64,000 nucleotides of DNA from Lytechinus pictus. Taxonomy: Eukaryota. The notes beneath the pieces are model-generated. The model saw only the letters and a program-made list of their open reading frames with translations. It was not told where the DNA came from and did not search any database. Position numbers and translations under genes: made by a program. Positions 1-64,000 of this stretch are shown here, piece after piece. The DNA lies in NCBI RefSeq assembly GCF_037042905.1, contig NC_087249.1, forward strand, positions 51,956,001 to 52,020,000, read 5' to 3'. The stretch's first letter is position 1. Each line of letters begins with the position of its first letter.

Positions 1-1951
1 TCTTCTGGCTGGAGATGTAAGAGAGAGTGTACAGGGGGTCCGGGTGGCCTGGTACCGGGTGGACATGTACATTTGACATGAGGCCCAGGGACTGGATAGT
101 GCAGAGCATTTGGTGGTAGTGCAATTGGAACCATACCAGGAGGAATAGAACCTGGAGGAAACATGTCAGATGGAAAGACTCCGGATGGCCTTGCGCTTGC
201 CGGTGCCAATCCTACAGGAACCATCCCCGGGGGTATGATGCGTGAGGGATTTGGGGGTATCCCAGGGGCAGTTGAAATTCTTAACTGTGGATTTGGAGAA
301 CTGGATTGTCCTGGGAGGGAAGGGTCATTCGATCTTCTACTGGGAGTATCTTTACCGGTCGCTTCATTTGTATCGGTCTCTTCGTCCTCAGAATCTGAAT
401 TGAAGAGAATTTTACAGGAGTCCAGAGGGATTCCCATGAAAGGTTCTTTCATTTGTCCAGTTGCATCGACAGGAACAAGGACATCAAGTGAGCCAGTAGG
501 ACTAGGATGTAACTCTGGGATATTCACAATTCGTTTCTCTGGCATAAAAACTGCACGAGTTTGGGGACTGGATTCATCCTTAAAACGTATGGTTTCCTGT
601 GTCTTTTCAGTATTTTTCGGTACATTGCTTTCTGGATTAATAGGAGAGGAAGAGGAAGTGGAAGTGACAGCTGCAGAAGGTAAGGTAGGTAATACTGGTA
701 CTGCGATGGTTCTTGAAGGAAGAGAACTTGAAGGTGCAGTCACCTTAGGTTGTGCAGGTAAATCTGGAGCCTTTTTCATGACTGTATTTTGTGGTGGGGT
801 ACGCGGAGCTACATGTAGCAGAGGTGGCTTTGGGGCTATAGGACGATACAGAGTTTGTGACATTTGTGGCATTTGTAGAATTTGTGGCATTTGTAGCATG
901 TGTGGTAGTCCAGGTTGTATGCGTGGCAGCTGTATCTGAGAGAAGGGAAGAGCATGAGCAGGGACAAGACCAGGGGCAAGAGCAGGACCAGGAACATGTA
1001 CAGGAGCTGGAGCAGTACGAGGTAAAATATTAACAGGAGCCCGAGTATTTGATAAAATATTAACAGAAGCCCGAGGAGCATTCGGTAAAATATTAAAAAC
1101 AGGAACCATTGCAGGATTTGGTACACGATAATTAGCAGGAGCCGAAGGAGGATTAGGTAAAGTATTATTTTCACCTTTACCATGCTGAGCTGCAAGATGA
1201 GCTGTAGCCCTCTCCAGTGTAAGTGGTTGATGTGGTGTCCATTGGGGAACGGTACTCTCAATGCTCTCGGGGACTGGGCTTGGTGTTTGAATGTACTGTT
1301 TTTTCACCACATGTATCCTTTGTTGATCACTTCTGTGTCTCTTTTTGAATATGGAATGCCCTCGCTGCAGGTCTTTCAATAACTTCAACTTCAGTTTTGG
1401 CCTCTCGTCCATCTGTTCTTTCAACAAAACCAGTGTATCAAGGTTAGGTTTTGGTACACCATAAACTACCTCCATGATCTTTTTCAAGATTTCATTCGTT
1501 AATGGTTCATCAGGATTTACTTCAATAGGCTCTATGTTTCCTGCTTCCCTACCCTCACCTCCATTGTCCTCACTTTCATCTCCCTCAAAATCCGAATCGC
1601 TACTGGGATCTGGAACCCAGTCATCTTCATCATCTCCATCATTCTCATCGATATCAAAATCTGATTCCGCACCACTCATCTCATCGCTTGACTGCTGATT
1701 GTCTGTTCCGGATTTTCCACCTTTGGGAGGCTGCGCTTGTCCTTCCGGAGAAGAGGGCTCACCCTTGATCCAGCCATCCTCGTTGACGACTAGCATGGTG
1801 CCTTCTGATGGTTCTCCACCCTTGGTGTTTGGAGGTTCCTGATTAGGAACAATCAGCACTGTACATGCTCCTTGAGGCGGAGTCTCCCTGGAGCTGCTTG
1901 GAATGGATTCCTTGAGGGCCCCACGCAAATGGTCTTCTTGATTCTTCATTT
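1..1951 (-). CDS. Large coding exon of an uncharacterised Pro-rich/acidic, likely nuclear protein; runs off the window start
   Basis: Stop-free minus-strand frame of about 650 codons from acceptor ttttgacAG (1953-1952) to position 1. Starts MKNQEDHLRGALKES, has an acidic block (DFDIDENDGDDEDDWVPDPSSDSD), then a Pro-rich region (YRPIAPKPP, PPGMVP repeats). The ORF track misses it because there is no stop in the window. Confidence 0.85.
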
Positions 1952-2639
1952 CTGTCAAAAATTAAATGGAAGAGAAAGAATGGAAAATATTTAAATAATA
2001 ATAACTGTATATTTACCATTACATGCTATTATTTGCCATTTATGAGCAGAAAGAATTGTTACAATGTACCTTAAAGAGGAAGTCCACCCTAAAAAAATTT
2101 GTTTGAAGAAGAAAAAGAGTGCTGATACAGCAAACAAATATAATGTTGAAAATTTCATCAAAGTTGGATGTGAAATAAGAAACTTATGACATATGTCATA
2201 AATGACTGATAAACATCAAATTGATGCTGTTATGATTGGATATCATTTGTCATCAAAATTATTGTTTTCGTGGTGGGTGTTTCATAAAGCTGTTTGTAAG
2301 ATACGAATGACTTTACGCACGACTGGTGATCCTTTTTTGTGCTAAATCATATCCCTGTCTAATTGAGTTACATGTATGACCTAAGAACATGTTCCAGTCG
2401 TGCGTAAAGTCGTGCGTAACTTTACGAACAGCTTTATGAAACACCCACCTGTATACTTTGGATTTGTATTTTTGTTAATCAGTGAGCACCGCATTTTCAT
2501 TTATTGGACAATAAATGAATTAAATTATTCAATAATTTTAAAATTTCACAAAACAGGTATGCACATTCTGGTTGTTATGTAAATGAGGTTACCAATGGCA
2601 TTACAATTACTACTTCCTTTGTATTATGTGAAGTACGAA

Positions 2640-2960
2640 GTACTACTACTAATAATAATAATAATAAACAGTTCTTGTATAGCGCATATCACGATTATGA
2701 ATAATGTCTCTATGCGCTTCCAAAGGACTTGGATATTATTACCCCAGCTGTAGCTTGGCAGCCGTAATTACTAAGATTACAGCACACACGCATTTCAAGG
2801 AATAAATTCCTGCCAGGTACCCATTCACCTCACCTGGGTTGAGTGCAGCACAATGTGGATAAATTTCTTGCGGAAGGAAATTACGCCATGGCTGGGATTC
2901 GAACCCACAACCCTCTGTTTCAAAGTCCGGAGACTAATCCACTGGGACACAACGCTCCAC
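2640..2960 (-). mobile_element. tRNA-derived SINE (CORE-like body, L2-like tail)
   Basis: A-box-like head and B box GGTTCGAATCC, body ...CCCAGGTGAGGTGAATGGGTACC, tail GCGCTATACAAG..(TAT)n; homologous to 52483-52758. Confidence 0.85.
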
Positions 2961-4596
2961 AGCTATTGTTTCTATTGTTTCATTATCAAAATATGAAACT
3001 TAATTAGTTTTTCTCCCTGTAAATGTGGAATCACCATTGTTGTATACTATTAAGATTCAATGAAGAGTTTCTTCTCAATTGTCTCATGATCTCATCTTAA
3101 ATAATGGAAATATTGGATAACTCATAGAATGAAATAAATATTATTGAAAGATATTGTATGACATCAACTTATCATGGTGTTGTGCATATTACTGTATTAT
3201 GAAAATTATTGAAACTCTAATATGTCATAAGTAATAACATGTATTTTACATCTTATTTTGATGAAAGTTTCTGCATCATGCTTGTTTTAGTGTTCTGTAC
3301 TTGACCTTTATTGGAGAATGAAACTGATGGAAAAGGTTGGTTTGGGTGAGAAAAGAATAATGACAGAAAAATAAAAATAAAAGTTTGAGTTGAATTGGGT
3401 AAACAATACGGAAGTTATGAGCCTTTGAATGTTGAGATCACTAATACTAGATGGAGATCCTCCCATTGGCAATGAGACAGAGATGTATGATGTCACATGA
3501 TCAACTATCTCCGTTATAGGAGCCTGAAAATGTACCCAAAGCTTCATTCATATGATAGACAAACAATTCTTCAATCATATAGTGCAATACTAAAAATGAT
3601 AAAATAAATTTTGAAATACGGCATTCTAAATAGTTTCACCAAGTTGTATATTCAAATAGCCATTTCAAAGAGGCTATTACCTGAATCTGTTTATACCACT
3701 TGGTCTATAGCCAGTTGGTCTCATAGACAATTTGTCTAATACTTGGGCCCTGTCTTACAAAGAAAGCCAGCAACATCAGCATCTTATAAATGCATGTTCA
3801 AAATATTTTCTAGATATAATGTGTATTCATAAATTCATTGTTTTCTAGAGAATTTGGATTTTTCACCTTTGTTTACAAAGGACATTTAGCAAATTTCCTG
3901 TCGAAAAATTATGACACTAATGGATTTCCATAGAGTTGCGATTGATTGGATTAATCGTAACTCTTTGTAAGACGGGGCCCTGGTGTAATAATCAGTTCGG
4001 ATAATACCAGTTGGTCTAATCATCATTTCGTTTGATGCCATTTTGTCTTAACCCAGTTGGTCCAACTCCGAAATTGTCTGCAGCTGTATTCACTTTGTCT
4101 CATTACCATTTTGATCGATCATCCTGTGGTCCTGTAGCTCATCTAATAACCATTTGGTCTAATATCCATTTGTTCTATGTTTAAACATACATGTATATAG
4201 ACAAAACATGGATCATGTGGATAATCAGGCTAATCTATAGCCCACCTACAGGGGGGGGGGGGGGTTGCTGCACAATGGGGTAGGGGAGAGAGACCCTAAA
4301 TTTTACCCTAATCCCATTTCATGTTTATGAACATTTGATTTCTCCCTCAATGCAGTGGTCGGAGGGTAGTCTAGTCATAGAAAAAGGGTTTACAAATTTA
4401 TAAAAAATAGCCCAGTAGGTAAGTATCTATAGACGAAATGAAAGACCAAATGGTAGTAAGACCAGGGACCCATCATATCAAGAAAATACAATCAATCTTA
4501 AATCTATAGCAAATCATGTACGAAGGGGGGGGGGGGCTACAAACAGGGGCTGTTGGGCAGCCACGCTGCCACTGCCTACCTACATGTTCAGATTTA

Positions 4597-5766
4597 AGTC
4601 TTTGTCTGGTTTTCTTATGATGGAAGATTTACTGTTGGCATTTTTTCGTTATGTCCAAAAGAATCTACGACCATTAACAAAATTAACACCCGTTAAAGTT
4701 TGCAGCACGTGTGCGCGCGCGAGCTCTCACTACAGGCCATATATGGGCAAAAACATGTCTATTGAAAATTCACTATAGCTCTGTGAATAGTCCGTTGACC
4801 CCAATATTTTTGTTCATATATCAATAGAGTATGAGTTGTAGATTTGATTTCATGTCACCATTGTCCCTCAATTTGATCATGACGTCATCAAAATTGCGCC
4901 TAAACTGAAAATTTCATTTTTTTCAAAAATGATGTCATCAAATTTGATCATAACTCTGTAAATATTGATCGTTTTTCGCCCAGATTTCGATATGTTGTAG
5001 TTTAGAATGTACTCTTTCTCCTCAGTAGTCATGAATTTTCATTTTGAAAAACACATCATGGCGTAAGACAGCGATGAAAAGAGGCATGTCATTTTTCCTC
5101 ATTTTGCGTGTAATCTCTATGGGACATGACTTTTTCTCAAAACTAGATCTACATTCCTCTATTTCGTGAGCTATATCTCCATTTTTTCTTGTAAGTTATC
5201 CCTGAGCTTTTAGTATGTTGTAGCTGAGATTCTTAGCTTTCTGAAGTGTTGCCTTCATTTCTCGATCAGATGCCGAGATCATGCCCGTTTTTCGCTTGCA
5301 AAATTGGATTTGTAATTCTCAAATTTCCTTACGTGTAATCTCTATGGGAACGTATAATTCTTATGGGGAATATCGTGGCTCAATGGATAACGCACTTGAC
5401 TAGCGTCCTCGGGGGCGCAGGTTCGAGTCCTGGGTTGAACAAGATGATTTTTTTTCCTTTTTTTTTCTTCTTACCACCTCGTACATGATCCTTTATGACA
5501 ATTAAAAGGTATAAAAGTTAAAATTTAGCAAGATAAAACAGATTATACTTTTTTCATACTTCAATTGTCATACATTAATGAGTCCTTTTCACAGTGCTTT
5601 ATCATCTCCCCTCATCTCCCGTCTTTCACAACTATTCTATCCATAATGAACATTCCGTTGTCATCATGATGATCATATTGATCTACATGAACATGGTGAT
5701 GGTGCTCATGATGCCGAGAATAAGGACAGACCACCTAATTCGTCCGCATGACGAATTAAATTCTAG
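4597..5766 (+). mobile_element. Non-autonomous Helitron/Helentron-like element carrying a tRNA-like segment (5' end approximate)
   Basis: 3' hairpin TAATTCGTC-cgcat-GACGAATTA (5736-5758) followed by CTAG (5763-5766) and a T-run; internal direct repeats (GTGTAATCTCTATGGGA twice). Confidence 0.5.
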
Positions 5767-5987
5767 TTTATTACTCTACTTTTGTGTTTAGTTTTTAAAA
5801 CAAAATTGAGTTTCCTCAATAGGGGCTCAAGTACATTTTCCCCCTTTTTCATGTAAATATGTAGCAGAAGTGCTCAGGGGGGGGGACACTCACATGTACA
5901 TCGGTGATATGGGAATGTGCCGCCTTGATGACCCCCCTCCCCCTTTTCAGATCTTGGTGTCAGTTTTCTAGATACTTTTTGCATGTT

Positions 5988-6882
5988 GGGGGGGGGGGGG
6001 CACTTCCATTGATGAGTGGATACCAGGCGCGTAGAAAGAAACGCGTAAAAAAGGATAGATCTCTTTTTCAAGATTAGGCACATTACATACGTAACGTAAT
6101 AAGGCTGTCATACTGAAAAACGGTATATATTTCGCTTGGAAAGCTACGTGTTTATGGTCAAATTTGCAAGGCTATAAAAAAGACTAAAATGCTGTATAAA
6201 GGATGTACTTTTTGCCCAATAAAGTGTTTAAGAGTCAGATTTGAACGAGGTGTGGGAGCTAGGTGGAGCGGTACTAAACCCAATGTAGGCCTAAGTAGAG
6301 GTAAAGACGACGTCAGTGATCACGTCCATGACATAACAATTAAAATATCGCTGTACTTGTTTATTTATTTATTTATTTTTTTATTTATTTATTGATATAT
6401 TCATATTCCACAATCATCAAAGTACATTTATAATAAATCATTTTAACACTGAAAAAAATGCATAACACACAGGATTGAAACGTAGCAATGAAATGAAAAA
6501 AGTGGAGGGGCCTACTTAAAAGCAAAGCTTGTAAAATGTAGACCCCCTATCAAAATTTTATACAAGGGTAATATGATATAAGTAGAGTAAAATAATCAGC
6601 AAAATTCTATAAAATTATATATAAACACTGTAACACAAATGTATTTACACTATATACAAAATTAAATATTGACTTTAAAATAATCAATTTGTTTAGGGGG
6701 TCAAAACTTGGAATACTTGTCAAGGGTACCATTTTGTTTCCAATACTTGTTAAGGGTAGGGTTTCACATGCCAATATACTTGTTAAGGGGTGCATGCATT
6801 TTCAGAATATGGAAAATACTTGTTTTTCGAAACCCCATGGTTGCGCCTGGAATCCACTCGTCGATGGAAGTGGCCCCCCGGG
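5988..6882. mobile_element. G-run-terminated MITE (same family as 14847-15412), interrupted by a LINE 3' fragment
   Basis: TIR GGGG..CACTTCCATTGATGAGTGGATACC / GGAATCCACTCGTCGATGGAAGTGGCCCCCCGGG; colinear with the 14847 copy apart from 6364-6695. Confidence 0.8.
6364..6688 (-). mobile_element. 5'-truncated LINE 3' end (CR1/L2-like)
   Basis: (TAAA)n tail, stem-loop AGGGGGTCTAC...GTAGGCCCCT, 7-bp TSD TTGTTTA (6357-6363 and 6689-6695). Confidence 0.65.
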
Positions 6883-7389
6883 CAAAATTTCCTTTCAGAA
6901 GCTGCTGTTTGTAAATTTTTCCCAATACGCCATATCAGGCCCCTTGAAATTTTTGCTCATTATGCCACTGCTTCACTCCATACGTTACCAGTGCCATGCA
7001 TGGCCAGGACCCACAAACACAGCGCTAGCAAAAACTATACCTTCCCTTCCGTCCCGTCGTATTTTTTGTGCCCAAGACCCTGTTATTTCCCAAATGTGGT
7101 TAGCTCCTTGGACCCCCATTTCAGGGTTTCCCGAGGCACACACCCATCAAAATATACTTCAAGCGCTCCCCCCCTCGGAACAAGTGAGGGAGCCCTTGGC
7201 AAACGAGAGCTTATTTGCTCGTGGTGTTTTGAATATACATGTACTTTCTGACGTGTATGATGGTCACATTTGGTAAATAATACAAGGGCATAAAATATAC
7301 AGGAACATATTATTCAACACTATTCAACATTGTATTACAAAGCTAAACTTATATATCCACTACATGTAGATCTACAGCCCTCTGAAAAG

Positions 7390-7801
7390 CCCGGGGGGAG
7401 TCAAATATATTGCTACACACATGCATGACTAAAAAAACATGTTTGAATTAAAGGGGTGTTTTTCAGTTTTGGACGCGGGCTGCGCGTGCACTTGATTAGG
7501 GTATCAAAAACACAGATTTTTCCCCAAAAGGGTGGTTTTAAAAGACTGGTCAATGGTCAGTCGCGGGGTCAAGGTATTTATGGTATGTTTTTTTCCAAGG
7601 CTTTTTTGTAAGACTAGCCAAATGTGTTTAGGGTATGTTTTTTCTCCAAGATTTTTCCCCAGGGTCATATTCTGGCGATAACTTGTTTTGGGGCCAAAGT
7701 AAATAAAGCCTGCAAAAAACTTGTTTAGGGGGTGTTTGGAAATAATTTTTGTCACGCATGTGCACAGCAATACACTTGACTGCCCCCCCCCCCACCCCGG
7801 G
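7390..7801. mobile_element. CCCGGGG-terminated MITE (second family)
   Basis: TIR CCCGGGGGGAGTCAAATATATTGCT..CACATGC / GCATGTG..AGCAATACACTTGACTGCCCC..GGG. Confidence 0.7.
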
Positions 7802-8296
7802 ATGAAAGGCTCTGTCTATATACCCCTGTCCAAAAAAGTGGTAGGTATATGTGCCGCGGGCGAGGCAAAAAACAGAGGCTTTGGAGTGGGCTTATTGTAA
7901 AAAAAGAGGGTCCTCGGAACGGGCTTTGGAACTACAAATGTTTGTGAAAACAGGGGTCATTGGAACGGGCATACGTGCATGTAGCTAGCCCGGTAGCCCG
8001 GGTCCGCTCGCGCTGAGGCGATGGTCGGACAGCGCTCTGCGGCCTTTCACCAAAATTGCAGCTCATTGTAGCGGATCAATGCGGCCGGAACGACGTTACA
8101 AAAAATATGCGAAGCTTTGGAACAGATTTCTTTTTTCTCGATAAAAAGAAAATGCTATGCTTTGGAGTGGCTTTCCTTGTTCTTTTTCTAAAGAAGATAT
8201 TAAATGATGTGCCTTGGAACGGAAATTTGAGTGTAAAAATAGGGGTCCCCTGTGCGGCACATACCCACGTACATGTACCACTCATTACATACTGAG

Positions 8297-8974
8297 GAAT
8301 CAGGGACAACTCGAACCACGGGACAACTCGGACCGTGGGCCGAGTTGTCTCACCCGATTCGTGATTTTTTTTTCCACAAATTTGCGTCTATTTTTCCGTC
8401 ATTTCGAAATTTCTTGAAAAGATTTTCTAGAGATATAGTCTGATGGTAATGTTCTTCACTTTCTATTACTTTTTTTTCGCTGAAATAAATAAAAAAGTGT
8501 AATTTTAGGCGTTTTTCGACAGATCGCGATTCCCATAGGCGCGCGTGTATTAACTGTGTTGGTGCTCTGCTCGGCCCCGCTCAATAACTGACTTGATTTT
8601 GTGATCATTTCTCCTCAAGATGCCACTTTTATCGCAGAAGATGGACTTTCTTGTATTCCATTAACTCCATTTTCTCATCAAAAGGATAAAATTTGGAGTA
8701 TTTGCACGATTTTCTTAAAGTTTTTCACCTTTTCTCTCTGGTCGTAAGAAGCGAACAACCGATGAACGGTCCGCTGCTCTTCATCGCAATTCTACGTAGC
8801 TCGGCCGCCTAAACTGGCGGGGTGGGATTCAGCCCGGAATCCCCAATGGAAGTGGGCGTGCACAGTCAAAGAGCCGAGCTTGACTGAGTGAGAGAGAGTG
8901 AGCTACAGCTTGAAGCTTGGCGCTGGCAGTGTCGTATAGGCTCTGCCTTTTTTTTTTGTATATCCTATAATCTA

Positions 8975-9011
<37 letters not shown>

Positions 9012-9456
9012 CTATATTGATTTTCCCTGGTGTAGAGCTTTAAGATTGTAATGATTAAATATGCTTTAATTTCTTTGACTGAGTGTGACTGTGGTGTGGA
9101 TGTTAGAGTCGCACAAAAAATACTTTTACGTGGGTGGGGGCTCGGGGCGATTTCACTCCTGCCCCCGAAAAAAAAAAGATATATAGGCCTAAAAGTAATC
9201 AATTTGATTAAAAATTAAGCCCCCCCCCAAAAAAAAATTTATGGCTACCCTCAACCCGGCATGCCAACACAGCTACACCGCAAATATTTTTTCACATTTC
9301 GGGGGCAGGAGTGAAATCGCCCCGAGCCCCCACCCACGTAAAAGTATTTTTTGTGCGACTCTAACATCCACACCACAGTCACACTCAGTCAAAGAAATTA
9401 AAGCATATTTAATTATTACAATCTTAAAGCTCTACACCAGGGAAAATCAATATAGA

Positions 9457-9487
<31 letters not shown>

Positions 9488-10156
9488 TAGGATATACAAA
9501 AAAAAAAGGCAGAGCCTATACGACACTGCCAGCGCCAAGCTTCAAGCTCTAGCTCACTCTCTCTCACTCAGTCAAGCTCGGCTCTTTGACTGTGCACGCC
9601 CACTTCCATTGGGGATTCCGGGTTGAATCCCACCCCGCCAGTTTAGGCGGCCGAGCTACGTAGAATTGCGATGAAGAGCAGCGGACCGTTCATCGGTTGT
9701 TCGCTTCTTACGACCAGAGAGAAAAGGTGAAAAACTTTAAGAAAATCGTGCAAATACTCCAAATTTTATCCTTTTGATGAGAAAATGGAGTTAATGGAAT
9801 ACAAGAAAGTCCATCTTCTGCGATAAAAGTGGTAACTTGAGGAGAAATGATCACAAAATCAAGTCAGTTGTTGAGCGGGGCCGAGCCGAGCACCAACACA
9901 GTTAATACACGCGCGCCTATGGGAATCGCGATCTGTCGAAAAAGGCCTAAAATTACACTTTTTTATTTATTTCAGCGAAAAAAAAGTAATAGAAAGTGAA
10001 GAACATTACCATCAGACCATATCTCTAGAAAATCTTTACAAGAAATTTCGAAATGACGGAAAAATAGACGCAAATTTGTGAAAAAAAAATCTCGTAATGG
10101 GTGAGACAACTCGGCCCGCGGTCCGAGATGTCCCGTGGTCCGAGTTGTCCTGACCC
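8297..10156. mobile_element. Foldback non-autonomous DNA transposon, Mutator (MULE)-like, about 870-bp TIRs
   Basis: Arms 8297-9170 and 9297-10156 are near-identical reverse complements. 9-bp TSD CATACTGAG (8288-8296, 10157-10165). Subterminal GGACAACTCGGACC repeats. Confidence 0.9.
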
Positions 10157-10332
10157 CATACTGAGTGCCCCCCCCCCCGGTCTATACCTGAAATAAACAA
10201 CTTTTGCAGAATACCTGTCCTTATCCTTCATGCAGTTTACCTTATCCATCATGCAGTTTATGTGGCACAGGGCATTCAATTTATATCGTTAATGAATAAT
10301 GATTCAGCCAAATATAAAGACAGAAAACTTAC

Positions 10333-10396
10333 TTCTCAAATCTGTTATCTGTACGCTGCATGGCTTGATCAGTTGTGATGATGAAGTCAAATCCAT
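10333..10396 (-). CDS. Putative first coding exon of the same gene (MDLTSSSQLIKPCSVQITDLR)
   Basis: ATG at 10396, consensus donor GTAAGT at 10332. The phase-1 end (A) joins the phase-1 acceptor at 1951 (AA) in frame, giving ...TDLR-K-MKNQ. Confidence 0.55.
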
Positions 10397-11694
10397 GTTC
10401 AAGTTCAGATCATGAAAGCGATGACAACAAAATAAACATGATAAGATGCAGACAATTACGCTCAAGGCAAAGGTTTACGTTGCCAGGCCCTCCATTGTAA
10501 AGAAACAATTAAGATGACAGTTAATTAATGCAGCCCAGGCTTTGTTCAACAAGAGAATATATCATGGGATATGGAAATAGCAGACAACTCAATTGTACGT
10601 GTATACGTACATGTACTGCATGAAGCATGGATTTCTACAGCACCTGGGTTCGCGCACACACTGATGTATTGTTCTATTTACACCACACAGAGCTGAGCTT
10701 AGCTTGCTGTGTTGACTATTCTGTATTTTCAGACCCTATTGACTGATTTGCTATGCCAGCTGCAGAAAAAAAGTAGCATGGTGGGGGTTATAATTGTAGA
10801 TACCGGTATTATACCCCCAGGTATCACCTGCACAGGGGTTGATTAATTCAAACTGTGTATATTCAAGAGGAACAACAAATTAAATCCAGTCTTAACTGTT
10901 GGTGGAGATTTATTCGGCCAAGTTTATTTTTACAAGTGTCTTATCTGATTTTTTATTTGGGGAAAAATATAGTTTGACCATAATCAGATTTTGATACCGG
11001 TACCTCTCTCACTATATATCAAGAAGGAAACAGGGACCTTTACATTCACCTTTATGCATTGACACTTTGTATTGAAATACCTTCAAGGTTTTGATTGGTC
11101 TATATAAGTTTTGTTACTATGGGAACTGTAAGTGATTTATCTTATGGTCTTTTAACCCTCATGGAATGTTTCACATATTAAATCTCACCATCATCGTATA
11201 TATCAAATTATCATTTTGATGATCATTATCATCTCTGTCATCTTCATCATCATTGTTATTATCTTGTTGTTAATGTTATCTTTTTGTTATTGTTATTTGT
11301 TATTATTAGTAGTAGTATTATTATTGTTATTATTATAATTATTGTTATTATCATTATTAATATTATTTAACCATGTGGTTTTTCTGTAATAAGCCCCTGT
11401 TTCAATTGCAACTGAGCCACACTTTTATCCTAATAATTAATATGGAGTTGATGTAATCCTTTTCTGTCCAGTTTGGAATATTATATTATATGATTATAAA
11501 GCACATGTAATATTGGTGATCTGAAGTGTGTATAGGTTTTTCCTCACAATAATAGTCTGATTATTTAGACTAACTGCAGGTTTGTCATCTCTGAATACCC
11601 ATTCTCTCTTTTTTCTCTCCCCTCTTTCTCATTAGAAGAATAGAGAATTGAAAGGAGCATCAGACCTCAATAGCTGAGGGCCACTGGTAGCTAA

Positions 11695-11960
11695 CAAAAG
11701 ACTTCCTGACTTGGTTGGGCAGGATTAGAGAAAAGGGATTTAATCATATGAAAGGTCAGGGGGGGGGGGGGATATTCACCACTAAATCAATAGTTCTATT
11801 TATATGCAAATTAGTTTGCACTGCTTGGAGAATAATAGGCAGGAAGCTTGGGTGAAGTTGGGCGCAGATTCTGAGCAGCCAATAGGGCGGCCAGGCTGTG
11901 GTGGCTCTTTGACTATGGAGTGAATTATTGATCGGGCCTTTTGTCGTTGTCTCTTTTGTA
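11695..11960. promoter_or_regulatory. Candidate promoter/enhancer (ETS, octamer, CCAAT, GC box cluster)
   Basis: ACTTCCTG at 11701, ATGCAAAT at 11804-11811, CAGGAAG near 11840, AGCCAATAG at 11877-11885, GGGCGG at 11885-11890; about 1.4 kb upstream of the minus-strand ATG at 10396. Confidence 0.4.
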
Positions 11961-14081
11961 AGCTTCAGTGCTGGAGTGGCTTATTGAAAAAATGCACAAA
12001 CCGCATCATCCTTTCCACCATAATAAATATAGCTTTTGAAAACTACTGCGTGTTTAATACCTAAAAGCATATCCTGGAATTTATCTCTGATAGAATCCCT
12101 GTGCATATTCAGAGATCAATTGCTATTATTAGTGTATGCTGTGTTTTGTATATATGATTACAGGAAAATAGATGTAAAAAGGGTTTCACTTCATTGTGTT
12201 ACATATATATGTGTACACTCAGTGACCTGTGAAATAATATTTTCATGCAATTCGTGTTATTGAAGTATAAAGATTTAGACGCTTGAAATGAAAAGATGGC
12301 CCCTGCCTCCCATGCAAGAAAGCTGGAATAACAATGCAATTAATACATATATTATTTAAATTACATGTATGGAGGAGTGGTCATTTTCATAAGAATTTAA
12401 CACAAGAGCATAATATATAATTATGTGTTTAACTATAATAGGTGTTTCAAAACAATCATACATCTTCTCATCATCATGAAATGCTTGTTGATGAATTAGA
12501 ATGTATTAGGCTAGGACAAATATGTAAAACTCACAGCTCCCACAAAACAAACAAACATACAAGACATTGCTGATATTTATAAGCAAACAATGAATGTTTG
12601 TTTCATTTTAACTTGGGTTGTAATAAAATATCGTTGTGACAAATTTTCTGTAATATTGACAATTCCTCTCGATAATTACTCTTGAAACTAAAGAGAGAGA
12701 AGAAAATCCAAGATCTGCTTTTTAGATTATCTTTTCCTCAGTAGGCCTATATATTGACTGTGCTGGCTTTCAAGTTAATGAATATGACATTATGCTCCAG
12801 CTCCATGTTTCCAAGGATGTTTGTTATAGTAAACAATGCCAGTGGCATACATTGATCACCGTAGCAACAGCATGAATGCCCTTTGTTTGTTTGAAAAAAG
12901 TGTTTTTTAATGTCTTTTGTACCCATATTGTAATCTTCTTTTTGTCTTTTTGTTTTACATAATTCATCAAGTTAGGGTAAGATCTTTATGCATTAATTGT
13001 AGTTGATTCAATTGGCTTAACTTGGTGGATGTATCTTATTCATTTTATGTTTTAATATTTTCATATTTTTAAACTGATTTCTATTTATTTAATATTTGTA
13101 CATTCACAATTTCTTGAATTATTGATAATTGTATTAAGTGGTTGAATGATAAAGTCTTTGAATTGATTGAATGAATAGGACAGTGAGAGTTGGGTAAATT
13201 ATTATAAATATCTGAATTTCACAAATATTTTGTCAATAAGTAATGAAAACTCTTTTAGATATTATTCTGAGCTCATCTTCATGTTATTGATCCCCTTCCA
13301 TTATGACATATTTTATTTGCTATTGCATGTTCAATATAAGTTCTAACTATAACTCGTAAAGAAAGTAAAATTACAATCGACCTTGATGAAGGTGGTGTAA
13401 ACTGGTAGTCAAAGGAATATAATTCGCAAATCATAATACCAATTTTTTGTAACAAGTGTTATGAAGCCCTATTATTTATTAGAATTTATTACCGGTTTTT
13501 TTAATGGAGCATCACGCTTTTTCTTTCACTGCTGTTTCAAGGGCAGTATTTTGAGGGGGTTGGGCACAAAGGCCTACATAATATTTCTCAATTGTTTGAA
13601 ACAGCGGTTATGATATATAGAGTCACACAGCACAGATCTCTCTTTTGATACTTATTCCTTCTTTCTTGCCACTTCTCCTTTTGTCTGTTTTCTCCTGTTT
13701 TATTACTTCAAAAATAATGGGGTACCCCTGTAGTTCTGTTCATACAGCTGCTTTAGTTATGAATTTTATTATAAAGTTATAGAGGTTTACGGTGAATGTT
13801 GCAAATTCAAATAAGGGCTTCAAAGTTTCTACATGTATATCCCTCCTCACAGTCACCCTTCTCCCCAAAAGGGGCCTTTTCTGCAATAGGCTCCATGAAC
13901 GTTGAATCAACTTACACTAACTTCCCTTTGTGTCTGCCTACTCCTTTTCTTTCATCCCCTTCACTAACCTGATTGGTCTTCTCTACTCACTAATGCCCCT
14001 TTTGTCTCCTTGTTTCTAGTGTTGCTGTAGCTTGTTTGTGGTCTATATTATGGTTGTTCCACTTTATATGTTTGTCCTTTT

Positions 14082-14120
14082 GCCTCCGACGAAGATTCTG
14101 CTAGGATCGAAAGCTTAGGC
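14082..14120 (+). ncRNA. Minimal type-I hammerhead-like motif in a Penelope-like pseudo-LTR remnant (about 13920-14150)
   Basis: GCCT-CCGACGA-A-GATTCT gct AGGATC-GAAA-GC-TT-AGGC: stem I, core with U4>C, stem II, GAAA, palindromic AAGCTT in place of stem III. Confidence 0.5.
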
Positions 14121-14275
14121 CCCTTTTTGACTTTCTAACATTTTATTTAATCAAAGTGTCAGTTTCAAATAAGCTTATTTCAGGTATATTTCTCAGCATC
14201 AGTGTCAAGTAATTAGTGAATGTGAAGTGAAGAAGATTGGGAGATTAATGGATCTTCTTTTCCTCTTCCCTACAG

Positions 14276-14404
14276 GGGGAAGGAAATTGGTTAGAGAGTC
14301 CGTTCCTGACTGCTGCAACATCTTTGGCTGATATCCGCAAGAAGAAGAATGCAGAGAAAGAGAAGGAAAGAGAAAAGGCACAGAACCTTGCTGATGCAGA
14401 TTAT
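14276..14404 (+). CDS. CWF19L2: CWF19L2 internal exon ([10 protein letters not shown]...ADADY)
   Basis: Polypyrimidine tract and ctacAG acceptor, GTGAGT donor, 129 nt, phase 0-0. Confidence 0.8.
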
Positions 14405-17400
14405 GTGAGTATACAAGGGAGCATTTCATGAAACAAGAAGTGGTAACTATTGTTATAAGCTACTGAAATCCCTGCATCTGATTGGCTCAGAACACATAAG
14501 TCAGTGAAAAATTTGCTTTATGAAAAACACTGCTTATTTTTATTAGAAGTTAAAGCATGGAATATTTTCATTGTTGAGATGTTTCAAGTTCATTGTAATA
14601 GACTAGGGATAAGAATGTAATGTATTTCCAGACAAATGCTGACTTAGCTTATGCTCAAGGTGCCTAAGAAAATAAAGTTGGCTTTCACTTTAGATAAGGT
14701 CCCCCAAAATAGAATTGGCTTACACTTTAAATATGGTGCATAAGAAAAAAGAATTGGCTTACACTTTTGATAAGGTGCCTAACAATAGAATGGGCTTACG
14801 CTTTAAATAAGATGTCTAACAAAATAGAATCAGCTTGCACTTTGAACCCGGGGGGGCCACTTACATTGACGAGTGGATACCATGCGCGACCAAAAAAACA
14901 CGTAAAAAGGATGTCTTTTTCACGATAGGGCACGTTACGTACGTAACGTGATAAGGGTGTCAAAAACACAAAAATAATGAAAAAAGGGTATCTATTTCGC
15001 TAAGAAAATTACGTGTTTAGGGTCGAATTTGCGGGGAGGATAAAACAAAATTAAAATGTTTTATAAAGGATGTCCTTTTTGCCCCAACACTTCGTGTTTA
15101 TAGAGTCCGATTTGCGCGAGGTGTAGAAGGTGGGGTCGTACTAAACCAAATAAGGTAAAGCCGACGACCGAAGGACCCGAAGGAACCCGAAGGAACAATA
15201 AAACATTCCTGTACTTGTTTAGGGGTTCATTTCAGGGAATATTTGCCAAGAGGATCGTTTTGTTTCCAATACTTGTTAAGGGTAGGGTTTCACACGCCAA
15301 TACTTGTTAAGGGGTGCATTTTCAGAATATGGAAATTACGTGTTTAGGGTGCTTTTCGAGACCCCATGGTCGCGCATGGTATCCACTCGTGAATGGAAGT
15401 GGCCCCCCCGGGACTTTGAAGAAGATGCCTTGAAAAATAGAATTTGTTTACACTTTAAATAAGATTCCTAAGAAAATAAGATTGGCTTACACTTTGAATA
15501 CCTTGACCATAGAAAATAGATTTGGCTTACACTTTAAATAAGCTGCTTAAGAAAATAGAATTGGTTTTACACTTTAAATAAGGTGCCTAAGAAAATAAAA
15601 TAGCGTACACTTTAAATAGGATGCCTAAGGCTGAGAAAATAGATTTGGTTTACACTTTAAATGAGATACCTAAGAAAATAGGATTGGCTTACACTTTAAA
15701 TAAGCTGCTTAAGAAAATAGAATTGGTTTTACATTTTAAATAAGGTGTCTAAGAAAATGAAATGGCGTACACTTTAAATAGGATGCCTAAAGCTGAGAAA
15801 ATAGATTTGGTTTACACTTTAAATAAGGTGCCTAAGAAAAAATAAGATTGGCTTACACTTTTAATAAGAGGCCTAAGAAAATAAAATCGACTTTTGCTTT
15901 AAATAAGATGCCTAAACATGGAACTGGCTTATGCTTTAGATAAAGTGCCTGAGTAAATAGGATTGGTTTACACTTTGAATATCTGTACCGTAGAAAATAG
16001 AATGGCTTACACTTTGAATAAGGTGCCTTAGAATATAGAATTGGTTTACATTTTAAATAAGGTGCCTGATAAAATGGAATTGGCTTACTCTTTAAAAAAG
16101 ATTCCTAAGAAAATTGATTGGTTTACACTTTAAATAATACCCCCGGGATGATGCCTAAGAAAATAAGATTGGCTTATAAACTTTGAATATCTTGACCATA
16201 GAAAATAGAATGGTATACATTTTAAATAAAGTGCCTGAGAACATAGAATTGGCTTACACTTTAAATAAGGCGCCCAAGAAATTGGAATTGGTTTACACTT
16301 TAAATAAGATACCTAAGAAAAGAAAGATTTGCTTACAGTTTACATAAGGTGTCTAAGAAAAAAAATAGCTCACACTTTGAATAAGGTGCCTAAGAAAATA
16401 GAATTGGCTTACACTTTAAATAAGATGCCTATGAACATAGAATTGATTTACACTTTCAATAAGATACCTAAGAAAATAGGATTGGCTTACAATTTAAATA
16501 AGCTGCTTAAGAAAACATAATGGCTTACACTTCGAATAAGGTGCCTAAGAAAATAAAATTGGTTTACGCTTTAAATAAGGTGCCTAAGGAAAACATAAGA
16601 TCGGCGTACACTTTTAATAAAATGCCTGAGAAATTAGAATCGACTTTCACTTTAAAGAAAACTAGAATTGGCTATGCTTTGCTATGCTTTAGGTTTACAA
16701 TTTTATTAGGTATAAAGTGATAATTCTCTTACGCATTAAACACAGTGCCTAAGAAAATATAATTGGCTACACTTTAATAAGGTGCCTACAGGAATAGAAT
16801 TGGCTCACACTTTAAATAAGTTGCGTAATAAAATAAAATTTTTGTATAATAGTTAGATTTAACTTGATTACAAGATGAAGTCGTCAATATCTGCTGGAAA
16901 ATTTTGATTGTGCAGTCTGCCAGAGAGCTGAATCCATACTGGAAGGATGGTGGTACAGGCCTGCCAGAGGAACGGGACACCTCTCACCACCAAATACCTC
17001 AGCCAGCCAGGAAGGTAGGACATGGGGTTGACGGAGGTGTCAGCTGGCTTAAGAAGTCTTACCAGAGGGCAGTCGAGCAGGCCAGGGAGAGTGGTAGACC
17101 AGTAGATGATGTGGTGGCTGAACGGTGGGGGGTAAGTTTTTTAATTTAATATATGTTTCTCAATACATGCACCACTATTTGTTGATTATCATGAGAGGCT
17201 CTTGGGTCAACGACCTTTTTCCTAAGACATTCGTGATAGCACATGCCATAAATGAGAATTGAAAAAAAAAGAAAAGAATAATTAGTGTATATCGTAGTAT
17301 GTATACAGTATAAGGAATATGTAACTTAGTGATGATTCTCAAATGCAGGGAAGAATAAGGATAATCAGTAGAACTATGAATGAAATCACAGGAAAATTGT

Positions 17401-20400
17401 AGTGTGTAAATGAGGTTTGTAATCACTTTGAGGGAAAAACGCTGTGAAAAAAACTGTTAAACGCTGGGTTTTCAAAGGCAATGTACATTTCCTGACATAC
17501 TGGTTTTTATCAAATATGTGATGGTTAAACCATTTGAGATTCTAATAAGACAAAATAAAGATCCTCTCTTATCTATCACGCTGCTGTGACAAATATAGAA
17601 AATGAAATGCTGATGAAATTGGATAAATGAAATGATAACAATTACATATGTTGAGTTGAATAGCAATGTTGCCAATGTATTCAATTTGTTATTTTGACAG
17701 TCTGTTGCAGAATATGAGAGACTGCTTGATGAGGCAGTAGAAGCAAGTGATGGACATTCTAGAGGACCACCACCAGGATGGAGAAAGAGAAAGGATGATG
17801 ATGGGGATGGCAGACGAAGAGAGGGAGGAAGGAGAGATGATGAGAGGGATCGAAGGAAAGATGACAGAGGAGGGAGGGATAGAGAGGATAGATATGAATC
17901 TAGGGATAAATTCCAGAGGTATGACTCTGATTCCAGGCGAGACTTGTCCAGTAGGGGCTTCAAGAAGCCTGGAGATGACGGTGACAGTTTGCGATCAAAA
18001 TTCCAAAGGCCCCGGGATGAAGGTGTTAGGAGAGACGATAGGCATAGATCACGCTCATCGTATGATGAAGGGTCATCGTCAAGGGAACGTAGTAGGAATG
18101 ATGATCTACCAAGTTGGAGAAAGACTGGGTTTAAGAAACCAGGAGAGAATGAGGATGATTCTTCAACTCATTCAAGATCCTCCTCCTCCAGAATGAAACC
18201 TCCACCAGCATCAAGTTCCTCCAGCAGGGGTTGGAGGAAGCAGGGATTCAAGAGACCTGATGATGAAAGGGAAGGTGCTAGATCAAGCCCCTCATCATCC
18301 GGAGGATGGCGGAAGTCTAGCACCTACGGACCTGAGAAGGATGATAGGCACTTATCCAAAGACCACTCCTCCTCATCTGCTCCACCACCGCTACCTTCGT
18401 TATCATCTGCATCTTCCAAGAGGTCTCGGAGAAGAAGTGATAGTGATGAAGAGCACAGTGATGATGCAGGTTCATCAGGATCATCATCTCCTGATTCTAG
18501 GGAAGGAGATGCTGGAGGAGGGAACAAGGAGAAAGAGAGGAGTCCGAGTCCAGTCAAGATTTTATCAGATACTGAGATGAACCAGCTTGGTGCAAAGCTA
18601 GTAAAAGCAGAGATCATGGGCAATGAGGTATGATGGAAGATGATGGTGATGATGATGCTAATGGTGATGATGATGTTGATGACGATGATGATGGTGATGA
18701 CGATGATGATGATGGTTGGTATGATTATGATGCTGATGAGAAGGGTCATCATAGCAATGCTGATGGCAAAAGCATTGATAATGACGATACCTTCATCTAA
18801 TAATCATTTACACAAATTACATCTTATTTTGTCATCACTAATACTCTAATATTCCATTATCACCTGGTACTGGAAAACCAAGACAAAAGTGAAAATAAAA
18901 TGTTCTTCAAGGTATAACTGTAGGCTAGATTTGCACATAAATTAGATTCTCACCTTATCTGTAAACATATATTAAGTTTTCATTATGTGTGTGGAAAATC
19001 TTGCATTATGGATAAGAAATTCAAACCAGTTTGAGGGAATCAGCGTAAGCAAAAGAGAATTCAAAATACTTCAATATGCCGATGATACGGCTTTATTCAT
19101 TTCTGGCTCAAATAAGTCTTTTCAAAAAGTGTTGGAGATGATTTCTTTTTTCACTGAATTTACTGGATTTAAACTCAATTCACAAAAGATGCAAATTATT
19201 TTTTTGGGTAACCTGAAAAAGACCAGTTTAAACATTGAATTAGAAGTAAACTTGATAAAGGATACTTATTTCCGCTATCTTGGTACAGATTTTCATGTGA
19301 ATATTAACAAGATTCCAGATTTCAATTACGATAGGATTTTTGATAAATTGAAAAGACAGATGATTTCATGGTTGAAGAGAAATATTACACCTTTGGGTAG
19401 AATTACAGTGGCTAAATCCCTTTTATTGCCTCAATTCAATCACCTTTTTCTTTCAATCCCCAGTCCATCGGCTCAACTAATGAAAAATATTAAAGTTAAT
19501 TTTTTTCAATTTGTATGGAATGGAAAACCAGACAAAATTAGTAGGGAACAAATCCTTGGTTCATACGAAGAAGGGGGATTGAAAATGATAGATATAGATT
19601 GTTTTAACAAAGCATTAAAATTATTATTATTATTATTATTTGTTTGGCGTCACCTGTGCCTGGCTGAATAAAATTGACATGGTTGAGAAGAATTCTATTG
19701 AGAAAATGTGACGACGTAGAAAGTCTATTAGGATTTTCTTCAGGACAGCCTTTCCATCTGTTTTATGGAGATCAATATTTTTATAACATATCGGAAAAGA
19801 TTAGTAATCCATTTTGGAAAGAGTTTTTTGCCATGCTATTTTCGATGTTTAAAAAATCTGAAAATATCAATTGGTTAGCGCAACCTTTATGGAAAAATAG
19901 TAAAATACAAATAGATGGAAAGTCTGTTTATTTTAAATACTGGCAAGAAAAGGGTATAAGATTTATTAATGATTTAATAGATCGAGAAGGAGATATATCT
20001 GTAACTGAATGTAAATCTAAGTTTGGTTTAAAAGTCAATGTTTTGGAATATTTTTCAATTTCTCAGGCTCTAAGATGTGTGTTTAATCGAAAATTTCAAA
20101 ACCTAGACCATAGAATATGTGAACCATTTGTTATGCCTTATATTTCTCCTATAATGAGTGATAAAAAGGGGTGTAAAAGTATATACAAACTTTTGATAGG
20201 AAATAAAGATTCAGCCAAAACTATTGCAGCAAAATGGGGAAAAAATTCAAATATTATTTTGGATCACACTAAAATACCGGAATTTAATAGGATGATTTTC
20301 AGATTTACAACTGACATTCGGATAAAATATTTCCAATACAAAGTTTTCAATAGAATTGTGTTTTTAAATGATATTTTATTCAAACTAAAGATCACCAATA

Positions 20401-23400
20401 CTGAGTGCTGTACATTTTGTTATACTGTAAAGTAAACAATTGAACACTTCTTTTACTTCTGTAATTTTAGTAGAAATATTTGGAGTAAAATAGAAACGTG
20501 GATATCATCTCCTATGTTTATTCTTAAATTTGCTCCACAGAATATTTTGTTTGGATATAAAGAAAAACGAAATGATGCCCTGAATTGTATTATCATTTTA
20601 GTAAAACAACAATTATATTTCTCGAGGTTGAACAAGACTGTACCTGATTTTAAGAAGATTAAGAAGGTATTACAAACTTATTATTTAGATGAATGTTACA
20701 TTTATGATTTGAATGGAAAAAGGAAAGATTTTAATTTGAAATGGAGTATGTTGAAACATTTGTTTGAATAATGTATATGATTTGACTTCTGTAAACGTGT
20801 TCATTTTTTGTAAATAAACTTGCCCATTGGGGCAAAAGTATGAAAAAAAAAATTTATATAAGTTATTTTTATTCCAGTTACTAAATTTCATTATGATGTG
20901 CTTTTGCATGGAACTTCCTTTCTTAATGTATTTTGTAAAAAATGACTGTATAAAAATCTGCAATTGCTGTTCTAAAAAATAATAAAATTATTCCTCTCGA
21001 CAGGCCCTCGCTCAGAAACTGAAAGCAGAAATTGAGAGTGCTCGTCAGGCCAGGGTTGCCCATAAGACAAAGCAATTGGAGAGTAAGGAAAAAGAGAAAG
21101 CTCCTTCAAAGAAGACTGGTAAGAGGTCACATGAAGAAAGAGAAGAAGTCATCTTGACCAGAACTGACCATAGTGGACAGAGCTGGCCGCTGGCCGAGCA
21201 AACAGCTCCCCCTACAGGTGGAAAGAAGATGAAGAAAAAGAATGTGAGTTTGTATCAAATTTCAAGATATAGCCCAGACATAAAAGTGTTTCAATATTAT
21301 GAGTTGTTGATTGTTTGATTGTCAAATTTTAGTTGATCAGATAACAAGGATGATGGTCTTTTTATGAGCATGGTATTGCAGCGAATTTGCATTCTAGTAT
21401 TCGTTCTTCTTTATGTACTATATTAAGTTATTTGTATGGCATTTTGTAAAGTATAATGCAAAGACATTTTTTATTCTTATTTTGTTTAAGTATCTTTTCT
21501 GAAACATGAATACAGACATGTCATTTTGCAAGATGATTTTTTTTGTGTTATTGATGGATAATGATGTAAAAATTGCTTTTGAAATTATGTATAGAGACAT
21601 TGTTATCTCACAAAGATTTTGAATTTTTGATCATCCAGGTAAGTACATAACTATTGTCAACTGGTTTTTAAAATTCAGGTACAATGGTTTCATGTCTGAT
21701 CCTTAGCCCGTAATTATGGAATTATTGAGATATAATTTTACAGAGGGGATTTTACAGAGGGGAGAGACAACGTACTGTTATGTTATAAGTACCTTGTTGG
21801 AGCAGCATGATTATGAATGCTTGTTTGCTAGCCTTTCAATTTTTATCTTTTGCATAGATTGTAACCCACGACAAGGGAGGGGAGAGGGAGAGATACTTTG
21901 CAGATGATGATGATGTTGACCTGGAGACAATGGTGAGAAGAGAAAAGATGGGATCTTCTGATGATCATAATAGACTTCTCAACAAAGTAGCCAGCAAGGT
22001 AATCGACCTAGAATATTTCTTCCTATGATATCTGGGCCCCCGTCTTACAAAGAGTTGCGCTTGATCCAATCAAACGCAACTATGGACGGCCAGCAACGTC
22101 AACATATAAAATGCTTTTTTGTTCAAAAATTTTTCTAGATATGAATGTGTATCCATAAATTCATTGATTTCTTGACAATTTGGTGCGTTCTCCTTTGTTT
22201 ACAAAGGACATTTTACAAATTTCCTGTAGTAGAAGTTATGACACTGATGGATTTCCATAGAGTTACGATTGATTGGATCAATCGTAACTCTTTGTAAGAT
22301 GGGGCCCTGGTCTGAACCGCATGGCATATACTATTTTAGTAAATTAAAATCCAGTGGTAGTTACCATGGCAACAGTGCTCAACAGCAAATAAAAATTAAG
22401 GATTTCATAGAAGATACAATTGAGTGAAATAAGTTAACATAGCAGTATGCACTGTTCAGTTGTCATTGATTTTCTATATCATATGTGCCTTTCCTTGGAT
22501 TTGTGATCATTTATTTCCCATTTTTTTTACAGTTTTACAGACTGAAGCCCAAGAATGTATTTGAAAAATTATCCCCATATTGTAAATTTTAGAATTACCG
22601 GTACCTTTTAAAAGTGTTAACTATTGATTCATTTGCACTGTATAGTAAAATAAAATTTGTCAAGCATTGGTCGGGAATCAGCTTAGCATGTGTATTCCAA
22701 ATAAGAGGCGTTTTTTTACAAAGTGCTAAGATTGACTGAAAGTCACGCTTGAGTGCATATGATATTTGATGAGTTATCTCAAAGATCAGTATGCATCAGT
22801 GGATGTCAAATGAGTGTGATATGACCAAAGTGGTGATGCGATATAAACCACACACAACTGCAAAATTTAGTCAGATTTAAACTTTTGTGAAACCACCCCC
22901 CATCTCTTTTAAAAACGTAACCAGCCCTTATGAAGATTACATGTGATAAAAGCGTTGACATCCGCAAACAACCATAACCATTGCTTTTATCAAACAGAAA
23001 CTAGCGTTGCTTGATTCGGAGTTCAACACCCTGGATGAGATGTTTGTTTCATCAGCAGCAAAGGCCGAGTCCAAGTCAAAGGTGGAGGAACGTGAAAGGT
23101 CAAAGGCCATCGCTGACCATCAGCATACCATGTCCAGGCTGTCCAAGTGTCCTTTCTGTCTTGAAAGTGAAGAGATGAAGAAGCATTTGATTGTAGCACT
23201 CGGGTTAAAGGTAATTTATCAAAGGGTGTATTCAATCTCCCACATTCACGGTCATAGAAGCAGCTTTCAGGTCTCAATTCGGAGGGAAATTCAAAGGCTG
23301 TAAAAAGTGCGTTTTGAACTCGATCAGCTTAGATTTTATAATCTTCAGCATTCGCAAATGCAAAAAAATGTGATACTGAACTCAAATGAGTTCAGAAACT

Positions 23401-26400
23401 TCTTTAAACATGCTCTTGCAGTGGAAGCTGCGCTGATATTAGTTTTTGAAAGTGGGGCAAAAAGATGATTGACATGTAATAAGCTACAGTTTTTTTACCC
23501 TAACCGGTGCACTGCTAATCGTGTTTTTATATTGTATTTTGAATCATGATTCATGTTGCTATTTGAAATTGAAAATCGACATTGAACACAAAATTTCCTG
23601 TAAATGAGCAATATATGTCATTTTAAATGTATAGTGATCTGGTCAATGCTGTGTGTGGTCTCTTAGCTAGTCTTTATATATACCTTTTGAGATAACTATT
23701 GATAATACAGATAATAAACTAGCTTATAATTTTATTTGTATAGATATAGAAACTAAAGTGTTATGATAGGAAGGTACTTGTTGAGCTACTTGGAAACATA
23801 ATTACTGCGTATTTATCATGGTGATGCAATAGTTCTACTTATTGGTGAATGGGCTACCCTGTCAAAATATCAGAAATAAATAAATAAATAAATAGTTGGA
23901 ATGCAGGTGAAGATAATCAAAATATTGTTCTTTTCAGGTGTATCTGTGTGTGCCACAGACAAGGTGTATTTCCGAAGGACAGTGCTATATTGTTCCAATG
24001 CAACATACGGTAGCTAGTACAGCATTAGATGAAGATGTGTGGGCTGAAATACAGGTAAGTTTCACTCTTATCTGACAAATTCGCATACAAAGAGATTTTT
24101 TAAAAATCTGTAAATGTGCATTGAATTATATCCATGTCAGACATTATTTGGTATTCCACTCACGTTATCTGGCGATTTTCTAGAAAAATAATTTAAATTT
24201 ATCAACCTTCACAGTCTATGCCACACTGGTAATTTTTGTTGGCAGTTCCCCGCATGTAGTTTTTGTATGGATCCTGCACATATTTGCATGAAAGGAAATC
24301 CCATTGGTTCCACACACGTATCAGTGGCTCTTTGTTCAATACTCACGCACAAGAATATATTTTCCATATTGTAGAAGTTACTGAATCAGTTTTTAGCAAA
24401 GGAATGTTACATACGTTTGAAATATAGTATCTAATATCAGTATGTAATCTTTTTTCGGGCAATATCATCCTTGAAATGCTCAAAAGAGCTGTGGAAAACA
24501 ATAAAGGAGCTTCCAAAATCCCCTCTTAACTGCAATGTTTAAGTCTACCCAATGTTGCAGATTTAGGCAATTGGTTGTGAAGTAGCACCAAAAAAAAATA
24601 AATTTTTGCTTGCAACTCTCTCTCGCAACAATAACGTCAACAGTATGGTGGCCAAACTCATTGGTCTACTTTCGATTGTTCTCATTTTTCATTCCGGCCA
24701 GTAATTGAAGGTTAAGCCCTCCTGAACAACAGTTGATTTGAATCAATTAAAAAAAAAATGTATCCCTGAAGATTTCATCAAAAATTGAAATAACATAACA
24801 AAGTTTGTAAACAGACTTTCAGGATTACTCCTATGTGTTTAAGATCGCAGGCTCGATCTGTGATGAAAATCATAAGTCAGAAAAAATTGGAACCAGTGGG
24901 ATTCGAACCTGCCATCTACTGCTTTCCGGGCAGTTATGGTAGCGGTTGATCATGGGGCTGGTTTACATTATTGATTTCATTGACTATTGTGTATGATCAA
25001 TCATAATAATTAGCCCCAAGATCAACACTTCTTGAAAGGACTTATTGGAAGTTTTATCCGACAAGTCCTGTTTTATCCGACAGTTATCATGTTTACAGTG
25101 CTTCTCAGCCAATCAAACTCAAGGAAAGTTGTCAGCTCTGACAACTTGTCGGACAAAGTTGTTGATGAAACGCTCCCCAGGTCTTTGAAAAATATTCTGT
25201 GACTTTGACAAATATTAGACTTACATGTATAGAATGTCGATTTATGCAAGTTTACTTGTAATTTCTTCCTTCTCAGGTGTTCCGGAAGGGTTTAACAAGG
25301 ATGTTTGAGGACCATGAGATGGATGTGGCGTTTCTTGAGACCTGTATGAATCCTATGAAGCAGAGGCATATGTGTATTGAATGTCTTCCCATCCCTAGAG
25401 AGCTCGGAGAAATGGCACCCATCTACTTCAAGGTAAGCATGATTGTACAATTTATTTTTTACGAGTGATTGTAAGCATTGTTGTCAATGTAATCAACAGT
25501 AAAAATTTGTTCCATCATCAATAGCTTTGATTTGTTTTACTAACCCCTTGGGAGCATTTCATGAAAGGTATTGTTTGACATTTTATCCGGCAGTTACCGT
25601 AGTAACAGTGCTCAACCACCAGAAATCAAGGAAACATGTCATATCCATACCAATGATTATACACTTGTTTGTTTTATTTACTTTTGCATTCATAAATGAC
25701 ACAAAGTTTCTCAAAATAGTTTTGCAAAATATATACATCTCGATAATAGATGATGAGAGTCAAACAAATATAAATAAATTTCAAAGATGCAGTACTAAGT
25801 GGTCAAATAAAAATATATACAGATTGGTATCTGTTCATTCAACATAGTCTAATGGTGAAAAAACCCATTATTATTAAAATTAAAGGTCAAGTCCACCCCA
25901 GGAGAATGCCGACTGGAATAAATAGAGAAAAATCAAACTAGCATAGTGCTGAAAATTTCATCAAAATCGAATGTAAAATAAGAAAGTTATGACATTTTAA
26001 AGTTTCGCTTATTTTTCACAAAACAGTGACATGCACAACTAGGTGACTCAGTCGATGATGTCCATCACTCACTATTTCTTTTTTTTTTTAAATTATACAA
26101 TATTTCATTTTTTATAGATTTGACAATAAGGACCAACTTGACTGAACTATATAGTATTAAACAATGCTAATGCCAAATGTTCAGGGAGGAATTAATCGTT
26201 GTATCACTTGACAATGAGGAGAAAATTAGAATATTTCATATTTCATATAATAGAATACAAAAGAAATAGTGAGTGGATGACGTCATAGCCTCCTCATTTG
26301 CATACCAACCAGGATGTGCGTATAACTGTTTTGTGAAATTAAGCGAAACTTTGAAATGTCATAACTTTCTTATTTTACATCCGATTTTGATGAAATTTTC

Positions 26401-28888
26401 AGTGTTATGCTTGTTGGATTTTCTCTTTTTATTCAAATCAACTTTTGTTTGGGTGGACTTGTCCTTTAAATATGCTCGAAAGCATGACAGACCCACAACA
26501 AAGGTAAATTTGGATATGATTAACAGACTATATTAAGCAGAAAGGAGGTACATGTACGTAAGGAAATCATTGTGAAGAAAAGGGATGATAGGGATGGCAA
26601 TGGAGGTAACGATATTGATGATGACGATGATGATGATAATGAGGATGATGAGGATGGTTATGTTGATGATGATGATGGAGGTGATGATGATGATGATTAT
26701 TATTATAACAAAGATGATGATGATGATGATGGGGAGGAGGAGGAGGATGATGATGGTATTGATGATGATGGTAGTTATGATTCTGATTGTGATGATATTG
26801 ATGATGATGATGATAATGATGTTGATGAAGTAGAATGGTATGGGATTTTTTTTTAGTAAAGATAAATTATTTCATAATCCAAAACAATTGATTTTCATGA
26901 GTGATAGTGTACACTGTAGTCAATGCAATCAATTTTGAAAAGTTGTTATCAATTGCTAAGCTTCGTGTGACTAACCCCTGGTCATTAGTTTGAATTATGA
27001 ACCAAGAAATCTAAAAGTGATCGGGAAAGGTTGATGGCTAGTAAATTATTGATAGAAATGTATGAGACTGGACACAAATTGTTCAGTGTTATGTATTTTC
27101 CAGCAGCAGTATGCGATATTTATGTACTGATATATATCAATGATTGTTTACAGAAAGCTATACAGGAATCCGAGTCAGAATGGACACAGAACAAGAAGCT
27201 GATCGACACCAGAAAGAAAGACATCCGTAGATCTGTTCCTAGGGGATTTCCCTTCTTCAGTGTTGATTTTGGGCTCGATGGCGGATTTGCCCATGTCATT
27301 GAAGATGAACTAGTCTTCCCTCATTACTTTGGAAAGGTAAGAGCCTAAAGATCCTGATCTTCTGTAAAATGTATAAGTATCGCTCTTGGGCAGGTAGACA
27401 CTGTCAGTCTTATATTGCATGCTATCCCACAGTGATTTGTACACCGTTTGAGCAGAGGGAACTGTAATTGGTTTATATGAGTATTTATACAACTGGGATT
27501 AGTATTTTGGCCAAAGAAAATTAGTGTTAGTTAGCCTACTTTGTCTCAAAATTATCTATATTGAGAGAAAATTGACAGTATCTTCAGGTTTACCTTTGTT
27601 TTGCTACTACCTGGCTCGAAACAAGAGACTGTAAGAGGGAAATCATTTTTGTGCTCCTACCCAACTGATAATTAGGTTTAGGTTGCTCTTAGGTTACAGT
27701 GCTTCTCTGTAGTTGAATATGAGTTAAGATAGTTAATTGGGTTTTGGTTAAGTATATCACAATGTGATAGTCCTGAAAAGGACTGTTCGCAATCTTCTGT
27801 AATTAATGGGTAGCTGCAGGTTCAAGGAAAGGAACTTATTATGAAGCCTTTGTGGAAATGGTAAAGTTTAAACAATAAATTAAAACATTAAATTGCCAGA
27901 AAGAAGAACAAGTTATATTTCCATTTAAAAAAAATCAAAATGTCATGTATTTTTAATCTTTACATATGATAAAAAAAAATCAGAATTTTTTTCTCTTATT
28001 CAAATCAACTTTTTTTATTTAGATGGAATTCCCCTTAAACATGTATGGTGGTACTTGAATGGTATATGCATTATATGTACATTGTAATCAGCTTGCGATA
28101 TTCTTGCTACCAACTAGCTTAAAACAAGAGACTTTAAAGAATACATATATTTCTGAAAACCTACAGAAGACATTAATTGAGGTTGAAGCTGTTCTAAGTT
28201 TGTATACTTATATAACATTATCAGCCCTTGAATGGTCTTTTATTCACCTATAGTTTATTTATTTTATTTGGTTCTCTGTTTCTCACATCCTATTCCTTTG
28301 CTATTTTGTCTCTTTGTTTATTATTGTACATAATATTCTTCATGTTGAAATTAAGTCACTAGGGGCTTGCCTCTTAATACAAACATTGCTTTTTAGCCAA
28401 ACTTCCTCTGTACCGTTACTTCCTTTTTGTCTTAGCTTAATCAGATTTGTTCTTGTTAAATTGCAACTTTTTTAATTCAGTCACCGATTTTCTCACGGAA
28501 TATGTTGTTTATTATTGAACTTTTATGTTTGACTTTTATGTTTGAAAGGAAATATTTTCTTGATGGAAAGGTATATTATATATAAATCTATCAATATATC
28601 AGATACATTTCTGTTACAATCGGCTTTCAACGTCCATGCAACTGAATACAGTATACTTGATACACCAGAAAACAAGAAATCAGCGCTACTTTTGTGTAAT
28701 AATCAAGAATATCCTTTTCGTTTTTTTTCTTGTAGGAAGTGATTGGAGGCCTTCTTGATGTTGAACCTCGTCTCTGGAGACACCCGCCCAAGGAGAACTT
28801 TCAGGACCAGAGTAAACGAGTCCTGGAACTTAGTCAATGGTGGAAACCATTTGATTGGACTAAGAAAATTGATAGGGAGAAGAGTTGA
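14276..28888 (+). CDS. CWF19L2: CWF19-like protein 2 (spliceosome-associated, CwfJ C-terminal domains), 5'-partial; join(14276-14404,16916-17131,17701-18627,21004-21243,21858-21998,22998-23210,23938-24054,25277-25432,27154-27336,28736-28888)
   Basis: Spliced translation contains the motifs [75 protein letters not shown] and W.PFDWTK that I recall from CWF19L2. All junctions are GT-AG and phase 0. Confidence 0.96.
14640..16830. repeat. 39-bp minisatellite (about 40 units) filling a CWF19L2 intron
   Basis: Consensus AAGAAAATAGAATTGGCTTACACTTTAAATAAGGTGCCT; produces the 13-aa periodicity of the spurious ORFs at 16329-16720. Confidence 0.95.
14847..15412. mobile_element. Intact MITE with about 45-bp TIRs and 8-bp TSD inserted in the minisatellite
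   Basis: CCCGGGGGGGCCACTTACATTGACGAGTGGATACCATGCGCGACCA / TGGTCGCGCATGGTATCCACTCGTGAATGGAAGTGGCCCCCCCGGG; TSD ACTTTGAA (14839-14846, 15413-15420). Confidence 0.92.
16916..17131 (+). CDS. CWF19L2: CWF19L2 exon ([17 protein letters not shown]...AERWG)
   Basis: tgcAG acceptor, GTAAGT donor, 216 nt. Confidence 0.95.
17701..18627 (+). CDS. CWF19L2: CWF19L2 large R/D/S-rich exon (SVAEYERLL...AEIMGNE)
   Basis: gacAG acceptor, GTATGA donor, 927 nt open; repeated GFKKP/FQRP motifs. Confidence 0.95.
18630..18800. repeat. Degenerate (GAT)n microsatellite
   Basis: Visible directly, just after the donor at 18628. Confidence 0.9.
18976..20986 (+). mobile_element. 5'-truncated, decayed L1/Tx1-clade LINE (ORF2 RT and C-terminal zinc knuckle)
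   Basis: [35 protein letters not shown] and CTFC..(stop)TIEHFFYFC motifs. Broken by an insertion at 19623-19675, a stop at 20433 and a frameshift near 20514. A-rich end. Confidence 0.92.
21004..21243 (+). CDS. CWF19L2: CWF19L2 exon (ALAQKLK...VILTRTD...KKKN)
   Basis: gacAG acceptor, GTGAGT donor, 240 nt. Confidence 0.93.
21858..21998 (+). CDS. CWF19L2: CWF19L2 exon ([18 protein letters not shown]...VASK)
   Basis: catAG acceptor, GTAATC donor, 141 nt. Confidence 0.93.
22035..22306. mobile_element. PIF/Harbinger-like MITE (second copy at 3745-3980)
   Basis: TIR GGCCCC.GTCTTACAAAGAGTT / AACTCTTTGTAAGA.GGGGCC, CTG TSD. Confidence 0.8.
22998..23210 (+). CDS. CWF19L2: CWF19L2 exon ([16 protein letters not shown]...CPFC...LGLK)
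   Basis: aacAG acceptor, GTAATT donor, 213 nt. Confidence 0.93.
23938..24054 (+). CDS. CWF19L2: CWF19L2 exon (VYLCVP...DEDVWAEIQ)
   Basis: ttcAG acceptor, GTAAGT donor, 117 nt. Confidence 0.95.
25277..25432 (+). CDS. CWF19L2: CWF19L2 exon ([10 protein letters not shown]...MAPIYFK)
   Basis: ctcAG acceptor, GTAAGC donor, 156 nt. Confidence 0.95.
25884..26465. mobile_element. Kolobok-like MITE
   Basis: TTAA TSD, AGG...CCT termini, TIR AGG.CAAGTCCACCC; inverted near-identical copy at 45778-46375. Confidence 0.85.
26580..26830. repeat. (GAT)n microsatellite
   Basis: Visible directly; source of the poly-Asp and poly-Met ORFs. Confidence 0.95.
27154..27336 (+). CDS. CWF19L2: CWF19L2 exon ([10 protein letters not shown]...FPHYFGK)
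   Basis: tacAG acceptor, GTAAGA donor, 183 nt. Confidence 0.95.
28736..28888 (+). CDS. CWF19L2: CWF19L2 terminal coding exon ([11 protein letters not shown]...[15 protein letters not shown])
   Basis: tgtAG acceptor, TGA at 28886-28888; candidate AATAAA near 30436. Confidence 0.95.
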
Positions 28889-29261
28889 AGACCTGCCGGG
28901 TCTCAATTTTATGTGAAACCAGCAGGTTAAAGTCTAGGAACCCTGCCAGTGATATAACCCTGCCATTGGACTAGGAAAATTGAGGTGGAGAAGAGTTGAA
29001 TCATGGAGGCAAGCCAGGTCTCAATTTTAGGCCAAACCAGAAGTTGAAGTTAAAGTCCAGGAATTTTGTTAGGGTTGGAACCCTTTGATTGGTCTTAGAA
29101 AATTGATCGGGAGAAGAGTTGATGATTGTTGAACCGTGGAGATATGTGCTATGATGGAGTTTACTACTGTTTTGACTGCCCTGGGCCCTGTTAACATAAC
29201 ACTTAATGATTGATCTTGGGGCTGATTTTAATGATAGATTGCATTGACTATTGTATATTAT

Positions 29262-29667
29262 CAATTCGGTGGATTCACAATATGGTGCGCCATGTATCAG
29301 TTGCAGTGAACAGGCCAACTGTCTTACTTCGCGGTCCACATCACGCAGGCAGCGCACAGTGCTAGTGTACTGTTATGTAACTGTGATGCTTAATAAAATG
29401 AAAACCATATGGCAAAAGCGGAGGAACAATTCACTGAAAACGGTATAAATTTGGCAAAGAAATATGCGAGCAATTTTTTTTCCCATCTCCTGGACACTAG
29501 ACAGCATATGCCAACCGGCTGAGCCGCATCAGCCAACACTGAATAATCACATGCATGCATGCACTATAGTACTAGCAGGCACAACAGATGTAAACTTTTT
29601 CCCATGAGGCATTGCCTGTCCGCTGCAATTGATAGATGGCGCACCGTATTGTGAATCCACCGAATTG
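29262..29667. mobile_element. MITE with about 55-bp TIRs in the CWF19L2 3' region
   Basis: CAATTCGGTGGATTCACAATATGGTGCGCCAT... / ...ATGGCGCACCGTATTGTGAATCCACCGAATTG. Confidence 0.8.
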
Positions 29668-30149
29668 TAGAACTCGGCCCAACGATCAGTCGCCATTCTT
29701 ACTGTGTACAGGGACTGATACACTTTGCCCAACCCTGAAATATACTGGATCTGGGAGACATCCTCCCTTTGGCAATGCGACAAAGATGTATGGTGTCAAA
29801 TGAACAACTTCCCCATTATTTACGTCCATATTTCACTTTCATTGTCAGTTTTAATATGTCTATTTGTATGTGTTATTTTTATTATTTTTTATGGGAGGAC
29901 AATGTACTATCATTAGAATGATCAAAAGAAATGTTCTGGCGGATATTTTGTTCAGGTTCCAAAGAAGAGTTTTTCATGGGTGACGTCACACATCGCGGTC
30001 ACATTTCCAAAAGGAAGATCTCAACATTCAAATGCTCATGACATTATTTTTACTTGTCCAATTGTTCTCAAACTTTCATAAACTGTATTCTTTAATTTTC
30101 TGTTTTCACACAAGCTGACTTGTTCCAAGGATTTCTTTCTCTTTAAATC

Positions 30150-30298
30150 TGGGGCCTGTTTCATAGAGGGTTACAACTGTTGTAACTTTGCCATTTATGG
30201 CAACTACCATAGCAACAGGGCTCAGCAGCCAATCAAAATCAAGGATACCCGGCAGTTGCCATAATGGCTCAGTTATAACTCTTTATGAAACAGGCCTC
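30150..30298. mobile_element. Short Harbinger-like MITE with X-box/CCAAT core (relatives at 22347, 25040, 25548, 36307, 48765, 53246, 53808)
   Basis: GGCC.GTTTCATA.AG TIR, CTG flanks, core CTACCATAGCAAC-N12-CCAAT. Confidence 0.75.
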
Positions 30299-32475
30299 TG
30301 GTCTGAAAAACTTGGGAGATTATGCAGATTCAATTCTATGACAGAAGTGTAGTTAAATGATCAGTGGAATTTTTAAATGTATTTAATACCATTTGCAAAC
30401 GGATATTTCCTATTTTTAACCTCTTGCTATTTGTGAATAAATTAATTAAGATGGATATTTTGTTACTGATTCTCTTTATTTGAACTGATATCTTCAAATA
30501 TCCTGTTGTAATCTCTCTCCAATTGTCATCTATTTTTCTTTCTCTCTCCTTTCTCTTCCCCCCCCCCTCCCCCTCTCTCTTGACAATGATACAAAATCAG
30601 ACTACAAATATCAAATATTGACTTTTTATTACAGAATCCAAATTGTAAGGATTTTTTTTTCAACATAAATGAAAATATATATTTTTTACATTCCTGAGAA
30701 CAAATAATTGTCATCAATAAATAAAATATCTTTTTCTTTTTACACATGTACATTACTTGCATTTTATGCAACTTTAAGTAAATTATGATGTACACAGACA
30801 CATATATATATGAAGATTAATTACAATCCTTTAGAATAGAAACATGTCATCACAGAGTCCATGAATACAGAGATATCTTAAGTTAATTCTTAAACAGAAC
30901 ATTTACTATCATAAGGCAAATCTTACCTTGTTTGAATACAAAACAAGAACATTATTTTAGGGAAAAAGAAAGATACATAAAGTACATATTTACTGAATCG
31001 CAATTTACATTCAAGAATAAAGGATATGCCAACAATAAAAATATAATCCTGTCATGTCCTCTGATCATTTTAAGGTTGATTGAAGTACTTAACTCACTTA
31101 AGCCAGTTTGAGATTTTTGTACCCAAATAATATCTACATATTGTAAACAGGCCCCAAAAGCGAAAAGGTAGTTTTGAAACTGTGGTTCCACACCATAATT
31201 CATGCAAATTTCTTGCATTCATCACATATATTGAGAATGCGTCTAACGATTGCACGCTTTTCTCACAGCCTGCCAAAGTGACATGCGTTACTGAGGTTAC
31301 AGATTTAATGAGCCTACCGTTTTTTAACTAACAAGTCCACCGATTGTGTTAATATACATCAATTGGGCTATTCAGAATGAATTGGAAGTGTCGCGTAGTA
31401 AAAGCGCCCATGAATTATTGGATGCTCTTAAAATATTGATTGCCATCTATAATATTTGATTCTGACAGCATTGAAGTGAGTGTAAATGATTCATTGGAGT
31501 TTATTTGTTTCATTGGAAACCATAAATCAAACTCCTCGCTATCTTCATTATTCAAGAAATGCGATACCTGCTACTTCTAATCTCCAAAACATTAACCCTT
31601 TGTCTCCCTTAAGGGGTGGCTTAAATTCAAAGTACAAAACATGGCCAAAGCAATGTAGAGGCTTCACTGTATGAGTTGGTCCAAACTTGATGTTTCCGCA
31701 AGTACATGTACATTCATGTTGCTTCATTCTGAGCCATGGTTACCTTCAGGATTTAGTTCGCCAATTTATTGACCTGAATAGAGAATTTTTTAAACAAAAG
31801 TATTCAATCTAGCGACCGGTATGAATCTTAAGTCAAATACTTATTTCCTATACTGGCTAAAGAGTTGCACAGACACTTCTATGACTTGATGCTATCACTT
31901 GATTCTTCCAACTCAGAGACAGTGTCCAGTCTATATTCCTATCAGAAACTCAATGAAATCAGAAAGATTTTCAAAAAACAATTCCATCCCAACAAAAAGT
32001 TGATTTGAATAAACAAACACCAGTACAGAAGTCCAATAACCTGAAAGCTTCAATTAATTTCAATTTATTTTCAAGAAGTAGTATTTTTTATTGCCTACCC
32101 TCCTACTTCCCCCTATAGCTATACCATTCATCCAGAACTAACACAAATACAGCAGTCCTATAACCTTATAGCTTCTTTGAATTTTATTTTATTCTCAAGA
32201 AGTACCATCTCTTTCTCCTTGCCTACCCATCTGCTTGACCATACCATTCCCTATACCATTCATCTGGAACTGACACCCATACATCTGTGCTATAACCAGT
32301 CAGATTCTAAGGGTTTTATTTTCAAGAAGGATCACACCGACACTCTTTGTCCTATTTGTCTTTCAAGGCACCCTCCTACACTTCCTTCTATTTTTGATAT
32401 ATATCAAAAATGAAACTCCCATACAGCATACCTGCGCTTCTATCTCGTAGTATTCAATTTGGCCCTATATACCGC

Positions 32476-32655
32476 CTAGTCTACTTGTGCCATGTCCTCC
32501 AAGTCTTCTACTGTGTTCTCCGAGTTTTGTACCCTGGGTAGCTCATTCTCCAAGTTTTGTACCTCCATGTTCTGTTCCCTGAGAAGCCTTTCCTCCAAGT
32601 TTTGTACCCTTTCTTCCAACAATGTGACCCTAGTCTCCAGATCAGTCTGAGCATC
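32476..32655 (-). CDS. CEP44: CEP44 last or penultimate coding exon (DAQTDLETRVTLLEERVQNLE...), coiled coil
   Basis: caacAG acceptor, RVTLLE motif, TAG at 32478-32476. Alternative ending: donor at 32484 spliced to 31773-31753 (VNKLAN*). Confidence 0.75.
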   Translation of the reverse strand, partial: DAQTDLETRVTLLEERVQNLEERLLREQNMEVQNLENELPRVQNSENTVEDLEDMAQVD

Positions 32656-35600
32656 CTGTTGATAAAAATGATATTCGTGAAGTGATAGTTTCCCTTGGTA
32701 TGGGAATAACATAGCAGACATTAAAGTGAATTACAGTCAACCTGCCCAAGTCGATCTGCACAAGTCAAATAATCGTTTAAGTCTAATGACTGCCTTTCAC
32801 GTCATCTTATCATTTATATTCTAAGGTTTACATATGTTCATTTTTTTCTAAATAAAATAAATTTCTTCAGTCCCATCAGATTCGACTTATGCAAGGATGA
32901 GTAATATCGATAAAAGCCTCGGCATTATTGACTGGAAGACTTATGAGGATTTGTCGGTAATGTTGAGCTTCATATAATGGAGCCCTGCAATAACATGAAA
33001 ATTAAATGTAAAGAGATGTTTTTAAAAATATTACAGCATTTTATAAAGTATTAAAACAATTTTATAGCACAATGATAGTCCGGGTTGCATACAACTGATT
33101 GAGCCTGTATTACTAGCTCACTTTCCCTCATTAATGGTGAGCCATACAAAACAAATTAAAAAAAAATCATGTTATGGCATCTTTAAGATTTTACAGTAAA
33201 AAAACCCCAGGAATATAATAAGCAGTGGATACCTTTTTTTAAAAGGGGATGTTTTTGTCAAACTTTGACAAGCTTTTATTTTTTAATTTTTTTTTTGCCC
33301 CCCCCCCTCCATCCCTGATATTCAACACAGGCTGCATGCAAACAAGGAGTTTTATGTTACTAGCTTACTCTTCATCATGCAGGCTTATTGATTGTGAAAA
33401 AAATTTAAATACTAGTACTTTCACTTTTCTTGATGTAATTAAGTTACAATAATGATTTCAGGTGTTTCATTTGTCATACTATTTTTTACATATTCTGAGT
33501 GAAATCTTTAACTACGTGGCCAAATTGTTATGAATTTGTACTTATTAAAAATCATATCTATGTCAATAAACTCACATTATTCAAAAGGAGGTCAGGTGAA
33601 TACTCTTGGGTGCTGTATCCTCTGAGGGGAACTGGGGTCTTGCCTGTAAAAGAGTAGTTTTGGTAAAAATCTGATAATCTGAAATATACTGGACCATTCG
33701 AATTATAATTATTCGTTTGAAACAATAGGCATGTTAACTAAGCGATTCACGTTGCTCATATGTTTGTTTTCCTCGAAACTAGAAATGAGTATTCATTTAA
33801 ACTAGAAATGAATGGTTTACAATCATTTACAGTTTGTATACAGTGGCCCGTATTCTTAAGTCGGGTTTAACTTAAACTCAGATTTAAAGTTGTGGTTTAA
33901 AATTAAGTATGGATAGCCAATTGTTACATAAAAAACAGTAGAGATATCATATTTCAGCTCATTTGGCTCTCAAATCATTCATAATTGTCTAGAAAGTATA
34001 AATAGATTTTTGTCTGCATCATCGATGAATCAGAAAAGAGCACAGTAAACATAAGAAGCATACAACTTAATAAAAATTTTGACACTTTAGGCTTCCCATT
34101 ATTTTAGCACAGAGTTAGACCATGGTCTAAGTTAAACCTGACCTCAGAATACGGGCCAGTATGTCTGGCAAGTCAATAGAAAGCTTTCACGTTGTCCATT
34201 ACCACGTTTGTTTAAAACTTATGTATATGCTGGAGAGTAAAGAAGGCAGAGAGGAAGAAAAAAGCTGCATTTGAAATAATGGTGCTGGCGTGGGATGCTG
34301 AGGATTTCATGGACTGACAAGAGAACAAACATGTCAATATTTGAAGAGATAAAACCAAGCTACTCCCTTGAGGCTATGGTTTTAAAACAGAGATTAAGAT
34401 ATTTTGGAGACACATTATCAGATCAAAAGGTAGGAGCAGGACATTAGGGTTGGGAAGTTACAAGGCAGAAGGAGAAGAGGAAGATAAAGGAATAGATGGA
34501 AGGAATTACTAAAGCCCCTTTCACAATTGCTGGTGTAAATGTTACAACCGTTGCGATTCTGCGCAACATATATTGTGACCAAATGATCGCAAACGATCGT
34601 ACGAGCAATTGTGAAAGCCCTTAAAGAAACTGGAATATCTTTGAGAGAACTGAACATGCTTTTACAGAATAGAACAGCATGGCGAAAGTTTGTCCGTGGG
34701 GTCACTGGGAGTCAAGAACGACTCGATGGCACTGAACAACTTAACAACATGAAATGTGTGTAAATAGGAGCCTGTTGCAAAAACAGCAGTAATCGAACAT
34801 ATGTGGAATAATCAAAGACATTCTATTGCCGGTCATTACGTCAAACCCTCGTTGGGGAGACGACCGCTGCTCAGACCCTGAACTGCGGTTTTATACCCCA
34901 ACTACAAAAACTTTGTTAGAGGATCCTAGTTCTTTTCAAAGCTTTTTCAACCCTGCATGACCAATTTAATCCCTCTTATCTAATTTTTCACCTCCGCAGG
35001 CAAGCCTGAGCGCGAGCCAGGGTTAAACAATAAACAGCAGTTGTGATAATAAAGCAATATTGACTGGCCTCTTGGCGATACGACATATATCGCCCAAACT
35101 AGATTTATATCGCCCGAGTCGAAGACGAGGGTGATATCAATTTAGTGAGGGCGATATATGTCCTTTCGCCCCCATCAGGCCAGTCAATATTGCTATTATT
35201 TACCAAATCAGACATCTAGAGCAAAAATCGTTAAAATTTAGATATTTAATTTTTTTTATTGAGAATCCATAGTTTCTCATGTTGAGCAGATCCACTGGTC
35301 CACTGAACTTTCCCATTGTGACGTAATTGAAATGACGCGTCCCTGACCTGGGGACGCAGTATCCAGCGTTGTCTCTACTTGATTACCATTATGACGTATA
35401 GCACTGCGCGGTTCAAGGACGCGTACAAAAACGCGTAGAATACCTGGATTAGCGCTGCCTTTTATTGCCCGCTACATTTCCACGCATTTTCTCATTGACT
35501 TTCCTGAGCGGGCAATAAATTGGGCCCGTGGATAAACAATTGGAATTTTATTGACCAGCCATCTGATCCCAGTCTTAAGCAGGCAACAATGTTTCAAAGT

Positions 35601-37451
35601 TGCCCTGCTCAGATGTCTGATACGGTTAATAATACGTAATATCAGCTCTGCATGCAGTAGGTCCTTCGGAATGAAAATTCTGTATTTGATATTTAATCAA
35701 GTTTTCAAAGGCATCTTGTATTTAGAAATCCCATGTTAATTTATTTTAAATTTCAAAGGAAGAAAATCGACCCAGAAATTAAAAAAAATATTAAAGAGAA
35801 TAAAAATGACAGCGGGAAGAGTTTGCTCAATGCTGGGATCGTCAGGCTGGGGTTAATCCCTCTTCTGTAACTTTTCATCTCTGCAGGCAAGCCTGAGCGC
35901 TGAGCCAGGGTTAAACGATAAACAGCAGCTTCAAAACTGGCCTATATCTCTAACAATGATTTTTCCTCATGGAAACTACATGTAAATTTTTTTTTATTTT
36001 GTTGAAAAAAACATGCTGAAACTTAAGCATGAAGGAAACCAGAGTAACATACCTACGATGATGCTCACTGATTGCTTGTGTTCAGCACTCTCACTTATTT
36101 CTGTGCTGTTCAAGAAATCTTTGCCATGGGCGGTAAAGATAACGTCTGGATCTAGAACCCTTGCCTTCCTGCTGGTAGGTCTAGAATTCATGCTTTCTGA
36201 TGAACCTGTGTAAAAAAAATCATCATTCCTTCTAGAAACCAAGAAGAATGTCAGGTTTACTCATTTAAAACACAAATCATACTTGACTAGCTAGACGTGC
36301 TCAAATGGGCCCCATTGCACAAAATGGTAACTTTGCCATCCTGAGTACGTTTCACGGAGTCCTTGCTTTTAATTGGCTGTTGAGCATCATTACCATGGTA
36401 GTTACCACAGGATAGCAAAGTTACCATAATGATAACTTTTATGCAGCAGGACCCTGAGCCCCATTTAATAAACAGTTGGTATGATAGTAACCGTCTTGCT
36501 GGAATGTCAACTATCATGACAACAATGAAAATTCTGCTTTCTGAGACCCGTTACATAAAACTTTTTGCCATAAAAAAACTCTGGCAAACAAAATTATGCC
36601 ATTGAAAATTACACATAAAAAAACTCTGGCCAAAAATTTGCCAGACTTTTTTATGGCAAAAGTTTTATGCAACGGTATCTGGTTGGCTCTTCCAGTGAAA
36701 GTTAACACTCCATCAAGAGCTGCTATCAGAGCAACTTTTTTGTGAAATAGGGCCTTGACATAAGTTGCAAATCTCATATTTCACTGCCTATTCACAGTCA
36801 TAATAGTCTTAAGGTGTCACATATAACTCATACTCGGATAGCATTTGACCCACATTTTTTTTATGATTGACTTGCAATATATACCATGTTTAGATAAAAA
36901 GTACATTCAACATAAACATAATGGCACGACTCAAATAAAACATAGGTACATATAACTAATTAAATAAACAAAGGAAATAAAAAGATATTGACAAAAAACA
37001 TGTTTCTGTAGCTATTAAGAACATTGTTTACAGAGAATACATAATATTTTTTAATGAAATTTCCACTTATTCAGTCCAACATGAATAGAGTGACCTTGAA
37101 TCTGACCTTGTTCGGCGATGGTGCGCAAAGGAGTTTTGCCTCTCGTCAGATCCTTATGTTTATTTCTCACCATGGAAACTACTTCTCTTGTCAAGAGGAT
37201 CTTGTGCTCTGCAAATCCACGGCTGAAAAATTGAGGCCCGGTGATCCGAGGGACATAGTGGAACAGATCCCTCAATACCTGTTAAATTAAAGGAATAAGA
37301 ATATATATATATATATATATATAAATTCTTTCTGAAGAATTAAAGACGAAACTAGTTAAAGTGGAATATTAGAGCATTCTTTGACTATTCTTCATTTAGT
37401 TTGATTATTATATTCTTTCCGTGACGGGGGACATACTTCGTTATTTCATCG

Positions 37452-37483
<32 letters not shown>

Positions 37484-40400
37484 TATATATATTTCAATTC
37501 ATTTTCATTTCATTTATATCCACAAAAGCAGTAAAATAAATGCACTTTGTATAAACATATATCAAACAAAATCATCATGACATAATTATTGTAAAAGTAG
37601 TTAAAAAATCATAAATCATCTTGTAATTTTTAATCTGTCAAAATTTAGGGAATGAGAATATATATATATATATATTTTTTTTTTCTTTTTCTTTTCATTT
37701 CCATTAATATCCATAATAACAGCAAAATAAACACACTTTACATATCAAAATTGTAATAGAATTTAGATGAAATTGAAATGTTATAAAAGTAGTTGAATAA
37801 TTACTAATCATCATGTAAACTAATTTTTGATAGCTCTATCAAAATTATGGAGGAAACATTGAGAAAGAGCTTTGGTATACTATAAAGGCACAGATTATAA
37901 TAAATATACAGCAAATACTACAATAAGGCACCCCAGTTTTTTTTTTTTTTTTTTATTTATGTATGGAACAAAATACAAAAAATAAAATCAATAGTATATT
38001 AGTATACTGTACACAAACATATCTCTTCAGAATAACACATATCTTTTTTTTGACACTCTTAATCTCTTTCTCATATCTTCATAATACTCTCTTCTGGAGC
38101 AAGAATTGGTGTAATAGATATAAATATTCCTTTTTTTTTTTAAATACATAATTCTTGTCAATGTAAGTGTAAACTAGTTTGCTTAATTTTACTTTTTCTT
38201 GCTCTAAATTTTCCACCATAGAGCAATGTACTTATTACATATATGCTGCATGTATCAGGCCTGCATTCATTGTAAAGCACTAGATCTCTTACATCTGGAT
38301 CCCTGGTTATTATAGGTAAGTGTCAAGTTAAGAGCTCAGGGAATAATTTTCCTGGTATCGCATCGCAATTTGCACCAAATTTTTGAAAGACTGCTATGCA
38401 TAAAGTCTTTTGTAAAGCATATATTTACACAGGACTGTAAATTACTTGGCTGCAGAGCTTTTCTCCTATGACCAAAAATGATATTCAAATTTGTAAAGCA
38501 AAATTATTCCCTGGAGCTACATAAGCAAATAAACAAATCACTATACTACCCTCCCCCCACCCTCATCGAGGTATCGGCCCATCAGGGCACAAGAGTCTGA
38601 AGATTGAAGTCATGTACTCAACTCCACAATGGGGAGGTTATAATATACCAATAAACCTGCACTGCACATTGCATATTGCATAATGTATACATATTCTACA
38701 TTATATGCAGAGCATATGTCATGATAATGGGATATATACCCAGTGCATTTTGTGTGTACCCATAAAAGTGTGCCAGTACAATACACTGTGCTTTGTTATT
38801 GCTTTTATGCTAGCTCATATCCTATACACACAAGAATAACACAACAAAGCCATGCATGCACACACAGTGCAAACACACAACCCGTACCCAAGATATTGTT
38901 AAGGTGCTCTTGTAATGGAACTCAGATTGAGTTTTACACAGTGATGCTGCTGGCCAAATCAGTTCACTTTCCCTGCATTTTCTTCAACAACAGAAACAAA
39001 GCATTGTGAATTTATGCAGTAATTTATCTGGGATTCTACATAAAGCTCAGGAACTTAAAACGAATGTGACTGTCACCCTTCTTTAGTAATTTGCCCACAG
39101 GTAAAGTATCTGGGAAACTACAGTGTCTTATGCACATGCATTGGTTCATGCAGTGGTACATGCATGAAGGCCTGTACCTGCATAAGGTTGCTGCATGTGT
39201 GTGTGTTGTACATGTACGTGTAAGCCTAATGTGTACTGACTCAGTTTGGTTATGTGTGAGGTGTGTGTGTATACAGTTTGCAAGCAAAACTAAATCGAGA
39301 AAAATGATCTGATATATTATTGGAAGAAACATAATTATACAATGAATTTTTCAAATAACATCAGTTGCCTGAAAGGTGATTTCATTTTGGAATAGGAATG
39401 TATTCAATTGGTTTTAAATAAAGTATAAAACCAAGTATTAGGCCTAATTACTTATTTCCCTAGCTCATATCCTTTCTGGTTGAAATTAGTTATCCCCGTC
39501 TCTTCTTGTGATGCAAACTACACATAGATTTTAATATAGCCTAGCCTGCTGGGTTTAGCAAGCATGAATACATGTCAAAGTTCATTGTATAATTTTGTAA
39601 TCCTTCAATTAAACCTGTATCTATATAAATTGTCCTCTGCTTTTATAGAGATCTGGGGAATGAAGTTTAGAGTGAATTGGAATGAGGAAATTATAGTATC
39701 GGTAGCATTAAAACATATACATGTAACGGCCTTCAACACATCCAATAATAGAAAAATCATGAACATTATCAAACCTCAAGCTTCATTCTTGGAATGTCAA
39801 CTTTCCTTTTTTTTTTCTCCAATTAACGGTTTGTTTAATTCACATATGACTTTATTAAGTATGTGCTATATTCATCAGATATATATATTATATTGCAGTA
39901 TTATGTGCTATACTTTGAGATATCCATGATCATTATATAGCCTACCACATGTAGGCGAATCAACATTTTGCTCATTTATTTTCCTTTTGAAAATTCGGTT
40001 CATAAAATCAAAAGACAATTTGTATTTGTTTTGTTTCATAAATAAAAAAAAATGTATGTGCCTATACTTTAATTGGTGATAAAATACATAACCCCATATG
40101 CTTGAATTTGTGAAAGTTAAAGCTGAAACTTAAAGGCCACTTCATGCACCCCAACAAAAGTTTATTGCTTTTATGAAAAGAGAGTAATCCAACAAGAATA
40201 ACACTACAAATTTTATCAAACTTGGATGGAAAATAAGTAATGACATTCTTTAATTTTGCCTAAATAAAAAAAAAGTTATATGCACATCTTGATCTTTATG
40301 CAAATGAGGAGACTGATGTCACCCACTCACTACATGCATTTCTTATGTATTTTATTATATGAAATATTCAAATTTTCTCCTCATTGTACATCAAATGTGA

Positions 40401-43400
40401 AATACATGTATGTTGAATTACCATTGCTTTAATATTTTGTGTTTCAGTAAAGTAATTTGTCAAAATGGTATAATAAAAAAAAAGAAGAAATAGTGAGTCA
40501 GGGACATCATTGCATGTCTATTTGCATGCCACCAAGTTTTGCTTTAAAACTTTAAAATGTCATAACTTTCTTATTTTACATCCGATTGGGATGAAATTTT
40601 CGGTGTTATGCTGGCTTGTTTTCTCTCTACTGATTCAAATCAACATTCTTCTGGAGTGGACTTTCCCTTATAAAGATGAAACCATGACGCTTTTAAAGGT
40701 GAAAAATATTTTAATGGCTGCAAATACTGGTTATTCCACATAACAAGTATGTACCATAACAAAGGGTAAACATGCAATTTTATATTAAATGGCACAACTC
40801 AGTCACACAGATGCACAATGTAAGTTGATTTTATTAATACATTCTGATACACTTGCATATCTGGTTCATTACTTACCTATCTTAATACCTGAACCACAAA
40901 CATCAGAATTGACAAAATTTTATATTTTTTTTACAAATACACCTAGACCTAATACCTTCTTTAATTTTGTTTGATCTCCCAACATTGGAGCTAGTATTGG
41001 ACCTAGACCATGTCCTCCACTATGTCCTCTGCATTCTACCTGGTCCAGTGGATGCCAGGACCATGTACAGAACCAGGAACCAGTAAAGAATTCAGCATCA
41101 TTGGACTAGAAGACATCAAAGATGACTATCGATATGCCTTGGAGACTGGACGTATTACCATGGCAACGTATCGCTTTCGGAGTGGTTCTAACGTCGGAAG
41201 CATGCATCGCTTGTGCAAGGTGCTTGGATCCGCAGGTAATCCACACAGCCGACAGCCCCCCAATAAAAAAAAAATGGATGTACCAAACAAACCCAAAAGG
41301 CTGTTTTGACAGTTTTAATTTGGCCCCTATTTTGTCTTTTTATTTTGGTGAACATTGCATTTTTTCCCTGAAAACTAAGGTACCGGTACATGTACATATA
41401 CAGGTATTCCAAATAGTTTGACGAAGATAAAAATAAAACTATGATAAGCTCTTGCATTAATAATTCTCTGTAATTATGAAGAGGACTTGTCTAATTGATA
41501 TGAAATTTTTTGAGCTAATTTGATGACTCCTAGAAAGATTGAATGAGGTCTAACTCTCCTATTGTCTAATTTGCACAATCGTGTGAAAACAAGCATCGTG
41601 TGAAAACAAGCACTTGTGCTTTAATAGACTAGTCAAAAGTTCCTTTGATAGAAAATGTTTTTCTCTTTGTAATGAGTGTTAGGATCATTCAATAATAGTG
41701 AATTATACACCATTTCAAATCTGAGAATCCTCTTTCAGTGGGGATATTAAATTGAATATTAATTATTATACAACTCCCAAGAATGTTCTATAATCTGATT
41801 GGTCCAAATCGGATCACATGATATTCAGCGAATTGCACTATTGCATCCAAAATGCACTATACTGCACTCTGACGTCATACCAAAAGTACTATCCTGCACT
41901 CTGACGTCAGAGTGCAGGATAGTGCGAGGTCTGGAATTATCTAGAATAATCTAGAATTTAGATCAAATATAGCATTCAGGGCAACTCAGTAACATGGGTG
42001 ATAAGGGGGGTTGTATAAAACAAACAATGCACGCATTATTGTGCATAGAGGACCTAAATAATGAACTCTGTGCTCGACTCGCCAAATGGATATACCGCAC
42101 TCGGTCCTGCTGACCTCGGTGCGGTATATCCATTGGCTCTTCTCGCACATCATTCATTATTTGGCCCTGCATGCACGCGCTTACGTGCATTATTTGTATA
42201 CATGTACTAACAACTCTTTGTAAGTCTTGCCATGTCTTGTCACATACATGTATAGTGTACAGGGAATCATTTTCCTGGTATTGCATTACAATTTGCTCCA
42301 CATTTTTAAAGACTGCTATACATAAAGTCTTTTTTATAACATATTTTTACAAAGGACTGTACATTACTTAGTTGAGAGCTTTTCTCTTATGACCAAAGAT
42401 GCTATTAAAATTTGTAAAGCAAAATTATTGTGAATCTATTGACATGACAGGAGATAAATCTCTTTTGGAGGTCGACTTGATGGCATTTATGAATGGAGGC
42501 GAGGATGGGTCTGGAGTCTATACTATCGAAGATGAGAAGGTGAGATCCTGTAATTCCTTCATATTTCACACCCATTACAGCTCTACACTGTGGTTACATG
42601 GATACACAGTAATATGCAGTCTAGTGCCATATACATGTATGTATGGTCAAGTATTCAACTCATTGAATGCAGTGAACAACGGATAATCAAAGCCCTGCCG
42701 GATCTAGCAACAAGTAATTGGTAGAATGGGGTCGAATGAGTGGAGTTCATTCTTGATCATGTAACAGGATAATGGACCTTCTTAGAAATTCAAGATCCTT
42801 GGGCATGAAGTAACTATGCGAGATAATTTTATCATATGCCTCTTTTAAAAAAGTTTTTGAAGAGCAGTTAGAGATTCTATTAAAAAAATGATTGATTTAT
42901 CTCTATCTGACTAATGAAATATTATTATCTGTAGTATGAACCACACAATCACATTGTGATGTGGGCCCATCAAAGCTCATTAGGGAAGGTCATTTGAATC
43001 ATATTTTACCAACATTTCTAATCAGACTAATGGTCAACAAGGTGGAACTAAAAATAAAAATATTTCAATTTTTATTCTTATTTATAAAAGAAAATACTAC
43101 AGTAGGGTAAACTTTATAAGAGAGATCATGAGAGCTGTGTCAAGGAATAAATTTCAAGTTTCATAAAATACGAATTTAAGTTCAAACAAGTGGAACGCCT
43201 CTGGCAGTCTTGCCCGCATTATGCGATTCAATATAGCAGCAGTGCTGACTTTGAAAACAGCTATTGAATAATTAGTCGCAAAAGAAAACACTCATATGAT
43301 AATAAAATTCTATGTTCGTTGACCCAACATGAACTTTGACCATGATCATGTGACCTACTAAGACATGTGCAAAACATACTTAATTACCCTTATGTTATGT

Positions 43401-46400
43401 CTATGTTTCACAATCTACATGCCAATTCAGCAAAATACCCCCAAAGTTCATTGACCTTAAATGACCTTTGATCTTGGTCATGTGACCTGAAACACCCACA
43501 GGATATTCAGGGATACATGGTTATGAACTAGATCCATAAACTTTTAAAGTTATGACAATTCCACAAATACCCCCAACATTATCAAAGTTTGTTGGCCCTA
43601 AAAGACCTTTGAACTTGATCATGTGACCTGAAACTTGCTTAGGATGTTCAGGGTTACTTAATTGCTCTCATGTCTAAGTTTCATGAACTAGATCCATAAA
43701 TTTTCAGTTATGACAATTCCACAAATACCCCCAAAATGGTCAAAGTTCCTAGACCCTAAATGACCTTTGACCTTAGTCATGTGACCTGAAACTCAGGCAG
43801 GATCTTCAGTAATACTTGATTACCATTATTTTTAAGTTTCATGAACTAGGTCCGTATATTTTCTAAGTTATGATGACATTTCAAAAACTTAACCTTGGTT
43901 AAGATTTCAATGTTGACGACGTCCGTCGGAAAAGCGGCACCTATAGTCTCGCTTTGCTATGCAGGCAAGACGAAAATGGGCAGATGTCTGTGTTACTCCA
44001 TTCTCATATCAGGGGCCAAGAATCTTAATCAGCTGGTAAATGTTTGTTTTTGCTAAAGCCCTCCAGCTGTGCTCGTAAGGCCCCTGCATATTATTACCCA
44101 GTTTTGGGGGATCTAAAACATGGAGAAAAAAATAATAATGAAGCATATACTAAATTCTACCTAACAGCCAAATCAGCTGACCTTTAGGAAGCAGTCTGGC
44201 TCTAGGCCTCCACCTTGGGAGGTTGAGAAAGAGATGCTCACACTGCTGGAGGAGAACCATAAAGTCAAAAGAGAGAACGAAGCACTGAGAACAAAGCTTG
44301 CCAAAGCAGTTGGTAAGAAGGAATAGCATTAAGAATTCAAAGGGGCAAGGCCAAGGTGGTGCTCACTTTCGAATCTTTCAAATCCATTCATGAAGGGCAT
44401 TAATAGTAAAAAAAATTTTGATGGGATATGCACTGGATTACCACAGGACACCAAGGCCTTGGGTTAATTCGAGCCGTCTTTAATGTTTCATGATGGCATG
44501 TATTACTACTTACCTTTGCTAGGAATACTATATAAAAAAATCCACTTTATACTGTTATCAAGATTTTTTCCAACAATAATTTTTTTGCCAGGGATCACAG
44601 GAGCCTACTTTATTTTGCAATGCAAATTTTAAAAGAAATGTGAGGAGGATCATAGATCATAATAATTTGAAGACAGTATTTGATGAAACAATAAATTTGT
44701 GGGGACTCCAGAAGTACTTTCCCTAGCATTACACGAGGATTTTTATTGTATCCTTTAGTATAAAACCTTCACAAGATTTACAAATTTATCATACACAATT
44801 TTGCTATATTTTCCTTTAAAGATGCAAGTCAAATTTAAAAAGTGTAATTATTCCATAATTTCTTACATCTTTACCATTATAAATAATCAGTTTTCAATGA
44901 ATCCTGTATTTTCAGATGTGGGTGACTTGAAGAACATTTTGGAGACTACCATACTCAACATCCAGAAAAAACAAATTGTTCAACCATCACTCAATGAGCA
45001 GACTCCCTCCAGCCAAGTGTCCCAGCCAATCATTGAAACCCTGCACATGACTCAAGACATGGACTTGATATCACAACCTCAGCTCTCCAGTATGGTTGAT
45101 CACAACATGTCGTCAATGCAAGGGTTTCCCTTATCTACATCGGTCACACAGAGACAACCTCCTAGGCGAGCCCCAACAGTAAACTCTGTGAGCCACCAGC
45201 TAACAAGAACATCCTCGTCCACTACTACTGCCCAAAGTCAGTCTAGAGCACCAGAATCAGAAATGGATAACCCTTACATCGTCAGAGTTCAGTCACTAGC
45301 CGAGTCAACGCCCATTCCACCAGCACCGCCTCACCCTGTCGAAGTCCGACCTGCTGGGATTGCTCCACGTGAGAAACAAGGGGGAAATTCCATCAACCAA
45401 TTAAACAGAGGGTACACTAGGCCTTCGGCGCAGATCAACCAGCGAAAGAACAATGTGAGACAGAGGCAGATAAAGACCCCTCATTGGCAGGCTAGCTATG
45501 TTTCAGATGGTATCACTGAACGTCTCAGGATTGGACGGAGTGGGGTGAGCCAAAGCCCTTCCATGAGTACCAATAGTACTATTGCAAATATTTCGGCACC
45601 ATCAATACAACGCATGAAACCTATTACAATGAAGGGTGCGGCTCAAGATGATCATGATGGGGATAAGGTGAGAGACAAGAACATGTAGCTTAGAAGTGCC
45701 ATCTAGATGTACAGATTTCCTCTCGTCATGTCTACATCCTTTAAAAGAGATTGCTTTGTATTAAATTGGTTTATTAAAGGACAAGTCCACCCCAACAAAA
45801 AATTTATTTGAATAAAAAGAGAAAAATCCAACAAGCATAACACTGAAAATTTCATCAAAATCGGATGTAAAATAAGAAAGTTATGACATTTTAAAGTTTC
45901 ACTTAATTTCACAAAACAGTTATATGCACATCCTGGTCGGTATGCAAATGAGGAGACTGATGACGTCATCTACTCACTATTTCTTTTGTATCTAATTATA
46001 TGAAATATTCTAATTTTCTCCTCATTGTCAAGTTAAACAGTGATTAATTCCTCCCTATACATGTGGAATCAGCATTGTTTAATACTATATGGTTCAGTCA
46101 AGTCGGTCCTTATGGACAAATCTGTAAAAAATGAAATATTGTATAATTCAAACAATAAAAAACAAAAGAAATAGTGAGTAATGGACATCATCGACTGACT
46201 CATTTGCATGTCAGTGAGTTGTGCATATCACTATTTTGTGAAAAATAAGCGAAACTTTAAAAAATACCATAACTATCTTATTTTACATCCGATTTTGACG
46301 AAATTTTTGGTGTTATGCTAGTTTGATTTTTCTCTATTTATTTAAATCAACATTTTGCTGGGGTGGACTTGACCTTTAAAAACATCAGCTCGAATGGTCA

Positions 46401-49400
46401 CATTACAAGCTCCTTACACCATGTGAGCTCACAGGACACTACTATTGGGCATCTTGTCATCTCTCCTAAAGGATGAAGACATGATGGGATCGGAGATATT
46501 GTCATCTGGTCATTTTTTCTACTGGATGATCACATGACAAGAAGATTATCTGTACATCTGGATAGCACTTCTAAGCTTCCATAAAATCTTGGTGAATGCT
46601 TACTTTAAACTATAAACTCAGAATCAGAATAAGACAAGATGTCTAACCATAAGCAACAACTGGTGCTCCCCCTCACAGCCTCCCCCCCCCCCCATCCTAA
46701 AAACATACCCCTAGATTAAAATTATAATACAGATTTGGAAGTCTGCTACCCCCGTTACACTATAAACTCCCCTTCCCATATTTTGGGGTTAAAGCAAAAT
46801 ATTGTGTGAAATATTGTGAATTCATGACCATAGCATCAAGATCATCTCCTAATTTTCATATTTTTTTCAATCTTCAGCTGGTCGAGCTTGTTGTGGGCTC
46901 GGGCATCTGGTTACCAAGGAAACAGCTAAAGCTGTCGCAGAGAACCAAAGGACTCAGCCAGTACACCAGGAAGTTAGTCATGCTCCTGTTCAACATGAAA
47001 GAACTCAGTACCAGCTCTGTTACTGGCTTCAAGGCAACAGGCAAAGGCAGTGAGAATGCCATCAAGCGTCCGGCCCTGGACCCCAAGAGAGTTCATGCCA
47101 TAATCAGTAAGTCCGTTGAAACACAACATTTGTCCTAAGGGGGACACTCAACAAACTATCACTGTACAATTTTTAAATTTAAATCCAGTAGCGAACAGTT
47201 TAATAATGGGGAAATGTTTTGGGGTCTTTCCATGAAGTTGGGGCATGAATTGGGTCATTTCAGCATAACTCAAGACTAACTATACGGTGCGTATAAAAAA
47301 AACGGGACAGATTTGAAAAGTCTATAAAATTTTTTTTTCAAATTATGATGTCTATATTTTGATGTTAATAGGTGCTCTAAGGTCCTATCTTTCAAATGCC
47401 ATTAAAGAAATCAGTTTCGTTCATGCTTGAGCGAACACGGAATGTTTTTGTCTGGGGTTAAAAAGGAGGCTTGCGCCAAAATGGCATAAAATTATAAATA
47501 TGATGATCGGACTTCTTGCTAATTAGCAGACTTCCTCTTAACCTTTTCATTATCTTTGCCATAATTTCAAATTATGCGGTCAAAATTCATTTTCAGATCT
47601 ATTTGCTTGAATTGTTCTGTTGTTGTTTCTTTTTAATATGCTCTCTGTTAGCTTCGAATATTCCTTTAAGCTAAAACAATTTTGTTTCAACCGAAGTATG
47701 GGAGAGCGTGGATTTTTTATCAAATCCTTTCATTGTGTGTTACAAAGGTTATGGTGCCTTTTGAGTTTTGAACTGTGCCACACAGATGGGCGGGGGCTCG
47801 GGATGCTCCCCCCTCAATTGAAATAAATCATGACCAAGAAAAAAAGTGGACAGGAAATAAAAGGAAAGATAGAAAGTAAAATATGATATTGTTTTCTGAA
47901 TATTTTAAATGTCAAAATCTATCACAAAATTTTATATTGTAATAAAAAAGTGGGAATATTTGCGTGCTCACTTCGCTCGCTTTCAACTTTTTAATACATT
48001 TTACCCGATCTGCCATACATGTATCTAGCTCCTTCAAAATTGACTCAATACACCATTGCCATTGAAAGACATGAATCCCTTCCTGTGTTTCCTGTCAAGC
48101 AATTAAACTTGGTCAAGGAATAAATGACCCCTTGAAAAATAGATTCATGTCTTTTAAAGGTACATAACATAATTTGTTTCACATAATAAAAGGATTTGAA
48201 TAATCAAGTTTTCCCAATTAATAATGCAAATCTTCCATGCTTGGGTTGACAAAAAATCTTCTTTTCTCAGATACTTATTAAGGAAAATTAAAAGGTAAGA
48301 GAAGTTTAAATGAAAAAACCAAACAAAATAATTCAAGTAAATAAATAAATTTGTAAATAAAATTTAACAGCATAATTCGAAAATTGTGGCACAGATAATG
48401 AAAAGGTCAAGAGGAAGTCTCCTGATTAGCAAGAAGTCTGATCATCATATTACTCATATTCTGCAATTCTGGCGCAAGCCTCTTTTTGAACAAAAACGTC
48501 CCGTGTTCGCTCAAGCATGAACAAATTTTTTTTTTTTTTGCATTTCAAAGATAAGATTTTAGAGCATCTATTAACATCAAAATATAAATATCATAATTTG
48601 AAACAATTTTTTTATAGACTTTTCTAAACTGTCCCGTTTTTTTAATACGCACTGTATAAGATATTTTTTGTTTGTAGGCTTTATATTTGTATTAAATGGC
48701 ATTACATTTTACTGGAAATTTGGGGCTATTTAGACTCATTTTGAGCCAAACAGAGAATAATGCTGTACATAAAGAGTTACAACTGTTGTAACTTTGCCAT
48801 TATGGCAACTACCATGGTAACCTTGATTTTGATTGGCTGCTGAGCCCTGTTGCCATGGTAGTTGCCATAATGGCAAAGTTACAACAGCTGTAACTCTTAA
48901 TGAAATGGGCCCCAGGTCCTAAAATTCAAATTATGGCAATTAGGCTGACCAACACTTGATACAATATGCACATTTCCTTGTTTAATCAGGTAGCTACTTG
49001 TAAATACTTCAGATTTCCTTTGCATAGTTCAATTTATTTTTCAAAAGGAAATTTAAAAATAGTCACTATGCTACTAGGTGTCCACCAAATGTGACATTTC
49101 CCAATGCTACATGGACACTTATAATTTTTAAATTTTCTTTTGAAACTATACAGATGCACTAGGAAATCTGAGGTATTTAGCTACCTGACTTGACAAGTAA
49201 ATGTACTTATTGATTCAAGTTTTGGTCAGTCTAATTGCAATAATTTGACTTTTAAGACCAGATGTAAATATCCCAATACACAGACACCATGTCCATTAAA
49301 CAACCTTATACATAAAATGTACACTGTTTTACTAAATAACTTTAATAATAAAGAATTAAGCTAAATATATGTAGCCCTAAATTTACAGTAAAATGTATGG

Positions 49401-52400
49401 TCTTAATACTTATGTAAAGCCTACAAACGTAAAATGTATAGTATAATTATTATTGAGTTATGCTGAAATGTCACAATATGTGCCCCAACTTCATGGGAAG
49501 ACCCTTTTACAAATTTGTCTCAAGTGCATAATATATACATGTAGAATAGAGCATTTCCAGAAGCAGACAAGGTGGAGGATAAAACCAAAGAAACCTGTGC
49601 ATCAAACAGTGATAAATCAATGTTTTTAGGGTCTGATGCACAGATTCCCTCCATGTAACGCCACCTGAAACTTCTCTATACAGTACACCTTACTGAAGTT
49701 GATTCTTCTGGGTCACTGGTGGACTAGGTATGACTTAGGAACAAATTGTCTTGCGCTTCAATGAAAAAGGTTTTGTGAGTGCATCCATTTCATTTGCTCC
49801 AATGACTATGATTTGTATTCTCACTTCATTCTAAGGCAAAAATCCATATCACAACCCTAAATGTAGACAGGAAAAATTGTCAGGCCACCCTTGTAAATAC
49901 CTTTACCTTCCATATTGTCCTTATGAACAAGGAAATCGTAATTTGAATGATTCCAGTGAAAAATAAGGCTAATGACGGATATTTAGCACGTGTGAAACCA
50001 AACTAGAACATGATTAGAATCACAAATGCTATTATCACAGTCATGATTACAAAACAATCATCATCACGTGTGAAAAGGCCCTGAGTGACCTCAGACTCAG
50101 AGTAAGCTTCCCAGAGAATGCTAGGTTTCCAATCCAGATATCACTCAAGGTAATTTTGGGTCAATATACATGTACCTTGATCTTGTCATCAACAATGATC
50201 CGACTCTCTACTTAAATATTTTTTTATGTCAGTCTTATGTAAGTAAAGTGAACCCAAATAAACTTGCCAAAACCCAAAAAGCTCTATCAGGCTTGATCAA
50301 GTTTACAGATCAAAAAGGAAATTGAGCAGAAGCATTTTCTCATCCTATTTCATTACTTGACACCAATATTGTGTCCTATTTTTCTGAATTGCATTATTTT
50401 AATTTATCTTTTACCAGCTGCTGTTCAGAAGCGCTTCCCTGCAGCTTCACCATTCAAAGTCAAGCAAGTCATGAGTCAGAAGCTGATGGATATCCGAAAG
50501 ACAGTCCGGAACAAACAACTCAAGAATGCCACATGGAAACAAAGAGGATTACACCATGGCATAATCTAAGATGGACCAGTTTCCTGCATTTAAGAGACAT
50601 TGAAATTCAACTATATCAGTTTATTCACTCAAGTTGAGTTCTTGTTGGAATTTTTATCAACTAAAAGTTAAGGCCACTGCCAAAAACCATCTGAAAGCAA
50701 CAACAATTAGACTATGTTCATTAGACCACCAGGAGATAAAAGGGGTTTTTCCCTAAAAGGACCCTGTTTGGAATTTTCATTGTTGCCTTGGTCTATCAAT
50801 ATCTCTTTGGTCTACATGCTAGCCAAAGCAGAAAAAAAAAAAGTATATGAACTTGTGAAAATTATCACTGGGGAGTGCTTCACAAAGATTTAAGTGTGAC
50901 TTTTTGAGTCCCACTTTAATTCCCATTTGCTTCCTGTATAAAAGTCATCACACAATTAGTTAAATCGAGCTGAGGATCCGTGCTACGTAGTATTAATCAA
51001 TACGATTGCATGTTATATCATCTGCACGTCTGCATTTAATCGTGACTCTGAGTCACACTTAACTCTTTGTGAAATCTATCCCTGGTCCTGGTTGTGATAA
51101 TCTCATTGTGATACCGGTAATCAATTACCTATTACATTATGCAGCTCTACAGAAACCATAGTGATTTTGTACAGTGTATATAATGTAAAGAAAATCACAC
51201 TAAAAAGCACATTGTTTTGGGGGTGCTTGCAAGTTTTTTTTATGTTAAATCAAAGCTGTATAGTTATGCAGGTTAATATTTTTGCTTTTCCACAATATAT
51301 TTGTTCATCCGTCCAGAAGTTGAGATTCAGTAAAAAAAAACTTTGCTATTGGTACATGTACACTGGTTGACAATAGGTTTGTCGATAAACAGCATTAGTA
51401 TTTTGTCTAAGACTTATAGAGAGACTAAGAAGACATAAAGTTGATGAAGATTTATTGCAAAGGATTAAGAGAAAAAATGCACCAGCTATCTTTCTATTTG
51501 CTTAGTTTGTGAAATTGTTTTAGGACTAGTGACAGCATGGCTTGTGTCTATCGAGGGATGATCCATGTTACAATGTACTTGTAAGAACTGTTCATGATAA
51601 AGATGATTTCATTACTTGGTAGCAAAAAGTCACATCTGCTGATTTGCCAAACTAGCAGGCAAGAAAGTAATATATGGTATGATCATTGTTCACCTTCAAA
51701 TAAAGCAGTCAGCATTACCTATTTGTTCTATGTTTCAAATCAATGACTTATAAATTATGATATATTCAAAACAGAGTTTAAATTAAAAAAAAAACAGGTT
51801 TGAATATTTCATATGATGATATGAATCATATATAATGAGATAAAAATGTTAATTCACATTGGTGTCAATGTAGAAACCTTTGTACGACACAGACACATTG
51901 TTTTGGTGAATATCGTTGTTTGTTACCAACTAATTGTATAAAATTTGGTAAAACTACATAACACATTTTGTTTGTTTGTTTGCTGTTTGGTTTTCCTTAA
52001 ATTATGAATCTACTGCCATAAGCCTGGAAAATGTGTTTATAAAACATGTCTTCTTGCCCATTTGCGATGTGTTTTAAAGATATCATTGACATTGCAAAGC
52101 TTGAATTTGAATGACACTGAGTTTTGAAGGTTTTTAGAAAGAAATCCAGTGATAGCAAAATTGATAATTTTGATAAAATTTGATAACAGTGCCAGCATTT
52201 GACCAAACAGCACCGTTTCTCTGTTCCTGGTTTTTTGTATGTTGTTTTTATCAATTTAATTCAATTTCACTCATTATTAAAGCAAACATACTACCACACT
52301 TTGTCAAATTTTTGAATTCCACAGTTCATCCTCTGTTCTCCCATTCCCTTTCTATATCCCTCTCTCTTCCCATTCCCTTTCTATCTCTGTCTCTCTCTTT

Positions 52401-55400
52401 CTCTCCATTCCTTTGTATTTCCCCTCTCTTAACATTTTAAAAGTATTATTTCCTTTCAAGGTTTGCCATACAAAGCACATATGTGGGTGCGTTGTGGTCT
52501 GGTGGTTCTGACTCTTGCCTTTCAAACAGAGGGTCGTGGGTTCGAATCCTAGCCATGGCGTGTTTTCCTTCAGCAAGAAATGTATCCACACTGTGCTGCA
52601 CTCGACCCAGGTGAGGTGAATGGACACCTGGCAGGATTGATTCCTTGCATGCACTGAGCGCCGGTGATGGTAGCTCGAGCTAAAGCCAGGGTAATGATAG
52701 CAAGCGCTTTGTATCCTCAGGCAAAAAGCGCTATATAAATCCAGCTATTATTATTATAAGGAAAGGGGTATTTAGAGGGCTGCTGTATAGTATTCAGGGG
52801 TTATCAAATAATACTGGAACTTAAAAAACAGAATAAATAAAGAGCATATATGCTTAGCTTTTCATTGATACTTCACTTGTGTATCTTTAGCTGACACTAT
52901 AAATGACTATTTAATTTTTAACTATTATAACTATTATATAAATATTTAACTATTTAATGCTGAACACAATTTAAGAATTTCATTTTGTCCAAATTTTGGA
53001 AAGTAATATGCAAAGGTGATTCATGGATATGCCTGCCAAATGAATGGATCTATACCATCTTGCAGGTATGCATGGTCTCAGAAAAGTTGAGGTGTTGCTC
53101 TGCTATATTTGGAACATAAAATTGTAAAATTTAATAATCTTTCAACATCAGCCCTCTAAATCAATTAACTTTAAACCTAGTATTTGATAAGAACTGTAAT
53201 TAACCCCATCATATTATACTTGAAAAGTCGATTCACTAGGTGAACTGGGCCCCATTGCATAAAAGTTACTGTAACTTTGCCATCCAATGGTAACTTCCCT
53301 AAAATCCTTGATTCTGATTGGCTGTTGAGCATTGTTACCATGATAGTTACCACAGGATGACTATTACTATTATAGTTAGTTTTGTGCAACAGGGCCCTGG
53401 AACTGAAAAACCTCTCAAATTTTCAGTACCAAATATCACCATGCAACCAAAAAAAAAGAAGAAAATTTATGGTCAATTATGCTATTTAAAGAGAAACAAA
53501 AATTAAGGATGTTTTAAACCATTGATTAATGATTTTTTTTTTTAGTTTCACTGCATGGGACTGAATTTTGTAAATAATGAAATAAAATGCTATGTTTTCA
53601 ATAGTTTTCACCAAACACTTGTACATTCTTGTCTATTCTTGTTTTATTGCATGACTTTTTATAACAGGTTTACTACCAGCCAATCAAATCAAATAATGTC
53701 AGTAGCTTTAGATTTTTTATTGCAAATTTGTTATTATAACTAATTTCAGGAACAGGCACCAGATCCTTGTTAACAACAATTTTAATCTAAAAATATCACA
53801 TTTCAGCGGAGTGTTTCATGAAATGACTTGTCAGACGTTTTATCTGACATTAACCATGTAGTAACAGTGCTTCTTAGCCAATTAAAATCAGGGAAATTTG
53901 TCAGACTTGTCGGACAAAAATGTTGATGAAATGCCCCCCCTGGTGTAAATCAAAATTGACTGAGACTCATTTGCACCAAAGAAAGAGCCCTGGTCGTGTC
54001 TTTTAAGTTGTGTGTACATTGTAACTTACAAACTGCTTGAAACACAAACCAGATTGGATGATAGTTGAAATGGTTCTCTACAGTTGTTATCCTGGCTATA
54101 GCACCTACATGTACCTCTAGCTGCCAAATAGACACTTTACCAGACCTTAAATGTTAATAGTTTTAGGCCTTCTTTCCATTGGGCACATTTCTATATTAAA
54201 GCACAATTAAAGCAGGAAATTAAAAAAAAGGGGAACAACAAATCTTTAAGGTCAAAGAGAGGGGTATTGAGGCCAATCAAAGGGGTATCTAAGGATATGA
54301 CCTTCGATGGGCTTGGATTAATTAAAGCCCAGGATCTACATGTACATGTAGAGTGGTACCAAGTAGGTTCATACATGTACCGCGTTCCCACCGTAAAAAT
54401 TTAAAAGGGAAAAATGAAGAGTGACCGCCCGCTCCTTCCCCGGTTTGCATACAGTAGGCCTACCTTGTATACTGCTTCCATGAACTTCTGATCATTCTTA
54501 GCAGCAAGGTCTATCTTCCTATCCAGAATCAACTGACTGACTGGCCTGGAGTAATCGCAGAGCATGAAATGCATGATGGGAAGGAATTCCTTTGGAGATC
54601 CTTTGGCAAGGCTACAACAATAAATGCAAAATATTCAAAAATGAAAAATACATATCATATATTTTAAACTGAATGTTTTTCTAGATTGTGAAATCACCCA
54701 TTCCTACTTATATATTACACAATCCTTATAGCACTTCAAGAAACTTTCTGTATTAAGCACTCTTATCAATATAATGTGTTAAAATTATTTATATGGACAA
54801 ACCTGTTTGCTATCATGTTCAAATATTTCAAATACAGTACTTTCACTCAAAGGTCGTTCTTGACACCATGAAATCCTGCCTGACTTAGCAACAAGTAATT
54901 TCTGCAAACTATATTCCAAATATTGCAGTGTATTTTATATCTAAAATGGTTTTAAGGGATACCTAAGTCCTAGGTTCCCGAGGAAGAGACATCCATAACT
55001 CTGAATTACTTTATGGCAAACAGGCTATTAAAACAAGAAAATACACTGTTATGGCAAACCATATTGATTGTAATAGAGTGACATTCACAGCACAAAACGG
55101 AAACATTAATGGCCACATTTTTTTTTCTCTGCAGTTCCCTTCTTAAACTGACATGATTAGCACTGAATTTACAATTTATCAAATTCCTTTGCCAGACATC
55201 ATAATCTTTGTTTATCCACTATATGGCTAAATTTGTATTTGAAATTCTAATATACACTGTAAATTCAGAATTAAGATCATGAATGATAAAATCCATTTAA
55301 GAAATAAATGGCTTTTATCAAAAATTAAACAGCATTAAAAATATTTATAACCGGTACTCTTTGGGGACGGCAGGAAAGGAACAATGGCAAAATGTTAGAA

Positions 55401-56404
55401 GGTTTAAAATAGCAAAAACCGTTTGATGCAATTTCATTGTAAACAATACTTATAAATGCAAGAAAAAATACTATAAAAAAACATATTTTGGTTCTAATTA
55501 TGCAAAGTAGAGGCAGAAGGGGAGGGGGAGGGGGTGGGTGATCACCTGTAGCCCACCCTTCCCAAGTTTCATATGTTCTCCCCCTCTATTCCACTACACA
55601 AACAGTGAAAGTTCACCCCCTATCCTGGTTATTGCTGCTTAAGTTACATCCAAGTCTGAGTCAAGTCAATATACTAATATTATAGGTTATGATTCGAATC
55701 AGTGATAGGTCAATACGCCATCACGTGACCATAGCTGCGAGGATCACATTTGTTATATTCTGGGTTTTGACGTCACCTCAGAGAATATAACTGCGTTGTA
55801 TTGTCAATTGCGGCATTATATTTACTAAGGTGACGTCACTCGCTGCTTACAAGTTGCATAATCAGGTAGTTTATTTGATGTACGCGCTAATTGTTAATGC
55901 GTAAATTGCACGAAGAACGTGCTTGATGTATTTAAAAAAAAAAAATTATTATGACGTTGATGGATCAGAGCTGTAGCAAGAATTTCAGGTTGGAGCCAGA
56001 TGAAGAATGTAATCTCTGATGGCGAATCCATATAGACTATATAATATAACAGATATTGCCTGGTCTATCGTTTTGATAACATTTCAACTCCCCTCCGAAG
56101 CTATATTTTTCCCTCAGCGCTGCGCGCTTGGGGCAAAATATAATCCCTTGGGACAAATATAACTCCGTCTGGGAGAGGAAATGTTATATTCAAACTCTAG
56201 GTAGGCAATATCCATATATTAGTACTCATTAAGAATTCAACATTTCATTGAATACAGTAGGCTGATACTAATAAAAGTTTTATATAGAACCTAGATCTGA
56301 AAGCTAATACAGCACCTGATAAAGTCTAGTTCCTTCGGGTATTTTGCACGCTTCAGCTCAGTCTGTAAGCTCTTGATGTTTCCTTTCACATCACCGGTTG
56401 CCAT
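32476..56404 (-). CDS. CEP44: Centrosomal protein of 44 kDa; complement(join(56404-56316,54611-54464,37278-37107,36205-36053,33643-33576,32655-32476)), about 270 aa
   Basis: Spliced N-terminus MATGDVKGNIKSLQTELKRAKYP...LAKGSPKEFLPIMHF...KNDQKFMEAVYKVLRDLFHY.P....QFFSRGFAEHKI matches the CEP44 N-terminal domain as recalled from the human protein. C-terminal LETRVTLLE resembles human LLSRVTLLE. Phases are consistent. Confidence 0.9.
33576..33643 (-). CDS. CEP44: CEP44 short exon (GKTPVPLRGYSTQEYSPDLLLNN)
   Basis: cttttacAG acceptor, GTGAGT donor; phase 1-0 bridges the flanking exons. Confidence 0.6.
33844..34158. mobile_element. Harbinger-like MITE
   Basis: TIR TGGCCCGTATTCT.AAGTC.GGTTTAACTTA / TAAGTTAAACCTGACCTCAGAATACGGGCCA. 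Confidence 0.75.
34615..34750 (+). mobile_element. RTE-clade LINE 3' fragment
   Basis: Translates ...ETGISLRELNMLLQNRTAWRKFVRGVTGSQERLDGT, like the RTE/BovB ORF C-terminus, followed by an AAC-rich tail. Confidence 0.7.
35046..35633. mobile_element. Asymmetric element (terminal long hairpin plus short IR pair), Crypton-like
   Basis: Hairpin 35046-35200; TATTATTTACCAAATCAGACATCT (about 35194) is inverted relative to AGATGTCTGATACGGTTAATAATA (about 35611). Confidence 0.55.
36053..36205 (-). CDS. CEP44: CEP44 exon (GSSESMNSRP...VSIIV)
   Basis: T-rich acceptor acacAG, GTATGT donor, phase 1-1. Confidence 0.7.
37107..37278 (-). CDS. CEP44: CEP44 exon (VLRDLFHYVP...GFAEHKI...AEQ)
   Basis: aacAG acceptor, GTCAGA donor (an alternative same-phase donor would end the exon at 37095). 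Continues the CEP44 domain 17 kb after the previous exon. Confidence 0.9.
41010..41235 (+). CDS. BEND5-like coding exon 1
   Basis: ACCATG start, CAG|GTAATC donor, phase 1. Confidence 0.8.
41010..50569 (+). CDS. BEN-domain protein, BEND5-like, about 530 aa; join(41010-41235,42451-42539,44168-44312,44916-45667,46878-47106,50418-50569); nested antisense in a CEP44 intron
   Basis: Six phase-compatible GT-AG exons totalling 1593 nt. C-terminal GSGIWL...SQYTRKLVMLLF..KELSTSSVTG...RPALDPKRVHAII...KVKQVMSQKLMDIRK is a BEN domain resembling recalled BEND5 (LGSGIWV..SKYTKNL..RSVTG..KIMDINK). Central coiled coil; N-terminal KVLGSAGDKSLLE resembles BEND5 QILALAEDKSDLE. Confidence 0.88.
41761..42200. mobile_element. 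Asymmetric Crypton-like element
   Basis: TTATACAACTCCC / GGGGGTTGTATAA IR pair, then terminal hairpin centred on GGATATACCGCAC...GTGCGGTATATCC. Confidence 0.55.
42451..42539 (+). CDS. BEND5-like coding exon 2 (GDKSLLEVDL...EDEK)
   Basis: gacAG acceptor, GTGAGA donor, phase 1-0. Confidence 0.8.
43184..43975 (-). mobile_element. Non-autonomous Helentron (HINE/DINE-like) with about 150-bp internal tandem repeats
   Basis: Subterminal IRs (GTCTTGCC.GCAT / ATGCAGGCAAGAC) plus a nearby partial IR, A/T-run insertion site, three ..GACCTTTGA.CTTG.TCATGTGACCTGAAAC units; same family as 63836-64000. Confidence 0.75.
44168..44312 (+). CDS. BEND5-like coding exon 3 (coiled coil LLEENHKVKRENEALRTKL)
   Basis: aacAG acceptor, GTAAGA donor, phase 0-1. 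Confidence 0.8.
44916..45667 (+). CDS. BEND5-like coding exon 4 (S/Q/P-rich linker)
   Basis: tttcAG acceptor, GTGAGA donor, 752 nt, phase 1-0. Confidence 0.85.
45778..46375. mobile_element. Kolobok-like MITE (opposite orientation; older copy at about 40130-40670)
   Basis: TTAA|AGGACAAGTCCACCCC ... GGGGTGGACTTGACCT|TTAA. Confidence 0.85.
46878..47106 (+). CDS. BEND5-like coding exon 5 (BEN domain, N-half)
   Basis: cttcAG acceptor, GTAAGT donor, phase 0-1. Confidence 0.9.
47285..48654. mobile_element. Tc1/mariner-like non-autonomous element with about 290-bp TIRs
   Basis: TA|CGGTGCGTAT..AAAACGGGACAG ... CTGTCCCGTTTT..ATACGCACTG|TA. Confidence 0.85.
50418..50569 (+). CDS. BEND5-like terminal coding exon (BEN domain, C-half)
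   Basis: taccAG acceptor, phase 1, KLMDIRK, TAA at 50567-50569. Confidence 0.88.
52483..52758 (+). mobile_element. tRNA-derived SINE, related subfamily
   Basis: B box GGTTCGAATCC, same central body as 2640-2960, ends AAGCGCTATATAAAT..(TAT)n. Confidence 0.85.
54464..54611 (-). CDS. CEP44: CEP44 exon (LAKGSPKEFLP...MEAVYK)
   Basis: tgtAG acceptor, GTAGGC donor, 148 nt, phase 2-0. Confidence 0.93.
55681..56220. mobile_element. Asymmetric Crypton-like element
   Basis: Degenerate TATAGG.TATGATTCG / CGAATCCATATAG.CTATA IR pair, then hairpin GATATTGCCT...AGGCAATATC. Confidence 0.45.
56316..56404 (-). CDS. CEP44: CEP44 first coding exon (MATGDVKGNIKSLQTELKRAKYPKELDFI)
   Basis: Acceptor at 56412-56411, ACCATGG start, GT donor at 56315, 89 coding nt, phase 2. 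Confidence 0.92.
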
Positions 56405-57934
56405 GGTTACCTGTACGTAGAAAATGAATGAGTATGAAAATTGTCAATTGCATTGAGATCGTACAACTCAACATACAGTCTCTATGCCTATACGCACAAT
56501 GGATACTCTGAAATATTGCAGATTATTTTTTAGGATACTTGTGTCTGAAACAAATGTGATGAAGCTTTGCAAATGAAAAGAAACATCAAAAATGCATTTT
56601 TATCCAATAATTTTTTTTGTCACATTTGAGCAAAAAGCCAATTTGTTTTGTGTGTAGATTATATCTGAATAACTTTGGCAACAAAAGTGGCCAAATCAAA
56701 GTGTTGGGGAGCCACTTGTGGATATACATGTATGCGTGCACAGTTGCATACAACGTCAATGGAGATGGAAAAGAGGATCATTAAACACAAATATCTTATA
56801 TTAGAGAATGGGTTAGTCTCCAATATTGACATTAAAGCAGACATGTACATCAGTTAAAAAGAATTCCAGATGCAATTTATTTAGTGCACCCCCTACCCTC
56901 GATGGAACAATTTGAAGATCTAGAATCCTATATTTTCTTCAGAAAATATTTTCAAGTTTGAAATAAAAGAAAGAAATTTCCAAGCAAGACTAAATACACT
57001 ACCGTAGCAGAGTGCTTCTACTGTAGTCTAATCTACTCTCTAGTTGTATTAGTATTCCTGACTCTAAAAATATCAAAATGTTACACTTATCAATAAAACA
57101 CCATACAACAAAACCTCTGCTCTAAAAAGAAACATACAATTTATAAAATGTACAAAGACAATGTAGGCCTACACTACAGTCATTCTACCTGAAGTTGGAA
57201 GCAGAAAATAATTTGTTGACAGATAGTAAAAGCTGCCAATCGATTGCACTGATTCAGGCCGACTATCAAGTATGACACTGAAGGCTGTAATGGGCTTGTA
57301 TTCTTCAATTTCAAATATGGCTGCCAAAATGTCTGATATCCATGGTAAACAATTCTGACCAATCAGTAGTCTATCTAGGGTATCCAATGAAATGCATGAA
57401 AGAGGACTCAGTGACTTGAAGCTGAATAGCCAAAGAAAAGACAGAGAGGGAAAGGAGAAAGGGAGACAAGGAGAGAGAGATTCCTTAAGTAGGCAAGTGT
57501 AAGGTAAGAAAACCATGAAAAAGGACACAACAATAGATGTCCATAGAGCATGAAATACAAAAGGGATCAAAGTAGGTTTGGGGTGCCCTGAATTAACTCT
57601 TTACTCTGCAACTCAGAAAATCAGAAAAACAATTATTAGCTTTCACTCTTGGATGAAGTTTTATTATACATTGCTGGTTATTTGTTATTCAGTTGATATA
57701 AATGTACATGTAGGACAAGGTACTATTCAGTTCAGATCAGGACTTTGGTACATTCTTCAGTTTAGTTCTCAATTATATTGTTATTCAATCAATGATCACT
57801 TCCCTGATTCTAAATTTCTATTGGTAATATTCATTCCTTTCCTATTCAGACTTGCTCATTCATTCCAACCTCGCATCTTTTATTGGACATTCTTCATACA
57901 TAGTCACACATCCTGTACCAATCCCCTCATTCTA

Positions 57935-58045
57935 GCACCCTTAACAAGTATTTTCCATATTGTGAAAATGCACCCCTTAACAAGTATTGGTCGTGCATGG
58001 TATCCAATCATCAATGCAAGTGGCCCCCCCCCCCCCCCCCCCCGG
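57935..58045. mobile_element. Deleted derivative of the CCCGGG/8-bp-TSD MITE family
   Basis: CCCCTTAACAAGTAT repeats fused directly to the terminal GCATGGTATCCA..AAGTGGCCCC. Confidence 0.6.
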
Positions 58046-58955
58046 CATGCTCATTCACCTCATTGGTCGTTTTTAATGAATTAGCTACATTTTAGTTGGG
58101 TCGATAGACATCATAACATGCATTACTGTATGGTAGGATATCCTTAATCTACAGAGTCCTGCTATGCACCACTCATCGCGCATGCAGTTTCAATGACAAA
58201 TGCGCACTCTGTGTGTGGAACTGCAACTGCAGAGTGCCGAACGATTCCTATTCAATTTTTTTTTCTATAGAGGCTGCGCTAAATCACTAAATGCAGAGAA
58301 ATCCAGCAACTGTTTGGAATTTCACTTTAATTTCATATTTTCCTATTTAATTTAGACATTGAGGCACAGGAAATACTTAATATTATTTCTTTGCAATATA
58401 AATCAAGTGTGTAGCTATATACCCTCTCCTACATCGGGCAGCGAAGTCAAGAGGTGATCGGAAAACACAGCAGGATTTTCGAATTAGATCTAGTGAGTTT
58501 TGTGATATTTTCTTCTTGGTTAACTTAAGTTAAGGATCTTTAGAATATTACATTTACAGATTAGAATCTAGTGAGATAATTTGTTCAATTTAAAATTAAA
58601 AATAGTTTTAATTGTTTGAAAACAAGGTGTGTCATGTGTGTAGCTTTACTACTATACTAGGTCCCCCATCATACATGCACATGTTAGATATGTTACCGTA
58701 ATTCACATTCATTATTTTCCCTTGGCTTAGACAAAATAGCTACCTACTAACCTAGTCTTTAGTCTAGCCTCTAGGCAGCCTAGCCCCACTCTAGGCGACA
58801 CCCCAATACTTACCCGTGCTAATAAACTGGGACTCCACTCACGCGCATTTGGGCCGCCCTAGCTTAGAACTAAGCTTTGTTTTACTAAAAAATAAATCTT
58901 GTAATGATTCAATAAATGTTACTTAATAAATTAGTACTGTTAAATCGGTACTCAC

Positions 58956-59438
58956 CGGTTCTTTTCTTGAATTTTCTGGCAATTTCCCACGCTTCTGGCT
59001 TCAATTCTGCGGCTGTTCCTGTCGCGGTAGACAACTACATATGCAACTTTATTTATAAATAGAGCGCCCCTTACGATAGTTGTTAAGAACGCGGCCAAAT
59101 TGTTAGGTTTTTTGCACTGTGTCCAAGGCGTTTTTATTTTGTTTGATTTTTTATTTTTAATAAATATTTTGTTAAATAGCGATTTTTACGTCAAATATTA
59201 AATTCATATCACAAAATATTTTTAATTGTAGAAATATATATAATATCATGCAATTATTCATTCTATATATATTTTATAATAAAATTTATAATTGTTGCGG
59301 TCTTTAAAAAAGGATAGTCGATTGATCAGGTGATGACCACACGTATCACGTGATCTGAAAATCAGCTTCATACCGCTTTGATCGCACTCGACGGTGACCG
59401 GACTGACTGCCAAAAAAAGATCGAAAAATGACTCAAAT
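58956..59438. promoter_or_regulatory. Putative bidirectional CEP44/FBXO8 promoter with divergent first exons
   Basis: Minus-strand exon ends at a GTGAGT donor (58955) and plus-strand exon ends at a GTAAGT donor (59439). Palindromic TATTTATAAATA at 59050-59061, TCACGTGA E-box at 59347-59354, local CpG enrichment. Confidence 0.6.
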
Positions 59439-60559
59439 GTAAGTTTCCCTTTATTTTTTTAATTCAAATTAGGAATAGGAATATATTTAATGGGCAATCT
59501 TTTAATAAATGATAAACAAACGAGGACAAAACTCATATTTTGGGAGTAATATCATACTTGGGTGCAGGAAACAGTACGTTTAGAAGTTCTAACCTGTTTT
59601 TAACGCATTGTCGCCTATGAGGTCCATACATGTTAATGTTTGGACCTCATTGGTACTAGGAGTGGCCTAGCCCTAGGTAAGTTAGATCACTAATCACTAA
59701 TGACTCAGTCTGAAATCATTTTGGGGAAAAAGCACACCAAGACTTTTAATGGTGATCATGACATTCTTATGTAATATGATATTGATAAACACAACATGCA
59801 GCCATGATAGATGATAGATCTACACAGGATCTAAACCAATTCAGATTCTCACTATTATTATTACTGATACTGAATTACTGATATTGATAATAGTGTTGTT
59901 ATTGACAGTGACACTGTTTTTTAGCATAGCACAGCCACAGTGCAGCGGATTTTTTAGGTTTTAATTATTCATGAATTAGATCTAACATAAATTTAACTAA
60001 GCTTCCAAAGACTCACCTCAGATCAACCAAAGCAGGCGCCCCAAAGCACTGAGAAAAGGGTAAAAAAGGATCTCCAAAACCAAGGCAAGACAATATGGTC
60101 AAGTTTAGATCTAAATAAAGTTGATAAGCCCAGATTGTGGTTCATTCGTTCCGATCCGCCGGTCTAGCTAGCGCTACATGAGTGACGGAAGTCTGAAGTT
60201 TAAATCGCGCGCGCGCGCTACCATCGCCTCAAACCGATTAGGGAGATCCCCCGAAGCTTCAAACACAAGAGAGAGGACAACTCCCATTGGTGCAATTCTA
60301 CCTACTGTTTATCTAGCGCCCAATTACATTTCTCGTAAATGCGAAGAAAATAATTATATGAATATTCATAATTTGCACTTCATCAGTTCATGTTTACCTT
60401 GACAAGATAGACTGACTGTGTACTGTTTGTATGACAGCCTCCGGCTCCACGTCAATTTTGAGTTGTCATCACCAGTTTTTGTAACGCTGAGTAGGCCATC
60501 CGAAGGTTAAAAATGTCTTTTAGTTACTGGTCGATGGTAACATTGATTTAATGATTGTT

Positions 60560-60968
60560 CCAATTCCGACTGGACTAACTCGTGTCAAGACAACGAACGA
60601 AGAGCTAGATAATTGGGCGTCCGTCTGTCCTGGAGACGGAGTCTGGACCTGTGGCTGTGCGAGGACCGAGGGCGAGGGCCGAGGCAGCTGCATATCTGCA
60701 GACAGTGTTCACCATCGAGAGTTTTCGAGACCATAAAGTTTGCTCGAAGCCCCTATCTGAGCTGACCTGGGCTGCCGGATTGGCAGCACTGTTCCTGCCG
60801 TCTCTACCCCGCGGCTTGTCCGATCGACGTGCTCCGGCACCCGAACTGCATCTCGGGGGACGTTTTCTGCTCTGTGCACTTTTCTCATCTCAGACTCAGC
60901 TCAGCGGATGTTTTTGAGATTACGAAAAAGAAAGGCACTAACTAAGAAAATCAACGATAACTTCGACG
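60560..60968 (+). other. Probable alternative non-coding 5' exon of FBXO8 (start approximate)
   Basis: CpG/GC-rich block ending in ACG|GTAAGT at 60969. Confidence 0.5.
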
Positions 60969-61256
60969 GTAAGTGTAGATGTTTTACCATGTTTACATTC
61001 TGAAATATGACTTTTTTTCAAGTCATGACATATACCACATCTACTGGAAAATACAGTTGTTCCTGCAGTCAAGTTTCCAGGGATCGATTGGATGGATTGA
61101 ATTGAAATAAATTAAAAGACTCTTATCTTTTCTTGTAACTCAGCAAGATGAATAAAAATCTATCGCAATAGTATCATGAAAATTCTCTTATCTCGACTAT
61201 AGTATTAAATGATGCCCAATGTTTGATCATCAACTGAATCATTAAAATTTTATTAA

Positions 61257-61727
61257 CCCAGGGAGCTCCCGCCCGCTGTGCGGGCGGGAGCCCAGGGGCT
61301 TACCGTGTATTTGACCATACTCACGGGACAAGGGTGATTTATGGTCTAAATATTTCTCCAAATGAATTGTGAAAACAGAAATTATGCACTTACCACGATT
61401 ATATGGATGAAGGTCTAACGAGTGGCAGTTTCCTGACATCTGGGCACAGACTGGAACCTCAAAAAACGAAAAGTTCTCTCCTTCTACCCCCGTCTCGATC
61501 GGCCATTTTTGTTATGAATCGTAACAAAATGGCCGATCGAGACTGTGGTAAAAGGAGAGAACTTTTCGTTTTTTTGAGGTTTTGTGGTAAGTGCATAATT
61601 TCTGTTTTCACAATTCATTTGGAGAAATATTTAGACCATAAATCACCCTTGTCCCGGCCGTGAGTATGGTCAAATACACGGTAAGCCCCTGGGCTCCCGC
61701 CCGCACAGCGGGCGGGAGCTCCCTGGG
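61257..61727. mobile_element. piggyBac-like MITE with about 140-bp TIRs and an internal hairpin
   Basis: TTAA|CCC...GGG|TTAA; arms 61257-61396 and 61584-61727 nearly identical; second hairpin at 61455-61581. Confidence 0.88.
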
Positions 61728-63040
61728 TTAAAATTTTATATGCTTTTTTAATTTTGGGGCCTTAGGCTTATAGCCAGGCCTAGCCTGGAGACTTCTAACT
61801 TAGAGAGTAAAAATCATTTACTAACGTATGCTTACTCTCAACGAAGCCTGGAATTGCTTCCCATACATCTGCATGTACCGGCCAGAAACCCGAAACTTTC
61901 GCCCCCGAGATTTCTACTTCTAAAAGATCTAGCCCTAAGTCACGTACATGGGATAAAACTTCATTTTTCGACACTTCTACGCTATCGATTTTATTTTTAA
62001 ACAAGAATTCATCGAAAAAATGAGAAAAATATTATGAAAAGACGGAAGAGACTTGCCTGATGTTTACGCCGCCATCTTGTTTCCTATTGTTCTTCGCCAA
62101 CCTTACGCGACGCACGCGTCCTGAATTATTCAACGCTCTATTACTTGCTGCTGATCTCCGAAACCTGGAGGAAGGAAATACTACAAGTACAAGCTTGTGT
62201 GCTACTGTGCTAATACTTAAGTACATGTGGCTGTTCTCCCAGTCATATTTTCTTTGAAAAGATCTTTAAATTGCTAAAAAGTCTGCCAATCCATCTCTGT
62301 AAAGTCTTTGGAATGTCTCCTTTTCTAAAAACCAGACATTCTTGCGGGATCCAGCAAGAAATTATTGTTGACAAATAAATATCACATGCAATATGAAGTT
62401 ATATTTCCCCCTACTTGTAAATTTCATGGTATTTTCCAAAGAAGTTAACAGTTTAACACACAAAAAAAAAGATAAGAGAATTTTCAAAATACCTTCCATC
62501 TCAACATGTTTCAGCTATGCATGATTTTTCTTGCATAAAAATTCAAAAGATTATACTTAATAGCAATAAAATTCCAGAGTTCCACAACCACTCAGATGTG
62601 ATAGACCCTAGTTAAACCTGTCGGATTAAAAGAAAAAAATTAGTAGTGTTTTTTTTTAATTTGACCAAGTGCTGATCAACCCCAATTTTCTTAATAATTT
62701 ATATATATATGCAAATGGTTACTCATTGTCCTTGTTGCAAAAGACAATTGTGTCGGTACATGTACATCCTGTAATCTCCATATGAAATAGATTGAGGAAC
62801 TCTAAGTCTACAGAAAAAAGACAGACCTGCACTTTGTGTAATTTATTGATTTGGCCTATATTATTTTGATTGACTAGAATAAGCATTTTTGGACTTGTAC
62901 TTATACAAGGCCACGGGAGACTTAAATGGTGTATTCGTTCCTTGACAGCTCCTTGAGGAGAAACTTCAGAGTACAGCAACTTTATGACAGGCTGCCCAGT
63001 TGCTCTGTAAAGAGGTGTCTAAGACAAAGCATAGAAAAGC

Positions 63041-63291
63041 ATGGGGCAAGCAGTGAGGAGGATTCGTCGGGAGTCGAGTCTGACGTCATGGAACATGGTC
63101 AGGGGAAGGAGTGGCTTGAGAAGGTTTCCCAGCTTCTTGGACCCCCATCAGAAGTTTCCGGACATCGTCAGCCTTCCTCCGGAGATTGCGCTGATGGTGC
63201 TGTCAAACCTGAATGCCACGGACCTCTGCCTTGCGATGACAGTCAACGACTTCTGGAGGGAACTTGCCAGTGATGAAATGCTGTGGCAAGG
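63041..63291 (+). CDS. FBXO8: F-box only protein 8, first coding exon (gene continues beyond the window)
   Basis: MGQ start and F-box LPPEIALMVLSNLNATDLCLA....WRELASDEMLWQG, matching recalled FBXO8 LPPEL...LSYLNATDLCLA..WQDLANDELLWQG. Acceptor at 62947-62948, donor GTAGGT at 63292. Confidence 0.92.
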
Positions 63292-63835
63292 GTAGGTTCC
63301 AATTCCAAGTTGAAGATGAAACTTGCAAATTCACATTATACAGTGCGTATCAAAAAAAATTTACACTTTGAAAAAGCCCTGGGAATTAAAAAATATACAA
63401 CATGTGGGTAATTTTTTCACATATAATCTTGGGTCTGGGTCTCATCTATCTAATGAAAGTAAAAGTTTTGACAGAATGTTACACTCGAGTGAGCACTGTC
63501 CATTTTTGTAAAGCTCACAGAAATCTGTTTGCTCAAAAATGCTTGTTTTCACGCTGTGTAAAGGGGAAAGGGCGAAATCAAACTTACCCTGCAAAACATT
63601 TCTCATACATTTCCCTTGCACTTTTAGTCAATTGAAATAAAAAAAAAACATTCAAGCATTTTGTAACAATTTTGCCACCCAAATTGAAGTTTCAACACTT
63701 AGTAAGCACAACCTTTACCCTTTTTTGTGCCAGCTGGATCTGAGGACATAACTTAATCTGAACAAAAGTTTGTATCAGACATCTCCAGCATTTTTTTCAC
63801 TAAGTTTGTATCATTTAAAGTGGGTTTACATTTTA

Positions 63836-64000
63836 TTTTTGTCTCGCCTGCATAGCAGAGCGAGACTATAGGCGCCGCTTTTCCGACGGCGGCGTCGGCG
63901 TCAACATCAAATCTTAACCTAAGGTTAAGTTTTTGAAATGACATCATAACTTAGAAAGTATATGGACCTAGTTCATGAAACTTGGACATAAGGTTAATCA
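63836..64000 (+). mobile_element. 5' part of the same Helentron-type family, inserted in a Tc1-like MITE starting at 63341
   Basis: TTTTT|GTCTCGCCTGCATAGCAGAGCGAGACTATAGG is the reverse complement of 43940-43975; TA|CAGTGCGTAT at 63339-63350. Confidence 0.75.

What the first reader, a model, noticed from the sequence alone, without database searches (positions are those of the whole stretch)
37279..54463. Complete six-exon BEND5-like gene nested antisense in a 17-kb CEP44 intron
The CEP44 domain is split between ...MEAVYK (54464) and VLRDLFHY... (37278), and the intervening intron holds an intact 530-aa BEN-domain gene on the opposite strand. BEN-solo proteins (Insensitive, BEND5/6) are sequence-specific repressors or insulator factors. 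Human BEND5 is, as I recall, also intron-nested but in a different host (AGBL4). With the gene at 1-10396, two adjacent housekeeping genes would each host an antisense regulator, suggesting lineage-specific regulators colonising broadly transcribed introns.
Basis: partly seen in the sequence, partly recalled or inferred. Interest (0 to 1): 0.7.

Follow-up and report, generated by a model that had tools for sequence, protein, structure and literature searches.

The report
BEN-domain gene nested inside CEP44 intron
A complete sea-urchin gene for a probable DNA-binding repressor (BEN domain) lies on the opposite strand inside a 17-kb intron of the centrosome gene CEP44; the layout is real and shared with a second urchin, but it is already in public annotation and is an ordinary kind of gene arrangement.

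Summary
Window 37279-54463 is a 17,185-bp GT-AG, phase-0 intron of single-copy CEP44 on the minus strand. Pfam PF15007 is split exactly at profile position 76/77 across it.

On the plus strand the intron holds a six-exon, 1,593-nt CDS. Its 530-aa product is identical to NCBI's "uncharacterized protein LOC129261107 [Lytechinus pictus]". Spliced transcript contigs from two studies match the first four exons with 0-2 mismatches.

The protein has four parts:
- an echinoid-only N-terminal domain;
- a predicted coiled coil;
- a long disordered linker;
- one C-terminal BEN domain, whose model superposes on the Drosophila Insensitive BEN-DNA structure (TM 0.88).

It is therefore a BEN-solo factor, probably a sequence-specific repressor.

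"BEND5-like" holds only for architecture. Fish BEND5 matches eleven other L. pictus places better than this gene.

The nesting is conserved in Strongylocentrotus purpuratus. In Diadema the orthologue sits beside CWF19L2, with no CEP44 exon within 10 kb. The sea-star reciprocal-best homologue lies antisense inside DEPDC5.

Intron positions are shared across echinoderm classes, so this is not a retrocopy or a recent insertion.

Verdict: real, correctly read, already annotated, of modest interest. The scan has only re-read this same stretch, not found it on other DNA.

The parts
56316..56404 (-). CEP44 first coding exon (MATGDVKGNIKSLQTELKRAKYPKELDFI-, 89 nt, ends phase 2). An acceptor-like ag lies just upstream of the ATG, which suggests a separate 5'UTR exon.
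   Evidence: Sequence read. tblastn finds the S. purpuratus counterpart at L001 19715-19611. blastn shows 86% identity.
54464..54611 (-). CEP44 coding exon 2 (148 nt), ending ...KFMEAVYK|gt.
   Evidence: Pfam PF15007 profile 39-76, E 2.8e-9. Genome-wide PF15007 hit at profile 26-76, 54.9 bits. Splice sites read.
37279..54463 (-). CEP44 intron of 17,185 bp (gt...ag, phase 0). It contains the whole BEN gene on the other strand.
   Evidence: The orthologous S. purpuratus intron is about 11.8 kb and also contains the BEN orthologue.
37051..37278 (-). CEP44 coding exon 3, apparently the last. It runs from VLRDLFHY... to a TAA stop at 37051-37053 and gives a 154-aa protein that consists of the CEP44 domain only.
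   Evidence: Pfam PF15007 profile 77-122, E 1.3e-11. Sequence read and model built. The S. purpuratus annotation gives a 134-aa product. No further blocks conserved between the two urchins lie downstream.
41010..41235 (+). BEN gene exon 1, CDS part (residues 1-75 plus one base). It encodes the echinoid-specific N-terminal domain. The transcript contig extends 185 nt upstream of 41000.
   Evidence: Transcript contigs X1 record 1 and X15 record 7 cover 41000-41232 with 0 mismatches. The model is identical to P0002. The own-genome protein search also finds it.
42451..42539 (+). BEN gene exon 2 (89 nt, residues 76-105).
   Evidence: A 90-nt gap in the transcript contig coordinates (record 419-508) fits this exon within the border ambiguity of the listed pieces. 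It is needed for identity with P0002. The own-genome search hits 42423-42545.
44168..44312 (+). BEN gene exon 3 (residues 106-153), the start of the predicted coiled coil.
   Evidence: Contig pieces 44166-44311 with 0 mismatches. 87% nucleotide identity to S. purpuratus. A helix at residues 121-152 in the model.
44916..45667 (+). BEN gene exon 4 (residues 154-404): the end of the coil and the long disordered Ser/Pro/Gln-rich linker.
   Evidence: Contig pieces 44915-45665 with 0 to 2 mismatches. pLDDT below 50 over most of it. 64% identity to S. purpuratus over residues 176-404, against 93% in the BEN domain.
46878..47106 (+). BEN gene exon 5 (residues 405-480), the first two thirds of the BEN domain. 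The Pfam BEN match starts at residue 433, about 46962.
   Evidence: Pfam BEN on the exon alone, E 6.3e-6. In the full protein BEN covers residues 433-509, 36.5 bits against a 23.2 cut-off. RNA depth is seen in the 46800-46999 bin.
50418..50569 (+). BEN gene exon 6, CDS part (residues 481-530 plus TAA): the last BEN helix. The BEN match ends at about 50503. About 385 nt of 3'UTR follow, judged from the contig length.
   Evidence: Identity with P0002. The Pfam BEN match runs unbroken across the exon 5/6 joint. 92% nucleotide identity to S. purpuratus. The exon 5/6 joint was not covered by the reads call.

Best explanation
Window 37279-54463 is the intron between the second and third coding exons of the single-copy Lytechinus pictus CEP44 gene on the minus strand. 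On the plus strand it contains the complete, expressed, six-exon gene LOC129261107.

The 530-aa product has four parts:
- a conserved N-terminal domain found only in echinoids (residues 1-75), fold unknown;
- a predicted coiled coil (about 121-174);
- a fast-evolving disordered linker (about 176-404);
- one C-terminal BEN domain (about 400-520) with the fold of the DNA-bound Insensitive BEN domain.

Inferred mechanism, by analogy with Insv, Elba and BEND6: the protein pairs up, its BEN domains bind a short, probably palindromic DNA motif, and it represses or insulates nearby genes.

The nesting itself is most simply a neutral result of local rearrangement in the lineage leading to camarodont urchins. 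The gene was already a multi-exon gene beside CWF19L2 before it came to lie between CEP44 exons.

Shown here: gene structures, transcription and splicing of exons 1-4, single copy, conservation, and the BEN fold. Inferred: DNA binding, dimerisation, repression, and neutrality of the nesting.
For: Host gene:
- The CEP44 Pfam profile is split at 76/77 over the two exons.
- GT-AG borders and an in-frame three-exon model.
- CEP44 is single-copy in the 812-Mb genome.

Nested gene:
- The six-exon CDS is identical to P0002, NCBI LOC129261107 of L. pictus.
- Spliced contigs of 2,171 and 1,993 nt from two studies cover exons 1, 3 and 4 with 0-2 mismatches, and a 90-nt gap in them fits exon 2.
- Raw RNA reads of a close relative give depth of about 5-10 on exons and about 0 in the unique intron bins.
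- The gene is single-copy; its six exon hits all lie at this locus.

Protein:
- BEN is the only Pfam domain over its cut-off, at residues 433-509.
- The AF2 model has pLDDT 78-93 over residues 400-520. Its best Foldseek match is the Insv BEN-DNA complex 4ix7, TM 0.88, rmsd 1.7 A.
- The closest solved relatives by sequence are Insv, E 2.8e-4, and BEND6, E 1e-3.
- Identity to S. purpuratus and Diadema is 83/68% in the N-terminal domain, 91/63% in the coil, 93/67% in BEN and 64/27% in the linker.
- Five of six differences from the sister species in exon 1 are synonymous.

Arrangement:
- The same nesting is found in S. purpuratus.
- Intron positions are shared with the Diadema, Patiria and Apostichopus homologues.
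- BEN-solo biology is taken from PMC4281564.
Against: - No read was laid across the host junction 54464>37278 or across the exon 5/6 joint of the BEN gene.
- DNA binding, the target motif and repression are inferred from relatives that share only about 24-26% identity in the BEN domain.
- The homodimer test on the coil gave no verdict.
- The N-terminal domain could not be folded (pLDDT about 45), so part of the protein's function is unknown.
- Nothing here shows whether the nesting is neutral or regulatory.
- In Diadema, absence of CEP44 exons was tested only within 10 kb on each side.
Confidence: 0.85

Rival explanations
1. The nested gene is the echinoderm orthologue of vertebrate BEND5, which is the specific sense of the reader's label 'BEND5-like'.
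For: It has the same overall plan: a coiled coil followed by a single C-terminal BEN domain. A fish BEND5 representative (P0035) is among the 38 library hits at E 3.5e-4. Pairwise BLASTP of the BEN domains gives E 2e-12 at 26% identity.
Against: The reciprocal test fails. P0035 hits eleven other L. pictus places better (best E 2.6e-11, 45% identity), and this gene ranks 12th at E 6.7e-4. The urchin N-terminal domain does not match the BEND5 N-terminus (hhalign probability 0.2%). Fish BEND6-like and insect BEND6-like or BTB-BEN proteins score as well or better.
Confidence: 0.06
2. The nesting is functional. Transcription of CEP44 through the antisense BEN gene, or a shared chromatin domain, gates expression of the repressor, and selection keeps the arrangement.
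For: The arrangement is kept in two urchin families. The sea-star reciprocal-best homologue is also antisense inside a broadly used gene, DEPDC5.
Against: No expression comparison of host and guest was possible. Nested genes are common, and this scan noted others in the same genome. The host differs between urchin and sea star, and in Diadema no CEP44 exon lies within 10 kb of the orthologue. That speaks against a conserved partnership between host and guest.
Confidence: 0.12
3. The BEN gene is a recent insertion into the intron: a retrocopy, or a gene domesticated from a transposon or virus.
For: BEN domains also occur in viral and repeat-associated proteins (general knowledge). The L. pictus genome has a tandem array of BEN-like units and a BEN match inside a 2,496-aa open frame elsewhere. 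The intron is full of high-copy repeats.
Against: The gene has five spliceosomal introns and is single-copy. Its exon borders are the same in Diadema, and two of them recur in the Patiria and Apostichopus homologues. Conservation is domain-wise with mostly synonymous change in exon 1. The repeats lie in its introns, not its exons.
Confidence: 0.02
4. The two CEP44 halves come from different paralogues or are joined by a misassembly.
For: None found.
Against: PF15007 matches only these two exons in the whole genome, apart from one hit elsewhere at E 8.8. There is no N in the window. The phase and the profile positions fit exactly. The S. purpuratus assembly and annotation join the same exons around the same nested gene.
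Confidence: 0.01

Closest known systems
Strongylocentrotus purpuratus LOC100892520 (P0003, 534 aa) inside S. purpuratus CEP44
   Same: It is the orthologue: 76% identity, the same six exons, and the same antisense position between the second and third CEP44 coding exons, with CWF19L2 upstream.
   Different: Its host intron is about 11.8 kb rather than 17.2 kb, and its CDS spans 4.7 kb rather than 9.6 kb. The L. pictus introns are swollen by repeats.
Drosophila Insensitive (Insv), a BEN-solo repressor (PDB 4ix7)
   Same: It has a single C-terminal BEN domain and no other known domain. It is the best structural match (TM 0.88, rmsd 1.7 A) and the best PDB sequence match. The stretches SVTG and D..K align between the two proteins. 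PMC4281564 names Ser, Asp and Lys residues as base contacts; mapping them onto those stretches is my inference.
   Different: Identity is only about 24%. Nothing shows orthology. Binding of CCAATTGG or of Su(H)/CSL is untested. The urchin protein has an extra conserved N-terminal domain.
Vertebrate BEND6 and BEND5
   Same: They share the coiled coil followed by a single BEN domain. Fish BEND6-like (P0016) and BEND5 (P0035) are among the few library hits. The BEND6 BEN domain 7yul matches at E 1e-3.
   Different: It is not a reciprocal best hit of either one. There is no N-terminal similarity to BEND5.
Patiria miniata LOC119730488 (P0007, 381 aa)
   Same: It is the reciprocal-best homologue, and its only hit in L. 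pictus is the BEN exon of this gene. It shares the coil-plus-BEN plan and two intron positions. It also lies on the opposite strand inside the span of another gene.
   Different: Its host is DEPDC5, not CEP44. It lacks the echinoid N-terminal domain. Identity is 42% in the BEN domain.
Nested (intronic, antisense) genes of animal genomes in general
   Same: A complete gene lies within one intron of a host gene on the other strand.
   Different: Nothing sets this case apart mechanistically. The scan noted other such cases in this genome.

Membership tests
BEN domain (Pfam PF10523) | Profile match over Pfam's gathering score | tested here: met
   36.5 bits against a 23.2 cut-off, residues 433-509, profile 2-71 of 76. 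The orthologues score 39.1 and 33.9 bits.
BEN domain (Pfam PF10523) | Helical BEN fold as in the solved BEN-DNA complexes | tested here: met
   AF2 pLDDT is 78-93 over residues 400-520. The top 20 Foldseek hits are all BEN domains. The best is 4ix7 at TM 0.88, rmsd 1.7 A.
BEN domain (Pfam PF10523) | Sequence-specific DNA binding | not testable with these tools
   Only alignment is available. SVTG and D505/K508 align to Insv stretches, in a family where Ser, Asp and Lys make base contacts.
BEN-solo factors (Insv, Elba1/2, BEND5/6 type) | One BEN domain and no other recognised domain such as BTB | tested here: met
   BEN is the only Pfam family over its cut-off in P0002, P0003 and P0004.
BEN-solo factors (Insv, Elba1/2, BEND5/6 type) | Homodimerisation | tested here: inconclusive
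   The model has long helices at residues 121-152 and 155-174. The complex prediction gave no verdict.
BEND5 orthologue group | Reciprocal best hit with vertebrate BEND5 | tested here: not met
   Fish BEND5 (P0035) hits eleven other L. pictus places better. This gene ranks 12th at E 6.7e-4, against 2.6e-11 for the best.
BEND5 orthologue group | Shared N-terminal region (MYAFVRF... in BEND5) | tested here: not met
   hhalign of the echinoid N-terminal alignment against P0035 residues 1-80 gives probability 0.2%.
CEP44 (Pfam PF15007), host gene | CEP44 domain over the gathering score, contiguous across the exons | tested here: met
   37.7 and 45.3 bits against a cut-off of 27. Profile 39-76 and 77-122 fall on the two flanking exons. 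The genome search extends exon 2 to profile 26-76.
CEP44 (Pfam PF15007), host gene | Long C-terminal region as in vertebrate CEP44 (about 390 aa, from memory) | tested here: not met
   The three-exon model stops after 154 aa. The S. purpuratus product is 134 aa. No further conserved exon lies downstream. Alternative 3' exons were not excluded by RNA.
Nested intronic gene | The whole transcription unit lies within one intron of the host, between host exons that are spliced together | tested here: met
   The BEN transcript runs from about 40815 to about 50954, inside 37279-54463. Host splicing is inferred from the profile, the phase and the orthologue's annotation. It was not read from RNA.

The most novel reading that the evidence does not exclude
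This echinoderm BEN-solo lineage has come to lie antisense inside introns of different broadly expressed host genes more than once: CEP44 in camarodont urchins and DEPDC5 in a sea star. From memory only, BEND5 lies inside AGBL4 in vertebrates. If so, host read-through transcription may be used to gate a repressor whose echinoid-specific N-terminal domain is a new fold.
Probability: 0.08. Interest if true: 0.5.

Novelty: new member of a known kind. Interest (0 to 1): 0.22.

Why it matters
This is mainly a quality check.

Biologically, it adds an uncharacterised, echinoderm-restricted BEN-solo factor to the list of candidate repressor or insulator proteins. L. pictus is a sea urchin in which gene knock-outs are practicable.

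The nested layout is at least as old as the split between Lytechinus and Strongylocentrotus. It is not visible in Diadema, and the host is different in a sea star.

Nothing here changes how nested genes or BEN proteins are understood. The gene and its position are already in NCBI annotation, under the name 'uncharacterized protein'.

Tried and rejected
- My first gene model had five exons and 472 aa, starting at ATG 42399. The transcript contigs and P0002 showed an upstream exon at 41010-41235 and an exon-2 acceptor at 42451, so I dropped it.
- A candidate exon at about 50041-50151, between exons 5 and 6, has an in-frame stop. I rejected it by reading the sequence.
- The search for homologous proteins with the 295-aa ORF missed the 530-aa protein because of the length window. 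A 309-aa stop-free stretch reached it.
- The look-up of encoding contigs found no record for P0002 or P0008.
- I searched for CEP44 exons around the BEN homologues of Diadema, Patiria and Apostichopus. Only chance-level tblastn hits came up. The best, E 0.088 at L002 19215-19123, did not look like exon 3 on inspection.
- N-terminal domain: the atlas feature search gave only unnamed clusters at 0.89. AF2 gave pLDDT about 30-45 in the whole protein and 44.6 alone. hhalign to BEND5 found nothing. No fold can be assigned.
- Complex prediction on two copies of residues 106-180 gave no verdict (score 0.31, mark 0.32). This is evidence neither for nor against binding.
- Papers: the ones I read for BEND5 and AGBL4 show adjacency only. 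No paper was found on a sea-urchin BEN gene. The 2013 Insv structure paper is not in the searchable library.
- I did not build a BEN-domain tree. The session held no BEND2, BEND3, BEND4, BEND7, BANP or NACC sequences as ids, and about 100 residues would resolve little.
Full report
**Observation**

The window is G000:C5:51956001-52020000 of an 812-Mb genome. Database hits identify the organism as Lytechinus pictus.

On the minus strand, two ORF pieces hit Pfam CEP44 (PF15007). Piece 54401-54574 matches profile positions 39-76 and piece 37051-37275 matches 77-122, so the domain is cut exactly between 76 and 77.

The splice sites, read from the sequence, are as follows:
- Exon 2 is 54611-54464 and ends ...KFMEAVYK|gt.
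- Exon 3 begins ag|VLRDLFHY at 37278.
- The first coding exon is 56404-56316 (MATGDVKG...).

The three exons join in frame to 154 aa. The intron is 37279-54463, 17,185 bp, exactly the coordinates of the finding. The window has no N.

**The nested gene**

My first model had five exons and 472 aa. It was wrong at the 5' end.

I laid four runs on 41000-46999. Two spliced contigs appeared: X1 record 1 (2,171 nt) and X15 record 7 (1,993 nt), from different studies. Their pieces lie on 41000-41232, 44166-44311 and 44915-45665 with 0-2 mismatches. A 90-nt gap in record coordinates fits an exon at 42451-42539.

The resulting six exons are 41010-41235, 42451-42539, 44168-44312, 44916-45667, 46878-47106 and 50418-50569. 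All are GT-AG. They give 1,593 nt and 530 aa, letter for letter identical to P0002, NCBI "uncharacterized protein LOC129261107 [Lytechinus pictus]".

Other expression evidence from the same call:
- Raw RNA-seq of a close relative (organism B, about 3% fixed differences) gives depth of about 5-10 over the exon bins.
- The same runs give about 0 in the unique intron bins 41400-41599, 42600-42999, 44400-44799 and 46400-46799.
- The very deep bins at 41600-42600, 43000-44000 and 45600-46400 are high-copy repeats inside the gene's introns.

A protein search of the whole genome finds the six exons only here, in order. The exon 5/6 joint was outside the stretch I laid. It rests on three things: identity with P0002, a Pfam BEN match that runs unbroken across it, and conservation in S. 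purpuratus.

**The protein**

Pfam finds only BEN, at residues 433-509, with 36.5 bits against a cut-off of 23.2. An AlphaFold2 model built from five echinoderm sequences shows the following:

| Region | Residues | pLDDT |
|---|---|---|
| BEN domain | 400-520 | 78-93 |
| Two long helices | 121-174 | about 70-79 |
| Everything else | remainder | below 50 |

The top 20 Foldseek matches in the PDB are all BEN domains. The first is the Insensitive BEN-DNA complex 4ix7 (TM 0.88, rmsd 1.7 A), followed by NACC1, Bsg25A and BEND6. By sequence the best solved relatives are Insv (E 2.8e-4) and BEND6 (E 1e-3).

Identity to the S. purpuratus and Diadema orthologues, by region:

| Region | S. purpuratus | Diadema |
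|---|---|---|
| N-terminal 75 residues | 83% | 68% |
| Coil | 91% | 63% |
| Linker | 64% | 27% |
| BEN domain | 93% | 67% |

Five of six fixed differences from organism B in exon 1 are synonymous, against 9 of 19 in the linker exon.

The N-terminal domain is absent from the sea-star and sea-cucumber homologues. I could not fold it or link it to anything.

**Family placement**

An exhaustive HMMER scan of 1.84 billion representatives gave only 38 hits at E <= 1e-3. Outside echinoids the best are:
- Patiria miniata LOC119730488 (P0007, E 2.5e-17);
- an Apostichopus protein (P0008, E 6.8e-10);
- then insect BEND6-like and BTB-BEN proteins, fish BEND6-like (P0016) and fish BEND5 (P0035).

I ran reciprocal tests against the L. 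pictus genome:
- P0007 hits only the BEN exon of this gene, so it is the likely sea-star orthologue.
- Fish BEND5 hits eleven other places better. The best is E 2.6e-11, while this gene ranks 12th at E 6.7e-4.
- Fish BEND6-like puts this gene fifth.

The gene is therefore a BEN-solo factor of an echinoderm lineage. It is not a BEND5 orthologue.

**Host and neighbours**

CEP44 is single-copy. PF15007 matches only the two window exons, apart from one hit elsewhere at E 8.8.

In both urchins CEP44 appears to be a short, domain-only gene: 154 aa here and 134 aa in the S. purpuratus annotation. No further conserved block lies between exon 3 and the 3' end of CWF19L2 at window 28728-28888.

An F-box gene lies head-to-head with CEP44 at 63041-63292.

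**History of the arrangement**

In S. purpuratus the layout matches the window:
- CWF19L2 (+) ends at L001 1375.
- CEP44 exons 3, 2 and 1 lie at 6655-6512, 18588-18427 and 19715-19611 on the minus strand.
- The BEN orthologue spans 10001-14745 (+) between CEP44 exons 3 and 2.

The nesting is therefore at least as old as the split between Lytechinus and Strongylocentrotus. From general knowledge that is tens of millions of years.

In Diadema antillarum the orthologue (45% identity, same six exon borders) again follows CWF19L2. No CEP44 exon is detectable within 10 kb on either side.

In Patiria the homologue lies on the opposite strand inside the annotated span of DEPDC5. In Apostichopus it sits in a locus with SOBP.

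The exon borders at the coil/"DV..L" junction and inside the BEN domain after "AII" recur in Patiria and Apostichopus. The gene was therefore a multi-exon gene before these lineages split and was not retroposed into the CEP44 intron.

**Mechanism**

The following steps are inferred, not shown. By analogy with Insv, Elba and BEND6, the protein would pair up and bind a short DNA motif through its BEN domains. Insv homodimers bind CCAATTGG palindromes and repress, and BEND6 is a CSL corepressor (PMC4281564). It would then repress or insulate nearby genes.

The stretches SVTG and D505...K508 align with Insv. In that family Ser, Asp and Lys residues make base-specific contacts. Mapping the named residues onto those stretches is my inference.

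Whether CEP44 transcription affects the nested gene is untested.

**Verdict**

The finding is real and exactly read, but ordinary. Both genes are annotated in NCBI, nested antisense genes are common, and this scan noted others in the same genome. The specific BEND5 label fails. What is mildly new is the characterisation of an echinoderm BEN-solo lineage with an echinoid-only N-terminal domain, and its different hosts in urchin and sea star.

Noticed in passing
window 37051-56404 (-): CEP44 in L. pictus reads as a three-coding-exon, 154-aa protein that is little more than the CEP44 domain. S. purpuratus is annotated at 134 aa. No conserved downstream exons were found, unlike the roughly 390-aa vertebrate protein (length from memory).
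   Followed up: partly
window 63041-63292 (+), with a GC-richer stretch at 60000-62000: An F-box gene (Pfam F-box-like, E 5.6e-12) lies head-to-head with CEP44. From memory, human CEP44 and FBXO8 are also divergent neighbours, so this may be old synteny. FBXO8 identity was not tested.
   Followed up: partly
window 3-1961 (-): A 653-aa stop-free frame runs off the window start. It is Pro/Ser-rich and acidic and has no Pfam domain. It is the large exon of the other antisense gene noted by the scan inside CWF19L2 (s1-325081). Nothing shows that it is a regulator.
   Followed up: partly
window 41236-41310 (+): Reads of the sister species and a lower-depth X15 contig (12.4 against 37.6) continue past the exon-1 donor at 41235. 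This suggests a retained intron or a short isoform (ORF 41010-41309, 99 aa).
   Followed up: no
window 41600-42600, 43000-44000, 45600-46400: High-copy repeats that are abundantly transcribed sit in the BEN gene's introns, with summed contig depth up to about 3e5. They include a 158-bp tandem unit at 43523-43873. They account for much of the size difference from the S. purpuratus locus.
   Followed up: partly
G000:C11:24494447-24496169 and G000:C12:27624519-27624743: Elsewhere in the genome, five BEN-like units lie about 395 bp apart in tandem, and a BEN match sits inside a 2,496-aa open frame. The BEN family has at least 13 further loci here.
   Followed up: no
window 18985-20435 (+): Two adjacent ORFs (228 and 253 aa) look like fragments of a reverse-transcriptase (LINE-type) element inside a CWF19L2 intron. 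This is judged by eye only.
   Followed up: no
L006 (Patiria miniata) 10001-18117 (+): The sea-star reciprocal-best homologue of the BEN gene lies on the opposite strand inside the annotated span of DEPDC5. The DEPDC5 exons were not mapped.
   Followed up: partly
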